A stretch of DNA of 64,000 nucleotides from an uncultured Bacteroidales bacterium (GCA_946402945.1 CAMIYB010000001.1:65427-129426), one strand, 5' to 3'; shown: positions 1 through 64,000, counted from the stretch's first letter. Numbers and translations: made by a program. Notes: generated by a model from the letters alone, not told the origin.

Positions 1-1866
1 TTCGTCCATTTCGGCGCAAGCGTCGGCCTCCGGCAGGAAATCACGTTCAGTGTTGCCCGGAGCATCGCGATGGGCGGCGGTTTGGCACTGGTATCCTCCG
101 TGGAAGATGCCGTCTTCACGGGGACCTTCCAGACCACCCTGACCCTGTTGTCCGACGAACAGGTGCCGATCCGCAAGGCCGATCCCCATGTGGGCGTCCA
201 GCAGACGCCGTTTGCGACGTACCGCTCCGACAAGGGTTTCCGCAGCGACGGTGCCGCCCTGCGCTGGGATGTCCGGGACGGAAAGAAGATCACGGTCTAT
301 GTCGATACCCTTTTCTCTCCCTCCTGGCAGGAAGCCATCCGCAAGGGGATCCTCTCGTGGAATCCGGCCTTCGAAGCCATCGGGCTCGGGCGCGTGATCG
401 ATGTCCGTCCGTACCCGTCCTATGGCCGTTTTTCGGTGGATGATCCGCTCGTCTCCACGGTACGGGCCGGCCGGGCCAAGGGCGGGGAAAGACTCCGGGG
501 CTCGATGGTTACGGACATCAGTGCGGGCCGCATCCTTGGCTGCACCATCGTCGTTCCGTCCGGCTATGCCGATGGCGCCGGCGAAAAAGGCCGGATGGGC
601 ATCAGCGACGTCGATGCGCGTTATGCGACTTATGATCCCTCCGACGAGGCGGTCTGTGAGGTGTTGCGCGCGGAAATGATGAAACTTTTCGGCCGGATGC
701 TGGGCCTGAAGGCCAATATGGCCGGTTCGTCCGCCTTCACGCCCGCCCAACTGCGCAGTGCCGACTTTACCCGCGTCAACGGGCTTACCGCTTCGGTGAC
801 GGACAATGTCCTTTTCAATTCCCTGGCCCGGCCGGGCGACCGCCAGAAGGGTGTCGTCACCATCGTCAACCAGATCGGTCCCTATGACCGCTTTGCCATC
901 GACTGGCTCTACCGCATCTTCCCGCAGGGAACGGATGAGACGGAAGCCCTGGCCCGGCTCGTGCGTGAGAAAGCAGGCCGGCGGGAATATCTCTATGTCC
1001 CGCAGATCCAGGGCTATCCCGACTACCGGGGACTTTCCGGTGACCTGGGAAGCGATCCGCTGGCCTCTTATGAAGCGTCCATGGCACGCTTGCGTTTCAT
1101 TGCCCGAGAAGGTGCCTCGTGGTTGCAGGGCGTCAATCCGGAAGAGGATGGTTATCCTGTCATCTTCCCGGAGCGCATCTGGCTTCAGGCCCTGTCTGCC
1201 CAGAATACCCTGATGAACCAGGTGGGCGGCATGGCTTTCCTGGACTTGGAAGGAGGACGTAAGTACCTGCCGCAGAAAGAGTCTGTCCAACGGGCTTGCC
1301 TTGAGCGGGTCCTGGGCGGAGTGGATGACTTCGATTGGCTGGAACAATCGCCCCTGAACCGCATGGCTTCGGCCAATACCGACTATGCTGCCTATTCCCG
1401 TTCCAACATTGTCGCTCCGATGTCGCGGATCGCGGCCGTGGCCATGGCCGAGAAACTCGGCGCTTCCTCCTTCACGGTACGGAACTACCTGGACTGCTTG
1501 ACGGAAGCGTTTGCGGCGCCGGTCCGTGCCGGTAAACTGGCCCCCGGCGCTGAAACGCAACTATCCCGTTATATTGCGATGCTCGCCGGCTTCCATCCGG
1601 TCCTGAAGACCCGCATCCGGGAGCATTTCCACCAAAGTTCCCTCTCCGGGGAAGAGGCGGCCTTCGAAGCGTCGCTGCAGGTCCCGTATGCCGGCGTTCC
1701 CGCCTGGTGTCTGGAAGACCTGCCGGAAGAGGGTTATCTCCAGTTGGAACGGCTTCGCAAGGTCTTGTCAGCCGGCATAGCCGCCGCCCGCAGCGAAGTG
1801 GACCGGGGCAGGATTGCCTACCTGCTCGGAAAAGTGGAGGCGGCCCTTGAACCTGATAAAAAGTGA
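1..1866 (+). CDS. DUF5117/DUF4953 (EcxA-like) zinc-metalloprotease-family protein, 5'-truncated by the window edge; zinc motif degenerate
   Basis: Frame is open from base 1. Family-typical segments ITVYVDTLFSPSWQEAIRKGILSWNPAFEAIG and IGPYDRFAIDWLYR are present. The HExxHxxGxxH position reads MKLFGRMLGLKAN. Confidence 0.8.
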   Translation, partial: FVHFGASVGLRQEITFSVARSIAMGGGLALVSSVEDAVFTGTFQTTLTLLSDEQVPIRKADPHVGVQQTPFATYRSDKGFRSDGAALRWDVRDGKKITVYVDTLFSPSWQEAIRKGILSWNPAFEAIGLGRVIDVRPYPSYGRFSVDDPLVSTVRAGRAKGGERLRGSMVTDISAGRILGCTIVVPSGYADGAGEKGRMGISDVDARYATYDPSDEAVCEVLRAEMMKLFGRMLGLKANMAGSSAFTPAQLRSADFTRVNGLTASVTDNVLFNSLARPGDRQKGVVTIVNQIGPYDRFAIDWLYRIFPQGTDETEALARLVREKAGRREYLYVPQIQGYPDYRGLSGDLGSDPLASYEASMARLRFIAREGASWLQGVNPEEDGYPVIFPERIWLQALSAQNTLMNQVGGMAFLDLEGGRKYLPQKESVQRACLERVLGGVDDFDWLEQSPLNRMASANTDYAAYSRSNIVAPMSRIAAVAMAEKLGASSFTVRNYLDCLTEAFAAPVRAGKLAPGAETQLSRYIAMLAGFHPVLKTRIREHFHQSSLSGEEAAFEASLQVPYAGVPAWCLEDLPEEGYLQLERLRKVLSAGIAAARSEVDRGRIAYLLGKVEAALEPDKK

Positions 1867-1909
1867 TACAACCAATTATATTATTTATTAACCCCAAAAA
1901 CAGTTTTTT

Positions 1910-3934
1910 ATGAAACGATTCTTAACAATCTTCGCAGCCGCGGCCGCCCTGCTGGTGGCCGGTTGCCAGAAGGCCGAAGTCGAGGACAACCTCAACATCG
2001 GTTCATCTACCATCGTGGTCTCGAATGCGGGTGCCACGCAGGACATCGTTTTCACGGCCAACGCCGACTGGACCATCGCTTCCGACCAGGCCTGGGTCAC
2101 GTTTGACCGTGAGAAGGGCGCCGCCGGCAAGGTGACGGTCACCCTGACCATCGCCGCCAACGAAGGCACCGATGACCGTAGCGCCAAAGTGACGGTGAAG
2201 GCCGGCACCAAGGAGACCGTCTTCAATATCGAGCAGAAAGCGCTGACCGGTTTTGAGTCCGTCATCGTTTACAACATCGACGAGAAGGCCCAGGACATCA
2301 CCATCGCGGTCAAGTACAATGTCGATTACAAGGTCGTCGTCGCCGAGGACAGCCCCTGGCTGACCGTGACCAAGACCAAGGCCGCCCCGGTGGAAGGTTC
2401 CATCGTCGTCCGCGCCGCTGCCAACAGCCAGCTCGGTTCCCGTGAGGGTTCCTTCGCGATTGTCGGAGACAACTTCTCCCAGACCTACAAGGTTGTTCAG
2501 AGCGCTGCCTGGACGCCTACTGTCAAGGCTTCCGGCCGTTTTCTCGGCCGTCGTGAATACCTCTATAAGGATAATGCCTATCAGACGGCAGAGCAGTTTG
2601 CCGTGGATCTGGAGACGGAAGAGGGCGATGTCATCACGCTTGTCCTCAATATCGGTGATGGGGTAGAAGATCCGCTGGCTGTTCCTGTCGGCTCCTATGT
2701 GGCCGACGAAGGCGGCACCTTGGAAGCGGGTACTTTTGCCATCAAGGGTAACAATAAATTCTATACGGGAATTGTCACGGCGAAAGGCTCCGACGTCTCT
2801 ATCGAGGATGGCGAGGTGACGGTTGCCGACGAAGGCGACGAGGTGTCCATCACCGCCGCTCTGGTTGACAATAACGGTGTCACCTGGTCCTATAGTTATG
2901 CCGGTGCTTTCGCTTCCGTCAAGGACGATTTCGAGGTGATGACCATCCCGAGTGCCGACAAGCCCAAGTTCAATTCCTGCACGAATACGTACTATAAGAC
3001 CAAGGCGAATGAATGGACCATTACGTTCTGGGCAACGGCCGCTCCTTCCGAGGGCGTTCCGGCTCTCGCTTACATCCCTGTAACGCTCTATTCTGAGGCC
3101 GGTGACCCTGCCTCGCTTGAGATACCGGAAGGCACCTACACCTTTACCGACGTTGAACTTGACTATAGCAAAAACGGCAATTCCGATTTCGAGCCCGGCA
3201 CCTTTACGATCAGTATGAATACCAGCGATCAGATTTTCTATAAGGTTCTCAATAAGGACGCCACGCTGACGCTGACCAAGAACGAGGACGGGACGTACAA
3301 ATTTGACCTCAGGGCCAAGATCGGTGACGGTTATTACTTCGATGCTGATTATAATCAGGTTAATGTCGACGGAACCTATGATTACCACGCTGCATGGGAC
3401 AACGTCGTCATCCCGGAGGCTGAAGAAGGCGTGAAGCCGTATCCGGATGTCGACACAGAATTTAAAACAGTAATGACCACTCAGGTTGTATGGGTTGGAA
3501 CGCCGATCAGCGACAAGAATTTATTCTTTGTTTCCTTCTCTAGTGTTGACTGGAATTTCACTGCAAACTTTGCGCTGTGCGTTGATAAAGAGGCCTGGGA
3601 GTTTGTGCCCATGGAAGGGAGGACGAGTTATACCGAAGAGCCTGTTCCTGATGGTGTTTACAAGTTTAGTAAAACTCCTGGTAACAAGACATTGATTCCG
3701 GTTACTCGTGGTGCAACCGCCTATTATAGCATCGCTAATTCCTGGACGGGGACTACATCTCTCCTTACCGGAGGAACCTTGGAGCTTAAGAACGGTTCGG
3801 CAATCTTCAATCTTGAGGCAAAAGCCGGTGAAAATACGATAAAATTCACAGGAACCCTTCCCTTTGCTCCCGCTTACGGCATGATCAGAGACCGCAGCGC
3901 GTGGGCGTCTAGCGTGACGTTAGTGACTGAATAA
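1910..3934 (+). CDS. BACON-domain surface lipoprotein
   Basis: Lipobox LLVAGC and two BACON-like repeats (WTIASDQAWVTF...ANEGTDDRSAKVTV; SPWLTV...ANSQLGSREG), followed by a long beta-rich C-terminal region. Confidence 0.85.
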   Translation: MKRFLTIFAAAAALLVAGCQKAEVEDNLNIGSSTIVVSNAGATQDIVFTANADWTIASDQAWVTFDREKGAAGKVTVTLTIAANEGTDDRSAKVTVKAGTKETVFNIEQKALTGFESVIVYNIDEKAQDITIAVKYNVDYKVVVAEDSPWLTVTKTKAAPVEGSIVVRAAANSQLGSREGSFAIVGDNFSQTYKVVQSAAWTPTVKASGRFLGRREYLYKDNAYQTAEQFAVDLETEEGDVITLVLNIGDGVEDPLAVPVGSYVADEGGTLEAGTFAIKGNNKFYTGIVTAKGSDVSIEDGEVTVADEGDEVSITAALVDNNGVTWSYSYAGAFASVKDDFEVMTIPSADKPKFNSCTNTYYKTKANEWTITFWATAAPSEGVPALAYIPVTLYSEAGDPASLEIPEGTYTFTDVELDYSKNGNSDFEPGTFTISMNTSDQIFYKVLNKDATLTLTKNEDGTYKFDLRAKIGDGYYFDADYNQVNVDGTYDYHAAWDNVVIPEAEEGVKPYPDVDTEFKTVMTTQVVWVGTPISDKNLFFVSFSSVDWNFTANFALCVDKEAWEFVPMEGRTSYTEEPVPDGVYKFSKTPGNKTLIPVTRGATAYYSIANSWTGTTSLLTGGTLELKNGSAIFNLEAKAGENTIKFTGTLPFAPAYGMIRDRSAWASSVTLVTE

Positions 3935-3954
3935 TCCTCTCTGAATTTATGCAT

Positions 3955-3988
3955 AAGGGAGTAGCCTGTTTTGGGCTACTCCCTTTTT
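3955..3988 (+). terminator. Rho-independent terminator
   Basis: 12-bp stem AAGGGAGTAGCC/GGCTACTCCCTT followed by a T run, 21 nt after the stop codon. Confidence 0.85.
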
Positions 3989-4003
3989 CCGTAGTTCCTG
4001 ATA

Positions 4004-4028
4004 GATGTTTCGCTTCGCAAGGAATGAC
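4004..4028. repeat. Degenerate REP-like element (GAT...GGAATGAC, 25 nt)
   Basis: GATGTTTCGCTTCGCAAGGAATGAC has the same length, ends and position (just after a minus-strand stop codon) as the palindromes at 55239-55305. Confidence 0.4.
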
Positions 4029-4032
4029 ACCC

Positions 4033-4455
4033 TTACCACTCCGAGATGGGGGCACCGGCGGCGATGTTGGGCGAGGAGACCGAGATGATGCGGTCCACGA
4101 CGGTTTTCTGCATACCGCGCCAGGGGAGGGCGCCGAGATATTCCTTGTAGTGGAGTTCGACGGTCTTTCCGCTCAGGCGCATCAGGGAATCGGCCACGGC
4201 CGGATTCTCCACGGAGAATTCGAAGGTGTAGGATTCGATGGAGGTGCCGCTGCCGGCCGCACGGCCCCGGACGCCGCTCATGATCAGCCGGCCTTCATAG
4301 GTCTTGAACACGTAGCCCTTGAGCATGAACTGGTTGAGTTCGCCGGCCTTGACGCCGTCGCCGAACACGAAATAGAACTTGAAGAAGATGAAACCTGCCA
4401 GGACGAGGGCCAGCAGCAGGCTTCCGACGAAGATGACTCTGCCTTTGATTTTCAT
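4033..4455 (-). CDS. Conserved Bacteroidota membrane-anchored hypothetical protein (140 aa)
   Basis: True start is MKIKGRV at 4455 inside the longer listed ORF. N-terminal TM helix; motifs GVKAGELN, KGYVFKTYEG, FEFSV, LHYKEY, LPWRG. Confidence 0.8.
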   Translation of the reverse strand: MKIKGRVIFVGSLLLALVLAGFIFFKFYFVFGDGVKAGELNQFMLKGYVFKTYEGRLIMSGVRGRAAGSGTSIESYTFEFSVENPAVADSLMRLSGKTVELHYKEYLGALPWRGMQKTVVDRIISVSSPNIAAGAPISEW

Positions 4456-4515
4456 GGTATGGTTTGCGCTTTGGTTTCTGCGGATAAAGGTAGCAATTTT
4501 CCGGAAAAAATTATG

Positions 4516-4523
4516 TAGATTTG
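4516..4523 (+). promoter_or_regulatory. Bacteroidota sigma-A -7 element (TAGATTTG), 4 nt before ATG 4528
   Basis: Matches the TAnnTTTG consensus in an AT-rich divergent intergenic region. Confidence 0.65.
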
Positions 4524-4527
4524 CACT

Positions 4528-5808
4528 ATGATCGTGAAATCTTTTCTCCTCGGGCGCGACCTGCTCGCCCAGATCGCCCCGCTCTGTCCCGCCGGAACCG
4601 TCGCCGTCGTCCGTCCGGAAAAGGAGGTCGAAGGCCTCTTCCAGGCCGCCATCCGTGCCGCCATCGTCGAGAAGCAGCCCTCCCGGGCTCCCTTCCCGGC
4701 CATCCGGGACTATTTCGACGCCCTCTCGTCCGATGCGGACTACCGCCAGGTGGTGGACCGTACGCTCCAGTCCGTTTCGTCTTACCTGAGCGAAGGGATG
4801 TATGTCCAGACCTCGGTCCGTTCCATCGAGGACTATGTCATGGCCAAATGCGCCCGCCTCTGCGCCGAAGCGCTCGCCCGCCGGACAGGCGCCGTCCTGA
4901 TCGACGGGACGGAACTGATGATCTGCCATGACGGGGGCCTGCGTCCTTTCGTGGACTGGACCCTGTCCCGCGCCCAGATTTCCGATCGCCTCTCGGGGCT
5001 GGACCGGGTCGTCATCCCCGGCGGATACGGCCGGCTGGACTCCGGCTACGTGGTCCGTATCGGCCGCGGCGGCGCCCATGTGATGACCTCGCTCGTGGCT
5101 TCGGCCATCGGCGCCGAGCGGATCGAGTGCTATGTGGGCGTGGACGGCATCGCCGGCCTGCCGGCCCTGTCTTATGACGAGGCGGCCCACTACTGCGCTT
5201 CCCCGGCGGCGCCATTCCCTTCGGTGGCCCTGTGGCCGGCCAAAAGGGACGGCATTCCCATCCTCGTGCGCAACCTCTGCCGCCCGGACTTCCCCGGCAC
5301 GGTCATTTCCGCGGCCGGTTCCGCCGGCCACGGCGTGGTGTCGGGCGTGCTCTGCGACGGGGACCTGGTGCTGCTGACGGTCTATGGGACCGGTCTGCTG
5401 GGCCAGGTAGGCCTTTCTTCGGCCGTTTTCTCGGCCATGGCCGGGGCCGGCGTCAATGTGCGCTTCATCTCCCAGTCCTCGTCGGAATACAGCATCAGTT
5501 TCGCCGTCCGGCCGGAAGACCGCGACAAGGCCCTGGACGCCGTGGGCGCCCTGGTCGTCAGCAATCCGCAGATGCCGCAGGACGATGTGATGGTGCTGGA
5601 CCGCGAGGTGGCCATCCTCACCGTCTTCGGCGACCGCATGAAAAATGTTCCCGGGGTATCCGCCAGGGTCTATGACGCCCTCGGGAAAGCCGGCGTGAGC
5701 GTCGTCGCTTCCGCCCAGGGCGGGGAAGAACTCAGCATCTCCGTCGCCGTGGCGCTGGAAGAGGCCGATGCCGCCCGGAAGGCCCTGGAAGCCCTCTCCT
5801 GCCGCTAA
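4528..5808 (+). CDS. Aspartokinase-like protein with two ACT domains; kinase motifs degenerate
   Basis: GRGG, LSYDEA and IPILVRN...PGTVIS segments plus ThrA-type ACT repeats (ISQSSSEYSISFAV; AQGGEELSISVAV). KFGG and the TDVDG/DPR motifs are absent. Confidence 0.8.
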   Translation: MIVKSFLLGRDLLAQIAPLCPAGTVAVVRPEKEVEGLFQAAIRAAIVEKQPSRAPFPAIRDYFDALSSDADYRQVVDRTLQSVSSYLSEGMYVQTSVRSIEDYVMAKCARLCAEALARRTGAVLIDGTELMICHDGGLRPFVDWTLSRAQISDRLSGLDRVVIPGGYGRLDSGYVVRIGRGGAHVMTSLVASAIGAERIECYVGVDGIAGLPALSYDEAAHYCASPAAPFPSVALWPAKRDGIPILVRNLCRPDFPGTVISAAGSAGHGVVSGVLCDGDLVLLTVYGTGLLGQVGLSSAVFSAMAGAGVNVRFISQSSSEYSISFAVRPEDRDKALDAVGALVVSNPQMPQDDVMVLDREVAILTVFGDRMKNVPGVSARVYDALGKAGVSVVASAQGGEELSISVAVALEEADAARKALEALSCR

Positions 5809-5825
5809 ACCAAAACGAACCCGCC

Positions 5826-6221
5826 ATGTCCGATACCGCCCGACTCGACAAATACCTCTGGTCCATCCGGCTCTACAAGACGCGGAGCGAGGCGACAGAC
5901 GCCTGCAACGGCAACAAAGTCAAACTCAACGGCGCCCCCGCCAAGCCTTCCAAAGGCGTGAAGGTGGGCGACCTGCTGGAAGTCCGCAAGGGACTCGTGC
6001 TCTATACTTATAAGGTCAAGGCCCTGCTGGAAAAGCGGGTCGGTGCGCCGCTGGTCCCGACCTATGCCGACGACCTCACCCCCGAGGCGGAACGCGCCAA
6101 AACCAAAGCCCCCGTCGAAACCTTCTTCGTGCGGCGTGACCGGGGAGCCGGCCGGCCGACCAAAAAGGAACGGCGGGAGATGGATCAGGCCTGGGACAGC
6201 CTCTACGACGGGATCGATTAA
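5826..6221 (+). CDS. hslR: Ribosome-associated heat shock protein Hsp15 (S4 domain)
   Basis: [18 protein letters not shown] and C-terminal [11 protein letters not shown]. Confidence 0.92.
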
Positions 6222-6772
6222 TCCTTGAAATAGCGTTTCAGCAAGCCGTAGAAACCGGCACCGTGACGGGCTTCGTCCTTGGCCATCTCATGGACGGTGT
6301 CGTGGACGGCGTCGTAACCGAGCTGCTTGGCGCGGGTGGCGATGGCCAGTTTGCCCTCGCAGGCGCCGGCCTCGGCCTGGTAGCGTTTCTCCAGGTTGGT
6401 CTTGGTGTCCCAGACGCATTCGCCCAGGAGTTCGGCGAACTTGGCGGCGTGCTCGGCCTCTTCGAAGGCATAGCGCTTGAAGGCATCGGCAATCTCCGGA
6501 TAGCCTTCCCGTTCGGCCTGGCGGCTCATGGCCAGGTACATGCCCACTTCGGAGCATTCCCCGTTGAAATGGTCACGCAGGCCCTGGAGGACCTCGGCGT
6601 CTTCGACCTTGCCGTCACCGATGTGGTGCTCGCAGGCCCATTGCGGCTTTTCGCCGTCATCCTTGATTTCGACGAACTTGCTGGCAGGGACCTTGCACTG
6701 GGGGCAGCGCTCCGGCGGGTTCTCGCCTTCGTAGACATAGCCACAGACGAGGCATCTGAATTTCTTCTTCAT
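6218..6772 (-). CDS. Reverse rubrerythrin / NADH peroxidase
   Basis: N-terminal rubredoxin CxxCG...CPxC followed by a ferritin-like domain with EAEH and EARH di-iron motifs. Confidence 0.92.
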
Positions 6773-6781
6773 AATAATGGA

Positions 6782-7942
6782 TTAGGGGTTGGTTGGTTCA
6801 GGATTACTGTCGGCTCCGACCTCGCCGGCGTCGTTTCCGAGGGGGGCGTCCGCCCCGGACTTGTCCCCGCCGTCATTTGCGGAAGGATCGGAGATCATCG
6901 GCAGGCGGATGCCCTTGCGCTGGCGCTGACGCTGGGTCCAGCGTTCGCGGGCATACTGCTGCATGTCGGTGTAGGCGTCGTTCTCATCGATGATTTCCAG
7001 CCCGAGGATGGTCTCGATGATGTCCTCGAGGGTCAGGATGCCCTGGAAACAGCCGTAATCGTCGATAATCAGGGCAATCTGGTCCTTGGTCTTCAGCAGC
7101 GACTCCCAGATGTCTCCCACGGAGGTTTCCTCGTTGAAGAGGGTGATGTCGCGCTTGATCTGGCCGAGGGTCGTATTGAATTTGTCTTCGGCCAGGCGCT
7201 CCAGGATGTCGTAGCGGAGCACGTAGCCCGTGATGTATTCGGGTGACTCCTGCCAGACGGGGATGCGGGAGTAGTGCGAAAGGTCTTCGTTGCGGTAGAA
7301 CTCGCTCAGGGTCATGGACTCGGGGGCGATGGCGGCGACCACGCGCGGGGTCATGACGTCGTAGGCCTTGACGTCGTCCAGCCGCATGATGTTCTGGATG
7401 ACCTTGTTCTCGCTCTTGTCGAGCACGCCTTCCTCTTCGCCGATGTTGGCCATGGCGGACACTTCTTCGCGGCTGACGGTCGGGTCTTCCTCGTCGGGGC
7501 TGACCACTTTGCTGATGAAGCGGATAAGGATCACCAGCGGATAGAGGATCCAGATGAGGAACTGGATGATGCGGGCCACCCAGGTCAGGCGCTTCCAGTA
7601 GGAGGTGCCGATGGTCTTCGGGATGATCTCCGCAAAGATGAGGATGAGGATGGTGACGATCACGGAGATGAGGCCGAACCACTCGCTTCCGAAAACCAGG
7701 GTGCTCTGGCGGCCGACGCCGGCGGCGCCGATGGTATTGGCGATGGTGTTGAGCGAAAGGATGGCCGCGATGGGCTTGTCGATATTGTCTTTCAGGCGCA
7801 GGAACAGGGCCGCGTTCTTGTTGCCATCCTCCTGGAGCATCGTCAGATAGGATACCGGCGTGGTCAGGAGGACCGACTCCAGGACAGAGCAGATGAACGA
7901 AATGCCCATCGCGCCGAAGAGAAAGAGAAGAAGCAGACCCAT
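6782..7942 (-). CDS. CNNM/CorC (hemolysin-family) membrane protein with CBS domains
   Basis: AILSLNTIANTIG, EIIPKTIG, VMTPR, YSRIPV, DDYG...TLEDIIETILG. Start placed at MGLLL (7942), downstream of a TATCTTTG element. Confidence 0.9.
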   Translation of the reverse strand: MGLLLLFLFGAMGISFICSVLESVLLTTPVSYLTMLQEDGNKNAALFLRLKDNIDKPIAAILSLNTIANTIGAAGVGRQSTLVFGSEWFGLISVIVTILILIFAEIIPKTIGTSYWKRLTWVARIIQFLIWILYPLVILIRFISKVVSPDEEDPTVSREEVSAMANIGEEEGVLDKSENKVIQNIMRLDDVKAYDVMTPRVVAAIAPESMTLSEFYRNEDLSHYSRIPVWQESPEYITGYVLRYDILERLAEDKFNTTLGQIKRDITLFNEETSVGDIWESLLKTKDQIALIIDDYGCFQGILTLEDIIETILGLEIIDENDAYTDMQQYARERWTQRQRQRKGIRLPMISDPSANDGGDKSGADAPLGNDAGEVGADSNPEPTNP

Positions 7943-7987
7943 AATGGTACAAAGATACGCCAAATGCGGCGAAAAAGCAAGGTCGTG

Positions 7988-9232
7988 TCAGTCTTTGTGG
8001 AAGAGGTCGCGTGCGGGCATTTTGTCGGACCAGCCTTCGCGCAGGGCGCGGAACAGGCCTGCATGGTAGCGGGACAGCCCCGGGCCCTTCCAGGTGGAGG
8101 TGTTGGTGACGAGGATCCAGCATTCCCCGTCGGGGAAATACTTGACCAGCGCGCTGGTCCCCGAGAAGGAACCGCTGCGCATCCAGCCCGAGTCGGGCTT
8201 GGTGTCGTTCCAGCCGAGGGAATAGGTCTCGGCGTCGAAGTATTCGGTCATCGCCGCCAGGCTCGCCGGGGAGATGATGTCCGGGATGCCGGGCCGCCCG
8301 TCGATGGCGGCCACCAGGCGCATGAGTTCCGGCACGGAGGCGACCCAGGCGCCGGCGCCCTGGAGCGTGCGGATGTCGTTGCCCCCGTAGCAGCGGGTCA
8401 CCATGCGGCCGCTGTTGTTGTATTCCGGGACGGGTTCCTCGTTCACCGGTACGTAATAGCGCGCCTCACCCGGCTGACGGTCCTTGTAGTAGTTGCCGGC
8501 GATGTAGAAATCCCGGCAACCGGCCTTTTCCACCACCTCGCGCCGGATGAAATCTTCGTAGGACAGGCCGCTGACCCTTTCGATGACCAGGCTGAGAATC
8601 AGGTAGCCCAGGTTGGAATAGGCCTGGGAAGTGCCGGGGACGAAGGACAGGTTGCGCTTCAGGGCGCAGCGGACCAGGGCCGGTCCGTCCGGCGGGGCGC
8701 TGAGGCCGTTGGCAGCCATCACGCTGCGGGTCGAGAACAGGGGGTCGGCGCTGTACACCTTGAAGCCGCCCTTGTGGCGCAGCAGGTCCTCGACGGTGAT
8801 TTTGTAGTAGTTCTTGTCCTTGATGACCTCGTCGTATTCGGGCAGGATGCCCCGCTCGCCGAAGACGGTGTCGCGGAGGGAGAGTATTCCCTGCTCCTGC
8901 AGCACCATGACGCCGACGGCGGTGATGAGTTTCGAGACGGAGGCCAGGCGCAGCAGGGTGGACGGTTCCATCTTCGTCCGCCGGGCCTCGTCGGCCCAGC
9001 CGTAGCCTTTGGCCAGGAGGAGGGAATCGCCGCGCATGACGGCCAGCGACAGGCCCTTGATCTGCCATTGCTGCATGTAGGCCGTCACCTTCTTGTCGAG
9101 CCCCTTGAGTTCGGCGATGTCGGACTGGGCGTTGCTGAGGCTGCGGTTCAGATCGACGTCTTTCTTTCCGCGGCCGGAGGCCAACAGGGAAAAGAGCGAG
9201 AGCAGGACAAGGAGGAAGATTCTGTGTTTCAT
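7988..9232 (-). CDS. Serine hydrolase, beta-lactamase/PBP-like family, secreted
   Basis: SxxK (ASVSK), LLRHKGG and YSN motifs; N-terminal signal peptide. Confidence 0.9.
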   Translation of the reverse strand: MKHRIFLLVLLSLFSLLASGRGKKDVDLNRSLSNAQSDIAELKGLDKKVTAYMQQWQIKGLSLAVMRGDSLLLAKGYGWADEARRTKMEPSTLLRLASVSKLITAVGVMVLQEQGILSLRDTVFGERGILPEYDEVIKDKNYYKITVEDLLRHKGGFKVYSADPLFSTRSVMAANGLSAPPDGPALVRCALKRNLSFVPGTSQAYSNLGYLILSLVIERVSGLSYEDFIRREVVEKAGCRDFYIAGNYYKDRQPGEARYYVPVNEEPVPEYNNSGRMVTRCYGGNDIRTLQGAGAWVASVPELMRLVAAIDGRPGIPDIISPASLAAMTEYFDAETYSLGWNDTKPDSGWMRSGSFSGTSALVKYFPDGECWILVTNTSTWKGPGLSRYHAGLFRALREGWSDKMPARDLFHKD

Positions 9233-9236
9233 GCGA

Positions 9237-10625
9237 TTATACGAGGCTGCCCAGGCTGGACGGGTCGTCGCCGTCCTTGAGGCGGGAGAACTTGCGGAAG
9301 AGATTGGCGAGGAAAATCAGCGTGGTGATGCTGGCCAGCAGGTCGGAGAGGGGATAACTGTACCAGACGCCGTCCACGCCCAGGCTGAGCGGCAGCAGAT
9401 AGAGCAGCGGCACCAGGAAGAGCAACTGGCGGGTCAGGGACAGGAAAATGGACTTGCGCACCATCCCCAGGCACTGGAAGAGGTTGGTGGCGACCATCTG
9501 GAAGCCGACGATGGGGAAGAGGCAGTTGAGTTTGCGCAAGCCCCGGGCGGCGATTTCGTGCAGGGCGGGGTCCTCCGTGAAGATGGATACCGTGGGGCCT
9601 GGCAGGATGAAGGAGAAGACAAAGCCCAGGCACATGGCGCCCGTAGCCCAGAGGGCGGTCTGGAGATAGACCTGCTTGACGCGGCTGTACTGCCGCGCCC
9701 CGAAATTGTAGCCCGCGATGGGCTGCATGCCCTGGTTGAGGCCCATCACCACCATCACGAACATGAAACTGACGCGGTTGACGATGCCGAAGGCCCCGAT
9801 GGACAGGTCTCCGCCGTATTTGCTCAGTTGCTGGTTGATGAAGAGGGTCACGATGCAGGAGGCCGCGTTCATCAGGAAGGGCCCCATGCCGATGGCCAGG
9901 GAATCCTTGGCGATGTCCCAGTCGAGGGCGAACACCTTCCGGGGCAGGTGGAGGAAACGCTTGGGGTTGAGGAAATACCAGAGCGTGTAAGCCAGGGCCA
10001 TCATCTGGCAGAGGATGGTGGCCAGCGCCGCCCCGCGGATGCCCATGCCGAGCCCGTAGATGAAGATGGGGTCGAGGATCGAGTTGGAGAGGACCGTGAA
10101 CAGGGTCAGGCGCATGGCGAGTTTCGGATTGCCGGAGGAACGGATGACGCTGTTGAGACCGAAATACAGGTGGGTGAACACGTTGCCGGCCAGCAGGATC
10201 TGCATGTAGTCCCGGGCGAAGGGCAGGGTGTTGTCGCTGGCGCCGAAAAAGCGCAGGATGGGATCGAGAAACAGCAGGCCGACCGCCGCGAAAAGGATGC
10301 CGACAATGGTGTTGAGCGTCACTTCGTTGGCGAGGACGGTGTTGGCGTCCTCATAGCGTTTCTGTCCCAGCAGCACGGAAATCATGGTGGCCGCGCCCAC
10401 GCCCACGAGGGTGCCCAGGGCCGTGGAGAGGTTCATCAGCGGGAAGGTGACCGCCAGGCCGGAAATGGCGTAGGCCCCCACGTCGGGGATGTGCCCGATG
10501 AAGATGCTGTCCACCATGTTGTACAGCGAGGAGGCCGTCATCGCGATGATGCCGGGCACGGCGTACTGCCGCAGGAGGGTACTGATTTTCCGGGTGCCGA
10601 GTTCGGTCGGGGCGCTGTCAGCCAT
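9237..10625 (-). CDS. MATE family efflux transporter
   Basis: About 12 TM segments; LYNMVDSIFIG, NSILDPIFI, GIRGAALAT, QPIAGYNFGA. Confidence 0.93.
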   Translation of the reverse strand: MADSAPTELGTRKISTLLRQYAVPGIIAMTASSLYNMVDSIFIGHIPDVGAYAISGLAVTFPLMNLSTALGTLVGVGAATMISVLLGQKRYEDANTVLANEVTLNTIVGILFAAVGLLFLDPILRFFGASDNTLPFARDYMQILLAGNVFTHLYFGLNSVIRSSGNPKLAMRLTLFTVLSNSILDPIFIYGLGMGIRGAALATILCQMMALAYTLWYFLNPKRFLHLPRKVFALDWDIAKDSLAIGMGPFLMNAASCIVTLFINQQLSKYGGDLSIGAFGIVNRVSFMFVMVVMGLNQGMQPIAGYNFGARQYSRVKQVYLQTALWATGAMCLGFVFSFILPGPTVSIFTEDPALHEIAARGLRKLNCLFPIVGFQMVATNLFQCLGMVRKSIFLSLTRQLLFLVPLLYLLPLSLGVDGVWYSYPLSDLLASITTLIFLANLFRKFSRLKDGDDPSSLGSLV

Positions 10626-10628
10626 GCT

Positions 10629-11666
10629 TTAATCCTCCACGCCGACGACAGTGATTTCGAAGCGGAGCGGACTGTATCCGGGGATGGCGTTGCCGTGGCC
10701 GGAGGCGCCGTAGCCGAGATTGGAGAAGAAGACGGCCTCGCCCTGGCTGCCGCTGCGCATCTGCCAGAGGGCGAGCTGGAAGCCGGTGATCGGGGTGACG
10801 CTTTCGGAAGAGCCGGCTACGGACATCGTCAGGGCGGTGTATTCCTCGCCCCATTGGATGGTGGTGGGACCATAGGTCTTGGACTCGTCCCAAAGGCCGT
10901 TATCCTTGGCCACGCGCTCGACGGAGGTGTCGAACACGCTGCCGTCCATGCGCCGGCCGATATAGTCGATCTTGACCTTGGCCGTGGAGGAGAAGGCCAC
11001 CGCCGATTCATCTTTCTTGATGGGATAATAGTAGAATCCGTACTGGAGGGAGTCGGCTTTGGCGTACGTGGCTTTGCCGTAATCTTCCATCTCCTTGATC
11101 TGGTGAGCGGTCATGTTGGCGGTAAAATCGGCCAGGGAGAGGTCATAGACGGCGGTGGCGGCCCCGGAAGGGGAATGGTTGAGGTATTCGGCGGCGCTGC
11201 CGTAGCGGTCGTAGGTCATCAGCCACGAGGGAACCAGGACCTTGCGGCGGCCGCCCACCCGCATACCCGTCAGGATGTCCTGCAGGCCGACGGTAATGGT
11301 GGTGGGATAAACGGACCAGGGGCGGGGGCCGTAGTAGTCGCCGGCGTCCCAGATCATCAGGCGGCGGGCCGTCTGTTCGTCCGTCGTGAAGGAGATGTTC
11401 CCGGCCAGGTCGGAAACGGTGTAATCGACCCAGACAAAGTCTTCGCCGCTGTATTCCCTGCCGGTGCCGGCAGTCTCCTCGAGAATGTAGATGCCGTTCC
11501 CGAAGGGTTCGGTGCGGGCGTCGGGGTACTCCTCGTCCCGGATGGCCTGGGCGATCCATTTCTCGTAGAATTCCTTGTTGAGGGCATTGTCGGAGGTGGT
11601 GACGTTCTTGGCGCAGGCTCCGAAAAGGAGGGCCAGGGGGAGGAGCAGGTATGCGGTTTTCTTCAT
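10629..11666 (-). CDS. FKBP-type peptidyl-prolyl isomerase lipoprotein (two FKBP-like domains)
   Basis: Lipobox LFGAC; GMRVGGRRKVLVPSW, DGSVFDTS and LGYG...IPGYSPLRFEI motifs. Confidence 0.85.
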   Translation of the reverse strand: MKKTAYLLLPLALLFGACAKNVTTSDNALNKEFYEKWIAQAIRDEEYPDARTEPFGNGIYILEETAGTGREYSGEDFVWVDYTVSDLAGNISFTTDEQTARRLMIWDAGDYYGPRPWSVYPTTITVGLQDILTGMRVGGRRKVLVPSWLMTYDRYGSAAEYLNHSPSGAATAVYDLSLADFTANMTAHQIKEMEDYGKATYAKADSLQYGFYYYPIKKDESAVAFSSTAKVKIDYIGRRMDGSVFDTSVERVAKDNGLWDESKTYGPTTIQWGEEYTALTMSVAGSSESVTPITGFQLALWQMRSGSQGEAVFFSNLGYGASGHGNAIPGYSPLRFEITVVGVED

Positions 11667-11672
11667 AATCAT

Positions 11673-12209
11673 CTATTCGTTCTGGACGCTTTCAACCCAA
11701 ATGTGATAGGCCACGGCTGCATTTGCAGGAATCGTGCCGTAGAGTTTGTTGCCGAAGCCGTGTTTCCCGGAGAAAAGGATGATGCATTCCTCGCCGCCCT
11801 TGACGCCGATAAGGCCGTTGCGGAGGCCTTCGACCAGGGTTGTGGCGGACATATCGACGGTCTCGACCTGGAAGGCGTCCTCGCCGGTGACTTTCCAACT
11901 CGCGGCCAGGGCTTCCCGGTTGGTGGCGAAGAGGTTGGAGGTGCTTTCGAAACTGGCGCTCTTGACCACGTAGCCCGCGTAGTAGAAGGAGATGGTGCCG
12001 CCGGCGCCGAGCGCATCGCCTTCGCCCTCGACCAGCACCAGGCGGGTGGAGCCTTCGTTGGTCTCGACGCGGGCGTCGGGCGTCTTGCCCTGCTGCGCGG
12101 TGATGTAACTCTCGATCCACTTCTCCTGCTGGGCGTACGTGCTTTTGAGGCTTTCGCCGGTGCAGGCGCAAGTCAGGGCCAGGAGCAATATGAGGGGGAA
12201 GCGTTTCAT
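11673..12209 (-). CDS. FKBP-type peptidyl-prolyl isomerase lipoprotein (178 aa)
   Basis: Start MKRFPL at 12209 (ATGA overlap with the upstream stop); LVEGLRNGL...GEECIILFSGKHGFG...IPANAAV. Confidence 0.82.
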   Translation of the reverse strand: MKRFPLILLLALTCACTGESLKSTYAQQEKWIESYITAQQGKTPDARVETNEGSTRLVLVEGEGDALGAGGTISFYYAGYVVKSASFESTSNLFATNREALAASWKVTGEDAFQVETVDMSATTLVEGLRNGLIGVKGGEECIILFSGKHGFGNKLYGTIPANAAVAYHIWVESVQNE

Positions 12210-13240
12210 GACAGGAAGGATGCAAGGGTGCGGAGCAGCCACGGCTCGGCCGCGTCGGGATGCGGGATGTCTTCGGGCCAGCAGAGCCGGCCGCCGGCTG
12301 CCTGCGCGTGGCCGCCTCCATGGAAGAAGGTGCGCGCCAATTGGTTGGCAGACAGTTCTTTGCGTGAGCGGATGGACACGCGGAACAGCCCGTCTTCCTC
12401 CTTGAGGAAAAGGCTCATCCGCACGCGGTCGATGCCCAGGGGGAGGTTGACGAAACCCTCCGTGTCGCCTTCCGTGATGCCGTAGGCGTTGCGGTCGGCC
12501 TTGCGAAGGATCATGTAGGCGATCCCCTCCGGGGTGATGGTCATGCAGTCCCGCAGGAGGTGTCCCATCAGGCGGAAACGGCGCTCGGGATAGTTGTTGT
12601 AGAGGCAGGCGAGGATCCCTTCGCGGTCCACGCCTGCGGCGATCAGTTCCCCGGCCATCTCGAAGGTGGACGGGTACACGGAGTTGGCGAAGTTGTTGGT
12701 GTCGGTGGTCATGCCCGTCAGCAGGGCGCGGGCCGATGCCGGAGGCAGTTTGGCGGCCTGGCCGTCCATGCCGGGAAGCGACAGGAGGATCCAGTAGAGG
12801 AGTTCGCTGGCCGAGGAGATTTCCGTGCGGGAAAAGCACAGGTCGAAGGCCGCTGTGTCGGGACCGATGTGGTGGTCGATCAGGACTTTACGGGCGGTGG
12901 AACGGGCAAGCGCCCCTTCCATCCCTGCGGTCCGGTTCCAGGCGTTGCAGTCCAGGCAGAAAAGCAGGTCGCTTCCGGCGATGCGGCGGCAGGCCGCGTC
13001 GGGGTCGTCGGTATAGATGAGGGGCTCTCCGTCCCGGAGCATGAAACGCAGGTTGTCGTCCACGCGGTCGGGCAGGAGGACGGCCGCATCTTTGCCCCGC
13101 GCCTGCAGGAAGGCGCTCAGGGCCAGCGTGCTGCCGATGGCGTCTCCGTCGGGCCGGGTATGGGCGACAAGGGTGATCCGCTCCGCGCCTTCGATCAGGG
13201 CGTGGAGGCGGGCGATGTCTGTCCGGGACAAGTCCAGCAT
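12206..13240 (-). CDS. nrnA: DHH/DHHA1 phosphoesterase (NrnA-like oligoribonuclease/PAP phosphatase)
   Basis: HTRPDGDAIGS, IDHH, TDTNNF, RVSIRS and GGGHAQAAGG motifs. Confidence 0.9.
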   Translation of the reverse strand: MLDLSRTDIARLHALIEGAERITLVAHTRPDGDAIGSTLALSAFLQARGKDAAVLLPDRVDDNLRFMLRDGEPLIYTDDPDAACRRIAGSDLLFCLDCNAWNRTAGMEGALARSTARKVLIDHHIGPDTAAFDLCFSRTEISSASELLYWILLSLPGMDGQAAKLPPASARALLTGMTTDTNNFANSVYPSTFEMAGELIAAGVDREGILACLYNNYPERRFRLMGHLLRDCMTITPEGIAYMILRKADRNAYGITEGDTEGFVNLPLGIDRVRMSLFLKEEDGLFRVSIRSRKELSANQLARTFFHGGGHAQAAGGRLCWPEDIPHPDAAEPWLLRTLASFLS

Positions 13241-13339
13241 ATCCTCGTCTTTTGCAGATGCAAATTTACAAATAATATTGTTTTTGATAAATCAATTTCA
13301 TAACTTTGTCGGAGTTTTGGACAAATAAGATACCTCATA

Positions 13340-14029
13340 ATGAACAAAGCACTTAAAATTCTCATCAACCTCCTGCTGATCGCCCTGTGCGTTTTCCTGG
13401 TCTACCTTATCTTCTCCAGCGTCATGGAGCCGGTCAACTTCAACAAGGAGCGTGACGCCCGCCAGACCGTCGCCGTCCAGCGTCTGAAAGATATCCGCAC
13501 CCTCCAGGAGGCCTATAAGAGCGTCAACGGCAAGTTCACGGCCGATTTCGACTCCCTCGCCATGTTTTATAACGACGGCAAGATGGAAATCATCATGCAG
13601 GTCGGTTCCATGGACGACTCTCTGGCCGTGGCCAACACCGAGGCCCTCAAGCGCAAGAACCGCAAGATTACGGCCCAGGAGATGTACGAGCGTTACCTCA
13701 AGGGTGAGAATCTGGTGTTTTCCATCAAGAACGATATTCCCGTGCGGGACACCGTGTTCCACAACCGTCCGGATTTCGTGATCGATTCGCTCCGTTACAT
13801 CCCCTTCTCCGGTGGGGAGGAGGTGGAGATGGACGCCATCGTGAAGACCGTCTCCGGCGTGCAGGTGCCGCTCTTCGAGGCCAAGATGCCGTACAAGAAA
13901 CTCCTCAAGGGGATGGACAACCAGCTCCGCATCAATCTGGATGCCGAGCGCCGCGCCGCCAACCAGTACGAAGGTTTGCAGGTCGGCAGCATCTCCGCCC
14001 CGAACAACAACGCGGGTAACTGGGAATAA
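13340..14029 (+). CDS. Conserved Bacteroidota hypothetical protein with N-terminal TM helix
   Basis: Strong codon bias; RLKDIRTLQ, DSLRYIPFSGG, PLFEAK and C-terminal GLQVGS...NNNAGNWE. Preceded by TAACTTTG at 13301. Confidence 0.85.
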   Translation: MNKALKILINLLLIALCVFLVYLIFSSVMEPVNFNKERDARQTVAVQRLKDIRTLQEAYKSVNGKFTADFDSLAMFYNDGKMEIIMQVGSMDDSLAVANTEALKRKNRKITAQEMYERYLKGENLVFSIKNDIPVRDTVFHNRPDFVIDSLRYIPFSGGEEVEMDAIVKTVSGVQVPLFEAKMPYKKLLKGMDNQLRINLDAERRAANQYEGLQVGSISAPNNNAGNWE

Positions 14030-14035
14030 TCCGCC

Positions 14036-14710
14036 ATGGACGCCTCCACTGGCAGCAGCAGAATATCCATTCAAGTCTCCTTGAGTGGATTTTCTTTTCA
14101 GACCGATTCCGCCTCGTCCGGATGGATGGGGGCGGATCGCGTTTTTACGACCCCGGAACTGCAGCGGCGCTATGACCAGGTGGATATTTCCCTGCTGACG
14201 CCGAAGTTTACCCTGGTCCCCGCCCAGTTCTTCCGTCCGGAGGAGGCCCGGCAGTCCCTGTCCGAGGTGACGACCCTCCGCGAGGCCGACCAGGTGGAGT
14301 CCGTTCCCGTGCCGGAATTCGGCGCGGTGCTCCTGTATTCCAATTCCATCGACGAGAGTCTCTCCCGCGTACTGTCCCAGACCGTGTTCAATACTTCCGG
14401 CGAGCCTGCCCGGGTGCTGCCCGAGGCCTACTTCCTGCTGCGGACGCTGCCGCTCCTCCAGGAATACAACAAGATTCTGGCTTCGTGGCGGGACGGCTGG
14501 CTCCATCTGGTCATCGCCCAGGGCAAGTCGCTCCAGCTCTGCAATGCTTTCCCGGCGATGGATTTCACCACGGCGGAGTATTTCATCTTCCTGGCCCTGA
14601 AGAAGTTGCAACTCAACCCGGAAGTCTCTTCCATCGTCTTCCGCACGCCGCTCGACCCGGAGCAGGAGATGTCGCTCTACCGCTATTTCAAATCCGTGGA
14701 GGTGCGCTGA
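14036..14710 (+). CDS. DUF3822 family protein
   Basis: ISIQVSLSGFSF, FTLVPAQFF and LQLCNAF...TAEYFIF; lies directly upstream of rsmD as is usual in Bacteroidota. Confidence 0.78.
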   Translation: MDASTGSSRISIQVSLSGFSFQTDSASSGWMGADRVFTTPELQRRYDQVDISLLTPKFTLVPAQFFRPEEARQSLSEVTTLREADQVESVPVPEFGAVLLYSNSIDESLSRVLSQTVFNTSGEPARVLPEAYFLLRTLPLLQEYNKILASWRDGWLHLVIAQGKSLQLCNAFPAMDFTTAEYFIFLALKKLQLNPEVSSIVFRTPLDPEQEMSLYRYFKSVEVR

Positions 14711-15255
14711 TGCGGATCATCGGAGGTACGCTGAAGGGCAAGGTCATCGTGCCGCCCGCCGGCCTGAGGGCCCGGCCCACGACGGACTATGCCAAGGAGG
14801 CCCTGTTCGACATCCTTTCCAACGAGTACGAGTTCGACGACCTGAAGGTGCTGGACCTCTTTGCGGGGACCGGATCCATCTCCTATGAATTCGTTTCCCG
14901 CGGGGTGGGACATGTCTGGAGCGTGGAGATGAATCCGCTCCATGCCGCCTTCATTTCCTCGGAGGCCCGCCGCATGGGGATGGCGAACCTGACGGTGGTC
15001 CGGCACAATGTGTTCGATTTCCTGCCGCTCTGCCGGGAGAAATTCGATATCGTCTTCGCCGATCCGCCCTATGCCCTGGAAGGCCTTCAGACCCTTCCGG
15101 ACCGCGTTTTCGAATGCGGCATCCTCCATCCCGGTGCCTATTTCATCCTCGAGCACGGGGACGAGCATTCCTTTACGCAACATCCGTACTTCCTCAAGGA
15201 GAAGAAGTACGGACGCGTGCACTTTTCTTTCTTCGAAAACCCGGCCGCTATTTGA
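14710..15255 (+). CDS. rsmD: 16S rRNA m2G966 methyltransferase RsmD
   Basis: Start MRIIGG at 14710; RPTTD..KEALF, LDLFAGTGS, DPPY. Confidence 0.92.
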   Translation: MRIIGGTLKGKVIVPPAGLRARPTTDYAKEALFDILSNEYEFDDLKVLDLFAGTGSISYEFVSRGVGHVWSVEMNPLHAAFISSEARRMGMANLTVVRHNVFDFLPLCREKFDIVFADPPYALEGLQTLPDRVFECGILHPGAYFILEHGDEHSFTQHPYFLKEKKYGRVHFSFFENPAAI

Positions 15256-16885
15256 TCAGGTTGCCGAGGATGCTGCGGGTCAGTTCCTTGGTGACGGTGC
15301 GGGTGGCCGCCGAAGCCGCCTTGCCGGCCGCTTTCTTGGTGGCGCTGGTCTTTTTCTTGCCCGTATCTTTGGAGGAACCGCCGACGACCGCCTTACCCAC
15401 GCTGGTGGCGACGCTGCCGGCGATGGCGGCGCTGACGGCGGCGAGGATCTTAGCGCCGAGGCTGTTCTTCTTTTTCTTTTCCGCTTCTTTTTCGGCCTTG
15501 GCCTGTTCCTTGGCCTGGGCGGCTTCCAGTTTCTGGCGTTCGATTTCCTGCCGCTGCCTTTCCTGCTCTTCCTCTTCGGCCTGGCGGGCGCGTTCGGCCT
15601 CTTCGGCCTGCTTCAGCAGCACTTCGAAGGCGCTTTCGCGGTCGATGGGATGGTCGTAACGGCCGTAGAGGCGGGAGCGTTTGATCAGGTCGGCCCGCTC
15701 ACCCTCGGAGATGGCGCCGATCTGGCTCAGCGGGAAGAGGATCTTGGCGCGCTCCACGATGCGGGGCGTGCCCTTCTCGTCGAGCAGGGAGACGAGGGCT
15801 TCGCCGGTCTCCAGCGACAGGAGGGTGTCGTAGGTGTTGAAGGCCGGGTTGGCGCGGAAGGTCTCCGCGGCGGTCTTGACGGCCTTCTGGTCCTTGGGGG
15901 AATAGGCCCGGAGGGCATGCTGGACGCGGTTTCCGAGTTGTCCGAGGATGTTTTCCGGGATGTCGGTAGGGGACTGGGTGATGAAGTAGATGCCGACGCC
16001 CTTGCTCCGGATCAGGCGGATCACCTGCTCGATCTTATCGACGAGGGCCTTGGAAGTGCCTTCGAAGAGCATGTGGGCCTCGTCGAAGAAGAAGACGAGT
16101 TTCGGCAGGTCCATGTCGCCGACCTCCGGGAGGGTGGCGTAGAGTTCGGACATGAGCCAGAGGAGGAAGGTCGAGTAGAGTTTCGGCTGGAGCATCAGGC
16201 GGTCGGCCGCGAGCACGTTCATGATGCCCTTGCCGCCCTCGCACTGGAGGAGGTCGTAGATGTCGAAGTCGGGCTCGCCGAAGAATTTCTCCGCGCCCTG
16301 GTTCTCCAGGCCCAGGAGGGCGCGCTGGATGGCGCCGACGCTGGCTGCGGTCACGTTGCCGTATTTCGTGGTGTATTCCGCGGCGTTCTGGGCCACGAAG
16401 TTGAGCATGGCGCGCAGGTCCTTCAGGTCGATCAGCAGGAGACCGTTGTCGTCGGCGATGCGGAAGACGATGTTGAGCACGCCGGTCTGGGTCTCGTTCA
16501 GGTCCATCAGGCGGCCGAGCATGTCCGGGCCCATCCGGGAGATGGTCGAGCGCATCGGATGGCCCTGCTCGCCATAGACGTCGAAGAAGCGGACGGGGCA
16601 GCTCTGGAACTGCGGGTCCTCGATGCCGAATTCGGGCAGGCGTTTCTCGATGAAGCCGGAGAGGCGGCCGGTCTGGCTGATGCCGCTCAGGTCGCCTTTC
16701 ATGTCGGCCATGAAGCAGGGGACGCCGGCCTGGCAGAAGGTCTCGGCGAGCACCTGCAGGGTGACGGTTTTACCGGTGCCGGTGGCTCCGGCGATGAGTC
16801 CGTGGCGGTTGGCCATTTTCCCGACCATGGAGATCGGTCCGTTGGCGCTGTGGGCGATATAGAGCCCTCTTTCCTTGTCAAGCAT
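15248..16885 (-). CDS. DUF853 / HerA-like ATPase (YjgR family)
   Basis: NRHGLIAGATGTGKT Walker A, FFDEAH Walker B, RLIRSKGVG, QLGNRVQHALRA. Confidence 0.92.
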   Translation of the reverse strand: MLDKERGLYIAHSANGPISMVGKMANRHGLIAGATGTGKTVTLQVLAETFCQAGVPCFMADMKGDLSGISQTGRLSGFIEKRLPEFGIEDPQFQSCPVRFFDVYGEQGHPMRSTISRMGPDMLGRLMDLNETQTGVLNIVFRIADDNGLLLIDLKDLRAMLNFVAQNAAEYTTKYGNVTAASVGAIQRALLGLENQGAEKFFGEPDFDIYDLLQCEGGKGIMNVLAADRLMLQPKLYSTFLLWLMSELYATLPEVGDMDLPKLVFFFDEAHMLFEGTSKALVDKIEQVIRLIRSKGVGIYFITQSPTDIPENILGQLGNRVQHALRAYSPKDQKAVKTAAETFRANPAFNTYDTLLSLETGEALVSLLDEKGTPRIVERAKILFPLSQIGAISEGERADLIKRSRLYGRYDHPIDRESAFEVLLKQAEEAERARQAEEEEQERQRQEIERQKLEAAQAKEQAKAEKEAEKKKKNSLGAKILAAVSAAIAGSVATSVGKAVVGGSSKDTGKKKTSATKKAAGKAASAATRTVTKELTRSILGNLIK

Positions 16886-16888
16886 ATC

Positions 16889-18358
16889 TTATTGGGAGAT
16901 TTTGGGTTTGCGTGTGTATTTCCAGACGTAGAACAGGATGAAGGACAGCGCCAGGGTGACGGCGCCGATGGCCTTGTTCCATCCGCCCGGAAGGCCGAAG
17001 CCGATCTTGGCGATGCAGATGTAGGTGGTCACGACGGCGGTCATGAAGGCGGCCGGCAGGAAGGTGATGAGGTAGGCGCAACCCTTCTTGTTGCGCACCA
17101 GGTAAACGGTGGCGGTCCAGAGGGCGAAGACGGCGAGGGTCTGGTTGGCCCAGCCGAAATAGCGCCAGATGATGTTGAAGCCGTCTTTGTCGGCGATGCT
17201 GTACCAAAGCAGCACCGAGGCCAGCAGGAACATCGGGATGCCGATGAGCAGGCGGTTGCGGATGGGCCTCTGTTCGAAGCGGAAGAAATCGGCGACGATC
17301 AGGCGCGCGCTGCGGAAGGCGGTGTCGCCGCTGGTGATCGGGGCGGCCACCACGCCGAGGATGGCGAGGATGCCTCCCAGGATGCCGAGCCAGCCCTCGG
17401 AGACCTTGGTGACGACGGTCGGCGCGGCGGCGCTCAGGTCGGAGCCCACCTCGGCGGCCCCGCCACCATAGAAGAAATAGGAGGAGACGGCGGCCCAGAC
17501 GAGGGCGACGATACCTTCGGTGATCATGGCCCCGTAGAAGACGGGCCGTCCGAGGCGTTCATTTTCGGTGCAGCGGGCCATGAGCGGGCTCTGGGTGGCG
17601 TGGAAGCCGCTGATGGCGCCGCAGGCGATGGTGATGAAGAGGCAGGGGAAAATGGGCTGGTCCTTGAGCAGGCCGCTCTGCTCCCCGAGGTTGCCCAGAC
17701 CGTCCCAGATCTCCGGGAGGGCGGGCCATTTGACGAGCAGTCCGACCATCAGGGCCAGGGCCATGAAGAGAAGGGCGACGGCGAAGGCCGGGTAGATTTT
17801 GCCGATGACTTTGTCGATCGGGAGCATGGTGGCCAGCAGGTAATACAGGAAGATCGCGCCGACCCAGATCATGATGGCTCCGCGCGACCCGTCTCCGGCG
17901 ATGTCGCCCAGGATGAGGGCGGGGCTGAATACGAAGACGGTGCCGACCAGCAGCAGGAGGATGACGGAAAAGGCCAGGAGAACGCTTTTGGCGCCCTTTC
18001 CCAGATAGATTCCGACGATTTCCGGCAGGCCCGCGCCCTCGTGGCGGATGGAGAGCATCCCGACGAAATAGTCGTGGACGGCCCCGGCGAAGATGCAGCC
18101 GAGTACGATCCACAGATAGGCGGACGGACCGAATTTGGCGCCCATGATGGCTCCGAAAATGGGACCGGTGCCGGCGATGTTGAGGAATTGGATCATGAAC
18201 ACCTTCCAGGAGGGGAGGGCTACGTAGTCCACGCCGTCGGCGCGGGTCTTGGCGGGGGTGCTCCGGGCCGGGTCCGGTCCGAATACCTTCTCGACCAGGC
18301 GTCCGTACAGCAGATAGCCGGCGATGAGGGCCAGCAGGCTAATCAGAAAGGAAAGCAT
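16889..18358 (-). CDS. cstA: Carbon starvation protein A (peptide/pyruvate transporter)
   Basis: QFLNIAGTGPIFG, TIACGAISGFHATQSP and WRYFGWANQTLA. Start MLSFLI at 18358; TAAATTTG element at 18379-18386. Confidence 0.92.
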   Translation of the reverse strand: MLSFLISLLALIAGYLLYGRLVEKVFGPDPARSTPAKTRADGVDYVALPSWKVFMIQFLNIAGTGPIFGAIMGAKFGPSAYLWIVLGCIFAGAVHDYFVGMLSIRHEGAGLPEIVGIYLGKGAKSVLLAFSVILLLLVGTVFVFSPALILGDIAGDGSRGAIMIWVGAIFLYYLLATMLPIDKVIGKIYPAFAVALLFMALALMVGLLVKWPALPEIWDGLGNLGEQSGLLKDQPIFPCLFITIACGAISGFHATQSPLMARCTENERLGRPVFYGAMITEGIVALVWAAVSSYFFYGGGAAEVGSDLSAAAPTVVTKVSEGWLGILGGILAILGVVAAPITSGDTAFRSARLIVADFFRFEQRPIRNRLLIGIPMFLLASVLLWYSIADKDGFNIIWRYFGWANQTLAVFALWTATVYLVRNKKGCAYLITFLPAAFMTAVVTTYICIAKIGFGLPGGWNKAIGAVTLALSFILFYVWKYTRKPKISQ

Positions 18359-18429
18359 CTTTTCGTTTTCTCGGCTTACAAATTTAAGAAAAAATGTCTG
18401 AAAAAGTTTGGAGTTCTCCCAAAAATGCC

Positions 18430-18437
18430 TACCTTTG
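18430..18437 (+). promoter_or_regulatory. -7 promoter element (TACCTTTG) for tRNA-Asp
   Basis: TAnnTTTG match about 40 nt upstream of the tRNA, with a TTTG about 20 nt further upstream. Confidence 0.7.
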
Positions 18438-18476
18438 CATCCGCATTTGACGCAAAGCCTCTCATGCAACCAGCCT

Positions 18477-18550
18477 GGTGCGGTAGTTCAGCTGGTTAGA
18501 ATGCCGGCCTGTCACGCCGGAGGTCGAGGGTTCGAGTCCCTTCCGCACCG
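18477..18550 (+). tRNA. tRNA-Asp(GTC)
   Basis: Acceptor GGTGCGG/CCGCACC, anticodon arm CCGGC-CTGTCAC-GCCGG, T-loop GGTTCGAGTCC; CCA not encoded. Confidence 0.97.
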
Positions 18551-18553
18551 CAT

Positions 18554-18590
18554 AAAAGAAGCCATTTCCTTTTTGGAAACGGCTTCTTTT
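18554..18590. terminator. Bidirectional intrinsic terminator after tRNA-Asp
   Basis: AAAAGAAGCC-ATTTCC / GGAAAC-GGCTTCTTTT hairpin with A and T tails. Confidence 0.85.
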
Positions 18591-18609
18591 CGTTTTGCCT
18601 GCCCCTGCT

Positions 18610-18627
18610 TCGAACCCTCGACCTCCG
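18610..18627 (-). repeat. 18-nt perfect inverted copy of tRNA-Asp 18518-18535
   Basis: TCGAACCCTCGACCTCCG is the exact reverse complement of CGGAGGTCGAGGGTTCGA. Confidence 0.9.
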
Positions 18628-18687
18628 TCCCCCGAGGGGAAGACGCCCGACAGGGCGGCAGTTTGTTTATGCGTGCGTCTGGATCCG

Positions 18688-19236
18688 CTATCTCTCGGAC
18701 CAGCTCTTGAGGTCGAAGAACATCAGCACGGTCTCGTCATCTTCCTTGGGGTCAGAAAGACGGGTGAACCCACACTTGGTATAAAACGGCTCCGCCTCAC
18801 GAAGAGCATCGACAGTGATATAACGGCAGCCGGACTTCCTCTCCTTGTAGTACCAGGTCTGGATGAAGAAGAGAATGTCTTTTCCGATTCCGGAACGCTG
18901 CTCCTGGCCATCCACAGCAAAACGACCAATCTTCAACGCCGGATAGGATGACCTCCTCTTGGCATTGGGAATCTTCCGCGAAAGACGGTTCCAAACCTTG
19001 GACTCGATGAATTCACGGTCTATCTTGTCGTTGAGGATGCTGAAATAAGCAAGGATATTTTCAGTTGCGTCATCCGTAGCGACATACGTCACGGCAAGGA
19101 ACTCTTTATCATAGAGCGTCGCATTGGGTGTATCGCCGTCGGTTTCCAACAAAAAACCGTTCAGGTCGGCAACGCCGCAGTCGAACGGTTTTATGACATC
19201 ATTTTCCGGCTGAAACTTGCGGATGGTATAACTCAT
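18688..19236 (-). CDS. GNAT N-acetyltransferase, TacT/AtaT-like putative toxin
   Basis: FDCG..DLN.FL, YPALKIGRFAVD, QRSGIG (acetyl-CoA loop) and GCRYITVDA...FY..CGF. Confidence 0.85.
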   Translation of the reverse strand: MSYTIRKFQPENDVIKPFDCGVADLNGFLLETDGDTPNATLYDKEFLAVTYVATDDATENILAYFSILNDKIDREFIESKVWNRLSRKIPNAKRRSSYPALKIGRFAVDGQEQRSGIGKDILFFIQTWYYKERKSGCRYITVDALREAEPFYTKCGFTRLSDPKEDDETVLMFFDLKSWSER

Positions 19237-19391
19237 AGCGCGAAGGAGACTTTCTTGCTGAGTCTTTCGTAAGCCTCCAGCCGTTCTGCTCGCTCCTCCT
19301 CAGTCAGAGGAACGACATCCTGGGCCGCCATTTCGAAGCGGTAGGCATCCTCGTCATAGAGGACGGGCGTTTCTTTGATTGGTTTTGCCAT
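19233..19391 (-). CDS. 52-aa small protein, putative antitoxin (not in the ORF track)
   Basis: MAKPIKETPVLYDEDAYRFEMAAQDVVPLTEEERAERLEAYERLSKKVSFAL. Its TGA overlaps the GNAT ATG (ATGA); AAGGAG upstream. Confidence 0.8.
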   Translation of the reverse strand: MAKPIKETPVLYDEDAYRFEMAAQDVVPLTEEERAERLEAYERLSKKVSFAL

Positions 19392-19417
19392 AATTCGTTT
19401 CTCCTTTTTCTTTTGTA

Positions 19418-19454
19418 TCCCCGCTCTATAGATGCGGGGAACGATGCAAATGTA
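19418..19454 (-). promoter_or_regulatory. Promoter (TACATTTG, 19447-19454) and leader palindrome TCCCCGC/GCGGGGA for the small-ORF-GNAT pair
   Basis: Consensus -7 element followed by a 7-bp GC stem at 19418-19440. Confidence 0.6.
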
Positions 19455-19546
19455 ACATTTTTTCTTTATAGCATTGCAAAAATTATGCGATTATAGTTTT
19501 TGAATTCGTCAATAAGTCCTTGACGATTGTTATTTTCTTCTTACCC

Positions 19547-19612
19547 TGGCATTTCTGACATTATTGGCATTTTGGGGATGTGCCGAAAGTGCCAAAAGTG
19601 CCAGTTGTGCCT
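19547..19612. repeat. Inverted array of 9-bp-period TGGCA/TGCCA motifs
   Basis: TGGCA, TGACA, TGGCA at 19547, 19556, 19565, then TGCC(G/A/A/T) at 19581, 19590, 19599, 19608. Confidence 0.7.
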
Positions 19613-19808
19613 TTACCCTTGCACGACCATGTTGACTGTGTCTGTGGCCTGTTTTTGTTATTTGTGATTATTTCTTTATATTTGCCACTACTCACTTCAC
19701 GATCCCTGCTCCCGTCCCGTTGAGTCCTAATTCGCCGCTTAAGATGGATCCACGCTGGTTCCTTTCAATTCATATGGAACCCGAGGATGATGATGTTTTT
19801 CTTCGTGA

Positions 19809-20050
19809 ATGATGCTTTCGTCACGCGCTCATATTCTGGCGATTCTGATAATTATGTCCTTGGGCACGGCGGTATGCCGGGCCCAGACTTTTTCCGGTTT
19901 CGTCTCAAGCAAGAATGTTGAAGCGCCGGAAAAAATAGAAGCTGTCGCCGGAGCGTTGGTCATGGTAACGACGGCGTCAGGCTGCTCAAAAACAGGCAAC
20001 TGGAACTGAGTGCATCCGCTTACGACCTGCTGAATCGCAGGTCCGCTATT
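19809..20050 (+). pseudogene. Remnant of an outer-membrane beta-barrel (TonB-receptor-like) gene with a large internal deletion
   Basis: Signal peptide plus QTFSGFV...VAGALVMV (carboxypeptidase-regulatory-like start). Another frame from 19973 reads GVRLLKNRQLELSASAYDLLNR, resembling barrel C-terminal strands. TATATTTG promoter at 19677. Confidence 0.55.
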
Positions 20051-20114
20051 CCGGTTCGGTCCCTCGGCTTGGTGAAGACCCGGAACCTGTGGCGAGATAC
20101 CGCTGAGCCAGCCG

Positions 20115-20483
20115 TTACTTCAGAAAAACGAAGAAGACGGCCAGGACCAGGCAGGCGAAGGCGGCCAGGTGGTTCCACTGGACGGGTTGGCCCTTGAAGA
20201 CGAAAAGGACGATGAGGGAGAAGACCGTCAGGGAGATAACCTCCTGGATGACTTTGAGTTGCATCAGGTTGAAGGGGCCGCCGTTGCCGGCGAAGCCGAG
20301 GCGGTTGGCGGGGACTGTCAGGCAGTACTCGAAAAAGGCGATGCCCCATGAAAACAGGATGACCGCGATGAGGGGCCATCCTGTGGAGATTTTCATTTCA
20401 CTGAGTTTCAGATGCCCGTACCAGGCGAAGGTCATGAAGACGTTCGAGCAGATCAGCATCACGATAGTCCAAAAGCCTTGCAT
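20115..20483 (-). CDS. DMT family small membrane protein (DUF486)
   Basis: SNVFMTFAWYGHLK, SWGIAFFEY..VPANR, QLKVIQEVISL. Confidence 0.9.
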   Translation of the reverse strand: MQGFWTIVMLICSNVFMTFAWYGHLKLSEMKISTGWPLIAVILFSWGIAFFEYCLTVPANRLGFAGNGGPFNLMQLKVIQEVISLTVFSLIVLFVFKGQPVQWNHLAAFACLVLAVFFVFLK

Positions 20484-20496
20484 AGCGTTTGAAAAT

Positions 20497-20847
20497 TTAA
20501 TCGGCAGGTACTTCTATTTCTTTGATTTCCACCTCATTGCCACGCAGGAGCCAGGTGTTTACGCTGCCGCAGTGGGGACAGGTTTTGCCATGGGCGACCG
20601 TGCCGAATTCTTTCCCGCAGTCCCCGCAGTAGGAGACTGCGGGGACGGGAAGGATCTTGAGTTGGCAGCCTTTGAGCAGCGGCTCCTTGTCAGCGGCCCA
20701 GCGCCAGCAGTCGCCCAGGTAGTCCGGGATGACGGTGGAGACTTCTCCGATGTTCATCACTACGGCGGAAACCTTTTCGACGCCGTTTTCCTCGGCGGCT
20801 TTCTTGACGTCCCGGATGATATAGAAGACGATACCCAGTTCGTGCAT
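20497..20847 (-). CDS. hypA: Nickel metallochaperone HypA
   Basis: N-terminal MHE Ni site, IGEVS, and two CxxC (CGDC, CPHC). Confidence 0.93.
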   Translation of the reverse strand: MHELGIVFYIIRDVKKAAEENGVEKVSAVVMNIGEVSTVIPDYLGDCWRWAADKEPLLKGCQLKILPVPAVSYCGDCGKEFGTVAHGKTCPHCGSVNTWLLRGNEVEIKEIEVPAD

Positions 20848-20852
20848 GGGGC

Positions 20853-23678
20853 CTATTTCCGCTTAAAGAGGATCTTGCCGGTCCGTTTGACCATGTAGGG
20901 CAGGATGCCGCCGAACTTGTCCTCGGAGGTGCGCATGACGCTCGCTTCGGGGTGGACGCGGTGGAGGTGGATGGCGTCGAAACCGCACTTGGTGGTGCAG
21001 ACGCCGCAGCCGATGCACTTGTTCTCATCCACGACGGAGGCGCCGCAACCCAGGCAGCGGGCGGTCTCCCTGCGCACCTGCTCCTCGGTGAGGGTGAGGT
21101 GGTATTCGCGGAAGGGATCCTCCTGCGGGGCCTCGCCGGGCACCTGGCGGGAAGAATTGTCATAGGATTCCACGACGATGTCCTGCTTGTTGAGTTCGAT
21201 GAAGTCGCGGCGGTTGCGGCCGATGGTCATGTGGCCGTGCTGGACGAAGCGGTGGAGCGACTCGGCGGCCTCTTTGCCGGCGGCGATGGCGTCGATGGCG
21301 AACTTCGGACCCGAGTAGCAGTCGCCGCCCACGAAGATGTCGGGCTCGGCGGTCTGGTAGGTCAGTTTGTCGGCGACGGGATAGACGCCGCGGAAGAATT
21401 CGACCTTCGTATCTTTGAGCAGGTCGCCCAGGAGGACCGTCTGGCCGATGGCGAAGACGACCAGGTCGGCGTCGAGGGTAATCAGTTCATTCTCATCGTA
21501 TTTCGGGGCGAAACGATGGTTCTCGTCGAAGACGGAGGTGCACTTCTTGAAGACGATGCCGCTGACGCCCTCGCTGCCGAGGACCTCCTTCGGGCCCCAG
21601 CCGGGTTTGATCTCCACGCCGTCCTCGCGGGCCTCGCGGCGTTCCTCGAGGGAGGCGGGCATGATGTCTTCGGTCTCGAGCGAGAGCATCGTCACGGACG
21701 AGGCGCCGCTGCGCTTGGCCACGCGGGCCGCGTCGATGGCGACATTGCCGCCGCCCACGACCACGACCTTGCCGGATACCTTGACCTTGCCGGTGTTGGC
21801 CTCGCGGAGGAAATCGATGGCGGTGGTGGTGCCGGGGAGGGTCTCGCCGGGAATGCCGGGCAGGCGTCCGCCCTGGCAGCCGATGGCTACGTAGAAGCCC
21901 TTGTAACCCTCTTCGCGGAGTTGGGCGAGGGTGACGTCCTTGCCGACCTGGACGCCGGTGCGGATCTCCACGCCGATCTCGCGCATGATGTCGATTTCGG
22001 CGGCGATGACCTCTTTCTCCAGTTTATAGGAAGGAATGCCGTAGCGGAGCATGCCGCCGGGCTCGGCGTTCTTTTCGAAAACGGTCGGCTTGTAGCCCAT
22101 GGCGGCCAGGTAGTAGGCGCAGCTCAGGCCGGCGGGGCCGCCGCCGATGATAGCGATCTTCTCCTCCCAGCGCTCCTGTACGCTGGAGGCGATGTTGACC
22201 GGGGGGACGAAGCGGGTTTCGGCCTTGAGGTCCTGCTCGGCGATAAATTTCTTGACGGCGTCGATGGCGATGGGCTGGTCGATGGTGCCGCGCGTACAGG
22301 CGTCCTCGCAGCGGCGGTTGCAGATGCGTCCGCAGACGGCGGGGAAGGGGTTTTCGCGCTTGATCAGTTCGAGCGCCTCGCGATATTTGCCCTCGGCGGC
22401 CTTCTTCAGGTAGCCCTGGACGGCGATATGGGCCGGGCAGGCCGTCTTGCACGGGGAGGTGCCGGTGTCGTAGCAGTTGATGCGGTTGCGGTCGCGGTAG
22501 TCTTCCGTCCATTTCTCCGGCCCCCACTTGGTCTCGTCGGGCAGTTCGTGCTTGGGATACTGTACGGGGCCGTTTTTGGTGCAGAGTTTCTGGCCCAGCC
22601 GTACGGCGCCGGCCGGGCAGTATTCGACGCAGCGGCCGCAGGCGACGCAGTTTTTCGGATCGACCTCGGCGACATAGGCGCTGCGGGACATGTTCGGGGT
22701 GTTGAACAGTTGGGAGGTGCGCAGGGCGTTGCAAATCTTGACGTTGCAGTTGCAGATGGCGAAAATCTTGCCTTCTCCGTCGATGTTGGTGATCTGGTGG
22801 ACGAAGCCGTTGTCCTCGGCGATCTGCAGGATCTTCATGCATTCGTCGCGGGTGATGTAGTGGCCCCGCTTGGTCTCGACCAGGTATTCGGCCATGTCGC
22901 CCACGCCGATGCACCAGTCGCGGTAATCGTCGGCGCAGCCCTCGTCGAGTTTCTTTCGGCCGTAGCGGCAGGAACAGATACCTACGGCCAGATGGCCTTC
23001 ATAGCGTTTGAGCCAGTAGGAAATGTGCTCGATATCAATGGATTCGTTTTCCATGGAAATGGCCTTCTCCACCGGGATGACGTGCATGCCGATGCCCGAG
23101 CCGCCCATCGGGACGCTCGGGGTGATCTTCTCCAGGGGGAGGAAGGTCATCCGCTCGAAGAACATGGCCAGTTCGGGATGCTTGTCCATGAGTTCGACGT
23201 TCATGTTGGTGTATTCGGCGCTGCCCGGGACGAACATCGGCACCCAATAGACGCGGTCGCTCCGCTCGTGGGTAGTGCCGGGGACGGGTCCGTCCTTGGT
23301 GTATTTGTCGCCGTAGTCGAACTCCAGCATGCCGAAGACGCCGAGTTTGTCCAGCAGGTCGTCGAAGGCCTCTTCCGTGGAGGCATAGTGCTTCTGGCGG
23401 TTGAGTTCATGCAACTGCGCGTAGGTCCAGTGCTTGCGGACCTTGAAGGGACTGCCCGGGAGCATGTCCAGCAGCAGGTCGAGGGAGGCCTCGCGGGTGA
23501 TGGGGTCCATCTCGTCCTCGAAGATGCAGGCCAGGCCCCAGTACTCCGGGGCTTCGGTGGTCATCTTGATCTTGCCGGGGATGCGGTCCGTGACGTGGCG
23601 GACCAGTTTAATGAGTTTCGGATTGGGGTTTTTGTCGCCAAAATGTTTCGGGACAAATTTTTTGGACATTTCGGGCAT
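20853..23678 (-). CDS. Large Fe-S flavoprotein: Cys-rich N-domain, ferredoxin, GltD/SudA-like FAD/NAD(P)H module, C-terminal ferredoxin
   Basis: CSCR..., ICNCNVKIC, CVACGRCVEYCP, CKTACP, CGRICNRRCEDAC, GGGPAG, GGGNVA, RCLGC and CIGCGVCTTKC. Confidence 0.9.
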   Translation of the reverse strand: MPEMSKKFVPKHFGDKNPNPKLIKLVRHVTDRIPGKIKMTTEAPEYWGLACIFEDEMDPITREASLDLLLDMLPGSPFKVRKHWTYAQLHELNRQKHYASTEEAFDDLLDKLGVFGMLEFDYGDKYTKDGPVPGTTHERSDRVYWVPMFVPGSAEYTNMNVELMDKHPELAMFFERMTFLPLEKITPSVPMGGSGIGMHVIPVEKAISMENESIDIEHISYWLKRYEGHLAVGICSCRYGRKKLDEGCADDYRDWCIGVGDMAEYLVETKRGHYITRDECMKILQIAEDNGFVHQITNIDGEGKIFAICNCNVKICNALRTSQLFNTPNMSRSAYVAEVDPKNCVACGRCVEYCPAGAVRLGQKLCTKNGPVQYPKHELPDETKWGPEKWTEDYRDRNRINCYDTGTSPCKTACPAHIAVQGYLKKAAEGKYREALELIKRENPFPAVCGRICNRRCEDACTRGTIDQPIAIDAVKKFIAEQDLKAETRFVPPVNIASSVQERWEEKIAIIGGGPAGLSCAYYLAAMGYKPTVFEKNAEPGGMLRYGIPSYKLEKEVIAAEIDIMREIGVEIRTGVQVGKDVTLAQLREEGYKGFYVAIGCQGGRLPGIPGETLPGTTTAIDFLREANTGKVKVSGKVVVVGGGNVAIDAARVAKRSGASSVTMLSLETEDIMPASLEERREAREDGVEIKPGWGPKEVLGSEGVSGIVFKKCTSVFDENHRFAPKYDENELITLDADLVVFAIGQTVLLGDLLKDTKVEFFRGVYPVADKLTYQTAEPDIFVGGDCYSGPKFAIDAIAAGKEAAESLHRFVQHGHMTIGRNRRDFIELNKQDIVVESYDNSSRQVPGEAPQEDPFREYHLTLTEEQVRRETARCLGCGASVVDENKCIGCGVCTTKCGFDAIHLHRVHPEASVMRTSEDKFGGILPYMVKRTGKILFKRK

Positions 23679-23693
23679 GGAAGGATGAGCGTT

Positions 23694-24365
23694 TTAGTGT
23701 TTCCAAAGATGAATCTGTTCGAGGAGCCAGTCGGCGAAGGCCTCCACGCCTTCGCCCGTCCGGGCGCAGATGGGGATGACACGTGCCTTGGGATTGCGCA
23801 TGCGGATATATTCCCGGCACTTGTCCGGATTGAAATCGAAATAGGGGAGGACGTCGGTCTTGTTGATCAGGACCAGGTCGCAGACCGAGAACATCAGGGG
23901 GTATTTCAGGGGCTTGTCGTCCCCCTCGGGGACGGAGAGGATCATGGCGTTGGCCACGGCGCCGGTGTCGAACTCGGCGGGGCAGACGAGGTTGCCGACA
24001 TTTTCGAGGATGACGAGGTCCGTCTCTTCGAGAGAGAGGTTGTCGAGGCCCTGGCGGGTCATTTCGGCGTCGAGATGGCACATGCCGCCCGTATGGAGCT
24101 GGATGGAGGGGATGCCGGTGGCCCGGCGGATCTTGACGGCGTCGACGTCGGAGTCGATATCGGCTTCCATCACCGCCACGCGGACTTTGTCCTTGAGCAG
24201 GTTCAGCGTCCGGATCAGCGTCGTGGTCTTGCCGCTGCCGGGCGAACTCATCAGGTTGAGCAGGAAGACGCCCTTGGTTTTCAACTCTTTGCGGAGGGCA
24301 TCCGCATCCTGTTGGTTGTCGGCGAAGACGCTTTTCTTGATTTCGATGACTTTTACTTCGTCCAT
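23694..24365 (-). CDS. hypB: Nickel incorporation GTPase HypB
   Basis: Start MDEVKV at 24365; SSPGSGKTT, CHLDA, ENVGNLVCPAEFD, EGDDKPLKYP, NKTD. Confidence 0.95.
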   Translation of the reverse strand: MDEVKVIEIKKSVFADNQQDADALRKELKTKGVFLLNLMSSPGSGKTTTLIRTLNLLKDKVRVAVMEADIDSDVDAVKIRRATGIPSIQLHTGGMCHLDAEMTRQGLDNLSLEETDLVILENVGNLVCPAEFDTGAVANAMILSVPEGDDKPLKYPLMFSVCDLVLINKTDVLPYFDFNPDKCREYIRMRNPKARVIPICARTGEGVEAFADWLLEQIHLWKH

Positions 24366-24597
24366 AGGTTTTTCAGGGAAGGGGCCGAAAGCCCCAAAAT
24401 CGCTGCAATTTACGCATTTTGTCGCTTTTTGCCAAATAAAACGGACTCGTTTTTTTTCTTCCTTTCCCGGGCGTTGGCATCCCTCAAAAAATTGGTGCTT
24501 TTTCTTTGAAAAAACGTTTTGATATTGTAAATTCGCATAATGTTTTGTCCGGATTTGGGCAGAATATTGACCAAGTAACCATGTAATTTCAAACGCT

Positions 24598-25968
24598 ATG
24601 AAACGAGTTATGCTTATCGCGTCGCTTGTGCTGCTGCCGCTCTTTTCCTCAGTGGCCCAGGAGACCCAAAAATTCAACCAGTACGGCGTGGCGGTCACTT
24701 CCGACCGGCTTGACGTGGAAGCCCAGGACGGTATCCTGGTCCTTTCTTCGCCCAACACCCGTTACAAACTCTGGTTCGATATCCGCGTCCAGGCCGACGG
24801 CGCCGCGTTCTTCGGGGCCCCTTCCTGGGCTGACAAGATCGGTACCGGCGTCCAGATCCGCCGCGCCCGCTTCGCCGTCAAGGGCCAGATCGACGAGAAC
24901 TGGTACGGCGAGTTCGACATGGACCTGGCCAACGGCCTGGTCGAACTCAAGGACGCCATCGTCCGCTACACCGGCGTCCCCAACCTGGATATCCAGGTCG
25001 GTAACTTCAAGGAGAATTTCTCCATCCAGCGCAACACCACCTCCCGCTACCTGATGTTCATGGAGCGCCCGATGGTCTGCTCGGCCCTCACGCCGTCCCG
25101 CCACCTGGGCTTCAACGTCAAGTATGCCAAGGACTGGATCTGGGCTTCCGCCGGTATCTTCGGTCCGGAATTCGCCGGCGCCGAGGAATGGACCAACATC
25201 GCCGACAACAACAAGGACTACGGCCGTCCCTGCGGCTATTCCCTGACGGCCAAGACCGTCTTCCGTCCGCTCTACCAGCTGGACAACGCCAGCCTCCACA
25301 TCGGTCTGGCCTATTCCTACCGTACCCCGCTCGCCAGCGAGGCCACCGGTGACTGGGGCTCCTTCCGCGCCAGTTGCCGCAACTCCACCAGCATCAACCG
25401 CAAGAAGTACATCGATACGAACCTGGTCCCGAACTATGACCACAGCCACCTCTTCACCGCCGAACTCGCCGGCCACTGGGAGGGCCTGCGCTATGAGGCC
25501 GCCTACATCGGCAACGTGGCCCAGTTCAAGGACGGCGCCTCGAAGTATTTCAGCGGCTGGTATGTCCAGGCGGGCTACCTCCTCTTCGGCGGCAAGCAGC
25601 GCTATGACTCCAAAGGCGCCAAGTACACCAAGGTGGAACGCGGCCGGAAGTGGGGCGACATCGAACTCTGCGGCCGTGTCGAGACGGTGGACCTGAACGC
25701 CGACAAGGCCCTGGCCCCCAACCTGCAGAAGGTCATGGGCGGTTCCGCCATGGCCTACACCCTCGGCATCAACTACTATGTCAACAACAACGTCAAGTTC
25801 CAGTTGAACTACCAGTTCAACGACAATGACCGCTTCGCCAACGGGAAGAACAAACTCTTCTCCGGCCTGGACGAAAACGGCGCGCCCACCAAGGATCCTT
25901 ACAAGACCGTTGGCAAGGCCGGCGTGGACTACCACATGGTCAGCCTGCGTTTCGAAATCGATTTTTAA
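24598..25968 (+). CDS. OprO/OprP-family phosphate-selective porin
   Basis: Signal peptide; IRRARF, GNFKENFS...TSRYLMFMERP, SGWYVQAGYLLFG, TLGINYY and terminal Phe. Confidence 0.88.
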   Translation: MKRVMLIASLVLLPLFSSVAQETQKFNQYGVAVTSDRLDVEAQDGILVLSSPNTRYKLWFDIRVQADGAAFFGAPSWADKIGTGVQIRRARFAVKGQIDENWYGEFDMDLANGLVELKDAIVRYTGVPNLDIQVGNFKENFSIQRNTTSRYLMFMERPMVCSALTPSRHLGFNVKYAKDWIWASAGIFGPEFAGAEEWTNIADNNKDYGRPCGYSLTAKTVFRPLYQLDNASLHIGLAYSYRTPLASEATGDWGSFRASCRNSTSINRKKYIDTNLVPNYDHSHLFTAELAGHWEGLRYEAAYIGNVAQFKDGASKYFSGWYVQAGYLLFGGKQRYDSKGAKYTKVERGRKWGDIELCGRVETVDLNADKALAPNLQKVMGGSAMAYTLGINYYVNNNVKFQLNYQFNDNDRFANGKNKLFSGLDENGAPTKDPYKTVGKAGVDYHMVSLRFEIDF

Positions 25969-25998
25969 TCCCATATTTATTATTTAATACAAAGCATT

Positions 25999-26631
25999 AT
26001 GAAAAAGATTTATGCATTTGTGCTTGCGGCCATGACGATCATCGCCTGCAACCCCGACAATGAAGTCAAGAAAGACGGTGGAGACGATACGCCGAAGGAC
26101 ACCGCTCCGGAAATGAAGACCACCGATGCCACCACGGTCTGTATCAACGAAGTATGCGGCGTGAGCGGCTATAAGGGCATCGAGCTGTACAACCCGACGG
26201 ATGCCGAGATTTCCCTGGAGGACTTCACGATTGTCAAGAACAAAGAGGCAGAACCCTGCTGGACGGCTGCCACCGGCGACAAGATCGCGGCCAAAGGCTT
26301 CTTCCTGATCAAGGGAAAGAAGGAGTGTGACAACATCAAGGATCTTGCACAAGGCACCTCAAAAGCCAGTTTCTCTCCCACCAAGTCCCTGATGCTGGAG
26401 CTGAAGAATGCATCCGGCACTGTCATCGATACCTTTGACCGTGGCTGGGCCGTGAACGGCAAGGAGGTGGATCCCGAAAATGAACTGAACCTCGCTACCC
26501 TGACGACCTCCGTCGGCCGCAAGGAAGACGGCAAGGCCGTTTGGAAACTGCTCTCCATGACCATGGGCAAGACCAACGCCGGCGCCGAAGATTCCGGTAA
26601 TGTTCCCGTCGCTGAAGTTCCTGCCCAGTAA
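25999..26631 (+). CDS. Lamin-tail-domain (LTD) lipoprotein
   Basis: Lipobox IIAC; INEV, IELYNPTDAEISLEDF, LKNASGTVID and SVGR..DG...W...TMGKTN are LTD hallmarks. Confidence 0.8.
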   Translation: MKKIYAFVLAAMTIIACNPDNEVKKDGGDDTPKDTAPEMKTTDATTVCINEVCGVSGYKGIELYNPTDAEISLEDFTIVKNKEAEPCWTAATGDKIAAKGFFLIKGKKECDNIKDLAQGTSKASFSPTKSLMLELKNASGTVIDTFDRGWAVNGKEVDPENELNLATLTTSVGRKEDGKAVWKLLSMTMGKTNAGAEDSGNVPVAEVPAQ

Positions 26632-26635
26632 TACC

Positions 26636-27274
26636 ATGGCTGAACTCAAAATCGGCGAGCAGAGCAAGCCTCGCTTTGAATTCCGCAGCTTCGGGCAGTG
26701 CTTCTGCCAGCAGGCCAAGCGGATGGCGCGCCTTTCCGTTCCCGTACCTGAAAAGGTATGGGAGCGGGAGAGCGACGAGATATACATCATCTCCGCAAAG
26801 AACGACATCAACAACACCAAGATCCGCGGCGGCAAGATGGACATCAAGACCTATGTCCAGACCGTCGACGGCCTCGAGCAGTGGAATCCCCTCATGAAGG
26901 GCGAGTTCCCGATCTCCCGCGAGGTCCTCGAGAAGGAAGTCTTCCCGGCTTTCATGGTGGAGATGCCTGCGCTCACCAAGGATACCTACACCTTGGATGA
27001 ATTCCTCGCCATGGTCAAGGCCAACAAGGACCTGGCCGCCGTCCGCGTCCACAAGCAGCGCTTCGGCTACATGGTCAACAACACCATCTGCGAGGTGGGC
27101 AACGTCCTGATCAACGGCGCCAAGGTCGTGACGATCAACTCCGAGTCCACCGAGATCGAGGATATCAAGAAGACCATCGCCGACGTCGGGCTCGAGGGCG
27201 TGGAGAACATCAACTACCTCCAGGCCATCAAGCGCGTGATCGGCATGAGCGACAAACCCCTTGCAAACGAATAA
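26636..27274 (+). CDS. Hypothetical protein, probable divergent CYTH/triphosphate-tunnel fold
   Basis: Start MAELKI at 26636. RFEFRSF, DEIY, KIRGGKMDIK and HKQRFGY follow the order of the CYTH ExExKF, DxY, RxR..K and KxR motifs. Confidence 0.6.
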   Translation: MAELKIGEQSKPRFEFRSFGQCFCQQAKRMARLSVPVPEKVWERESDEIYIISAKNDINNTKIRGGKMDIKTYVQTVDGLEQWNPLMKGEFPISREVLEKEVFPAFMVEMPALTKDTYTLDEFLAMVKANKDLAAVRVHKQRFGYMVNNTICEVGNVLINGAKVVTINSESTEIEDIKKTIADVGLEGVENINYLQAIKRVIGMSDKPLANE

Positions 27275-27277
27275 GGT

Positions 27278-27754
27278 ATGGCACAGGAAATCGAACGCAA
27301 ATTCTTGGTAAAGGGCGACTTCAAGGCCGAGGCCTTCAAAGCCACCCGCATCACCCAGGGTTACCTGAGCAGTGTTCCGGAGCGGACCGTCCGCATCCGT
27401 GTCAAAGGCGACAAGGGCTTCATTACGGTCAAGGGAATCGGCAACGCTTCCGGCGCCGCCCGTTTCGAGTGGGAGAAGGAAATCCCCGTGGATGAGGTGA
27501 AGGCCCTCCTGGACCTCGCCGAGCCCGGCGTGATCGACAAGACCCGCTACCTGGTCAAAAACACCGACGGGAAGCATACCTGGGAAGTGGATGAGTTCTA
27601 CGGCGACAACGACGGCCTGACGGTCGCCGAGGTCGAACTGGCCGACGAGAACGAGCCCTTCGACAAGCCCGCGTGGCTTGGGGAAGAAGTGACGGGCGAT
27701 CCCAAGTACTTCAACTCCATGCTGATGAAGAATCCGTACAAGAACTGGAAGTAA
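27278..27754 (+). CDS. CYTH domain triphosphate tunnel metalloenzyme (inorganic triphosphatase-like)
   Basis: EIERKF, QGYL, RIR, TVKG, KTRY, WEVDEF, AEVEL, EVTGD.KY.N. Confidence 0.93.
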   Translation: MAQEIERKFLVKGDFKAEAFKATRITQGYLSSVPERTVRIRVKGDKGFITVKGIGNASGAARFEWEKEIPVDEVKALLDLAEPGVIDKTRYLVKNTDGKHTWEVDEFYGDNDGLTVAEVELADENEPFDKPAWLGEEVTGDPKYFNSMLMKNPYKNWK

Positions 27755-27761
27755 AGGACAG

Positions 27762-29363
27762 ATGGATCCGGTGAAGGCAGGTGCGGCGGTCGACCCGCTG
27801 GACATGAACAACTACAAAATCGAGAAACTGCCCAAGATGCAGAAATCCCGGTTTGAGGTGTGGATGGCCCGGCTGGGCGGTCCGCTGGCCCTGATCGCCT
27901 TCGTCTGGATCTGCTGGTTCTGTCACATCGGCTTCATCGACCATCTGGACACCAGCCTGCTGGCCGCTTCCGCACAGAAGCGGCTGGCGGCGCTGGGCCC
28001 GGAAGGTTTCCTGCGCGCCAACTACGCGATGCTGGCCATTTTCGTGGCCAGTCTGATTCTCTGGATGACGGAGGCGCTGCCCAACTACCTGACCTCCCTG
28101 ATCCTGATGCTGGGCGTCGTCCTCTTCGGCGTCACCACGCAGAAGGAGGCCCTGGCCCAGTTGGGCCATCCGGTGATGTGGCTCAATATCCTGAGTTTCG
28201 TCCTGGCGTCCATGCTGGTCAAGACCCAGTTCGCCAAGCGCCTGGCCCTGGCTTTCGTCATCAAATTCGGCAAGAGCGCCAAGAGCGTGCTCTGGAGTTT
28301 CCTGCTGATCAACCTCATCCTTTCGGCCTTTATCTCCGCCACGACGGTCAAGGCCACCATCATGCTCCCGATCTTTATGGTCATCTGCGCCATCTACGGC
28401 GCCTCGGACGGCCACCGCAACAATTTCGGGCGCAACCTCGTGATCCAGAATCTTTTCCAGGTCAATATCGGAGCCAACGCCTTCTATACCGGCAGCGGGG
28501 CGCACCTGCTGGCCATTTCGCTCATCGCCGGTTTCCTCGGCTCCTGCGACTTCGGTTATAAGGAATGGCTTGTGGCCGTGGGCCCGATGAGCATCCTCAT
28601 CCTGGTCGTGGGTCTGCTGATGGGCATGTATGTGTTCTTCCCGATGAAAAAGGAAGAGCAGCATCCCCAGATCGACGGCGGTATCGAGCGCCTCCGGAAC
28701 GAACTTGCGGCGATGGGCCGGATGTCGGCCGAAGAATGGAAGGCGGTCGCCATCTTCCTGATCGTCCTCTTCCTCTGGGTTACCAAGGGCACCTTCCACA
28801 ACATCGACGAGACGATCGTCGCCCTGATCGGCGCCATCCTGGCCCTTCTGCCGGGTATCGGCGTGGTCAAATGGAACGATGTGGACATTCCCTGGCACCT
28901 GATGCTCTTCTCGGCGGGTGCCTATGTCCTCGGCAGCGGCCTCAATGCGACCGACCTGCCCAATACCATGGTCAATGCCGCCTTCGATTCGATGGGCATC
29001 ACCTCGGACACCCCCTTCTGGGTGCTGTACGTGATCTTGACCTTCCTGATGATGTATTCCGGCCTGGTGTTCCAGAGCAAGACTATCCGTACCATGGTCT
29101 TCGTCCCCATCGCCCTGGGTGTGGAGAAGCGTTTCGGCTTCCCGCCCATGAGCCTGGCCCTGCCGGTCGCGATGCTCATCGAGCATTGCTATGTGCTGCC
29201 GTTCAACAGCAAACCGGCGGCCCTCCTGTACAATACCAACCAATACAGCCAGACGGATGCCTTCAAATACGGCATCACCATGATGACCTTCTCCTGGTTG
29301 CTGATCCTCGTGTTCGGCCAGACGGTCCTCAAGTGGCTGCACATAACACCCGGCCTGTTTTAG
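27762..29363 (+). CDS. SLC13/DASS family anion transporter
   Basis: LWMTEALP, TGSGAHL, WNDVDIPW..MLF and LP...PAALLY motifs; many TM helices. Confidence 0.88.
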   Translation: MDPVKAGAAVDPLDMNNYKIEKLPKMQKSRFEVWMARLGGPLALIAFVWICWFCHIGFIDHLDTSLLAASAQKRLAALGPEGFLRANYAMLAIFVASLILWMTEALPNYLTSLILMLGVVLFGVTTQKEALAQLGHPVMWLNILSFVLASMLVKTQFAKRLALAFVIKFGKSAKSVLWSFLLINLILSAFISATTVKATIMLPIFMVICAIYGASDGHRNNFGRNLVIQNLFQVNIGANAFYTGSGAHLLAISLIAGFLGSCDFGYKEWLVAVGPMSILILVVGLLMGMYVFFPMKKEEQHPQIDGGIERLRNELAAMGRMSAEEWKAVAIFLIVLFLWVTKGTFHNIDETIVALIGAILALLPGIGVVKWNDVDIPWHLMLFSAGAYVLGSGLNATDLPNTMVNAAFDSMGITSDTPFWVLYVILTFLMMYSGLVFQSKTIRTMVFVPIALGVEKRFGFPPMSLALPVAMLIEHCYVLPFNSKPAALLYNTNQYSQTDAFKYGITMMTFSWLLILVFGQTVLKWLHITPGLF

Positions 29364-29367
29364 ACCT

Positions 29368-29988
29368 ATGACGATAGAATGGAATCTGATCCTGCGCCTG
29401 CTGATAGCGGGCCTGCTCGGGGGCCTGATCGGCCTCGAGCGGATGGTGCGGGCCAAGGAAGTGGGCATCCGTACCCACTTTGTCGTCGCACTGGGAAGTG
29501 CGCTCTTCATGCTGATTTCGCAGTTTGCCTTCTCCGGACGCTTCGATTCGGCCCGCGTGGCCGCCCAGGTGGTGTCCGGCATCGGCTTTATCGGAGCCGG
29601 CGTGATTATTTTTCAGAAGAATGCGGTCCGCGGCATCACCACCGCCTCAGCCCTGTGGGTGGCCGCCGCCGTCGGCCTTGCCTGCGGGGCGGGCATGTAT
29701 GACGTGTCGGTCGCGGCTGCCGTGATGACGGTCATCTGCCTCGAGGCGATGCACTATGTCTCGGTCCAATATGGAGAAAAGACGGTATTCGTCAGCATGA
29801 GCCCGGTCCGGAATTCGGAGGCGGCGGAAATCCTGGAAAAGGTCCACAAGGCGGGCTACACCGTGGAAGATTTCTCGGTCCATGGCGATGTGGCCGAGAT
29901 GGCGATCCGGATCCGGCAGAAAGATCATGAAAGTCTGGTCCGTTTCTTCCTGGGCCTGTCTGACGGTCTTCGGATAGATATTTCATAG
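29368..29988 (+). CDS. MgtC/SapB family membrane protein
   Basis: IGLER, GIRTH, RVAAQVVSGIGFIGAG and GITTASALW. Confidence 0.92.
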   Translation: MTIEWNLILRLLIAGLLGGLIGLERMVRAKEVGIRTHFVVALGSALFMLISQFAFSGRFDSARVAAQVVSGIGFIGAGVIIFQKNAVRGITTASALWVAAAVGLACGAGMYDVSVAAAVMTVICLEAMHYVSVQYGEKTVFVSMSPVRNSEAAEILEKVHKAGYTVEDFSVHGDVAEMAIRIRQKDHESLVRFFLGLSDGLRIDIS

Positions 29989-30010
29989 TTTTTACGACAG
30001 TAACGTGCGT

Positions 30011-31924
30011 ATGAGAAAATATTTCCTTTTGTTTGCGGTCATCCTCGCGGCGCTTTCCGCCTGTAAGAAGGATGTCCCCTTTTCCGTTTATTATGGTGGC
30101 GTTCCGTCCGGCGACGTTCCCCCCGGTCCCGTCGTTCCGCCGACGCCGAGCGAGGACTCGATGGTCCCCGAATCCAACCCGGATGCGGTGCCTTACGGCG
30201 ATCTGGTGGATCCTCTCCGCGATGCCGGGCAGTTCTTCATCCCGCAGAACGACTTCTCTCCCAAGGGGTATTGGTATGTTATGCATACCGATTACAACCA
30301 TCGGGAAGATCCATCCGTGAACGGTTCCGCGGGTGCCGGCCTGCAGGGATACCTGCTGATGCATTCGGTCGTCGGCCTGATCAACAAGGCGGCCATCGCC
30401 GGCGAGATCGACTACTGCGCCTGGATGGAAAAGGGCGAACTGGCCTATGATACCGAGCGTGCCCTGCTGGGCAGCCAGATCGGCCGGCAGACGGCCCTGG
30501 AACTGGCCACCAAGGGTTACGGGAAGTGGGAAGGCATCGATGTGCAGGCGAAGGACCTGTTCAAGGGCTATGTCCTTACGGACCTGGAGAATAATCCCGA
30601 GAGCGGCAACATCGCGGCCGTGGCCTCGCATGTGTACGATGCGCTGATCGCCGATGTCAAGAACGAGCAGTACTTCAAAGACGCCGGCTATACGCTCAAA
30701 TGCGACTGCCGCAACATGACCCTCCGGCAGGCCTTCGACCAGTTCAAGGACAAGTGCAACAACAATGCGCTGGTCCTGATGCCGGTCGGCGTCAAGGGCC
30801 ACATGGACGTCGCTGCCGGTGAAATCCGCGACTACGCCATCGCCAACCGGCTCTTTGTGGCCAACCTGGTCGGCGGCAAGCAGAACAATACCGCCCTATT
30901 CAAGGAGATTCTTGACTGGCTGCAGCCCGGTTCCCAGGTTATCGGCTGGGAAAATAACGACCTCGTGGGGGAGGACAGTTTCGTAGATCCCGTCTCCCAG
31001 TACGGCCACCTGATGCTGGCGGCGGACTGGAGTTACAACCATGCGCTGACCTCCCGCAGTTATGCCGGCCGTCAGCCCGCCACGCGGGCGAAGGTGATCA
31101 ACCCGCGCAATATCAATTACAACGTGAAGGGCAATTACCTGTCTTACTTCCTGACGGACGGTGACAACTACCAGTTCATCATCACCAACGACTTCATCAA
31201 CAGTTATTACAAGCGTCCTTCGGCCGTTACCACCAAGACGGCCTTCGAACTCGGTTCGCAGTCGCTGATCCAGCTGGCCCCGACCCGCTTTACCTATCTG
31301 ATGGAGCAGCAGCCTTCGGCGGAATGTACCATTATGGAGACTTTCGGCGGCGGCTATTATTATATCGATACCTATTCCACACAAGGTTCTTCCGCGTCCA
31401 AACGGGCGGCCAACATGAAGATGGTCGCCGAGCGGACGGCGGCCCACATGCGCCAGCACGGCATCAAGATCCTTCACGTGATGGCCCGGAGTTTCTCCGA
31501 CCCGAGGGGACAGGAGATGCTGCAGGCCTTCGTCGATGCCAACGACCAGCTCGAGGGGATCACAGGCGTGGAGTATGCCCCCTACAACGGCGGTCAGGGC
31601 AAGGTCTATTGGTTTACGAACAAGGCCGGCTATGACATCCCGCTTATCACGACCAAATACATGCTCTGGCAGGGCATTTCCCCGCCGGCGATGGCCGCCC
31701 AGAACATGAACCGCAACGAAGAAGCCGACAAGCAGACCTTCAGCACGGTCGCCATCCATGCCTGGAGCGACTTTGACGGCAACCGGGCTTCCGACGGCGC
31801 CGTCCTGATGCGCAACGGCCTCGAGGACCGCTTCAAGGTCGTATCCGTCCAGGAACTCATCTGGCGTCTGCGCATGGCCGAGCGGGAAGAGCAGACCAAG
31901 CAGTTCCTTGCCACAATTAAGTAA
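30011..31924 (+). CDS. GxGYxYP-family putative glycoside hydrolase lipoprotein
   Basis: Lipobox LSAC; GLINK, IRDYAIAN, AADWSYN, TDGDN, GGGYYY and HAWS motifs. Confidence 0.8.
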   Translation: MRKYFLLFAVILAALSACKKDVPFSVYYGGVPSGDVPPGPVVPPTPSEDSMVPESNPDAVPYGDLVDPLRDAGQFFIPQNDFSPKGYWYVMHTDYNHREDPSVNGSAGAGLQGYLLMHSVVGLINKAAIAGEIDYCAWMEKGELAYDTERALLGSQIGRQTALELATKGYGKWEGIDVQAKDLFKGYVLTDLENNPESGNIAAVASHVYDALIADVKNEQYFKDAGYTLKCDCRNMTLRQAFDQFKDKCNNNALVLMPVGVKGHMDVAAGEIRDYAIANRLFVANLVGGKQNNTALFKEILDWLQPGSQVIGWENNDLVGEDSFVDPVSQYGHLMLAADWSYNHALTSRSYAGRQPATRAKVINPRNINYNVKGNYLSYFLTDGDNYQFIITNDFINSYYKRPSAVTTKTAFELGSQSLIQLAPTRFTYLMEQQPSAECTIMETFGGGYYYIDTYSTQGSSASKRAANMKMVAERTAAHMRQHGIKILHVMARSFSDPRGQEMLQAFVDANDQLEGITGVEYAPYNGGQGKVYWFTNKAGYDIPLITTKYMLWQGISPPAMAAQNMNRNEEADKQTFSTVAIHAWSDFDGNRASDGAVLMRNGLEDRFKVVSVQELIWRLRMAEREEQTKQFLATIK

Positions 31925-33844
31925 ATGATCTCTGATATGAAGCATATGCAACTCTTTCGGAATGTACTTGCCCTGGGCCTGACCTCGCTGGTTGTCCTCC
32001 TGACGGTCTCTTCCTGCGCGAAAAAGCAGGCGGAGTCCGGCTCCTGGGACGACAGCGTGGTCGGTTACATCTCCGTCTCAGGTGTCGTACGGGACACCTT
32101 CGGCAATCCGGTGGCCGATGTGGATATCTCCTTCAAGGGGACCAACGCCCAGCGCGAATTGCGGAAGATCACTTTCAGCGATTTCGACGGGTCCTATTCG
32201 ATCGAACGTGTTCCTTCCAACGCGCGGTTCATCATTTTCGAGAAGGAAGGTTTCTCGACGCTGGCCTATACCCTTCTCCCGGAGCGCTTTGCCTCGGGAG
32301 AACCCCTGGAACTGAATCCTGTCATGGAATTTGCCAACGCGATCATCCGCGGGACGGTGCTCGACGCCACCAATGGCCAGCCCATGCAGGGGGTCCGCAT
32401 CGACTGCGGGGATATCTCCGTCAACACCGCGGAAGACGGTTCCTTCTCCATCGAAGGCCTGGCCCTGAAGGATTACCGGATCGATTATGTGACGACCGAC
32501 GGCCTGACCTACACGCGTCAGGTGGAGGCGGACGAGTTCATCGACGGTACGGCGACCCTGCCGACCGTGCGGCTGGGCGGTGAGGAGATCATGCCGGGCA
32601 TGAAGTGGCAGGAAATGGCGGATGCCCCCGTCTGGTACGGCAACAACTACCGGGGCGCCGACGGCTATGGCGGCATCAACCACTGGTCGGTCGGCTACAT
32701 GTCCATCTTCCCGGTCTGGCTCAAGCCCCAGGACAAGGGCAACGAGAAAGACTGCTTCGGCCATTACCGCTACGAGGCCGAAGGCTGTGCCCTGGTCAAC
32801 ATGGAAGGGGAGAACGCTTCCTATCCGGAGGACCGTTTCATCGCCTACACCTATGGCCGCAAGACCATCACGGAAGGCAACCGCTACATGCATGTCAATG
32901 TGCGGACGCACTATGCTACCACCGCCGAACCCGCCGCCTTCGGCCTCCAGGTTGTCAACCTGACCGACGGCTCCCTGACGGTCGATCACGTGGCGGATTA
33001 CACCTATGCCAACGGCGAGTTCAAGACTTTCACCTTCGACCTGGGCGACTATGTCGGCAAGGAGATTTTCATCGCCTTCGGTATCTACTGGCGCACCTAT
33101 AACTTCCATCTTCCCTGCCGGCGGATCTTCTTCGCTTCCTCCCCGGATGCCAAGAATGACGATGCGCTGACGGGCGAGGCGGTCGAGGGAGCCGCCTGGC
33201 GCGGCTTTACCCGGGAGAACATCGGTTCGCTCGGGGTCAATCCGGGCCGTTCCTTCTCCGGCCTGAACCACGGAATGAACGACAGCGAGGCCGTCGGCGG
33301 CGTCCGCCACAAGCATGACCCGGGCTCGCCGCAGGGCTACAGCCCGCTGGCCGGGACGGACCACCTCATCACGAGTTGGACCCTCCAGTATGTCAACCAG
33401 ACCGTCGAGCCGGTCAATTCCGAAGGCTACACCATCAAGACCCGTTCGGACGTCGATGCCAACTTCTCCATGCCCGAGACCTATCTTTACAGCCGGTTCC
33501 GTGTCATCGACGCCACGAGCCACCTGCATCTCTACGCGCGGACCTTCTCCAGCACCAACCCGACGGTGTTCCGGGTGACGGTCGTCCCGCTGTCGACCTT
33601 CAAGGCCCAGGCGCTGGCTCCCTTCGCCAACACGGCCAATACGGCCGCCGCGGTGTCCGGAGGTGACGGGTGCTGGCAGTTCCTCCACGAAAGCGGCAAC
33701 GGCGACAAGGCGGAATACGCCCGCTTCGACTACAACCTGGCGGAGTACATCGGGCAGGATGTCGTGCTGGCTGTCGGCGTGTACAAGGGTGTGACCCGTG
33801 ACGGTGAGCAGAAACTCTGCATCCGTTCGATTGAGTTGGATTAA
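31925..33844 (+). CDS. Surface lipoprotein with two carboxypeptidase-regulatory-like domains (PUL accessory/glycan-binding)
   Basis: Lipobox VSSC; SGVVRDTFGNPVADV and RGTVLDATNGQPMQGV repeats; two beta-sandwich ends (FDLGDYVGKEI, YNLAEYIGQDV). Exact start uncertain. Confidence 0.75.
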   Translation: MISDMKHMQLFRNVLALGLTSLVVLLTVSSCAKKQAESGSWDDSVVGYISVSGVVRDTFGNPVADVDISFKGTNAQRELRKITFSDFDGSYSIERVPSNARFIIFEKEGFSTLAYTLLPERFASGEPLELNPVMEFANAIIRGTVLDATNGQPMQGVRIDCGDISVNTAEDGSFSIEGLALKDYRIDYVTTDGLTYTRQVEADEFIDGTATLPTVRLGGEEIMPGMKWQEMADAPVWYGNNYRGADGYGGINHWSVGYMSIFPVWLKPQDKGNEKDCFGHYRYEAEGCALVNMEGENASYPEDRFIAYTYGRKTITEGNRYMHVNVRTHYATTAEPAAFGLQVVNLTDGSLTVDHVADYTYANGEFKTFTFDLGDYVGKEIFIAFGIYWRTYNFHLPCRRIFFASSPDAKNDDALTGEAVEGAAWRGFTRENIGSLGVNPGRSFSGLNHGMNDSEAVGGVRHKHDPGSPQGYSPLAGTDHLITSWTLQYVNQTVEPVNSEGYTIKTRSDVDANFSMPETYLYSRFRVIDATSHLHLYARTFSSTNPTVFRVTVVPLSTFKAQALAPFANTANTAAAVSGGDGCWQFLHESGNGDKAEYARFDYNLAEYIGQDVVLAVGVYKGVTRDGEQKLCIRSIELD

Positions 33845-33860
33845 TGAAAAGGAAGACGAT

Positions 33861-36800
33861 ATGAATAAACGTATTGTATGCCTTCTGACAATGCTGGGGA
33901 TCTTTCTCCTGCCGGTATTGTCCTATGCACAGAATCCCATTACCGTAACCGGCGTGGTCTCCGACGGGCAGCGGCAGCCGATCATCGGCGCCAGCGTCAT
34001 GCTCAAGGGGGCCAAGACCGGGGCCGCCACTGACATGGACGGCCGCTACTCGATTACGGTCCCCGATAATGCCGTACTGGAGTTTTCCTACCTGGGCATG
34101 GTGACGCAGAGCGTCCCGGTCGGCGGCAGGAAGACCATCAACGTTTTGCTCGAGGAAGATGTCAACTACCTGGATGCGGCCATCTTCGTGGGGTACGGCA
34201 CCCAGAAGAAGGGTTCCCTGACCGGATCGGTCGTCGCCGTCAGCGGAGACGATATGGTCCGCACCAAGAACGAGAACCCGCAGAATATGCTCACGGGCCG
34301 TGTCCCGGGCGTGCGTATCTGGCAGAAGACCGCCGAGCCGGGCCAGTACAATTCTTCCCTGGATATCCGTGGCTTCGGTACTCCGCTTGTCATCATCGAC
34401 GGGGTGGAACGCGGCATGAGCGATTTCCAGCGCCTGTCCCCTTCGGACATCGAGAATGTCTCCGTCCTGAAGGACGCCGCGGCGGCCATCTACGGCCTCA
34501 AGGGCGGTGACGGCGTAGTGCTGGTGACGACCAAGAGCGGTTCCGCCGGCAAGACGCGCGTCACCTACGACGGTAACTTCACCTTCCAGACGCCGGCCTC
34601 GCTGCCGCGCCAGATGGACGCCCTTTCTTCCATGCTGCTCGTCAACGAGCGCAGCATGGGCGGTGTCGAGGGCGGCGCACCGGAATTCCCGGAAGAGAAG
34701 ATCGCCCCCTACCGCGACGGCAGGGCCAAGGGAACGGACTGGAACAGCCTCATCATCCAGGATATGGCCCCGCAGACGCGCCATGACCTGAGCATCAGCG
34801 GCGGTTCTGATAAAATCCAGTTCTACGTGGGCCTGGGCTATTTCTTCCAGGAAGGCTTCTGGAAGAGCGGCGACACGAAGTACGACAAGTTCAACCTCCG
34901 CTCCAACATTACGGCCCAGATTGCCAATGGCCTGAAATTCCGCCTGAACCTGTCCGGCTATTCCGAACTCCTCAAGAACCCGCTGGACGATCCGGAACTG
35001 ATCATCCGCTACTGGTGGAAGCAGAGTACGGTGTGGGATGCCTATGCGGATCCCGCCCAGACCATGCTGAACTACCAGGACCTGGAGCTGGAGTGGAACT
35101 CCGTGGCCCGAATCTACACCGACATCTCCGGTCATCGGAAAAACGACAGGAAGAGTTTCAACATCGCTCCTTCCCTGACCTATGATTTCGAAGCCATCAC
35201 GCCCGCCCTCCAGGGCCTGAGCGCCAAGGTCCTGTTCAGTTACGACTACCGGATCTCGCAGGACGAGCGTTATCGCAAGGAATACTACCAGTATGCCTAC
35301 AATCCTTTGACCCAGACCTATGAGTCGAAACTCTATGCCGCGTCTTCGCCCAGCCAGTTGACCCGGACCGACACGGTCAACTACTCCTGGCTGCTGCAGT
35401 CGCTCCTCCAGTATGACAGGACTTTCTCGAAGCATCATGTCGGGGCGATGGTCGGCTGGGAAATCCAGAAGAAATTCGCCGACGGCTGGCGGGGTTGGGG
35501 CGACCTGGCCTTCGCTTCTCCCTATTTCAAGGCCCTCTCCGTGGACAACCACAACCTGGCGCAGACCACGCTCACCGAGTATGCCTATGAATCCCTGATC
35601 GGCCGTCTGAACTACAATTTCGACGAGCGGTATCTGATTGAGGGCCAGTTCCGTTACGACGGTTCCTCCCGCTTCGCCCCCGGGCACAAGTGGGGCTTCT
35701 TCCCCTCGGTTTCCGCCGGTTGGCGCATCTCCCAGGAGCCCTGGTTCAAGAGCAGCCCCCTGAGTTTTATCAACCAGTTGAAACTGCGGGCCAGTTATGG
35801 TATCCTGGGTGCGGACGGATCCACCTATGAATGGATTACGGGCTACACCTACCCGGCCGCCACCCTTTCCGACAACGGATACTACACCTCCAACGCTCCG
35901 ATTTACTATCTGGGCAGTTGGGTGATGCGGGCCGATCCCAAGGCGCTGGCGAACGAGAATGTGACCTGGTACAGGAATTATACCTTCAATGCCGGTATCG
36001 ACTTCGAGGCCTGGCAGGGCCTCTTCGGCTTCTCCTTCGACTACTTCTACCGTTACCGCTGGGGCCTGCTGGGCCAGAATACGGGCGACTTCCCCACGAT
36101 TGTCGGTGCGACGCCCCCGCTGGAGAACCTGAACTCGGACTGCCATTTCGGTTTCGAACTGGAACTGAGCCACCGGCACCGGATCGGCCAGTTCCGTTAC
36201 CAGGCGAAGATGATGATGTCCATCACCCGCAACAAGCGTCTCTACTGGTACAATACGACCCATTATGCCAACTCCTACGATGCCTGGCGGAACGATGCGA
36301 ACAACCAGCGTTACCAGGGCCTCAAGTTCGGGTATGAGGTCATCGGACAGTACCAGAGTTGGGAGGATATCTGGACCTACGACATAAACAAGGGCAACGG
36401 CGTCCGTCCCGGCGATTTCAAGTACCTCGACTGGAACGGAGACGGTACCATCGACGGCCAGGATGCCCATCCCTATTCCTATCAGGGCACGCCGTGGATG
36501 AACTTCTCCCTGTCCCTGGACGGTTCCTGGCGCAACCTGGACTTCAGCATCCTGCTGCAGGGCGCCGCCCTCGGTTCGGTCAAGTTCGGCGAGCCGCAAC
36601 TCAGCATCTGGGGCCAGCACGGCGGCGGTATGCTGGAACAGTTCGCCGACCGCTGGCATCCCTCGGTCGTGACCAACGATGTCTATGACCAGACCCTGAC
36701 CTGGATTCCGGGTACCTACGCCTATGGCGGCAATTCCCCGGACGAGAACAGCGATTTCAACGTCCAGCCCATCGACTACCTGCGTCTGAAGGCCATCGAG

Positions 36801-36986
36801 ATCGGCTACACGCTGCCGAAGATTTCCGCCCTGAAAGACCTGACGCTGCGCATCTATGCCAATGCCTACAATCCTTTCACGATCACGGGCGTCAAATACA
36901 TCGATCCGGAACACCCGGCCGACAGTTACGGGCGTCTCTATCCGCTCAACAAGTCCTACACGATCGGTTTGAACATTTCATTCTAA
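33861..36986 (+). CDS. susC: SusC/RagA TonB-dependent transporter
   Basis: Start MNKRIV at 33861; GYGTQKK, LKDAAAAIYG..G.DGVVLVTTK, RYDGSSRF, WGFFPSVSAGW and terminal F. Confidence 0.96.
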   Translation: MNKRIVCLLTMLGIFLLPVLSYAQNPITVTGVVSDGQRQPIIGASVMLKGAKTGAATDMDGRYSITVPDNAVLEFSYLGMVTQSVPVGGRKTINVLLEEDVNYLDAAIFVGYGTQKKGSLTGSVVAVSGDDMVRTKNENPQNMLTGRVPGVRIWQKTAEPGQYNSSLDIRGFGTPLVIIDGVERGMSDFQRLSPSDIENVSVLKDAAAAIYGLKGGDGVVLVTTKSGSAGKTRVTYDGNFTFQTPASLPRQMDALSSMLLVNERSMGGVEGGAPEFPEEKIAPYRDGRAKGTDWNSLIIQDMAPQTRHDLSISGGSDKIQFYVGLGYFFQEGFWKSGDTKYDKFNLRSNITAQIANGLKFRLNLSGYSELLKNPLDDPELIIRYWWKQSTVWDAYADPAQTMLNYQDLELEWNSVARIYTDISGHRKNDRKSFNIAPSLTYDFEAITPALQGLSAKVLFSYDYRISQDERYRKEYYQYAYNPLTQTYESKLYAASSPSQLTRTDTVNYSWLLQSLLQYDRTFSKHHVGAMVGWEIQKKFADGWRGWGDLAFASPYFKALSVDNHNLAQTTLTEYAYESLIGRLNYNFDERYLIEGQFRYDGSSRFAPGHKWGFFPSVSAGWRISQEPWFKSSPLSFINQLKLRASYGILGADGSTYEWITGYTYPAATLSDNGYYTSNAPIYYLGSWVMRADPKALANENVTWYRNYTFNAGIDFEAWQGLFGFSFDYFYRYRWGLLGQNTGDFPTIVGATPPLENLNSDCHFGFELELSHRHRIGQFRYQAKMMMSITRNKRLYWYNTTHYANSYDAWRNDANNQRYQGLKFGYEVIGQYQSWEDIWTYDINKGNGVRPGDFKYLDWNGDGTIDGQDAHPYSYQGTPWMNFSLSLDGSWRNLDFSILLQGAALGSVKFGEPQLSIWGQHGGGMLEQFADRWHPSVVTNDVYDQTLTWIPGTYAYGGNSPDENSDFNVQPIDYLRLKAIEIGYTLPKISALKDLTLRIYANAYNPFTITGVKYIDPEHPADSYGRLYPLNKSYTIGLNISF

Positions 36987-36999
36987 GGAGGAAACGGAC

Positions 37000-39072
37000 A
37001 TGAAAAAGATATTTTACGCATTTGTACTTTCCCTCGTAACGCTTGTCTCCTGCGTCGATCTGAACATCCCGCCGAAGGACATCGTGACGGACGACGACCT
37101 GATGAGCAACGAGGCCGGTCTGGCCATCTACATGGCCCGTCTTTACTCCAAAATGCCCTGGGAGGACTTTAAGTATATTCCCTGGAACGGCGGTTTCAGC
37201 GGGCAGTCCTGGCTGGGCTGTCTGGGCGTGGAAGGAACCGGCGAGGCGGTCTGCCGTGAAGGCAACAGCACTTCCTTTACTTCCGAATCGACCGCATGGT
37301 GGGGCCTGGCCTATACCCTGATCCGCAATGCCAACCACCTGATCGAGACCTTGCCCAATTACAAGGATAACTACCCGGAAGCGACCTTCAACGAATTCAT
37401 CGGCCAGGGTTATTTCGTGCGGGCCTATGCCTACACGCAGATGGCCAGGCGCTTCGGCGGCGTGCCCCTCGTCGATCACGAAATCGCCTATCCTTTCGAG
37501 GGCGACATCGAGGTGCCCCGCTCCACCGAGAAGGAGACCTGGGATTTCATCCTGGATGATTGGGACAGGGCCATCAGCCTGCTCCCGGCCAAGTCCACGT
37601 TCACCGATACGGCCAACAAGTATGCGGCCATGGCCTTCAAGGCGGAGGCGATGCTCTACGCCGGCAGCGTGGCCAAATACAATGACCAGGTGTCCGGCCG
37701 TCTGACCGGATTCGGCTCGAAGACGGGCGTCCGCGTCATGGGCTTTGCCAGCGAAGAGGCCCGCGTGGCGTCCAACAAGTATTTCGCCGAGGCCTACAAG
37801 GCCGCCCGCGACGTGATGGAATCCGGCATGTATTCCCTCTACCTCAAGTCCTGGAAGGAAGGGGACAGGGAGGCGCAGTACAAAAACATGAACGATATGT
37901 GGCGCGACCTGTCCTCCCCGGAGAACATTCTGGTCCGCGAATTCGAATATCCCATCGTTTCCCACGGTATCGACGCCTATTCCTCTCCCTTCATTTTCCG
38001 TATGCCGCTGTCGGCCGGCACCTGCCCGACCGAGGACCTGATGGAACTCTTCGACGGTTTCGACCGTTATGCCGACGGCACCATCCGTGTGACCGACGGG
38101 GAGGACCATACCAAGGGCAGTTATCTGCTCTTTGACAAGCCGATGGACTTCTTCGCCAATGCCGAGCCGCGTCTGCGTGCCTACGTCATTTTCCCGGGCG
38201 ACGAGTTCAAGCAGAAGGAGATCGAGGTGCGGATGGGTATCTACACCGGCCAGTTGCCCATCGCCCCGCTCAAGGCTGACTACTCCTATGCCACCAAGGG
38301 CTCGTTCTACCAGCATCAGGCGGCCTACAACAGCGCGACCAACAAGACGCTCTACCTGAGTCCGAATGTCAATACGGAAGAGGTGACGTATGTGGATGTC
38401 AATACCGGCAAGGAGGTCAAGACCTTTGCGGGCGGCGAGAACGGCCCCTTCTTCTCCAATGCCGAGGCCACGATGACGGGCCTGTACCTGCGCAAATACC
38501 TCGATCCCGACCGGATGCTGGAGGATATCGGCGAAGGCAAGTCCGACCAGCCGTTCATCCTGATGCGTTACGCCGAAGTGCTCCTGGCCGCCGCCGAAGC
38601 GGGTGTGGAGCTGTCCATCGCCGGACAGCCCTCCCCGGTGGCCGGCGACGATATGCTCCAGGTCGCGACGGAAGCCATCCGGGAGATTCAGCGCCGGGCC
38701 GGTGCGACCGTCATCACTGACAAACTGACGGCTACGGAGGCCAGCCGGGACATCGTCCGCAAGGAACGCCGCAAGGAACTCGCCTTCGAGCAGAAATCCA
38801 AGTGGGACATCCGCCGCTGGCGGGTCATCGACGAGTCCAACCGCGAAGGCTTCTGGGGCGTCCGGAAGGAATCCAAGTCCTGGAGCAATGGTAACTCCTT
38901 CGCTTTCAAGGGCATCTATCCCTTCTATTCGACCCAGGCCGGCAAGTGGTTCTTCGACATCAGCTTCGAGAACCGCAAGACCTTCGGATACACCACGCGG
39001 GATTATTATTTCGCCATTCCGGGTGGAGAAGTGAACAAGAGTAAGTACATTGACCAGCAACCCAACCGTTAA
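37000..39072 (+). CDS. susD: SusD/RagB lipoprotein
   Basis: Lipobox LVSC; FGGVP, MRYAEVLL..AEA and ERRKELAFE..WDIRRW. Confidence 0.95.
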   Translation: MKKIFYAFVLSLVTLVSCVDLNIPPKDIVTDDDLMSNEAGLAIYMARLYSKMPWEDFKYIPWNGGFSGQSWLGCLGVEGTGEAVCREGNSTSFTSESTAWWGLAYTLIRNANHLIETLPNYKDNYPEATFNEFIGQGYFVRAYAYTQMARRFGGVPLVDHEIAYPFEGDIEVPRSTEKETWDFILDDWDRAISLLPAKSTFTDTANKYAAMAFKAEAMLYAGSVAKYNDQVSGRLTGFGSKTGVRVMGFASEEARVASNKYFAEAYKAARDVMESGMYSLYLKSWKEGDREAQYKNMNDMWRDLSSPENILVREFEYPIVSHGIDAYSSPFIFRMPLSAGTCPTEDLMELFDGFDRYADGTIRVTDGEDHTKGSYLLFDKPMDFFANAEPRLRAYVIFPGDEFKQKEIEVRMGIYTGQLPIAPLKADYSYATKGSFYQHQAAYNSATNKTLYLSPNVNTEEVTYVDVNTGKEVKTFAGGENGPFFSNAEATMTGLYLRKYLDPDRMLEDIGEGKSDQPFILMRYAEVLLAAAEAGVELSIAGQPSPVAGDDMLQVATEAIREIQRRAGATVITDKLTATEASRDIVRKERRKELAFEQKSKWDIRRWRVIDESNREGFWGVRKESKSWSNGNSFAFKGIYPFYSTQAGKWFFDISFENRKTFGYTTRDYYFAIPGGEVNKSKYIDQQPNR

Positions 39073-39087
39073 AAAGGAGGCAGAAAT

Positions 39088-39903
39088 ATGAAAAAGACAG
39101 TTTTCCTTATTCTGGCGGCCGGCCTGACAGCGTTCGGGCTTTCCTCCTGCTCCTTCTTCGAGATTGACAATTATCCCGCTCCGCAGGAAACCATCCGGGG
39201 CTATATCACCGACGTGGCCACCGGCGAACCCGTCCTGACCGAACAGAACGGAAACGGCATCCGCGTCCGTCTGACGGAACTCAGTTACGGCGAGAACGTG
39301 ACCCACAATCCCGACTTTTATGCCCGGGACAACGGTTTCTACCAGCACACCAAGATCTTCAAGGGCAATTACAATGTGACCGTGGACGGTCCTTTCATCC
39401 CCATCGTGCGGAAAGCGCCCGACGGGACGGTCCTCTTCGACGGCTCCGTCACTTGTGATATCGAGGGTATTACCGAGGTCCATTTCCGCGTCCAGCCCTT
39501 CCTGAAGGTGGAAATCGTGGGTACGCCCGTCGTCAAGGGCGGCCAGATCCAGGCGCAGGTGCGGGTGACCCGCGCCGTATCGCCGGAGGCCTTCCGGAAC
39601 GCCATCGAACCGACCCAGTCCGAATACAAGGACGACCAGATGAACGTGACGGATGTCCGCCTCTTCGTGGGCTATTCCTCGACCTGCAACAGTTCCAATT
39701 CCTACACGGCCTGGTCCAACCAGATCGATTATGACGGCGCCGCCTTCGAATCGCATCTCGGAGAGTTGATCGACATCACTTCCCGCGGGACCATCAAGTC
39801 GAACCGGAAAGTGTTCATCCGCGCCGCGGCCCGCATCAACTATGCGACCGAGGGCACCCGCCGCTACAATTATTCTGAAGTCGTCGAGGTCAACATCCCG
39901 TAA
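39088..39903 (+). CDS. DUF3823-domain lipoprotein
   Basis: Lipobox LSSC; DNYPAP..TIRG.ITD..TGE, IF.G.Y...GPF and F.VQPFL; directly after susD. Confidence 0.8.
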   Translation: MKKTVFLILAAGLTAFGLSSCSFFEIDNYPAPQETIRGYITDVATGEPVLTEQNGNGIRVRLTELSYGENVTHNPDFYARDNGFYQHTKIFKGNYNVTVDGPFIPIVRKAPDGTVLFDGSVTCDIEGITEVHFRVQPFLKVEIVGTPVVKGGQIQAQVRVTRAVSPEAFRNAIEPTQSEYKDDQMNVTDVRLFVGYSSTCNSSNSYTAWSNQIDYDGAAFESHLGELIDITSRGTIKSNRKVFIRAAARINYATEGTRRYNYSEVVEVNIP

Positions 39904-42050
39904 TGAGAAAGTTCCTTCCGTACATCTTCGCCGCATCCCTCCTGCTGTCCTGCGCGACACCCGGGAGGGATGTCGCTTACAAGACCAATTTCCAGGTTGC
40001 AACGCCCTGGCGGCCTTCCATCGATGTCCGCGCTGACGCCGTCATGGTCTATGGCGTGGGCGGCAATCCCTCCGAACGCGGGGAACATGCCTCTTTCGAG
40101 CGGCGGGTCCGCTCCTGGAAGGAGCATGGATACGAAACCCATTTCATGACCGGCATCGCCTGGGGAAGTTACCAGGACTATTTCACCGGTGCCTGGGACG
40201 GAACGCCGCATCTGGACGAGGGCCAGGTCAGGCAGAACGGCGACACCGTCTGGCACGGGCACATGGTCCCGTACATCGTCCCGACCCGGAACTACCTGGA
40301 CTATTTCAAAGAGCGGGTGATCCGCCGGGTCATCGATGCCGGCATCGACCATATTTTCCTCGAGGAACCGGAATTCTGGGCTTTCTCGGGTTACAGCGAG
40401 TCCTTCAAGCGCGAATGGGAGGAGTATTACGGCTTCCCCTGGCGTCCGCAGCATTCCTCGCCCGAGGCGACCTGGCTCTCGAACAAACTCAAATACCATC
40501 TCTATTACAGGGCCCTGGACGAGACCTTCTACTTCGCCAAGGAGTACGGCCGGTCCAAAGGCCTGGATGTCAAGTGCTATGTCCCGACGCATTCCCTGCT
40601 CAGTTATACCCAGATCCGGATGGTGAGCCCGGAGGCCTCGCTGTCTTCGCTCAGCAGCGTGGACGGATACATCGCACAGGTCTGGACCGGCACTTCCCGC
40701 GGCCCCAACTTCTACGAGGGGCGCCGGGCCGAGCGGGTGTTCGAGATGGCTTATCTGGAGTACGGCTGCATGCAGTCGATGGTGGCGCCGACCGGCCGCC
40801 GCGTCTGGTTCCTGACCGACCCGATCGAGGACTGGCCGCGCGACTGGGAGGACTACCACCGCAACTACCATGCGACCTACGTGGCGCAGATGCTCTATCC
40901 CGACATCGCCGACTATGAAATCATGCCCTGGCCCAACCGCATCTACGAGGGCCTGTACCGTCGCAGCCCGGATAGCGAGGAGCGGATCCACATCCCGCGC
41001 GACTACGCCACGATGATGCAGGTGATGACGGGTGTCTCGCAGCAGATGCCGCTTTCTTCCAACCAGGTCAGCGGCTCCCACGGGGTCCATGTCCTGATGG
41101 GCAACTCCCTGATGTTCCAGTCTTTCCCGCAGCATGACGGCTACCGCGACCCGGACCTGTCCAATTTCTTCGGCCTGGCGATGCCCCTGGTCAAACGGGG
41201 CGTCCCGGTGGGCATCAGCCACATCGAGAACCTGGGATACAAGGAAGCCCTTCGCGACGTCAAGGTGCTCCTGATGACCTATTCCAACATGAAACCCATG
41301 GACCCGCAGGCCCATACCTGCCTTGCCGACTGGGTGCGCCGGGGCGGCCGCCTGCTGTATTGCGGCACCGATACCGACCCCTTCCAGTCCGTGATGGAGT
41401 GGTGGAATACGGGCGAGAATCATTTCGCGGCCCCTTCCGACCACCTGTTCGGCCTGATGGGGATTCCTGCCGGGGCCCCGGAAGGGGAATATGCCTGGGG
41501 GCGGGGGAGCGTGACCATCGTGCGGAAGGATCCGAAGGCCTTCGTGCTGCGGAAAGGCGGCGCCCAGGCCCTGTTCACGATTGTGGACCGTCTCTATGGC
41601 GGCCTGCAGCAGAAGCATCATTTCCGGCTGGACCGCGGTCCCTACACGCTCGTGGCCGTGATGGACGAAAGCGTCAGCGACGCACCGCTCCATCTGGACG
41701 GAACCTTTATCGACCTCTTCGACCCGGCCCTGCCGGTCTATGAAGGCTGCGATGTCCTTCCGGGAACCCAGCGCCTTTTCTATGACCTCTCCCGGGCGGG
41801 GAAAGCCCCGAGGATACTCGCTACGGCCGGGCGTGCCTATGAGGAACGCGCCTCCCGCCGCAATTATTCCTGCACGGTCAAGGCGCCGGCCGGGACCGCC
41901 AACGCAACACGGCTCCTGCTGCCCGCAGCGCCCTCCCAGGTGCTTGTGAACGGGGTCGCCGCGGAAGGGGAGTGGGATGAAAAAAGCCGCACCCTCCTGC
42001 TTCGTTTCGAAAACGATCCGGAGGGCGTGGAACTTTCTGTCAGTTGGTAA
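39903..42050 (+). CDS. Conserved PUL hypothetical lipoprotein, putative glycoside hydrolase
   Basis: Aromatic-rich TIM-barrel-like region (IFLEEPEFW, DGYIAQVWTGT) followed by a trimerisation/GATase-like segment (LADWVRRGGRLL). Confidence 0.65.
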   Translation: MRKFLPYIFAASLLLSCATPGRDVAYKTNFQVATPWRPSIDVRADAVMVYGVGGNPSERGEHASFERRVRSWKEHGYETHFMTGIAWGSYQDYFTGAWDGTPHLDEGQVRQNGDTVWHGHMVPYIVPTRNYLDYFKERVIRRVIDAGIDHIFLEEPEFWAFSGYSESFKREWEEYYGFPWRPQHSSPEATWLSNKLKYHLYYRALDETFYFAKEYGRSKGLDVKCYVPTHSLLSYTQIRMVSPEASLSSLSSVDGYIAQVWTGTSRGPNFYEGRRAERVFEMAYLEYGCMQSMVAPTGRRVWFLTDPIEDWPRDWEDYHRNYHATYVAQMLYPDIADYEIMPWPNRIYEGLYRRSPDSEERIHIPRDYATMMQVMTGVSQQMPLSSNQVSGSHGVHVLMGNSLMFQSFPQHDGYRDPDLSNFFGLAMPLVKRGVPVGISHIENLGYKEALRDVKVLLMTYSNMKPMDPQAHTCLADWVRRGGRLLYCGTDTDPFQSVMEWWNTGENHFAAPSDHLFGLMGIPAGAPEGEYAWGRGSVTIVRKDPKAFVLRKGGAQALFTIVDRLYGGLQQKHHFRLDRGPYTLVAVMDESVSDAPLHLDGTFIDLFDPALPVYEGCDVLPGTQRLFYDLSRAGKAPRILATAGRAYEERASRRNYSCTVKAPAGTANATRLLLPAAPSQVLVNGVAAEGEWDEKSRTLLLRFENDPEGVELSVSW

Positions 42051-42067
42051 TTCCCGGTTTTACGGGA

Positions 42068-43474
42068 TTAGACGGAAAGGCTGTTGAGCAGGTCGAGTTT
42101 TCCGTCATCCAGCAATTTCAGGATCAGTTCCCCGAAGAGGGTGTTCTGCCAGGCGAACCATTCCCGGGTGAAGTTGGAAGCGTCGTCCTTGTGGAATGAC
42201 TCATGGATGAAGCCTGTCCCGGCATCGGTGCGCAGAAGCATCTCCAGGCAGGCTTTGATTTCGGCGTCATCCGTGGAGGTGAAGGCCCGCATCATGATGC
42301 TCATGGGCCAGATCATGTCGTAGCCGATGTGGGGGCCGCCGATGCCCTCGCCGGCCTTCCCGCGGAAGAAATACGGGTTGTCCGGACTCCAGACGAATTT
42401 GCGCGTGCGGCGCCAGATGCGGTCGGTCTCTTTCACGTCGCCCAGATAAGGCATGGCCAGCAGACTGGGGACGTTGGCGTCGTCCATCATCAGCGCATTG
42501 CCGAAGCCGTCCACCTCGAAGGCGTAGATTTTCCCGTATTTGGGATGCCTGACCACGGCGTGTTTCTTCAGGGCTTTCTCCACTTCCGTGGCCAGGTCGC
42601 GGCAGTCGCGGGCCAGGTCGCGGCGCCCGTTGACCGTCTCCAGGATTTCGGCGGCCTTGCGCAGCGAGGTGACGGCAAAGAAGTTGGACGGGATGAGGAA
42701 TTCGAAGGTCGTGGCGTCGTCAGAGGGGCGGAAGGCCGATGCGATCAGGCCGACGGGACGGACGGGGTTGCCGAGGCCGTGGTTGGATTTGGTGTCCAGT
42801 TGGGCGGTCGTTTCCCGCTGGAAATAGTAGGGGCCGTGTCCCTGCTTGCGCTGCTGCTCGCGGAAAGTCAGCAGTGTACGGGTGATACTGCGAAGCCAGA
42901 TGTCACCGAAGATGCTGCTGTCGCCGGTGGTCTTCCAATAATGATAGGCCAGGCGGATGGGGTAGCAGTGGGAGTCTATTTCCCATTTGCGCTCGTGCAG
43001 GTTGGGATTCATCTGGGTGCGGTCGCTCTGCCAGCCGGTGCCGGTCGGGCCGTCGTTGAAGGCATTGGCATAGGGGTCGATCCCGATGAGGGAAAACTGG
43101 CACAGGATGACGCCCTTGAGCATTTCCTTCAGGGCCGGGTCCTTTCCGGCGAGCCGGACATAGGGCCAGACCTGGGCGCCGGAGTCCCGCAACCACATTG
43201 CGTGGATGTCTCCCGTATAGACGAAGGTGCGCGGGTTTCCGTCCTTGTCCTTTCCGAAATGGACGGTGGTGTCGAGGGTGTTCGGGAAACAGTTCGCGAA
43301 CATCCAGGCGAGTTTCGGGTTCTGCAACTGCGCGGTAACTTCGGCGATCGTCGCCTCGACGGCCTCGCTGGTAAACAGGCGGTCGGCGGGGGCGGGCCGG
43401 CAGGAAACATAGTTCTGGGCGGCGGCGGAAAGGGTCAGCGCGGCACCGCACAGCAAAAGGATCAGTTTCTTCAT
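42068..43474 (-). CDS. GH125 exo-alpha-1,6-mannosidase
   Basis: NCFPNTLDTT, TGDIHAMWLRDS, ERKWEIDS, FRPSDD, MDDANVPSLL, GGPH, HESF and FTREWFAW. TATCTTTG promoter at 43502-43509. Confidence 0.95.
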   Translation of the reverse strand: MKKLILLLCGAALTLSAAAQNYVSCRPAPADRLFTSEAVEATIAEVTAQLQNPKLAWMFANCFPNTLDTTVHFGKDKDGNPRTFVYTGDIHAMWLRDSGAQVWPYVRLAGKDPALKEMLKGVILCQFSLIGIDPYANAFNDGPTGTGWQSDRTQMNPNLHERKWEIDSHCYPIRLAYHYWKTTGDSSIFGDIWLRSITRTLLTFREQQRKQGHGPYYFQRETTAQLDTKSNHGLGNPVRPVGLIASAFRPSDDATTFEFLIPSNFFAVTSLRKAAEILETVNGRRDLARDCRDLATEVEKALKKHAVVRHPKYGKIYAFEVDGFGNALMMDDANVPSLLAMPYLGDVKETDRIWRRTRKFVWSPDNPYFFRGKAGEGIGGPHIGYDMIWPMSIMMRAFTSTDDAEIKACLEMLLRTDAGTGFIHESFHKDDASNFTREWFAWQNTLFGELILKLLDDGKLDLLNSLSV

Positions 43475-43563
43475 TTTTGTGAATCAGCTATTTCGGTCTG
43501 ACAAAGATATGCAAAAAAAGATTGCCATAAAAGAGTTTGCTGTCAGGACCCGCTGGCGCCGCG

Positions 43564-43595
43564 TTTGCATTTCCGCCCGAAGATGCGTAAATTAG
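43564..43595 (+). promoter_or_regulatory. -33/-7 promoter (TTTG-N20-TAAATTAG), 4 nt before ATG 43600
   Basis: Consensus spacing, with one mismatch in the -7 element. Confidence 0.5.
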
Positions 43596-43599
43596 CAGA

Positions 43600-44742
43600 A
43601 TGAAACGAATTCTGCTCCTTCTTTTTCTGCTTGCCTTTGCGGCCTCGTGCCGGCAGGCCCCGCTGCAGGGCGGTGACTGGAACCCGCCGGTGCGGGAGGC
43701 CCTGCAGGCGTTGATCCGGACGGCCGCCGCCGGGGATGATGTCTCCCGGGCCCGGTCCTACGCCGTCTTCGACTTCGACAACACCACCCTCATCGGCGAC
43801 ATCGAACTCGAGACGCTGGCCTATCAGATCACCCATCTGCGTTTCAGCATCCCGCCGGACGCCTTCTACAGGACCCTCCTGGCCTGCGTCCCGAACATCG
43901 ACGCCCCGCTCGAAGGCTTGGATGCCGTCAGCGCCCGGATGCTGGCCACAGACCTTCTGAACGACTATCTCTATCTCTACGACCATTATATCGGGGCGGC
44001 TGAAAAAGAAGACCTGGACGCCATCCGGAAGACTCCGGACTACGCCGACTTCCGCGCGAAACTCTGGGCCCTTTCGGCCGCGGTGGACGCGACCTTCGGC
44101 TACGATGTCGGCTGCCTCTGGATCCTCCGCATGTACGACGGGATGGACAAGCGGGAAATCGCCGCGCTCGTCCGGGAAGCGGCTGTGGCGGGCCTGGAGC
44201 GCCCGCGCATCGACACGGAAACCTGGACCAGCCCCGACCTGGGCGAGGCCGGCGTCGTCCGTGCGACGGTCAGTCTGGGCCTGGGACTCACCCCGGAGAT
44301 GAAGGAACTCTACCGCGCCCTGCAGGAGAGCGGCATCACGGTGTACATCTGCTCCGCCTCCATGGAGGAAGTGGTCGCCGCCGTCGCCTGTGACCCGGCC
44401 TTCGGACTGGAACTGCCCCGCGAGCGGGTCTATGGCCTCCGCATCAGCGGCGGCCAGTATGCCCCCGGCTATCCCCATTCCCACCATGAGGGCAAGGTGG
44501 AGGTCATCCGGAAATACATCGCTCCCCGGCACGGCGGCGCGGATCCGCTGCTGGTGGCCGGCGACAGCGAAGGGGACTACGACATGCTGACGGCCTTCGA
44601 CGGCATGCAGGTCGGCCTGCTGCTGAACTGCGGCCGCAAGGACGATTTCGGACGCTTCGTCGAGGAAGCCCGTCCGCCCTATGTGGTCCAGGGCCGCGAC
44701 CTCTCCCGCAAACAGTACCTGCGCAGTGATAAATCAAAATAG
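43600..44742 (+). CDS. HAD-superfamily phosphatase lipoprotein
   Basis: Lipobox AASC; motif I FDFDNT, motif II CSAS, motif III GK, motif IV GDSEGD. Confidence 0.88.
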   Translation: MKRILLLLFLLAFAASCRQAPLQGGDWNPPVREALQALIRTAAAGDDVSRARSYAVFDFDNTTLIGDIELETLAYQITHLRFSIPPDAFYRTLLACVPNIDAPLEGLDAVSARMLATDLLNDYLYLYDHYIGAAEKEDLDAIRKTPDYADFRAKLWALSAAVDATFGYDVGCLWILRMYDGMDKREIAALVREAAVAGLERPRIDTETWTSPDLGEAGVVRATVSLGLGLTPEMKELYRALQESGITVYICSASMEEVVAAVACDPAFGLELPRERVYGLRISGGQYAPGYPHSHHEGKVEVIRKYIAPRHGGADPLLVAGDSEGDYDMLTAFDGMQVGLLLNCGRKDDFGRFVEEARPPYVVQGRDLSRKQYLRSDKSK

Positions 44743-44746
44743 TTCC

Positions 44747-45850
44747 ATGGAATCTCTTGCATCCGTCGCCCGGCGTTTTGCCCTCGAAGGCGACATCGTG
44801 GACATCCGCCCCCTGGGCAACGGCCTGATCAACGACACCTTTAAGGTGACGACGGCCGGCAGCGCCCCGGACTATGTCCTCCAGCGTATCAATCACGCCA
44901 TCTTTCCCGACGTCTCCCTGCTCCAGGCCAATATCGAGGCCGTTACGCGGCACATCCGCGCCAAACTCGAAGCGGCGGGGGAGGACGATATCGACCGCAA
45001 GGTGCTCCGTTTCCTTCCCCGCACGGACGGCCCGCAGACCTGGGTCCAGGACGGGGGACAATACTGGCGCGTCTCCGTCTTCATCCCCGATGCCAGGACC
45101 TTCGAGACCGTCGATTCGACCTACTCCGCCTTCGCCGGCGAAGCCTTCGGCCGCTTCGAGGCCATGCTCTCCGACCTGCCGGACGCCCTGGGGGAGACCA
45201 TCCCCGATTTCCACAACATGGAACTGCGCCTGCACCAACTCCGGGAGGCCGTCGCCGCCGACAGGGCATCCCGCGTGGACCTTCCGGAAAGCCGCCGCAT
45301 CCTCGAGGACATGGCTCGTTATGCCGGGCGGATGTGCCGTGCCGAGCGGCTACACCGGGACGGCGTCCTGCCCAAGCGGATCTGCCATTGCGACACGAAA
45401 GTCAACAACATGCTCTTCGACGCTGACGGGAAAGTGCTGTGTGTCATTGATTTGGATACCGTGATGCCGGCCTTTGTCTTCTCGGATTTCGGCGATTTCC
45501 TCCGCACGGCGGCCAACACCCTGCCGGAAGACGACCCGCAGGTGGACGGCGTGGATTTCCGCATGGATATCTTCGAGGCCTTCACCCGCGGCTACCTGCG
45601 CGGCACGGCTTCCTTCCTGACGGATGTGGAACGGGACAATCTGCCCTTTGCCGCCTGCCTGTTCCCCTTCATGCAGGCCGTCCGCTTCTTTGCGGACTAC
45701 CTCGGCGGCGACAGCTATTACAAAATCCGTTATCCGGAACACAACCTGGTGCGGACCCGCAACCAGATGCGCCTCTTCCACAGCGCCCTCTCCAAGGTCC
45801 CGCAGATGGAGGCGTTCATCGCCGCTCAATCCCGGTGCGCGTCCAGGTAG
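44747..45850 (+). CDS. APH-fold sugar kinase (N-acetylhexosamine 1-kinase-like)
   Basis: Start MESLAS at 44747; GNGLINDT, LQRIN, ETIPDFH, HCDTKVNN, VIDLDTVMP and DFGD. Confidence 0.88.
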   Translation: MESLASVARRFALEGDIVDIRPLGNGLINDTFKVTTAGSAPDYVLQRINHAIFPDVSLLQANIEAVTRHIRAKLEAAGEDDIDRKVLRFLPRTDGPQTWVQDGGQYWRVSVFIPDARTFETVDSTYSAFAGEAFGRFEAMLSDLPDALGETIPDFHNMELRLHQLREAVAADRASRVDLPESRRILEDMARYAGRMCRAERLHRDGVLPKRICHCDTKVNNMLFDADGKVLCVIDLDTVMPAFVFSDFGDFLRTAANTLPEDDPQVDGVDFRMDIFEAFTRGYLRGTASFLTDVERDNLPFAACLFPFMQAVRFFADYLGGDSYYKIRYPEHNLVRTRNQMRLFHSALSKVPQMEAFIAAQSRCASR

Positions 45851-46716
45851 GCGCCGACGAGGGCGTGGAGCTGCTTGCGGGCTGAGGCGGCGTTGAAGGT
45901 GTGGCCGACGCCCGGCAGCACCTGGTAGTCCACGTGCCGGAACTCGTCCGCCGCCTTGTCGGCGTAGGACTGCGGCACGATGTCGTCCGCGGCGCCCTGG
46001 ATCAGCAGCACGTCGCCGTCGTAGCGGGAGAGCCACTTGTAGGGGTTGAGGTTGCGGATGTCGGTGAAATAGCGGCGTCCCACGACCATGGACACGAAGT
46101 TGGTGCTGTCGGCGATGTCCTTGACCTTGGGATAGCGCTCGCGGCCGACATCGGGCAGGTTGAAGGCCGGGGCGATCAGGATCATTCCTTCCACCTCGCG
46201 GCGGAACGAGGAACCCACGAGCCCTGCCACCAGACCTCCCTGGCTATGCCCCATGAGGAAGACCTTGCCTTTGTCGGTGAAGGACTCCTTGCGGATGCGC
46301 TGGAGCACCAGTTCAAGGTCCTTGCGCTCGGTCTCGACCGACATGCCTTCGGGCAGTTCGGTGCTCCGGCTCCGGGGGCCGCCGCTGCGGAAATCGAAGG
46401 TGTAGGCCACATATCCTTTACTGGCGGCCAGGCGGCAGAGGGCGTCGCTTTCGTCGCCGTTCTGTCCCAGACCATGGCAATAGATGAGCACCGGCTTGCG
46501 TCCGAGGGTGTCCTGCGGCATGTAGGCCTTGCCGTAGATCTTGCTCAGACCTTCGTAGAAACTCATTTCCTCGATGTGGATGGCCGTGCCGTCAGAGGAT
46601 TTGACGACCTTGCGCGGAGACTGGTCGGCCAGATAGGTCTTGACGCCGAAAATGCCGCCGCCCACGAGGAGGGCGACTACCGCGATGCCGATGCCGGCTT
46701 TTATTCCTTTTTTCAT
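45826..46716 (-). CDS. Alpha/beta hydrolase (esterase, feruloyl-esterase-like)
   Basis: HGLG oxyanion motif, GHSQGG nucleophile, D..VP and GVGH; N-terminal TM anchor. Confidence 0.88.
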   Translation of the reverse strand: MKKGIKAGIGIAVVALLVGGGIFGVKTYLADQSPRKVVKSSDGTAIHIEEMSFYEGLSKIYGKAYMPQDTLGRKPVLIYCHGLGQNGDESDALCRLAASKGYVAYTFDFRSGGPRSRSTELPEGMSVETERKDLELVLQRIRKESFTDKGKVFLMGHSQGGLVAGLVGSSFRREVEGMILIAPAFNLPDVGRERYPKVKDIADSTNFVSMVVGRRYFTDIRNLNPYKWLSRYDGDVLLIQGAADDIVPQSYADKAADEFRHVDYQVLPGVGHTFNAASARKQLHALVGAYLDAHRD

Positions 46717-46727
46717 AGCCTGGGGGA

Positions 46728-48518
46728 TTATTTGAGATATTCAGCGATGCCTTGTACGGCGATCTTTGCACTTTGGACGGCCTGGACCACGGTCCTGGGG
46801 CCGGACAGGAAGTCTCCGGCGAGGAAGATTTTCTCCCGGGAGGTCTGCTGGCGTCCGTTCACCTGCAGCCAGCCTTTTTCGTCCGTCCCGGGCCTGTCGT
46901 CTCCGAAGAGACTGTAATCCACGCTTTCGCTCACGGCGATGATCAGCGTGTCGAAGTCCACCTCGTGGTCGGAGCCGTCGATGATGCGGGTGACGATGCC
47001 GCCGTCCGGGCCGGTCACGTTTTCGCAGTCGCGTACCACGGCCACGCCGCGTCCCTCCCGCACCGATACCGATACGGGTACCTGGAACACGGCGAAGCGG
47101 ACGCCTTCCTCCTTTGCCTGTTCCACTTCCAGGGTGTTGGCAGGCATGTTCTCAAAGGTTTTGCGGTAATAGACCCAGGTCTCGGCGCCGCTGCGCACCG
47201 CCGTGCGGCAGGCATCCATGGCCACGTTGCCGCCGCCCACGACGATGACCTTGCGGCCAAGGTCGTAGGATGCGGGGGATTCGAGGTACTGCAGGGCCGG
47301 AATTACGCAGGGAAGGTCTTCCCCGGGGATGCGCATGCGGCGGGCCTTCTCGGCGCCCCCGGCGACCAGGACGGCATCGGATTCGGCGCAGAGTTGCTCC
47401 AGGGACAGGTCGCGGCCGATCCGAACGCCGCCGCGGAAGCGGACCCCCGCTTCCAGCAGGATGCGTTCGTAGGCATCCACCCAGCGGCGGTCCAGCCGGA
47501 AGGGCGGAATCCCGTAGCGGAGCACGCCGCCCATGCGCGGGTGGGCGTCGTAGAGGGTGACCCCGAAGCCCTGCTGCCGCAGGAAAATGGCGGCGGCGAT
47601 CCCGGCCGGGCCGGCGCCCACGACGGATACTTCCCGGCCCTTGTCCGGGGCCGTTTCGAGACGGACCTGTTCGAGATAGGGGAGGGAGATTTCCTGTTCC
47701 ACCAGATACCAGTGGATGGGCATCTTCCGGGCATTGAGGATGCAGTGGCCGAAGCAGAGGCGGTTCCAGTCGCAGACCTGGCAGGTCAGGGCCGACAGGG
47801 GATTGTTGGCAAAGAGCAGCCGGGCGGCCTCGTCCGTCCTGCCTTCGCGGTACAGGCGCATGGCCTCGGGAACGTCCGTCCGCACGGGACAGGCGCCCGA
47901 GCAGCGGGCGTTCTTGCACAGCAGGCAGCGCTGCGCATCCAGGTCCTTGCGCAACTTGTCCAGACCGGTAAAGCGCAGGCCGCGGATGCCCACGGCTTCG
48001 GCTCCGGCCACGTTGGCGGGATTGTCGTCGATGAAGAGGCACTCCTCGGGCTTGAGGCCGTAGCGCTCCAGCAGGATCCGGTAAAAACGGGGATCGGGTT
48101 TGGCCACTTTCTCCTCGCCGGATACGATGTAGCCCTCCAGCAACTTGAGTATCGGATAGTTGCGTACGTTCGGGAAGGTCTCGGCCGACCAGTTGGTCAG
48201 GCCGAAGAGGCGGTATCCCATGGTCTTGAGTTCCTCGAGGTAGGCCCGCATGCCGGGAATCTCCCCGTTCATCATCCTGGGCCATTGCTCGGCGTACATG
48301 CGGATCTCCTTTTCCCATTCGGGGAAGAGGGCTGCGCGCTGGGCGACCCCTTCGGCAAAGGGCCGTCCGGCATCCTGCTGCGTGTTCCATTCCATGGTGC
48401 AGATATGCTCCAGGAACCAGTCCGCCTTCTCGACGCTGCCGAAATAGGGATCGTAGAGGTAGTGGGGATTCCAGTCCAGCAGGACGGCTCCGAAATCGAA
48501 GATAAGGTTGCGGATCAT
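46728..48518 (-). CDS. Fusion of HAD-family phosphatase and GltD-like Fe-S flavoprotein
   Basis: N-terminal FDFGAV, LTNW, KPD, FIDD, then CLLC..C...CP, CQVC...C..HC, GAGPAG, GGGNVA and AGD. Confidence 0.87.
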   Translation of the reverse strand: MIRNLIFDFGAVLLDWNPHYLYDPYFGSVEKADWFLEHICTMEWNTQQDAGRPFAEGVAQRAALFPEWEKEIRMYAEQWPRMMNGEIPGMRAYLEELKTMGYRLFGLTNWSAETFPNVRNYPILKLLEGYIVSGEEKVAKPDPRFYRILLERYGLKPEECLFIDDNPANVAGAEAVGIRGLRFTGLDKLRKDLDAQRCLLCKNARCSGACPVRTDVPEAMRLYREGRTDEAARLLFANNPLSALTCQVCDWNRLCFGHCILNARKMPIHWYLVEQEISLPYLEQVRLETAPDKGREVSVVGAGPAGIAAAIFLRQQGFGVTLYDAHPRMGGVLRYGIPPFRLDRRWVDAYERILLEAGVRFRGGVRIGRDLSLEQLCAESDAVLVAGGAEKARRMRIPGEDLPCVIPALQYLESPASYDLGRKVIVVGGGNVAMDACRTAVRSGAETWVYYRKTFENMPANTLEVEQAKEEGVRFAVFQVPVSVSVREGRGVAVVRDCENVTGPDGGIVTRIIDGSDHEVDFDTLIIAVSESVDYSLFGDDRPGTDEKGWLQVNGRQQTSREKIFLAGDFLSGPRTVVQAVQSAKIAVQGIAEYLK

Positions 48519-49267
48519 TGCTCGTCGGGGAGGTTATCGTCCGGAGCGGAATCCCGCATGATGCGGGACACCCGGTCGTTGTCGGAGGCTTCGGCGAGGA
48601 TGCGCCGGCGCGTGAACTTGAACAGATAGAAACAGAATACCAGCAGCAGGACGGTGAACAGGCCGGAAAGGGCCGGACTGAGTTGGCTGCTGAAGACGAT
48701 GGTGTCGTAGATACCGTGCAGGAGGATGGGGTAGAGCAGGATCTTGACCTTGGTGCCGGCCGGGGCGGAAGTGCCGTAGAAGTGGTTCAGGGAGTAGTAA
48801 TAGCCCATGACCACGGCGAAGGCGAAATGGCCGGGAACGGCAAAGAGGGCGCGGCTCACGCTGACGGAATACCAGGAGGCGCCGGCGGCGAGAACGTACT
48901 GGAGATTCTCGAAGGTGGCGAAGCCCAGCCCCACGGCGGCGGCATAGACGATGCCGTCGTAGCGCTCGTCGAAGTGGGGATTGCGGCGCAGGAGCAGCCA
49001 GAGCATCAGCAACTTGGCGCTTTCCTCCGGCAGGGCGGCCCCGAGGAAGGAGATCCGCACGGCGTCCCGGAAACCGGTGGGCTCCAGGGTGAAATACCCC
49101 ATGCTCAGGAGCGGTCCGGAGATGAGCGTAGAGACGAAGGTGGCGAGGGCGCCGAAGAGGAACCCTTTGAATACCAGGTTCTTCGGCTCAGGGTTGATGT
49201 CCTTGTGGTACACATAGTACATCAATATGAGCGCCGGCAGGGCGGCCGCGATAAAAATGGTCAACAT
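48515..49267 (-). CDS. PrsW-family intramembrane metalloprotease
   Basis: EESAK, GFATFEN, PGH and HGIYD motifs. Confidence 0.92.
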   Translation of the reverse strand: MLTIFIAAALPALILMYYVYHKDINPEPKNLVFKGFLFGALATFVSTLISGPLLSMGYFTLEPTGFRDAVRISFLGAALPEESAKLLMLWLLLRRNPHFDERYDGIVYAAAVGLGFATFENLQYVLAAGASWYSVSVSRALFAVPGHFAFAVVMGYYYSLNHFYGTSAPAGTKVKILLYPILLHGIYDTIVFSSQLSPALSGLFTVLLLVFCFYLFKFTRRRILAEASDNDRVSRIMRDSAPDDNLPDEQ

Positions 49268-49282
49268 GGTCCGCAAACAAAC

Positions 49283-49308
49283 AAAAACAGGCAGCCCGAA
49301 GGCTGCCT
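49283..49308 (-). terminator. Intrinsic terminator immediately after tRNA-Glu
   Basis: Stem AGGCAGCC/GGCTGCCT with a UUCG loop and U tract on the minus strand. Confidence 0.85.
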
Positions 49309-49383
49309 TGGTACTGGGTAGGAGAATCGAACTCCTATTGCGAGATTGAGAATCTCGAGTACTAACCGTTATACGAACCCAGC
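49309..49383 (-). tRNA. tRNA-Glu(CTC)
   Basis: Minus strand GCTGGGT...ACCCAGT-A-CCA, anticodon arm CGAGA-TTCTCAA-TCTCG, T-loop GTTCGATTC; TACCTTTG promoter at 49395-49402. Confidence 0.95.
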
Positions 49384-49462
49384 GGGTTGGGATGCAAAGG
49401 TACGATATTTTTCTGATTCTCCAAATATTATTTGTATTTTTGTAAAACGAAAATTACTGTAT

Positions 49463-50914
49463 ATGGCACTGATCAAATCCATTTCCGGCATCAGGGGCAC
49501 CATCGGCGGTGCACCCGGCGATGCGCTGACCCCCGTCGATATCGTCAAATTCACCTACGCCTACGCCGCCAAGCTGCGCGAGCGCCGTCCCAAGCCGGAG
49601 GGCGAGCGCTACAAGGTCGTCGTCGGCAAGGACGCCCGCCTCTCCGGCGAGATGGTCGAGAACCTCGTCGTCGGCACGCTGCTGGGCTGCGGCATCGACG
49701 TGGTCAAGGCGGGTTTCGCATCTACGCCTACCACCGAACTGGCCGTGACCTTCTCCGGGGCCGACGGCGGCATCATCCTGACCGCTTCCCACAATCCCCG
49801 TCAGTGGAACGCCCTGAAACTGCTCAACGAGAAGGGCGAATTCCTCAATGCGGCCGAGGGCCAGGCCATTCTGGACTGTGCGGCGGCGGAGGACTACGAT
49901 TTCGCCACGGTCGATGAGATCGGTGTAGTGGAGGAAAGGGATTTCACGGATGAACACATCCAGGCCGTGCTCGACCTGCCGGCCGTGGACCTTCAGGCCA
50001 TCCGGAACGCCCGTTTCCGCGTGGTGCTCGATGCCATCAATTCCGTAGGCGGCATCATCATGCCACGTCTGCTGGACCGTCTCGGCGTGCAGTGCATCGG
50101 CATCAACTGTGAGCCGACGGGCGATTTCGCCCACAATCCCGAGCCGCTTCCGCAGAACCTGACCGACCTGTCCGGGACGGTCGTCCGCGAAAAGGCCGAC
50201 CTGGGCATCAGCGTCGATCCGGACGTGGACCGTCTGGCGTTCATCTGTGAGAACGGCGATCCTTTCGTGGAGGAAAATACCCTCATCGCGGTCGCGGACT
50301 ACCTTTTCGCCCGCGCGGAAGGCGAGGCGAAGCGGACGGGGAAGACCCTCGAAGAGGTCGTGGCCCCGTACAAGCCCGTCGCCTGCAGCAACCTCTCTTC
50401 CTCGCGCGGACTGCGCGACGTGGCCGAAGCCCATGGCGGCTCCTATGCGGCCGCGGCGGTCGGCGAGGTGAACGTGACCACGCGGATGCAGGAGGTCGGT
50501 GCCCTGATCGGCGGCGAGGGCAACGGCGGAGTCATCTACCCGGGCAGCCATTATGGACGTGACGCTATGGTGGGCGTCGCCCTGTTCCTGAGCAACCTGG
50601 CGCGGCGCAAGTGCTCCGTTTCCGCCCTCAAGGCATCCCTGCCGCAGTACGCCATTGCCAAGAACCGCATCGAACTCTCGGACAAGTCGCTCATCGACAG
50701 GATTCTCTCCGAACTGCAGCGCATCTATGCGGCCGAGGACGTCAATACCCTCGACGGGGTCAAGATTTCCTTCGAGGCCGAACGCAAATGGGTCCATCTG
50801 CGCCGTTCCAACACCGAGCCCATCATCCGCATCTACGCCGAGGCCCCGACCATGGCGCAGGCGGAGGCCCTTGCCGGCGAGGTGATTGACGTGGCCCGCA
50901 AGATCATCGGCTGA
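49463..50914 (+). CDS. glmM: Phosphoglucosamine mutase / phosphohexomutase
   Basis: Start MALIKSISGIRG; TASHNP, DPDVDR, GGEGNGG and RRSNTEP. Confidence 0.88.
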   Translation: MALIKSISGIRGTIGGAPGDALTPVDIVKFTYAYAAKLRERRPKPEGERYKVVVGKDARLSGEMVENLVVGTLLGCGIDVVKAGFASTPTTELAVTFSGADGGIILTASHNPRQWNALKLLNEKGEFLNAAEGQAILDCAAAEDYDFATVDEIGVVEERDFTDEHIQAVLDLPAVDLQAIRNARFRVVLDAINSVGGIIMPRLLDRLGVQCIGINCEPTGDFAHNPEPLPQNLTDLSGTVVREKADLGISVDPDVDRLAFICENGDPFVEENTLIAVADYLFARAEGEAKRTGKTLEEVVAPYKPVACSNLSSSRGLRDVAEAHGGSYAAAAVGEVNVTTRMQEVGALIGGEGNGGVIYPGSHYGRDAMVGVALFLSNLARRKCSVSALKASLPQYAIAKNRIELSDKSLIDRILSELQRIYAAEDVNTLDGVKISFEAERKWVHLRRSNTEPIIRIYAEAPTMAQAEALAGEVIDVARKIIG

Positions 50915-51978
50915 TGTTCAGTTTCCGCACCACGCCGCTGGAGGACCAGCTCGACCGGGCGCTGCTGAACGGCCGGGTGGGCTGTTTCTGTACCCAGAAC
51001 TGCTGGGATACCTCGCGGGACCGTTATATGTATCAACTCTTTGCGGACAGGGGCAATCTGGAAGTGGTCTTCAATCCCCGGGATGCGGAACTGACGCCCG
51101 GCACCAACCATATTGCCTTCGAGCCGGAGCAGTTGCAGGGCCTGGCCGCCGTCGTCGTGGAGATCCAGGACGTGGGCGCCCGTTATTTCAATTACACCCG
51201 CGACGTTTTCCGCCTGATGGGCGAACTCGTCCGGATGGGGGAAAACGCACCCGCCCTGTATGTGGTGGACCATATCAATCCGGCCGGCCGCTATGTCGAG
51301 GGTTCCATCCCCTCCGGTCCCGCCGAGGACTTCGTACCGAAGGTGGCCCACCGCCACGGCCTGACCCTGGGGGAACTCTGTAACCTGTATTACAGCGAAA
51401 TCGGGGCGAAATTCCCCCTGCACGTCATCTCGGCGCTGGCTTCGGACGCTACGCGCCAACTGATGCCCTGGACCATCGCGCCCGCCTCGGACATCCCGGG
51501 GATGTTTACCTGTTACATGTATTCCGGCGGCGGCCTGTGGAACAATACCACCATCACCCCGGCCATCGGTACGGCCCGGCCCTATGAGTATTTCGGCGCC
51601 CCCTTCATCAAACCGGTCATGGAGACCCTTCCCATGCCCGAAGGCGTGCTCATGCGCAACTGTTCCTTCACGCCGTCGGCGGGGCAGTATGCCGGACAGC
51701 GCTGCTATGGCTACCAGATCATGCTTGCCCCGGGTGCGGAATACCACTCCCTGCTCCATACCCTGCAACTGATGCGCTACTTCCTGGGACGCTATTCCCA
51801 GTTCGAAATCCATCCGGAGTTCTACCGCAAACTCGCCGATCCCGTCCTGGCTTCCTATCTGGCCGGAGAGATCTCTTTCCAGGATGCCCGTGAGCATGTC
51901 AAGACCGAGGAGCAGAAATGGATCCGCAAGGCCAAACGCTTCTCCCTCTACGACGACCTGCCGCTGCGGATGAAATAA
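50914..51978 (+). CDS. DUF1343 / NamZ-like (GH171) protein, divergent
   Basis: IQDVGARYFNY, VVDHINP, RHGLTLGEL and GTARPYE..GAP are present; PEHG and FEGT-type motifs are missing. Confidence 0.78.
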   Translation: MFSFRTTPLEDQLDRALLNGRVGCFCTQNCWDTSRDRYMYQLFADRGNLEVVFNPRDAELTPGTNHIAFEPEQLQGLAAVVVEIQDVGARYFNYTRDVFRLMGELVRMGENAPALYVVDHINPAGRYVEGSIPSGPAEDFVPKVAHRHGLTLGELCNLYYSEIGAKFPLHVISALASDATRQLMPWTIAPASDIPGMFTCYMYSGGGLWNNTTITPAIGTARPYEYFGAPFIKPVMETLPMPEGVLMRNCSFTPSAGQYAGQRCYGYQIMLAPGAEYHSLLHTLQLMRYFLGRYSQFEIHPEFYRKLADPVLASYLAGEISFQDAREHVKTEEQKWIRKAKRFSLYDDLPLRMK

Positions 51979-52059
51979 TTTCGGGACTTTCCTTGGCGGA
52001 TTGCCGGGAAATGCGTATATTTGCAGGCTCAAACGAGAAACTAGTTTATTTATTATACC

Positions 52060-52311
52060 ATGAAGAAAGGAATTCATCCCGAAACCTACCGTCTTGTAGC
52101 TTTCAAGGATATGTCGAACGACACCGTGTTCGTCACCCGTTCCTGCGCCACCACCAAGGAGACCCTGAACGTCGATGGTATCGAATACCCTGTCGTGAAG
52201 CTTGAGATTTCCAACACGTCTCATCCCTTCTACACCGGCAAAGTCAAACTCGTGGACACCGCCGGCCGCGTCGACAAATTCTACCAGCGTTACAAGAACC
52301 GCCAGAAGTAA
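52060..52311 (+). CDS. rpmE2: 50S ribosomal protein L31 type B
   Basis: MKKGIHP...SHPFYTGK...DTAGRVDKF; TATATTTG promoter at 52016-52023. Confidence 0.96.
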   Translation: MKKGIHPETYRLVAFKDMSNDTVFVTRSCATTKETLNVDGIEYPVVKLEISNTSHPFYTGKVKLVDTAGRVDKFYQRYKNRQK

Positions 52312-52336
52312 TTCTTTCCGGCGTCAAGATAGGAAA

Positions 52337-52373
52337 AACGGCTTCCCGCAAGGCGGGGAGCCGTTCTTTTTTT
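52337..52373. terminator. Intrinsic terminator between rpmE2 and the convergent ATPase operon
   Basis: AACGGCTTCCCGC/GCGGGGAGCCGTT stem with a 3' T7 run and a 5' A run. Confidence 0.88.
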
Positions 52374-52403
52374 GCATCCTTCCGGGAAGGTAGAAAGACC
52401 CTG

Positions 52404-52829
<426 letters not shown>

Positions 52830-52839
52830 TTATTGATTA

Positions 52840-54621
52840 TTATTTCTTTAAAGGGTTGAAATTGCGGCCGCTTCCTTCGTAGCCGGAGTTCTTGAAGAAC
52901 TCCAGGAAGTTCAGTCGCAGCGGGTGGACGAAGGCGCCCAGGGCCGCCATGGCGATGTTGAGCGTGTGTCCCACGAGGACCACTAGCACGAAGGGGATCC
53001 AGAGCACATAGGACGACCCGTCGCCGAGAATCATCGCGCCGATGTCGTTGAAAGCCTTTCCGAGCATCGCGCCGGCAAGCCCGAGGGCGTAGAGACGCAG
53101 GTAACTCAGGACGTCGCCGAGCAGGCCGGTGACCGTGTTGTAGGTCTCCCAGAGGCCCGCGCCGATGTTCAGCAGCGGATTGCGGTGCAGGTCGTTGAGG
53201 AGGAAGATCCCCAGGGCCGAGAGCACGCCCAGTCCGATGACGATCCACTTGGTCAGGTCCTTGTCGAGGACGCCGGCCAGGGCGAAGCCGCCCACGATCA
53301 CGCCGCCGACGATCAGCAGGGTCCAGCCCCAGGTGCCGAGGCAGTTCAGGAAGCCTTTCGTGCGGGTCTCATGGATGGTCTTGACCACCATGGCAAGGCT
53401 GATATGGACGATACCGACCACCAGCGCGAGGACCATGGTGCCGTCGTATCCGGCGATCTTGCCCGGCAGGAAGATTCCCTGGATGGGGGCGAAGATGCTC
53501 CAGGAGGCGATGTCCATCGAGAAGAAGGTGTGGAAGAGGAAACCGATGACGGTCGTTCCGATGCCGAGGGTCACCACCAGGGGCGAGAGATCCTTGAAAC
53601 TTTCCGCCTTGCGCAGGAGCAGGCCCAGGACGATCAGAATCAGTCCGTAGCCGCAGTCGCCCATGCAGAAGGCGAAGAACAGCAGGAAGAACACCGAGAT
53701 GAAGGGCGTGGGGTCGAAACCGTCGTAGGCCGGGCGGCCGTACATGTCGGTCAGGACCTCGAACATCCGTACGAATTTGTTGTTCCGCAGGCGGATGGGC
53801 GGGTTTTCCTCCACGGAGGCCGGGTCGGCGGCGTAGAAGACGCCCATGCGGTCGAGACAGGCCTGGACGGCCGCATCGTCCTCCACGGGGGCGTAGCCGA
53901 CGAAGGTCACGACGTGGTCTTCCGCGGCCGTTTCGGCGCTCACGCCGGCCAGGTAGCGGTCCAGGTCGCCCAGTTGGGCGCGGCAGGCCGCTTCCAGTTC
54001 TTCGGCGCGCGCCTGCAGGCCGGCCGCACGGGAGAGCAGGGCCTGCTCTTCTTCCTGCAGACGGTCCAGGCGGGCCTGGACGGCCTCGCAGGAGGTTTTC
54101 GGCGCGGGGACTTCGTCCGGCAGGGAATCTTCGCCGACCACCACCAGAAAGACCCTTCCGCCCTCGCGGGCGACGACTTCCAGCGCGTACTCGGAAGCCC
54201 ATTCCTCCCGGAAGGACTTCTCGGAGACGACGTGGAAGTGGACGGGAGCGCCGGCGCGGGCCAGCCCCTCCAGGGCGGCGGGGTCGAAAGCCCCCCAGGC
54301 CTGGACGGCGGCCAGTTCCTTCTCCGCGGCCTTGCGGGCCTCGCGAAGGGCCGAGAGTTGGTCCAGAAGGTCTTTTACGGCTGTTTCCAGTTCTCCTTCC
54401 ACCGGCTGGGGAACGATGCCTTCGGGAATCTGGATTTTTTCCAGGGACTCTTTCAGGCCTTTGTATTTTTCTGCCACGGCCAGCATCGCGCCGCTTCGTT
54501 CATCGACGGGCTTGACGCTGCGGGTGATATCCACCAGGCCGAGTTCCTGGATCCTGTCCAGGAAACCTTCTTCTTCTCCGCGAAGGAGAATGAAGGCGTA
54601 GCGGGTCATTTTTCCTATCAT
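52840..54621 (-). CDS. ntpI: V/A-type ATPase subunit I
   Basis: Start MIGKMT at 54621; YGRPAY..FDPT, GDCGYG, DVLSYLRLYALGL and HPLRLNFLEFF. Confidence 0.93.
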   Translation of the reverse strand: MIGKMTRYAFILLRGEEEGFLDRIQELGLVDITRSVKPVDERSGAMLAVAEKYKGLKESLEKIQIPEGIVPQPVEGELETAVKDLLDQLSALREARKAAEKELAAVQAWGAFDPAALEGLARAGAPVHFHVVSEKSFREEWASEYALEVVAREGGRVFLVVVGEDSLPDEVPAPKTSCEAVQARLDRLQEEEQALLSRAAGLQARAEELEAACRAQLGDLDRYLAGVSAETAAEDHVVTFVGYAPVEDDAAVQACLDRMGVFYAADPASVEENPPIRLRNNKFVRMFEVLTDMYGRPAYDGFDPTPFISVFFLLFFAFCMGDCGYGLILIVLGLLLRKAESFKDLSPLVVTLGIGTTVIGFLFHTFFSMDIASWSIFAPIQGIFLPGKIAGYDGTMVLALVVGIVHISLAMVVKTIHETRTKGFLNCLGTWGWTLLIVGGVIVGGFALAGVLDKDLTKWIVIGLGVLSALGIFLLNDLHRNPLLNIGAGLWETYNTVTGLLGDVLSYLRLYALGLAGAMLGKAFNDIGAMILGDGSSYVLWIPFVLVVLVGHTLNIAMAALGAFVHPLRLNFLEFFKNSGYEGSGRNFNPLKK

Positions 54622-55226
54622 AGGACAGAGGCCTCCTCTTCCTCGGCGTGGCGTTGCTTGACAATCTTGCTGGAAGCCTTGGAGAGGTTCTCCTCGTCTT
54701 CCATGTAGCGTTTGATCTTGCGGATGGCTTCCTTGTAGCCGGGAATCTGGACTTTCTCGTAGAGGTTGACCTTCTGGGTGGTCTTCTTCCGCTGGTACTC
54801 GAGGATCCGGGCGCATTCCTTCCATACCTCCGACTCGATGCCGAGCCGGCTCAGTTCCTGGAGGATGCGCACGCCGTCGGCATACCAGGCCGGTTTGACG
54901 AAGGCGTTGAAGGGCAGGATCTCGTAGTGGATGTCGCCGAGGGCCGGGACCTTGACACCGGCCACTTTGGCCGTATAGAGGTCCACGTCCGTGATGCGGA
55001 TCAGTCCCGGCTGGAATTCGTTCCAGAGGGAGGCGAGATAGTCGTAGCGCTGCAGGGATTCTTCCAGTTCCGCAAGGACGCGCGCAGAACGGTCCTTGGC
55101 CTTACGCACCTCCATCCGCAGGGCGCTCTCCTTGTTCTGAAGGGTCGGGAGGGCGTTCTGGCGGACCTTGAGCTGCTTGCCCAGGTTGTTCAGGGACGTC
55201 TTGTTATATTGGAACTTAATCGCCAT
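54618..55226 (-). CDS. ntpD: V/A-type ATPase subunit D
   Basis: LPTLQNKE..LR and QKVNLYEKVQIP. Confidence 0.93.
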   Translation of the reverse strand: MAIKFQYNKTSLNNLGKQLKVRQNALPTLQNKESALRMEVRKAKDRSARVLAELEESLQRYDYLASLWNEFQPGLIRITDVDLYTAKVAGVKVPALGDIHYEILPFNAFVKPAWYADGVRILQELSRLGIESEVWKECARILEYQRKKTTQKVNLYEKVQIPGYKEAIRKIKRYMEDEENLSKASSKIVKQRHAEEEEASVL

Positions 55227-55230
55227 ATTG

Positions 55231-55314
55231 TTTTTCGGGATTCCCGGTCAGGCCGGGAATGACGTTTATGCTTTTTTCGGGATTCCCGGTCAGGCCGGGA
55301 ATGACGTTTATGCT
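55231..55314. repeat. Perfect 2 x 42-bp tandem repeat, each unit carrying the REP-like palindrome GATTCCCGG-TCAGG-CCGGGAATGAC
   Basis: Units 55231-55272 and 55273-55314 are identical; the second overlaps the ntpB stop codon. Confidence 0.92.
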
Positions 55315-56627
55315 TTCCAGTATTTTTCGATGAGGGCGTTCTTGATGCCGGTCTCGGCCTTGGAGAAATACTTACCGAACAACTCCCAGGCGGTGTCGAG
55401 CATCTCTTCGATGCGGATGTTGACGTCGATCGAGAGCAGGCGGGTGGCGTATTCCTTCGCATAGGCCAGGCAGCGGTGGTCGTAGTCGGAGAGGTCGAAA
55501 CCGTTCTCCAGCTTGGTCTTCGCGTTCTGGGCATCGGCATAGAGGCGGACGCCGGCGTTCATCACCTGGCTGTGGTCTTCGCGGGTCTGCTTGCCCTGGA
55601 CCAGCTGCTTGAGCCGGGACAGGGAACGGAAGGGGTCGATGATCACCTTGCCCGAGTCGGAGTCGGCGCGCAGGAAGAGCTGGCCTTCCGTGATGTAACC
55701 GGTGTTGTCCGGGATGGCGTGGGTGATATCGCCGTCGTTGAGGGTCGTCACCGCGATGATGGTGATGGAACCGCCGGAAGGCAGCTGCACGGCCTTCTCG
55801 TAGATCTTGGCGAGGTCGGAATAGAGCGAACCCGGCATGGAGTCCTTCGACGGGATCTGGTCCATACGGTTCGAAACGATGGACAGGGCGTCGGCGTAGA
55901 GGGTCATGTCGGTCAGCAGCACCAGCACCTTCTCGTTCTTGTCGGCGGCGAAATACTCCGCGGCCGTCAGGGCCATGTCCGGGATGAGCAGGCGCTCGAC
56001 CGGCGGCTCTTCCGTCGTGTTGACGAAGGAGATGATCTTGTCCAGGGCGCCCGCCGCTTCGAAACTGTGGCGGAAGAAAAGGTAGTCGTCATTGCTCAGG
56101 CCCATGCCGCCGAGGATGATCTTATCGACGTCGGCACGCAGGGCTACGTCGGCCATCACCTGGTTGTAAGGCTGGTCCGGGTCGGCGAAGAAAGGAATCT
56201 TCTGGCCGGAGACGATGGTGTTGTTGAGGTCGATGCCCGCGATGCCGGTCGGAATCAACTGGGACGGCTGGCGGCGCTTGTACGGGTTGACGGAAGGTCC
56301 GCCGATCTGGCGCTCCTCGCCCTCGATCTCGGGACCGCCGTCGATCGGGTGGCCGTAGGCGTCGAAGAAGCGGCCGGAGAGCTGATCGCTCACGTGGAGG
56401 GTAGGCGGCGCTCCGAGGAAGGTGATTTCCGCATTGGTCGGGATGCCTTCCGTGCCGGAGAACACCTGGAGGGTCACCATATCGCCCTTGGTACGCACGA
56501 TCTGTGCGAGACGGCCGTGGACGATGGCCAACTCGTCGTTCGCCACACCGGTGGCCTTCAGGGAGACGGTCGCCTTGGTGATGGCTTCGAGTTGCGTGTA
56601 GATTTTCTGGTATGCCTTAGTTGCCAT
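55308..56627 (-). CDS. ntpB: V/A-type ATPase subunit B
   Basis: GQKIPFF, LTDMT.YADAL, PGSLYSDLA..YEKA and PDNTGYITEGQ. Confidence 0.96.
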   Translation of the reverse strand: MATKAYQKIYTQLEAITKATVSLKATGVANDELAIVHGRLAQIVRTKGDMVTLQVFSGTEGIPTNAEITFLGAPPTLHVSDQLSGRFFDAYGHPIDGGPEIEGEERQIGGPSVNPYKRRQPSQLIPTGIAGIDLNNTIVSGQKIPFFADPDQPYNQVMADVALRADVDKIILGGMGLSNDDYLFFRHSFEAAGALDKIISFVNTTEEPPVERLLIPDMALTAAEYFAADKNEKVLVLLTDMTLYADALSIVSNRMDQIPSKDSMPGSLYSDLAKIYEKAVQLPSGGSITIIAVTTLNDGDITHAIPDNTGYITEGQLFLRADSDSGKVIIDPFRSLSRLKQLVQGKQTREDHSQVMNAGVRLYADAQNAKTKLENGFDLSDYDHRCLAYAKEYATRLLSIDVNIRIEEMLDTAWELFGKYFSKAETGIKNALIEKYWKA

Positions 56628-58374
56628 TTTCTTCGAGCAGGTTATTGAGTTCGGCCAGATAGGCTTCGAAACTTTCGCTGTGGAATTCGGAGTAGTTCAT
56701 CTGGCGGATGGTGTTGATCATGTTCTTGAAGTAGTCGCGGCACTTCTCGTAGTCGGCGAAGTCGAAATCGCGGTCGCAGATGCCCAGCAGGATGTCCAGC
56801 ATATACTTCTGGCGTTCGATCGGGCAGAGGCTGTCCACCGGGTCGAAGGCGTCCTGCTGCAGGAAGCAGAAGTCGATCAGTTCGCTCTTCCAGAAGGTCA
56901 CGTGGTAACTCATCGGCACGCCGTCGTCACCGAGGATGTTGATCTGGTCGGCGGCTTCACGGCCCCGGCGGACGATGTTCTTGGCCTTGGCGATGTTGTC
57001 CACCCAGCCGGCCTCGACGGTCTCGTCGAGATAGGCCTTGATTTCGGGATACTCCAGGTATTTGGAGTAGGAGTCGATCGGGTTGACGGCCGGGTAACGC
57101 TTCTGGTCGGCGCGGTTCTGCTCCAGGGCGTAGAAGCAGCGGGCGGCTTTCTTGGTGGATTCGGTCACCGGCTCCTTGAGGTTGCCGCCGGCCGGGGAGA
57201 CCGTCCCGATGAAGGTGACGGCGCCGGTCTGACCGTTGTTCAGGATCACCACGCCCGCGCGGGCGTAGAAGTTGGAGATGATGGCGGAAAGGTCCACGGG
57301 GAAGGCGTCGGCGCCCGGGAGTTCCTCCATACGGTTGCTCATCTCGCGGAGGGCCTGGGCCCAGCGGGAGGTGGAGTCGGCCAGCAGCAGGCAGCGCAGA
57401 CCCATGGCGCGGTAGTATTCGCAGATGGTCATGGCCGTATAGACGGAGGCCTCACGGGCGGCGACCGGCATGTTGGAGGTGTTGCAGATGATGGTGGTAC
57501 GCTCCATCAGGTGACGGCCCGTGTGCGGGTCGATGAGTTCGGGGAACTCGGTGAAGATTTCCACCACCTCGTTGGCGCGTTCGCCGCAGGCGGCCATCAC
57601 GATGACGTCGGCCTCGCCCTGCTTGGCGATGGCGTGCTGGAGGACGGTCTTGCCGCAGCCGAAAGGACCGGGGATGAAGCCCGTACCGCCTTCGGCGATG
57701 GGGTTGAAGGCGTCGATGACGCGGACGCCGGTCTCCATGATGCGCTGCGGACGCGGTTTCTCGCGGTAGGCCCGGACGGCCACCTTCACCGGCCAGCGCT
57801 GGGTCATGGTGACGGGGACGTCCTCGCCCCGCTCGTCGGTGAGCACGGCGATGACGGTGTCAACGTTGTAGGAGCCGGCCTCCTTGACGGTCTTGACCGT
57901 GTATTCGCCCTTGAAGGAGAAGGGGACCATGATCTTGTGGGGAAGCCAGCCTTCCTTGACCTCGCCGAGCCAGTCGGCCGCGATGACTTTGTCACCGGGC
58001 TTGGCCAGGGGCGTGAAGTCCCACAGTTTTTCTCGGTTCAGGGCGTCGGTGTATTCGCCCCGCTTGAGGAAGACGCCCTCCATGGTGGTCAGGTCGTTCT
58101 GCAAGCCGTCATAGACGCTTGACAGCAGGCCCGGCCCCAGGGTGATTTCCAGCATCTTGCCCTCGAACTCCACGCGGTCGCCGTTGCGCAGGCCGCGGGT
58201 GCTCTCAAACACCTGAATCTGGGCGTTTTTCCCGTTGACCTTGATCACTTCGGCCATCAGGGAATCCCCGCCCAGGGTGATGAAACAGAGTTCGTTCTCG
58301 GCCACCGGCCCGTCCACGAGGACGGTCACCAGGTTCGAGACGATGCCTGTAACAATTCCAGTAGTCTTTGCCAT
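56617..58374 (-). CDS. ntpA: V/A-type ATPase subunit A
   Basis: GPFGCGKT P-loop, CGERANE, NTSNMPVAAREAS and DSTSRWAQALRE. Confidence 0.97.
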   Translation of the reverse strand: MAKTTGIVTGIVSNLVTVLVDGPVAENELCFITLGGDSLMAEVIKVNGKNAQIQVFESTRGLRNGDRVEFEGKMLEITLGPGLLSSVYDGLQNDLTTMEGVFLKRGEYTDALNREKLWDFTPLAKPGDKVIAADWLGEVKEGWLPHKIMVPFSFKGEYTVKTVKEAGSYNVDTVIAVLTDERGEDVPVTMTQRWPVKVAVRAYREKPRPQRIMETGVRVIDAFNPIAEGGTGFIPGPFGCGKTVLQHAIAKQGEADVIVMAACGERANEVVEIFTEFPELIDPHTGRHLMERTTIICNTSNMPVAAREASVYTAMTICEYYRAMGLRCLLLADSTSRWAQALREMSNRMEELPGADAFPVDLSAIISNFYARAGVVILNNGQTGAVTFIGTVSPAGGNLKEPVTESTKKAARCFYALEQNRADQKRYPAVNPIDSYSKYLEYPEIKAYLDETVEAGWVDNIAKAKNIVRRGREAADQINILGDDGVPMSYHVTFWKSELIDFCFLQQDAFDPVDSLCPIERQKYMLDILLGICDRDFDFADYEKCRDYFKNMINTIRQMNYSEFHSESFEAYLAELNNLLEENGN

Positions 58375-58387
58375 ATCGATATTGTTG

Positions 58388-59035
58388 TTATTTGTCAGTG
58401 AATTCCACGCCCTTGAAGGTGCCGCGGACCTCGGAGACCAGTTTGCGGAAAAGTTCGCGGCCGGTCTGCTCGTCCAGGGAGAGCCAGCGGTCCACGATGT
58501 GGAGTTTGGCCAGGTAGCCGAGCACGGCTTCGATGTCGAAATAGTGGAAGGTGGTCAGCCGGTCCACTTTCTCCCATACGGCCTCGTCCAGGGCTCTTTC
58601 CCGGGCCAGCAGGTCCTCATGGGCGAGGGCGGCTTCCACCTCGGCCTCCTCTTCGAACTCGCCGCCGGTGAAGCGGTAGCCGTCGATGTCCACGTCGGTG
58701 TCGTCCTCGCCGCCCAGGCCCGTCATGACGTCCTGCAGGGCGTCACGGCCCAATTCACGGTTGAGGTAGCGGACCTTGGCGTTGCGCAGGTTCAGGTCGA
58801 AGCGGAAATACTCGCGCAGGAAACGGCGGGGGCTCCGGAGCGCTTCGGCGAAGAAGTCTTCCGTGAGCTGCTCCTGGTCGAAGCCGCGCAGGAGGAAGTC
58901 CACCAGCGCGTTGTCCCGCTCGGAGAGGTTCGGACGGATTTCATCCACCACGGCCTGGAATCCCTCGCCGCCGGCATACTTGTAGTCGAGGGTGAGGTAG
59001 GGCAGCCCGGAGATGATGTACTCGAAATTGCTCAT
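58388..59035 (-). CDS. DUF2764 protein (V-ATPase subunit C-like)
   Basis: YIISGLP and FDIEAVLGYLAKL..V.RW..LD...G; positioned between subunits E and A. Confidence 0.85.
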   Translation of the reverse strand: MSNFEYIISGLPYLTLDYKYAGGEGFQAVVDEIRPNLSERDNALVDFLLRGFDQEQLTEDFFAEALRSPRRFLREYFRFDLNLRNAKVRYLNRELGRDALQDVMTGLGGEDDTDVDIDGYRFTGGEFEEEAEVEAALAHEDLLARERALDEAVWEKVDRLTTFHYFDIEAVLGYLAKLHIVDRWLSLDEQTGRELFRKLVSEVRGTFKGVEFTDK

Positions 59036-59038
59036 TTC

Positions 59039-59644
59039 CTAGCCGAACAGGAGTTTCTTCGTGGTGGGACGCAGGTAACTGCTGATCAGTTCCTGGAAGG
59101 TCTCGTCGGTCAGGCTGACGAACCAGCCGCCGTCCTTGGGACCGATGGTCAGGCCGCCGGAAATCTTCTTGGAGAAAGTGGCCTCCACAGGGGCGCCCAG
59201 CACTTTGCCGAGTTCCTTCTTGACAAAGGGCTCCAGGGCCGCCTGCATGGAAGCGGGCAGGACCAGGGAGAGGTCGGAAGCACCCTCGGCGCTGAAGCGC
59301 TCGGCCACGGCCTTGATAATGCCCTGGACAAACTCGGGAGCGGTCATCGCATCCTTCACCTGGGTGTCGGTCAGACGGGTGACAATCAGGTTTTCGATGT
59401 CCTGGCGGGTGGCGAGCAGGCTCTGGGAAGCCGCCATCTTGAGGTCACCCTCCACCTTGGTCTTGTAGTCTTCGGCCTCGCGGCGGGCGCGGGCGACGAT
59501 GGCCTCGGCCTCCTTGCGGGCTTCGGCGGTGATGCGGTCGGCTTCCTGGCGGGCTTTGGCGAGGATTTCTTCCCCTTCGGCCTGGCCTTTGGACAGACCC
59601 TCCTGGTAGAGGCGGTCGGTCAGTTCTTGCAGTTTGGTCAGCAT
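59039..59644 (-). CDS. ntpE: V/A-type ATPase subunit E
   Basis: KLQELTDRLYQEG, an EA-rich coiled coil and GGLTIGPKDG. First gene of the operon, with TATATTTG at 59712-59719. Confidence 0.9.
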   Translation of the reverse strand: MLTKLQELTDRLYQEGLSKGQAEGEEILAKARQEADRITAEARKEAEAIVARARREAEDYKTKVEGDLKMAASQSLLATRQDIENLIVTRLTDTQVKDAMTAPEFVQGIIKAVAERFSAEGASDLSLVLPASMQAALEPFVKKELGKVLGAPVEATFSKKISGGLTIGPKDGGWFVSLTDETFQELISSYLRPTTKKLLFG

Positions 59645-59769
59645 ATTTGGATAAATGGTTATAATCTGCTATAAAATATCGCGTAAAGTTACGCTTTTTA
59701 AAGCACATTACCAAATATAATGCGCCCGCGCGTGAGAAATAAAGGGAGGGGAAAGGGAAGCCGGCAGCC

Positions 59770-62064
59770 CTATTTGACGGGGTCCTCCGCCTCTTTCTGA
59801 AGGACAAGGGCTTGCAGGACAGCGTCTTCGCTCATCCCGCGACGGGCGGCGTAGCGGCTCAGTTGTTCCGGGGAGATTTCCGCGATGGGAACCCTGGCGG
59901 AATGCCGCTGGATAAACACCATCCCGTAGTGGCGGCCGTCCTCCGGACTGATGCCGGGCGTGAGGATGTCGGCGATGTCGCGGCGGAGACTCCGGTCGGG
60001 GCAGAGCGGCGTCCCGGCTTCGACGAGGCTGACGCAGACGTCCTTCGGAATTTTGCCGCGGCCCCGGAGCAGGGCGGCGAGGCTGCCTCTGACCCCGCTG
60101 CGCAGGGCCTTGCGGAGCGCTTCGCTGAGTGCGCCGCCTATTCCCGTCATGCGGATGGAGAAGAATCCGACCGGGCCCAGGAAGGTCTGGGTGATATGGG
60201 GGACGAAATCCGCGAGGGAGAACTTTTCGACGAAGCCTTCCAACTGGGTGGCTTTCTCCTGCCGGAGCATGGGCAGGGAATGTGAAGTGCCGTCAGGCAG
60301 GCGGACCTGGATGCAGTCGTCCTCCGAGTAGGCCGCGCAGAAACGGACCTGGACCAGGGCTCCCAACTGGGGCGCGATGGATTCGATTTCCTTGCGGAGT
60401 TTGTCCAGCAGGGCGTTGCCCGGGCCGCCGCGGGGCAGGCGGCGCCTGTTTTTTCCCTGACGGCAGCCGGCCGCGCGCAGGGTCTCTTTCCAGTCGATGG
60501 CGTCGATGATGGGCTTGGCGCCGATCTGGAAGGTCCCCGAGGGCGGAAGCCCTTGCGCGCTGTCGATATAGAGCCGGGAGCGGAAGACCGATTTCCCCTT
60601 GCTGGGCCGCTCGCCGTAACCGGCATGCCGGAGTTGGTCGCGGACTTCGGTCAGGTGGCGGTCCCTCGCTTCCGCCTCGCGGAATTTTTCGGGCTCCCTG
60701 CGGAGCCGGGTGGCTTTGAGCGTCAGGTCGTCGGCGGTCTCCGCGTGGAAGACGCTGGCATAGACCGGAGCCAGCCGAAGGGTTGTATGAAGGGCGTCAG
60801 AACCCTTTCCGGAGAGGATCAGCGGGATTTGTCTCCCGGTTTCCGCCAGCGCCCGGCACAGAATCTCCGCCTGCCAGCGCACTTCTTCCGTTGCGCCGCA
60901 GAGGCAGAGCAGGTCGGCCTCCCGCGCGGCCGCCGCCGGACAACTCATCAGCGGGGCGGGCCCGTCCACGTCGAAACCGGCGCTCCGCAGGGAAATGGCG
61001 GCCAGCCAGGCCTCTCGGCCCTGTCGTTCGCCCCGGGGCGTAAGCAGGACGGCTTTTCCGCGGGGCTCTGCGGGCGCTTCGGAAAGCGCCTGCGGCCGGA
61101 GGTCCGTCAAGGCGGTCGCCGTGGCGCAGATATGGGCGGGCGTCGTGCCGAGTCCGCCGCCTGCGATGTGGATAAGTCCGCCCTGGGCGATGGTGTAGAG
61201 GTGATGGGCGTTCTGTTCGGCGTGTTCGTCGAAGGTGCTGCGGCCCGCCGCGACGGTCGCGTCCAGGCAGCAGACCCGCCGGCAGGGGAACAGGCGCCCG
61301 GCCTGCTTGAGCAGGGTGCGCATCCCGTCTATCTTGCCGGGACCCTCGAAGCCGAAACCCATCAGCGGAATCCCCTCCAGCAGGGTGGCATATTCCTGCA
61401 GGGAATGTGCGGAAAGCAGATTGCCATAGCGGTCCCTGGGGTCGAGCGTCACCACCAGCGGGAGGCGTTTGCGGCGGATTTTCCGCCAGGCATCCAGGAA
61501 GGCGCGCAGGTTGACGGGGTCGCCGCAGCGTCCCAGCCAGTAGCAGTCCACGCCTCCTTTCGCCAGGGCGAGGAGTTGTTCGTGATAGGCCGCTGCGACC
61601 TCCCCGTAGCCGGGGCTGCCGGGATAGCGGGGCGCCAGGTCCAGGGAGACGGGGGTGGTGCCGAGCGTGCCGGCCACCCGGATTTGCCGCACGGGCAGTT
61701 CGAGGCCCTCCGTCTCCAGGACGGTCCGGCGCTCCCGCTCCAGGCGGGCGTTCTCCGCGTCGGCGACCCCGCGGGCGATGCGGGCCCCTTCCAGGGCCAT
61801 CTCCGCTGCCACGCCGGCCAGCCCGTACGGGGCCTGGGAAAGACGGTCGGATCCGCGGGTGTTGGTGCGGAGCAGTTCCGCCCCCGCCTCCACATATTCC
61901 TTGTGGAGGGCGGCCACGTGCCGGGGCGCCGTCAGGTTGAGGACATCCAGATTGCCCCGCAACTCGACCCCGCTCCCGGCAAAGCGTTCTCCCCGGAAAA
62001 CACACTCATCCGCATAGGGCGGCAGCCCCATGGCGCCGTCCGTGATCCAAATCCCCGGCATCAA
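59770..62064 (-). CDS. Degenerate MetH-like protein (Hcy-binding, B12-binding-like and reactivation-like domains; no pterin domain)
   Basis: DGAMG, FRGERFA, GNLDVLNLT, EAGA...TNT, GTTPAHI, HTTLRLAPVY, LRQ...LADFV and CPD are recognisable; Zn and B12 ligands are lost. Confidence 0.82.
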   Translation of the reverse strand: MMPGIWITDGAMGLPPYADECVFRGERFAGSGVELRGNLDVLNLTAPRHVAALHKEYVEAGAELLRTNTRGSDRLSQAPYGLAGVAAEMALEGARIARGVADAENARLERERRTVLETEGLELPVRQIRVAGTLGTTPVSLDLAPRYPGSPGYGEVAAAYHEQLLALAKGGVDCYWLGRCGDPVNLRAFLDAWRKIRRKRLPLVVTLDPRDRYGNLLSAHSLQEYATLLEGIPLMGFGFEGPGKIDGMRTLLKQAGRLFPCRRVCCLDATVAAGRSTFDEHAEQNAHHLYTIAQGGLIHIAGGGLGTTPAHICATATALTDLRPQALSEAPAEPRGKAVLLTPRGERQGREAWLAAISLRSAGFDVDGPAPLMSCPAAAAREADLLCLCGATEEVRWQAEILCRALAETGRQIPLILSGKGSDALHTTLRLAPVYASVFHAETADDLTLKATRLRREPEKFREAEARDRHLTEVRDQLRHAGYGERPSKGKSVFRSRLYIDSAQGLPPSGTFQIGAKPIIDAIDWKETLRAAGCRQGKNRRRLPRGGPGNALLDKLRKEIESIAPQLGALVQVRFCAAYSEDDCIQVRLPDGTSHSLPMLRQEKATQLEGFVEKFSLADFVPHITQTFLGPVGFFSIRMTGIGGALSEALRKALRSGVRGSLAALLRGRGKIPKDVCVSLVEAGTPLCPDRSLRRDIADILTPGISPEDGRHYGMVFIQRHSARVPIAEISPEQLSRYAARRGMSEDAVLQALVLQKEAEDPVK

Positions 62065-63275
62065 AGAATGGACAGCAGTTCGAATATCAACAGACCCAGA
62101 TAGTTACCGATTGCATATCCGACGATGCCGATGGTCAGGCCGGGCAGCAGGACATTGCGGTTCTTCATGGCTGCGGCCACCATCGGGACAAAGGGCGGGG
62201 AATTGATATAGGTCACGCTGGTGATCACCATCGTGTCGGCGTCGATCTTCAGGATCTTGGCAAACAGCGTATGGAGCAGCAGCGAGCCGAAGACGATCAG
62301 GGTGATGTAGCCCAGGATGCCGATGCTGCCGGTGAAGTCGATCTTGCTCAGGTCGGCCATGGAAGCCACCACCATACTGAAGATGTAGATCAGGTACATG
62401 CCGATGTCGTAACTGTACTTGAGTTTGCGGACGGGCTTGAGGAAAGAGGCCCCGATACCCAGGGAGGTGAGCATCAGGATAAAGACCATCATGAAGATAT
62501 CCGTCTTGACCGCCTTGTTGATCAGGGTCGCGACGCCGAAGGACACGCCGAAAATGAGGATGGTGGCGCCGAAGGATCTGGCGGCGCTCCAGAGGCCCTC
62601 TTTGGTGAAGAGGCCCTTGTAGGGATTCTCCTTCTGCCTGGCCACTTCCCGGGCGAGGATGGCCTCGTCTTCGGCCGTGACGGCCTGGAGACTGTGGTTG
62701 GGCAGGAATTTGCGGAACAGTTTGACGCCCACGGAAACGAGGAACATCAGGTAGGTGAAGCAGACGATCATGTCGAAGGTGTTGGCCACCACGAAGGATT
62801 CCTCCGGGACGCCGAGCATCTTCTGGATGGAAGCCATGTTGACGGTGCCGCCGGTGTAGGAGCCGGTGAGCATGCCACCCACGCGGGCCGCGTACTGCGG
62901 ATCGTCGGCGGAAACGATCATCTTGCCGAATACCAGGTAGCCGACCACCAGGGCGATGACTACGGCCACCAGGCCGGAGATCATGCTCAGCAACTGGTCG
63001 CGCGTGTCGCTCTTGCGGAACACGCAGCCGAAGAGCATCAGGGGGATGGCCAGGGGCACCATGATGCTGTTGAGGATATTCTGCACCCGCGGCATCTCCT
63101 CGGGGAAGAGGGGAATGCCCAGCAGGCTGAGGTTGCCGATGGCGGCACCCACGAAATAGAGGGTGACGATGGGACCGAGTTTCTCCAGCCAGGTGAATTT
63201 CCTGCAGAGTTTGAGCACGAGGGCCGGCGTCAGCAGGAACATGAGCACCAGGAGAATGGTTTTGACGATTGCCAT
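62061..63275 (-). CDS. DUF819 family membrane protein
   Basis: VPLAIPLMLF, GSYTGGTVNM, SPPFVP and GIVGYAIGNYLG. Confidence 0.88.
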   Translation of the reverse strand: MAIVKTILLVLMFLLTPALVLKLCRKFTWLEKLGPIVTLYFVGAAIGNLSLLGIPLFPEEMPRVQNILNSIMVPLAIPLMLFGCVFRKSDTRDQLLSMISGLVAVVIALVVGYLVFGKMIVSADDPQYAARVGGMLTGSYTGGTVNMASIQKMLGVPEESFVVANTFDMIVCFTYLMFLVSVGVKLFRKFLPNHSLQAVTAEDEAILAREVARQKENPYKGLFTKEGLWSAARSFGATILIFGVSFGVATLINKAVKTDIFMMVFILMLTSLGIGASFLKPVRKLKYSYDIGMYLIYIFSMVVASMADLSKIDFTGSIGILGYITLIVFGSLLLHTLFAKILKIDADTMVITSVTYINSPPFVPMVAAAMKNRNVLLPGLTIGIVGYAIGNYLGLLIFELLSIL

Positions 63276-63294
63276 ATCAGATAGGTTTTAGTAT

Positions 63295-64000
63295 TTATCC
63301 GAGGAAACTGAGGAGGATACCCGCGGCGACGGCCGAACCGATGACGCCGGCCACGTTCGGGCCCATGGCGTGCATGAGCAGGTGGTTGGAGGGATCGATC
63401 TCGCGGCCGACCACTTCCGAGACGCGGGCGCTGTCGGGCACCGCGCTCACGCCGGCATTGCCGATGAGGGGGTTGATCTTCCGGGCGGGGTTCTTGATGA
63501 AAAGGTTCATCAATTTGACGAAGAGCACGCCGCAGGCCGTGGCGATGACAAAGGATAGCAGGCCCAGGCCGAAAATCTTCAGGGAGTTGAGGCTCAGGAA
63601 CTTGTCTGCCTGCGTCGAGGCGCCGACGGTGAGGCCGATGAGGGTGGTGACCACGTCGATGAGCGGGCCGCGGGCCGTCTCGGCCAGCCGCCGGGTCACG
63701 CCGCTTTCCTTGAGCAGGTTGCCGAAGAAGAGCATACCCAGGAGGGGCAGACCGCTCGGCACGATGAAGGCCGTGATGAGGAAGCCCACGATAGGAAAGA
63801 TGATTTTTTCCTTCTGGCTGACCACGCGCGGGGCGGGCATGCGGATGCGGCGTTCCTTGTCTGTGGTCAGCAGGAGCATGATGGGCTTCTGGATCACCGG
63901 CACGAGGGCCATGTAGGAGTAAGCGCTCACGGCGATGGCGCCCATCAGGTCCGGGGCCAGTTTCGAAGAAAGGAAGATGGCCGTGGGGCCGTCCGCGCCG
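63295..64000 (-). CDS. oadB: Na+-translocating decarboxylase beta subunit (OadB/MmdB), 5' part outside the window
   Basis: [33 protein letters not shown] and [13 protein letters not shown]. Confidence 0.93.

Follow-up and report, generated by a model that had tools for sequence, protein, structure and literature searches.

Gene organization of the locus

The locus lies in a 64,000-nt stretch of DNA from an uncultured Bacteroidales bacterium, referred to here as the window, and contains six ORFs on the + strand, separated in order by 30, 4, 3, 7, and 4 nt. The coordinates and profile matches confirmed the preliminary description of six co-oriented genes, 3–30 nt apart, and the family names given to them. 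The following features were identified:

24505..24535, + strand, predicted Bacteroidota sigma-A-type promoter (TTTG-N19-TAAATTCG pattern match in a 40% GC spacer)
24598..25968, + strand, OprP/OprO-family anion-selective porin, 456 aa, with a conserved basic ladder (PF07396, E 4e-36)
25999..26631, + strand, lamin-tail-domain (LTD) lipoprotein, 210 aa, lipobox Cys17 (PF00932, E 9e-10)
26636..27274, + strand, X212, unclassified CYTH/TTM-fold protein whose gene defines the family (AlphaFold model with pLDDT 96, TTM fold matches)
27278..27754, + strand, TTM158, canonical short CYTH/TTM protein (PF01928, E 1e-16)
27762..29363, + strand, 533-aa DASS/SLC13 carrier from a distinct subfamily that is exchanger-like and rich in Lys (K197, K440, R443, K484; TIGR00785)
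29368..29988, + strand, MgtC/SapB-family membrane protein, accessory (PF02308, E 1e-36)

The GC content of the spacer upstream of the porin gene is 40%, compared to about 60% for the window, which agrees with the AT-rich region described earlier at this place. The spacer holds the predicted promoter, whose pattern matches the Bacteroidota sigma-A consensus; a divergent predicted promoter likely serves hypB. No Rfam families were found within positions 23500–31000. A GxGYxYP lipoprotein gene follows mgtC after 22 nt in the same orientation, and no clear terminator separates the two, but such a gene adjoins mgtC in 0/40 related loci; the 3′ end of the operon is not fixed by gene spacing alone. 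Contigs from RNA libraries of sheep and cattle gut covered parts of all six genes and bridged the X212–TTM158 junction; as they come mostly from relatives, and as DNA carry-over is possible, they were left out as expression evidence. Weak matches of window proteins to EspJ and PETase, far under the cut-off, were disregarded.

Conservation of the cluster

The survey of gene neighbourhoods bore out the earlier grouping of most of these genes, because the porin, the LTD lipoprotein, both CYTH-fold proteins, and the DASS carrier were co-conserved in close and in distant loci. Among the 80 close loci, which are near-relatives (92% identity or more) and not independent, the porin was present in 76/77, the LTD gene in 76/78, TTM in 77/77, and DASS in 72/72. 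In the distant loci the gene order varies; the porin, LTD, and DASS genes were found in 12/12 of them, and X212 and TTM in 11/12, with one contig ending there. X212 (E<1e-60) and the DASS subfamily (at least 41%) occur in the identical 12 of 400 Bacteroidota genomes, and none of the genes of the cluster neighbours the eight generic DASS carriers used as controls. The conserved core consists of five genes, for the porin, LTD, X212, TTM158, and DASS. The cluster is present in 10/36 genomes of one ruminant-gut genus and in 12/400 genomes of the phylum draw; the closest loci are in ruminant gut records, and no published description of the cluster was found in the literature searched.

MgtC, which had been counted among the components of the system, is an add-on restricted to one clade and lies outside this core (41/68 close loci, 0/12 distant). 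It shares the PF02308 domain with Salmonella MgtC, a protein tied to Pi/ATP/Mg2+ balance (PMC7980370), but scored below both NCBIfam cut-offs (96 versus 255 bits for NF011912, and 163.5 versus 214 for NF007431), and the role of MgtC depends on context even between homologues (PMC13712879). In the 68 loci MgtC (41) and an unknown 490-aa protein, U490 (22), never occurred together. The idea that they are interchangeable was dropped, because the mutual exclusion follows the tree, with two changes for U490.

The route had also been called complete, which does not hold for the window, where DUF47 and PiT-LuxR, located upstream in 46/67 and 49/72 of the close loci, respectively, are missing. The neighbours in distant loci include PiT (9/12), DUF47 (9/12), and a divergent PhnD-type binding protein (6/12), and a periplasmic binding protein, a sensor kinase, and a sigma-54 activator adjoin 6/12 of these loci. 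An SdiA-regulated/phytase-like lipoprotein is encoded in 18/80 close and 9/12 distant loci. No extracellular polyphosphatase was found in the locus of the window.

Porin and LTD lipoprotein

The porin matched PF07396 with 125.6 bits (cut-off 20.9) over the span of the barrel, and it also matched the solved structures 2o4v (E 7e-16) and 4rjw (E 9e-15). Residues R63, R88, D119, S149, and R150 are present in 90/90 homologues, and K138, R89, and R157 in 89/90, while R145, located at OprP K121, is conserved in 75/75 close and 8/15 distant homologues. The arginine ladder and the central basic site of the family are present in this porin, and lysine or arginine stands in it where OprP/OprO carry Tyr, Phe, or Asp. 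The family and the arginine ladder are shared with OprP/OprO of Pseudomonas, which work with the Pst/Pho regulon. In contrast to those systems, the cluster loci are without PstSCAB/PhoBR, and PstS was not found in the tested genomes of the genus; OprP/OprO systems use ABC uptake after periplasmic hydrolysis, while the cluster has a secondary carrier and cytoplasmic TTMs. The lipobox of the LTD lipoprotein was read directly from the sequence, and this protein is predicted to be an envelope binding protein.

CYTH-fold proteins

TTM158 aligned with NeuTTM (NE1496, 3typ; E 3e-18) at the ExExK motif, Tyr29, Lys52, RxR, KxR, and ExE, and these motifs together with the Tyr/Lys dyad, also known from NeuTTM (PMC3440374), are invariant in 26 sequences. 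The ExExK motif, the dyad, and the basic pairs are likewise common to CthTTM and ygiF. TTM158 is thereby predicted to be a tripolyphosphatase, converting PPPi to PPi and Pi. Its homologues are found in 56/400 Bacteroidota genomes, mostly without the cluster, and TTM158 may therefore serve housekeeping; what PPPases do physiologically in bacteria is called unclear (PMC3440374), and in the text consulted the known inorganic triphosphatases are described with no linked carrier or porin, unlike the arrangement seen here. In one family sampled 28 times, the triphosphatase was found in 28/28 and the cluster in 0/28 genomes, a possible reason why the cluster did not come to light in model gut strains. 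Among the neighbours in distant loci, a 239-aa exported protein gave no match to the two TTM profiles.

X212 had no Pfam matches, none of the 105 members of its family matched CYTH PF01928, and phmmer against PDB sequences gave zero matches. The fold proposed earlier for this protein was nevertheless supported by its model, for which the top Foldseek matches were TTMs (AtTTM3, E 9e-7), and which aligned with ygiF over 177 residues (Z 12.5, rmsd 4.3); VTC polyP polymerase chains gave lower Z values (5.3–8.0). Evidence from sequence was weak or negative: the profile was weakly similar to archaeal CYTH (E 0.095–0.5), hhalign gave 0.2% against the TTM158 alignment, and the Atlas score to a CYTH cluster was 0.85. 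X212 is thus confidently modelled as a CYTH/TTM-fold protein, with decisive support from the fold search only.

In the motif register of X212, which comes from the model and weak alignments, ExExK is replaced by RxExR and ExE by xxE. Y50, K71, and K140 are present in 105/105 members, E15 and R17 in 104/105, and R13 in 98/105, while position 168 is mainly A/C/S/N. With 9–16% structural identity to NeuTTM, CthTTM, and ygiF, X212 belongs to a separate subfamily. Because two of the four metal-binding acidic positions are altered, X212 may not be a hydrolase. Hence, of the two cytoplasmic hydrolases previously proposed, TTM158 keeps the NeuTTM-type residues, whereas the assignment of X212 is doubtful. 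Of the 11 long matches to the X212 family, 10 carry a fusion to Ppx/GppA, and porin, DASS, PiT, or TTM158 neighbours were found in 0/80 of the fusion loci. The complex prediction for X212 with TTM158 (0.21 against a mark of 0.32) answered neither way and is not drawn on here.

DASS carrier

The carrier matched PF00939 (E 2e-54) and TIGR00785 (E 4e-60; 203.7 bits, cut-off 198.6), and the fold search assigned it to the DASS fold (Z 38, rmsd 3.0 over 449 residues). This fold is shared with LaINDY (6wtw), plastid DiT1 and DiT2.1 (9mcr, 9mcu), and the symporters VcINDY, NaCT, NaS1, and Pho90 (Z 34–38); the search sorts by conformation, with symporters first, and does not separate them from exchangers. 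In the sequence search VcINDY ranked above LaINDY. The relation to Pho87/90/91 pointed out earlier turned out to be generic, because Pho90 was outside the 14 sequence matches and was 17–18% identical by fold, like other DASS proteins.

The substrate-contact loops of LaINDY comprise residues 154–159, 396–399, and 442–444 (PMC7553777). In the alignments, which included DiT1 and VcINDY besides LaINDY, K197 corresponds to LaINDY Arg159, K440 to Gly398, R443 to His401, and K484 to Gly443. K440 and K484 are each conserved in 189/189 homologues, and K/R197 in 188/189, with lysine in 69/69 close and arginine in 119/120 distant carriers; R443 is present in 182/189, the remaining seven having Gln, which co-varies with the loss of E474. 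The lysine at the Arg159 position and the invariant loop lysines suggest that the carrier suits a highly charged polyanion over dicarboxylates.

The motifs SATTxK and QSKTxR stand in for the SNT motifs of DASS Na+-symporters, while six generic DASS proteins have SNT/SNx and TPP at the corresponding sites. The carrier thus departs from the symporter pattern of two SNT motifs and no basic residue at Na1, and it has in common with DASS exchangers the basic residue at the Arg159 position and the hairpin insertions. Its identity to these exchangers is, however, just 19–23%, Thr replaces Asn156 of LaINDY, and the equivalent of His392 is Gly/Ala in 69/69 carriers of the clade of the window, but His in 120/120 of the distant sister clade. 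Exchange is less sure for the clade of the window, because His392 is the Na2 surrogate. Unlike the DASS proteins compared here, the subfamily has a conserved N-terminal extension, and no characterised member was found.

Phosphate metabolism of the host genomes

The genome of the window (G000), whose 70.6% completeness limits absence calls, contains a Na+-PPase and a phosphofructokinase with a PPi-type signature, and searches of it found no Ppx, PPK1, PiT, DUF47, or PstS. Close relatives likewise have a Na+-pumping PPase. PstS over the cut-off was also lacking in 3/3 near-complete members of the genus and was found in 2/2 other families. PPK2 and family-I PPase were not found in 5/5 operon genomes, of which one has PPK1. 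A K+-dependent-type membrane PPase gene follows mgtC in 12/40 loci, with a second copy in one genome (G029); this linkage is confined to one clade (0/12 distant loci), and the enzyme occurs widely in any case (45/61). The operon-linked enzymes do not form a special clade separate from the usual enzyme of the genus; the unlinked copy of G000 groups among them in a quick tree.

Possible functions of the cluster

We give an even chance to the explanation that the cluster imports a short condensed phosphate, either pyrophosphate or tripolyphosphate (PPi/PPPi), through the OprO/P-type porin and the lysine-rich DASS carrier, probably by exchange, with splitting in the cytoplasm by the NeuTTM-type triphosphatase. 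It rests on gene content, co-conservation, folds, and residue patterns, from which we infer the transport steps. The LTD lipoprotein, in relatives together with the SdiA-regulated beta-propeller lipoprotein, would bind metal-polyphosphate at the envelope, and the porin would let condensed phosphate through the outer membrane. The carrier would then import it, probably in exchange for Pi; the extra charge would be offset by K440 and K484, and K197/R443 would take the place of Na+. TTM158 would yield PPi and Pi, and the PPi could supply the Na+-pumping PPase and the PPi-type phosphofructokinase, giving the cell energy in addition to phosphorus. Being two metal ligands short, X212 might bind or trim chains or transfer phosphate rather than duplicate the hydrolase. 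The Pi/Mg2+ load would be handled by PiT/DUF47 in full-length loci and by MgtC in the clade of the window. The preliminary description was thus upheld in its co-conservation, folds, and condensed-phosphate theme, the last being consistent with the intact NeuTTM-type residues of TTM158, the Ppx/GppA fusions, and the basic carrier pocket, but not in the core role of MgtC, the completeness of the route, or scavenging under Pi limitation.

Such scavenging, in which Pi-starved cells would take up the same condensed phosphates through Na+/H+ symport and break them down completely for their phosphorus only, is rather unlikely. The OprO/P porin, the PiT and DUF47 neighbours, and the missing His392 equivalent are in line with it, and a review interprets the PPi findings of Peck in terms of phosphorus nutrition and not of energy (PMC10433651). 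It fits poorly, however, with the exchanger-type motifs and hairpin insertions of the carrier, with the PstS results for G000 and its genus, and with the origin of the closest loci in the ruminant gut, to which saliva returns much Pi (PMC12784716). An organic polyphosphate substrate, such as nucleoside or thiamine triphosphate, phytate inositol phosphate, or phosphonate, dephosphorylated inside by the TTM pair, appears quite improbable, even though CYTH proteins found in the fold search include ThTPase and NTPases, and the phytase-like lipoprotein and the PhnD-type sensor protein accompany some loci. DASS pockets accommodate C4–C6 anions, sulfate, or Pi, and the annotated set of conserved neighbours showed no gene for nucleoside, thiamine, or inositol catabolism. 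Of the characterised TTMs, the nearest is a specific inorganic PPPase (PMC3440374).

The low probability that we assign to an outward route, exporting surplus PPi/PPPi or Pi for detoxification, Mg2+ sparing, or mineral binding at the surface, with proofreading TTMs, reflects evidence of both kinds. Exchangers run both ways, PPPases were proposed as proofreading enzymes (PMC3440374), Salmonella MgtC restricts Pi uptake (PMC7980370), and no family-I PPase was found in the operon genomes; on the other hand, the sensor genes at distant loci point to induction by an outside ligand, a PPK source of internal chains was not found, and a hydrolase next to an exporter would compete for its substrate. 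An ordinary exchanger role for the carrier, with di/tricarboxylates or sulfur oxyanions as substrates and clustering through shared regulation and not through one pathway, is very improbable. All 14 solved sequence relatives do transport carboxylates or sulfate, and the porin gave a weak match, far under the cut-off, to the model of the selenite porin ExtI (E 1e-4), but both SNT motifs are replaced, two lysines are gained, and the pairing with X212 is strict (12/12) although the gene order changes.

It is also conceivable, though unlikely, that anaerobic Bacteroidota draw energy from outside PPi/PPPi, with the DASS carrier swapping it for Pi, TTM158 supplying PPi to the Na+-PPase and to PPi-dependent glycolysis, and X212 acting as a single-metal phosphotransferase, by VTC-like chemistry in reverse instead of hydrolysis. 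Growth on inorganic polyphosphates was reportedly claimed by Peck in 1983, and this use of PPi/PPPi, if true, would give the claim its missing genes. The use of environmental polyphosphate as a microbial energy source, beyond phosphorus, is still described as a hypothesis (PMC10433651). No bacterial inner-membrane carrier for PPi/PPPi was found in the literature searched. The locus supplies a candidate carrier, four residues, and two enzymes with which the old question whether anaerobes feed on outside polyphosphate would become testable. If import of PPi/PPPi is borne out, the range of DASS substrates, so far carboxylates, sulfate, and Pi, would widen, and the locus would establish a new subfamily of TTMs. 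PgtABC–PgtP, UhpABC–UhpT, and GlpT are phospho-anion:Pi antiport systems. Their carriers are MFS proteins for organic monophosphates, without a porin/LTD/TTM module, while the carrier of the cluster is a DASS protein; the logic of ligand-induced exchange is similar, with the sensor trio adjoining half of the distant loci.

Conservation of the operon and its defining pair

The six co-oriented ORFs that had been proposed as one operon were recovered with the same coordinates and with gaps of 30, 4, 3, 7 and 4 nt, and Pfam and NCBIfam models upheld the labels porin, LTD lipoprotein, DASS carrier and MgtC, as well as that of one CYTH protein. Three of the ORFs encode the proteins considered most closely here:

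26636..27274 (+), X212, a protein of CYTH/TTM fold
27278..27754 (+), TTM158, a canonical short CYTH/TTM protein
27762..29363 (+), the DASS/SLC13 carrier, 533 aa

The upstream spacer is 40% GC and contains a putative promoter at 24505-24535 that resembles the Bacteroidota sigma-A consensus.

The neighborhood was compared in the best 80 of 540 loci, which are near-kin loci of at least 92% identity, each count being limited to loci of sufficient length. The porin (76/77), LTD (76/78), TTM158 (77/77) and DASS (72/72) genes were nearly always present, while MgtC (41/68), a gene for an unknown 490-aa protein (22/68), PiT-LuxR (49/72), DUF47 (46/67) and an SdiA-like lipoprotein (18/80) were found less often. 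Of 72 loci, 23 had the form of the operon seen in the window, without DUF47 and PiT-LuxR, and their upstream neighbors varied; neither family was found in the window's own genome, the assembly of which is 70.6% complete. The closest loci are Bacteroidales/Cryptobacteroides records from the guts of ruminants and other animals.

Of 400 complete genomes drawn evenly from the phylum, 12 contained the carrier's DASS subfamily (41-62% identity, the next matches reaching only 25-27%), and X212 was detected at E<1e-60 in the same 12, with a weak match in one further genome; TTM158 homologues occurred in 56. The co-conservation expected in the preliminary description was borne out, for the genes other than mgtC, in these 12 distant loci: all contained porin, LTD and DASS genes, and 11 contained X212 and TTM158, the contig ending in the remaining one. 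PiT, DUF47 and SdiA-like genes were each present in nine and a membrane PPase in none, and gene order varied by lineage. None of the cluster's neighbor genes was found at the controls, which were 8 of the 11 weak DASS places. Since X212 and the carrier share the same 12 genomes and the controls lack these neighbors, X212 and the carrier are the defining pair of the cluster.

In six of the 12 distant loci (L143-L148) a divergent PhnD-type binding protein heads the operon, and in the loci scanned it stands beside an annotated sensor (histidine) kinase and a sigma-54 activator, which makes it a candidate sensor of an outside ligand. Other proteins encoded next to the DASS gene were also observed in relatives:

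L026:4356-5852 (-), L027:4745-6202 (-), L149:9033-10505 (-), a protein of ~490 aa
L029:3207-5978 (-), L030, L033, L142:12172-14934, a protein of ~920 aa, the gene of which immediately follows DASS in several further families
L153:11351-12067, L152:7651-8367, a 239-aa exported, membrane-anchored protein after DASS in 4 of the 12 distant loci, with a sister-clade carrier

The ~490-aa protein has one predicted membrane segment, no Pfam or NCBIfam match and only unnamed Atlas clusters. Its gene directly follows DASS in the 22 close loci that have it and lies between the TTM and DASS genes in one distant locus; it is possibly an additional part of the system. The ~920-aa protein has no Pfam or NCBIfam match and no relation to the 490-aa protein by phmmer.

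The carrier and the porin

The carrier scores above the TIGR00785 cut-off and has the DASS fold, and Pho90 is no nearer to it than other DASS members. In LaINDY, Na+ is replaced by Arg159 and His392, with His401 at 4 Å from His392; the substrate is contacted by residues 154-159, 208-212, 396-399 and 442-444, and DASS exchangers carry hairpin insertions (PMC7553777). Mapping through DiT1/DiT2.1 alignments and a sister-clade orthologue aligned to LaINDY placed K197 at Arg159, G434 at His392, K440 at Gly398, R443 at His401 and K484 at Gly443. Among 189 sequences (69 close and 120 sister-clade), K440 and K484 are invariant, position 197 is Lys or Arg in 188, and R443 is kept in 182. The seven carriers without R443 have Gln there together with Gly at E474, and this co-occurrence suggests a putative R443-E474 salt bridge. 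Six generic DASS proteins had SNT-type and TPP motifs and lacked hairpin insertions. A clean exchanger assignment is argued against by Gly or Ala at the His392 position in 69/69 carriers of the window's clade, and by the window carrier scoring higher against VcINDY than against LaINDY. The two lysines added in the substrate loops of the carrier point to an anion with more charge than a dicarboxylate. The porin follows a similar trend, its K138 position being basic in 90/90 sequences.

In 26 orthologues the N-terminal extension of the carrier (window 27762-27850), which is missing from generic DASS proteins, keeps D11, L13, Y18, E21, L23 and P24 at a level of at least 90%; it is a candidate docking site for a partner.

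The two CYTH proteins

X212 has no Pfam match and no PDB sequence match; its homologues number 3543 (close) and 1126 (representative). A structure model built from a 105-sequence alignment (pLDDT 96) gave as best Foldseek matches the triphosphate tunnel metalloenzymes AtTTM3, ThTPase and ygiF. It superimposed on ygiF with Z 12.5 and rmsd 4.3 over 177 residues, and on VTC domains with Z 5-8. In the alignment Y50, K71 and K140 are invariant (105/105), and K62, R64, R142, E153 and E170 are kept in 100-103 of 105, so that the family appears to keep the basic tunnel residues and the Tyr/Lys pair. In the motif register inferred from the model and weak alignments, Arg replaces the first Glu of ExExK in 98/105, Arg also stands in place of its Lys, and a small residue occupies the first Glu of ExE. 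The preliminary description was therefore right about the CYTH fold of X212, while the plain hydrolase activity it assumed is not assured.

Among longer X212 homologues, 10 of 11 are fused to Ppx/GppA and one to PiT. Ppx/GppA fusions of X212-family domains occur in environmental bacteria (L206-L285), where the recurrent neighbors among 80 loci are a SulP/STAS permease in 21, a protein that matches CYTH weakly in 13 and adenylate kinase in 8. The PiT-X212 fusion (P0271, 647 aa, 8 members) and a lone X212-TTM158 fusion lacking the first strand of the TTM (P0004) may be assembly or frameshift artefacts. Two genomes of other families carry a second X212 paralogue in tandem (35-36%; L030:6871-7494 (-) and L033:3-620).

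TTM158 aligned to NeuTTM with E 3e-18 and contains the Tyr28/Lys52 dyad described for that enzyme (PMC3440374); all its catalytic motifs are invariant among 26 orthologues. NeuTTM and CthTTM are PPPases, the significance of which is called unclear in the same report.

MgtC

The placement of MgtC among the core parts of the operon was not supported. In a FastTree porin tree of 62 rows, which excluded loci with short porins or with neither label, MgtC follows DASS in only one clade, and it is absent from all 12 distant loci. No MgtC match was found in six operon-bearing genomes of other families. Six of the seven MgtC genes in genus genomes without X212 were fetched, and all had unrelated neighbors. 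MgtC is accessory here, and the earlier interpretation is partly supported: it stands as to a real, conserved cluster and the fold of X212, but not as to MgtC in the core or assured hydrolysis by X212. Salmonella MgtC restricts Pi uptake under Mg2+ starvation (PMC7980370), the opposite effect was reported in macrophages (PMC6658541), and the action of homologues depends on context (PMC13712879). A putative role as a Pi/Mg2+ brake is plausible.

Metabolic setting and proposed mechanism

The window's own genome encodes a Na+-translocating PPase scoring over the cut-off, a Na/Pi cotransporter, a PPDK-type motif, and a PFK with the GGDD/PKT signature, for which the best model is the PPi-dependent one, below its cut-off and with a partial query. 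Among five operon-bearing genomes, PPK1 was found in one, and PPK2 and family-I PPase in none; PstS exceeded its cut-off in 0/3 genus members and 2/2 others. A K+-dependent-type PPase gene lies 24-82 nt after mgtC in 12/40 loci, being a second copy in the relative G029, and a membrane PPase is present in 45/61 relatives regardless of linkage to the operon.

From the observed gene content, fold and residue pattern we infer all later steps of a route in which PPi, PPPi or short chains would be captured at the envelope and pass the porin, the Lys-rich carrier would bring them in, probably in exchange for Pi, and TTM158 would cleave them. The PPi released could then be used by the PPase that pumps ions or by enzymes that depend on PPi. 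X212 might bind or trim chains or transfer phosphate. This mechanism as a whole has about an even chance of being correct. That anaerobes can grow on PPi, PPPi and tetrapolyphosphate was reported by Peck et al. 1983, as cited in a review in which energy from outside polyP is a hypothesis and the PPi case is read as phosphorus supply (PMC10433651).

Symport serving phosphorus supply only is unlikely. A role in phosphorus starvation is weakened by the recycling of P in ruminants, at 3-4 times intake through saliva, although rumen microbes can be P-limited (PMC12784716). Ordinary exchange of carboxylate or sulfur anions is highly improbable. Organic polyphosphates as the substrate are quite unlikely, and a function of the cluster in export or detoxification is very unlikely.

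Relation to known systems

Pgt, Uhp and Glp are antiport modules, and the working logic of the operon seems nearer to them than to Pst. The parts of the cluster belong to known superfamilies. X212 and the carrier are best filed as new subfamilies, because X212 falls outside the canonical CYTH proteins, and the carrier lacks the symporter features and half of those of exchangers. Operons for polyP with CHAD/TTM genes are already known (10.1101/567040); they have TTM genes in common with this cluster but are not known to include the present carrier. The literature covered, mostly non-subscription papers, contained no description of this cluster or of a bacterial PPi/PPPi carrier. The cluster is real, conserved and uncharacterised.

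Surroundings of the operon in the window

Upstream of the operon hypB lies in divergent orientation, and other features flank it:

18477-19236, tRNA-Asp, then DNA of lower GC that contains a 182-aa ORF (18688-19236, -)
20497-24368 (-), divergent from the operon: hypB (CobW/HypB domain), a 941-aa Fe-S/flavin oxidoreductase and a hypA-like ORF
30011-36986 (+), 22 nt past mgtC: a GxGYxYP lipoprotein, a carboxypeptidase-regulatory-domain lipoprotein and a SusC-like gene

The last of these is a glycan-utilisation locus, which is conserved alongside the operon in 0/40 loci. The tRNA-Asp with its lower-GC stretch is a possible insertion site, and the 182-aa ORF resembles a GNAT acetyltransferase.
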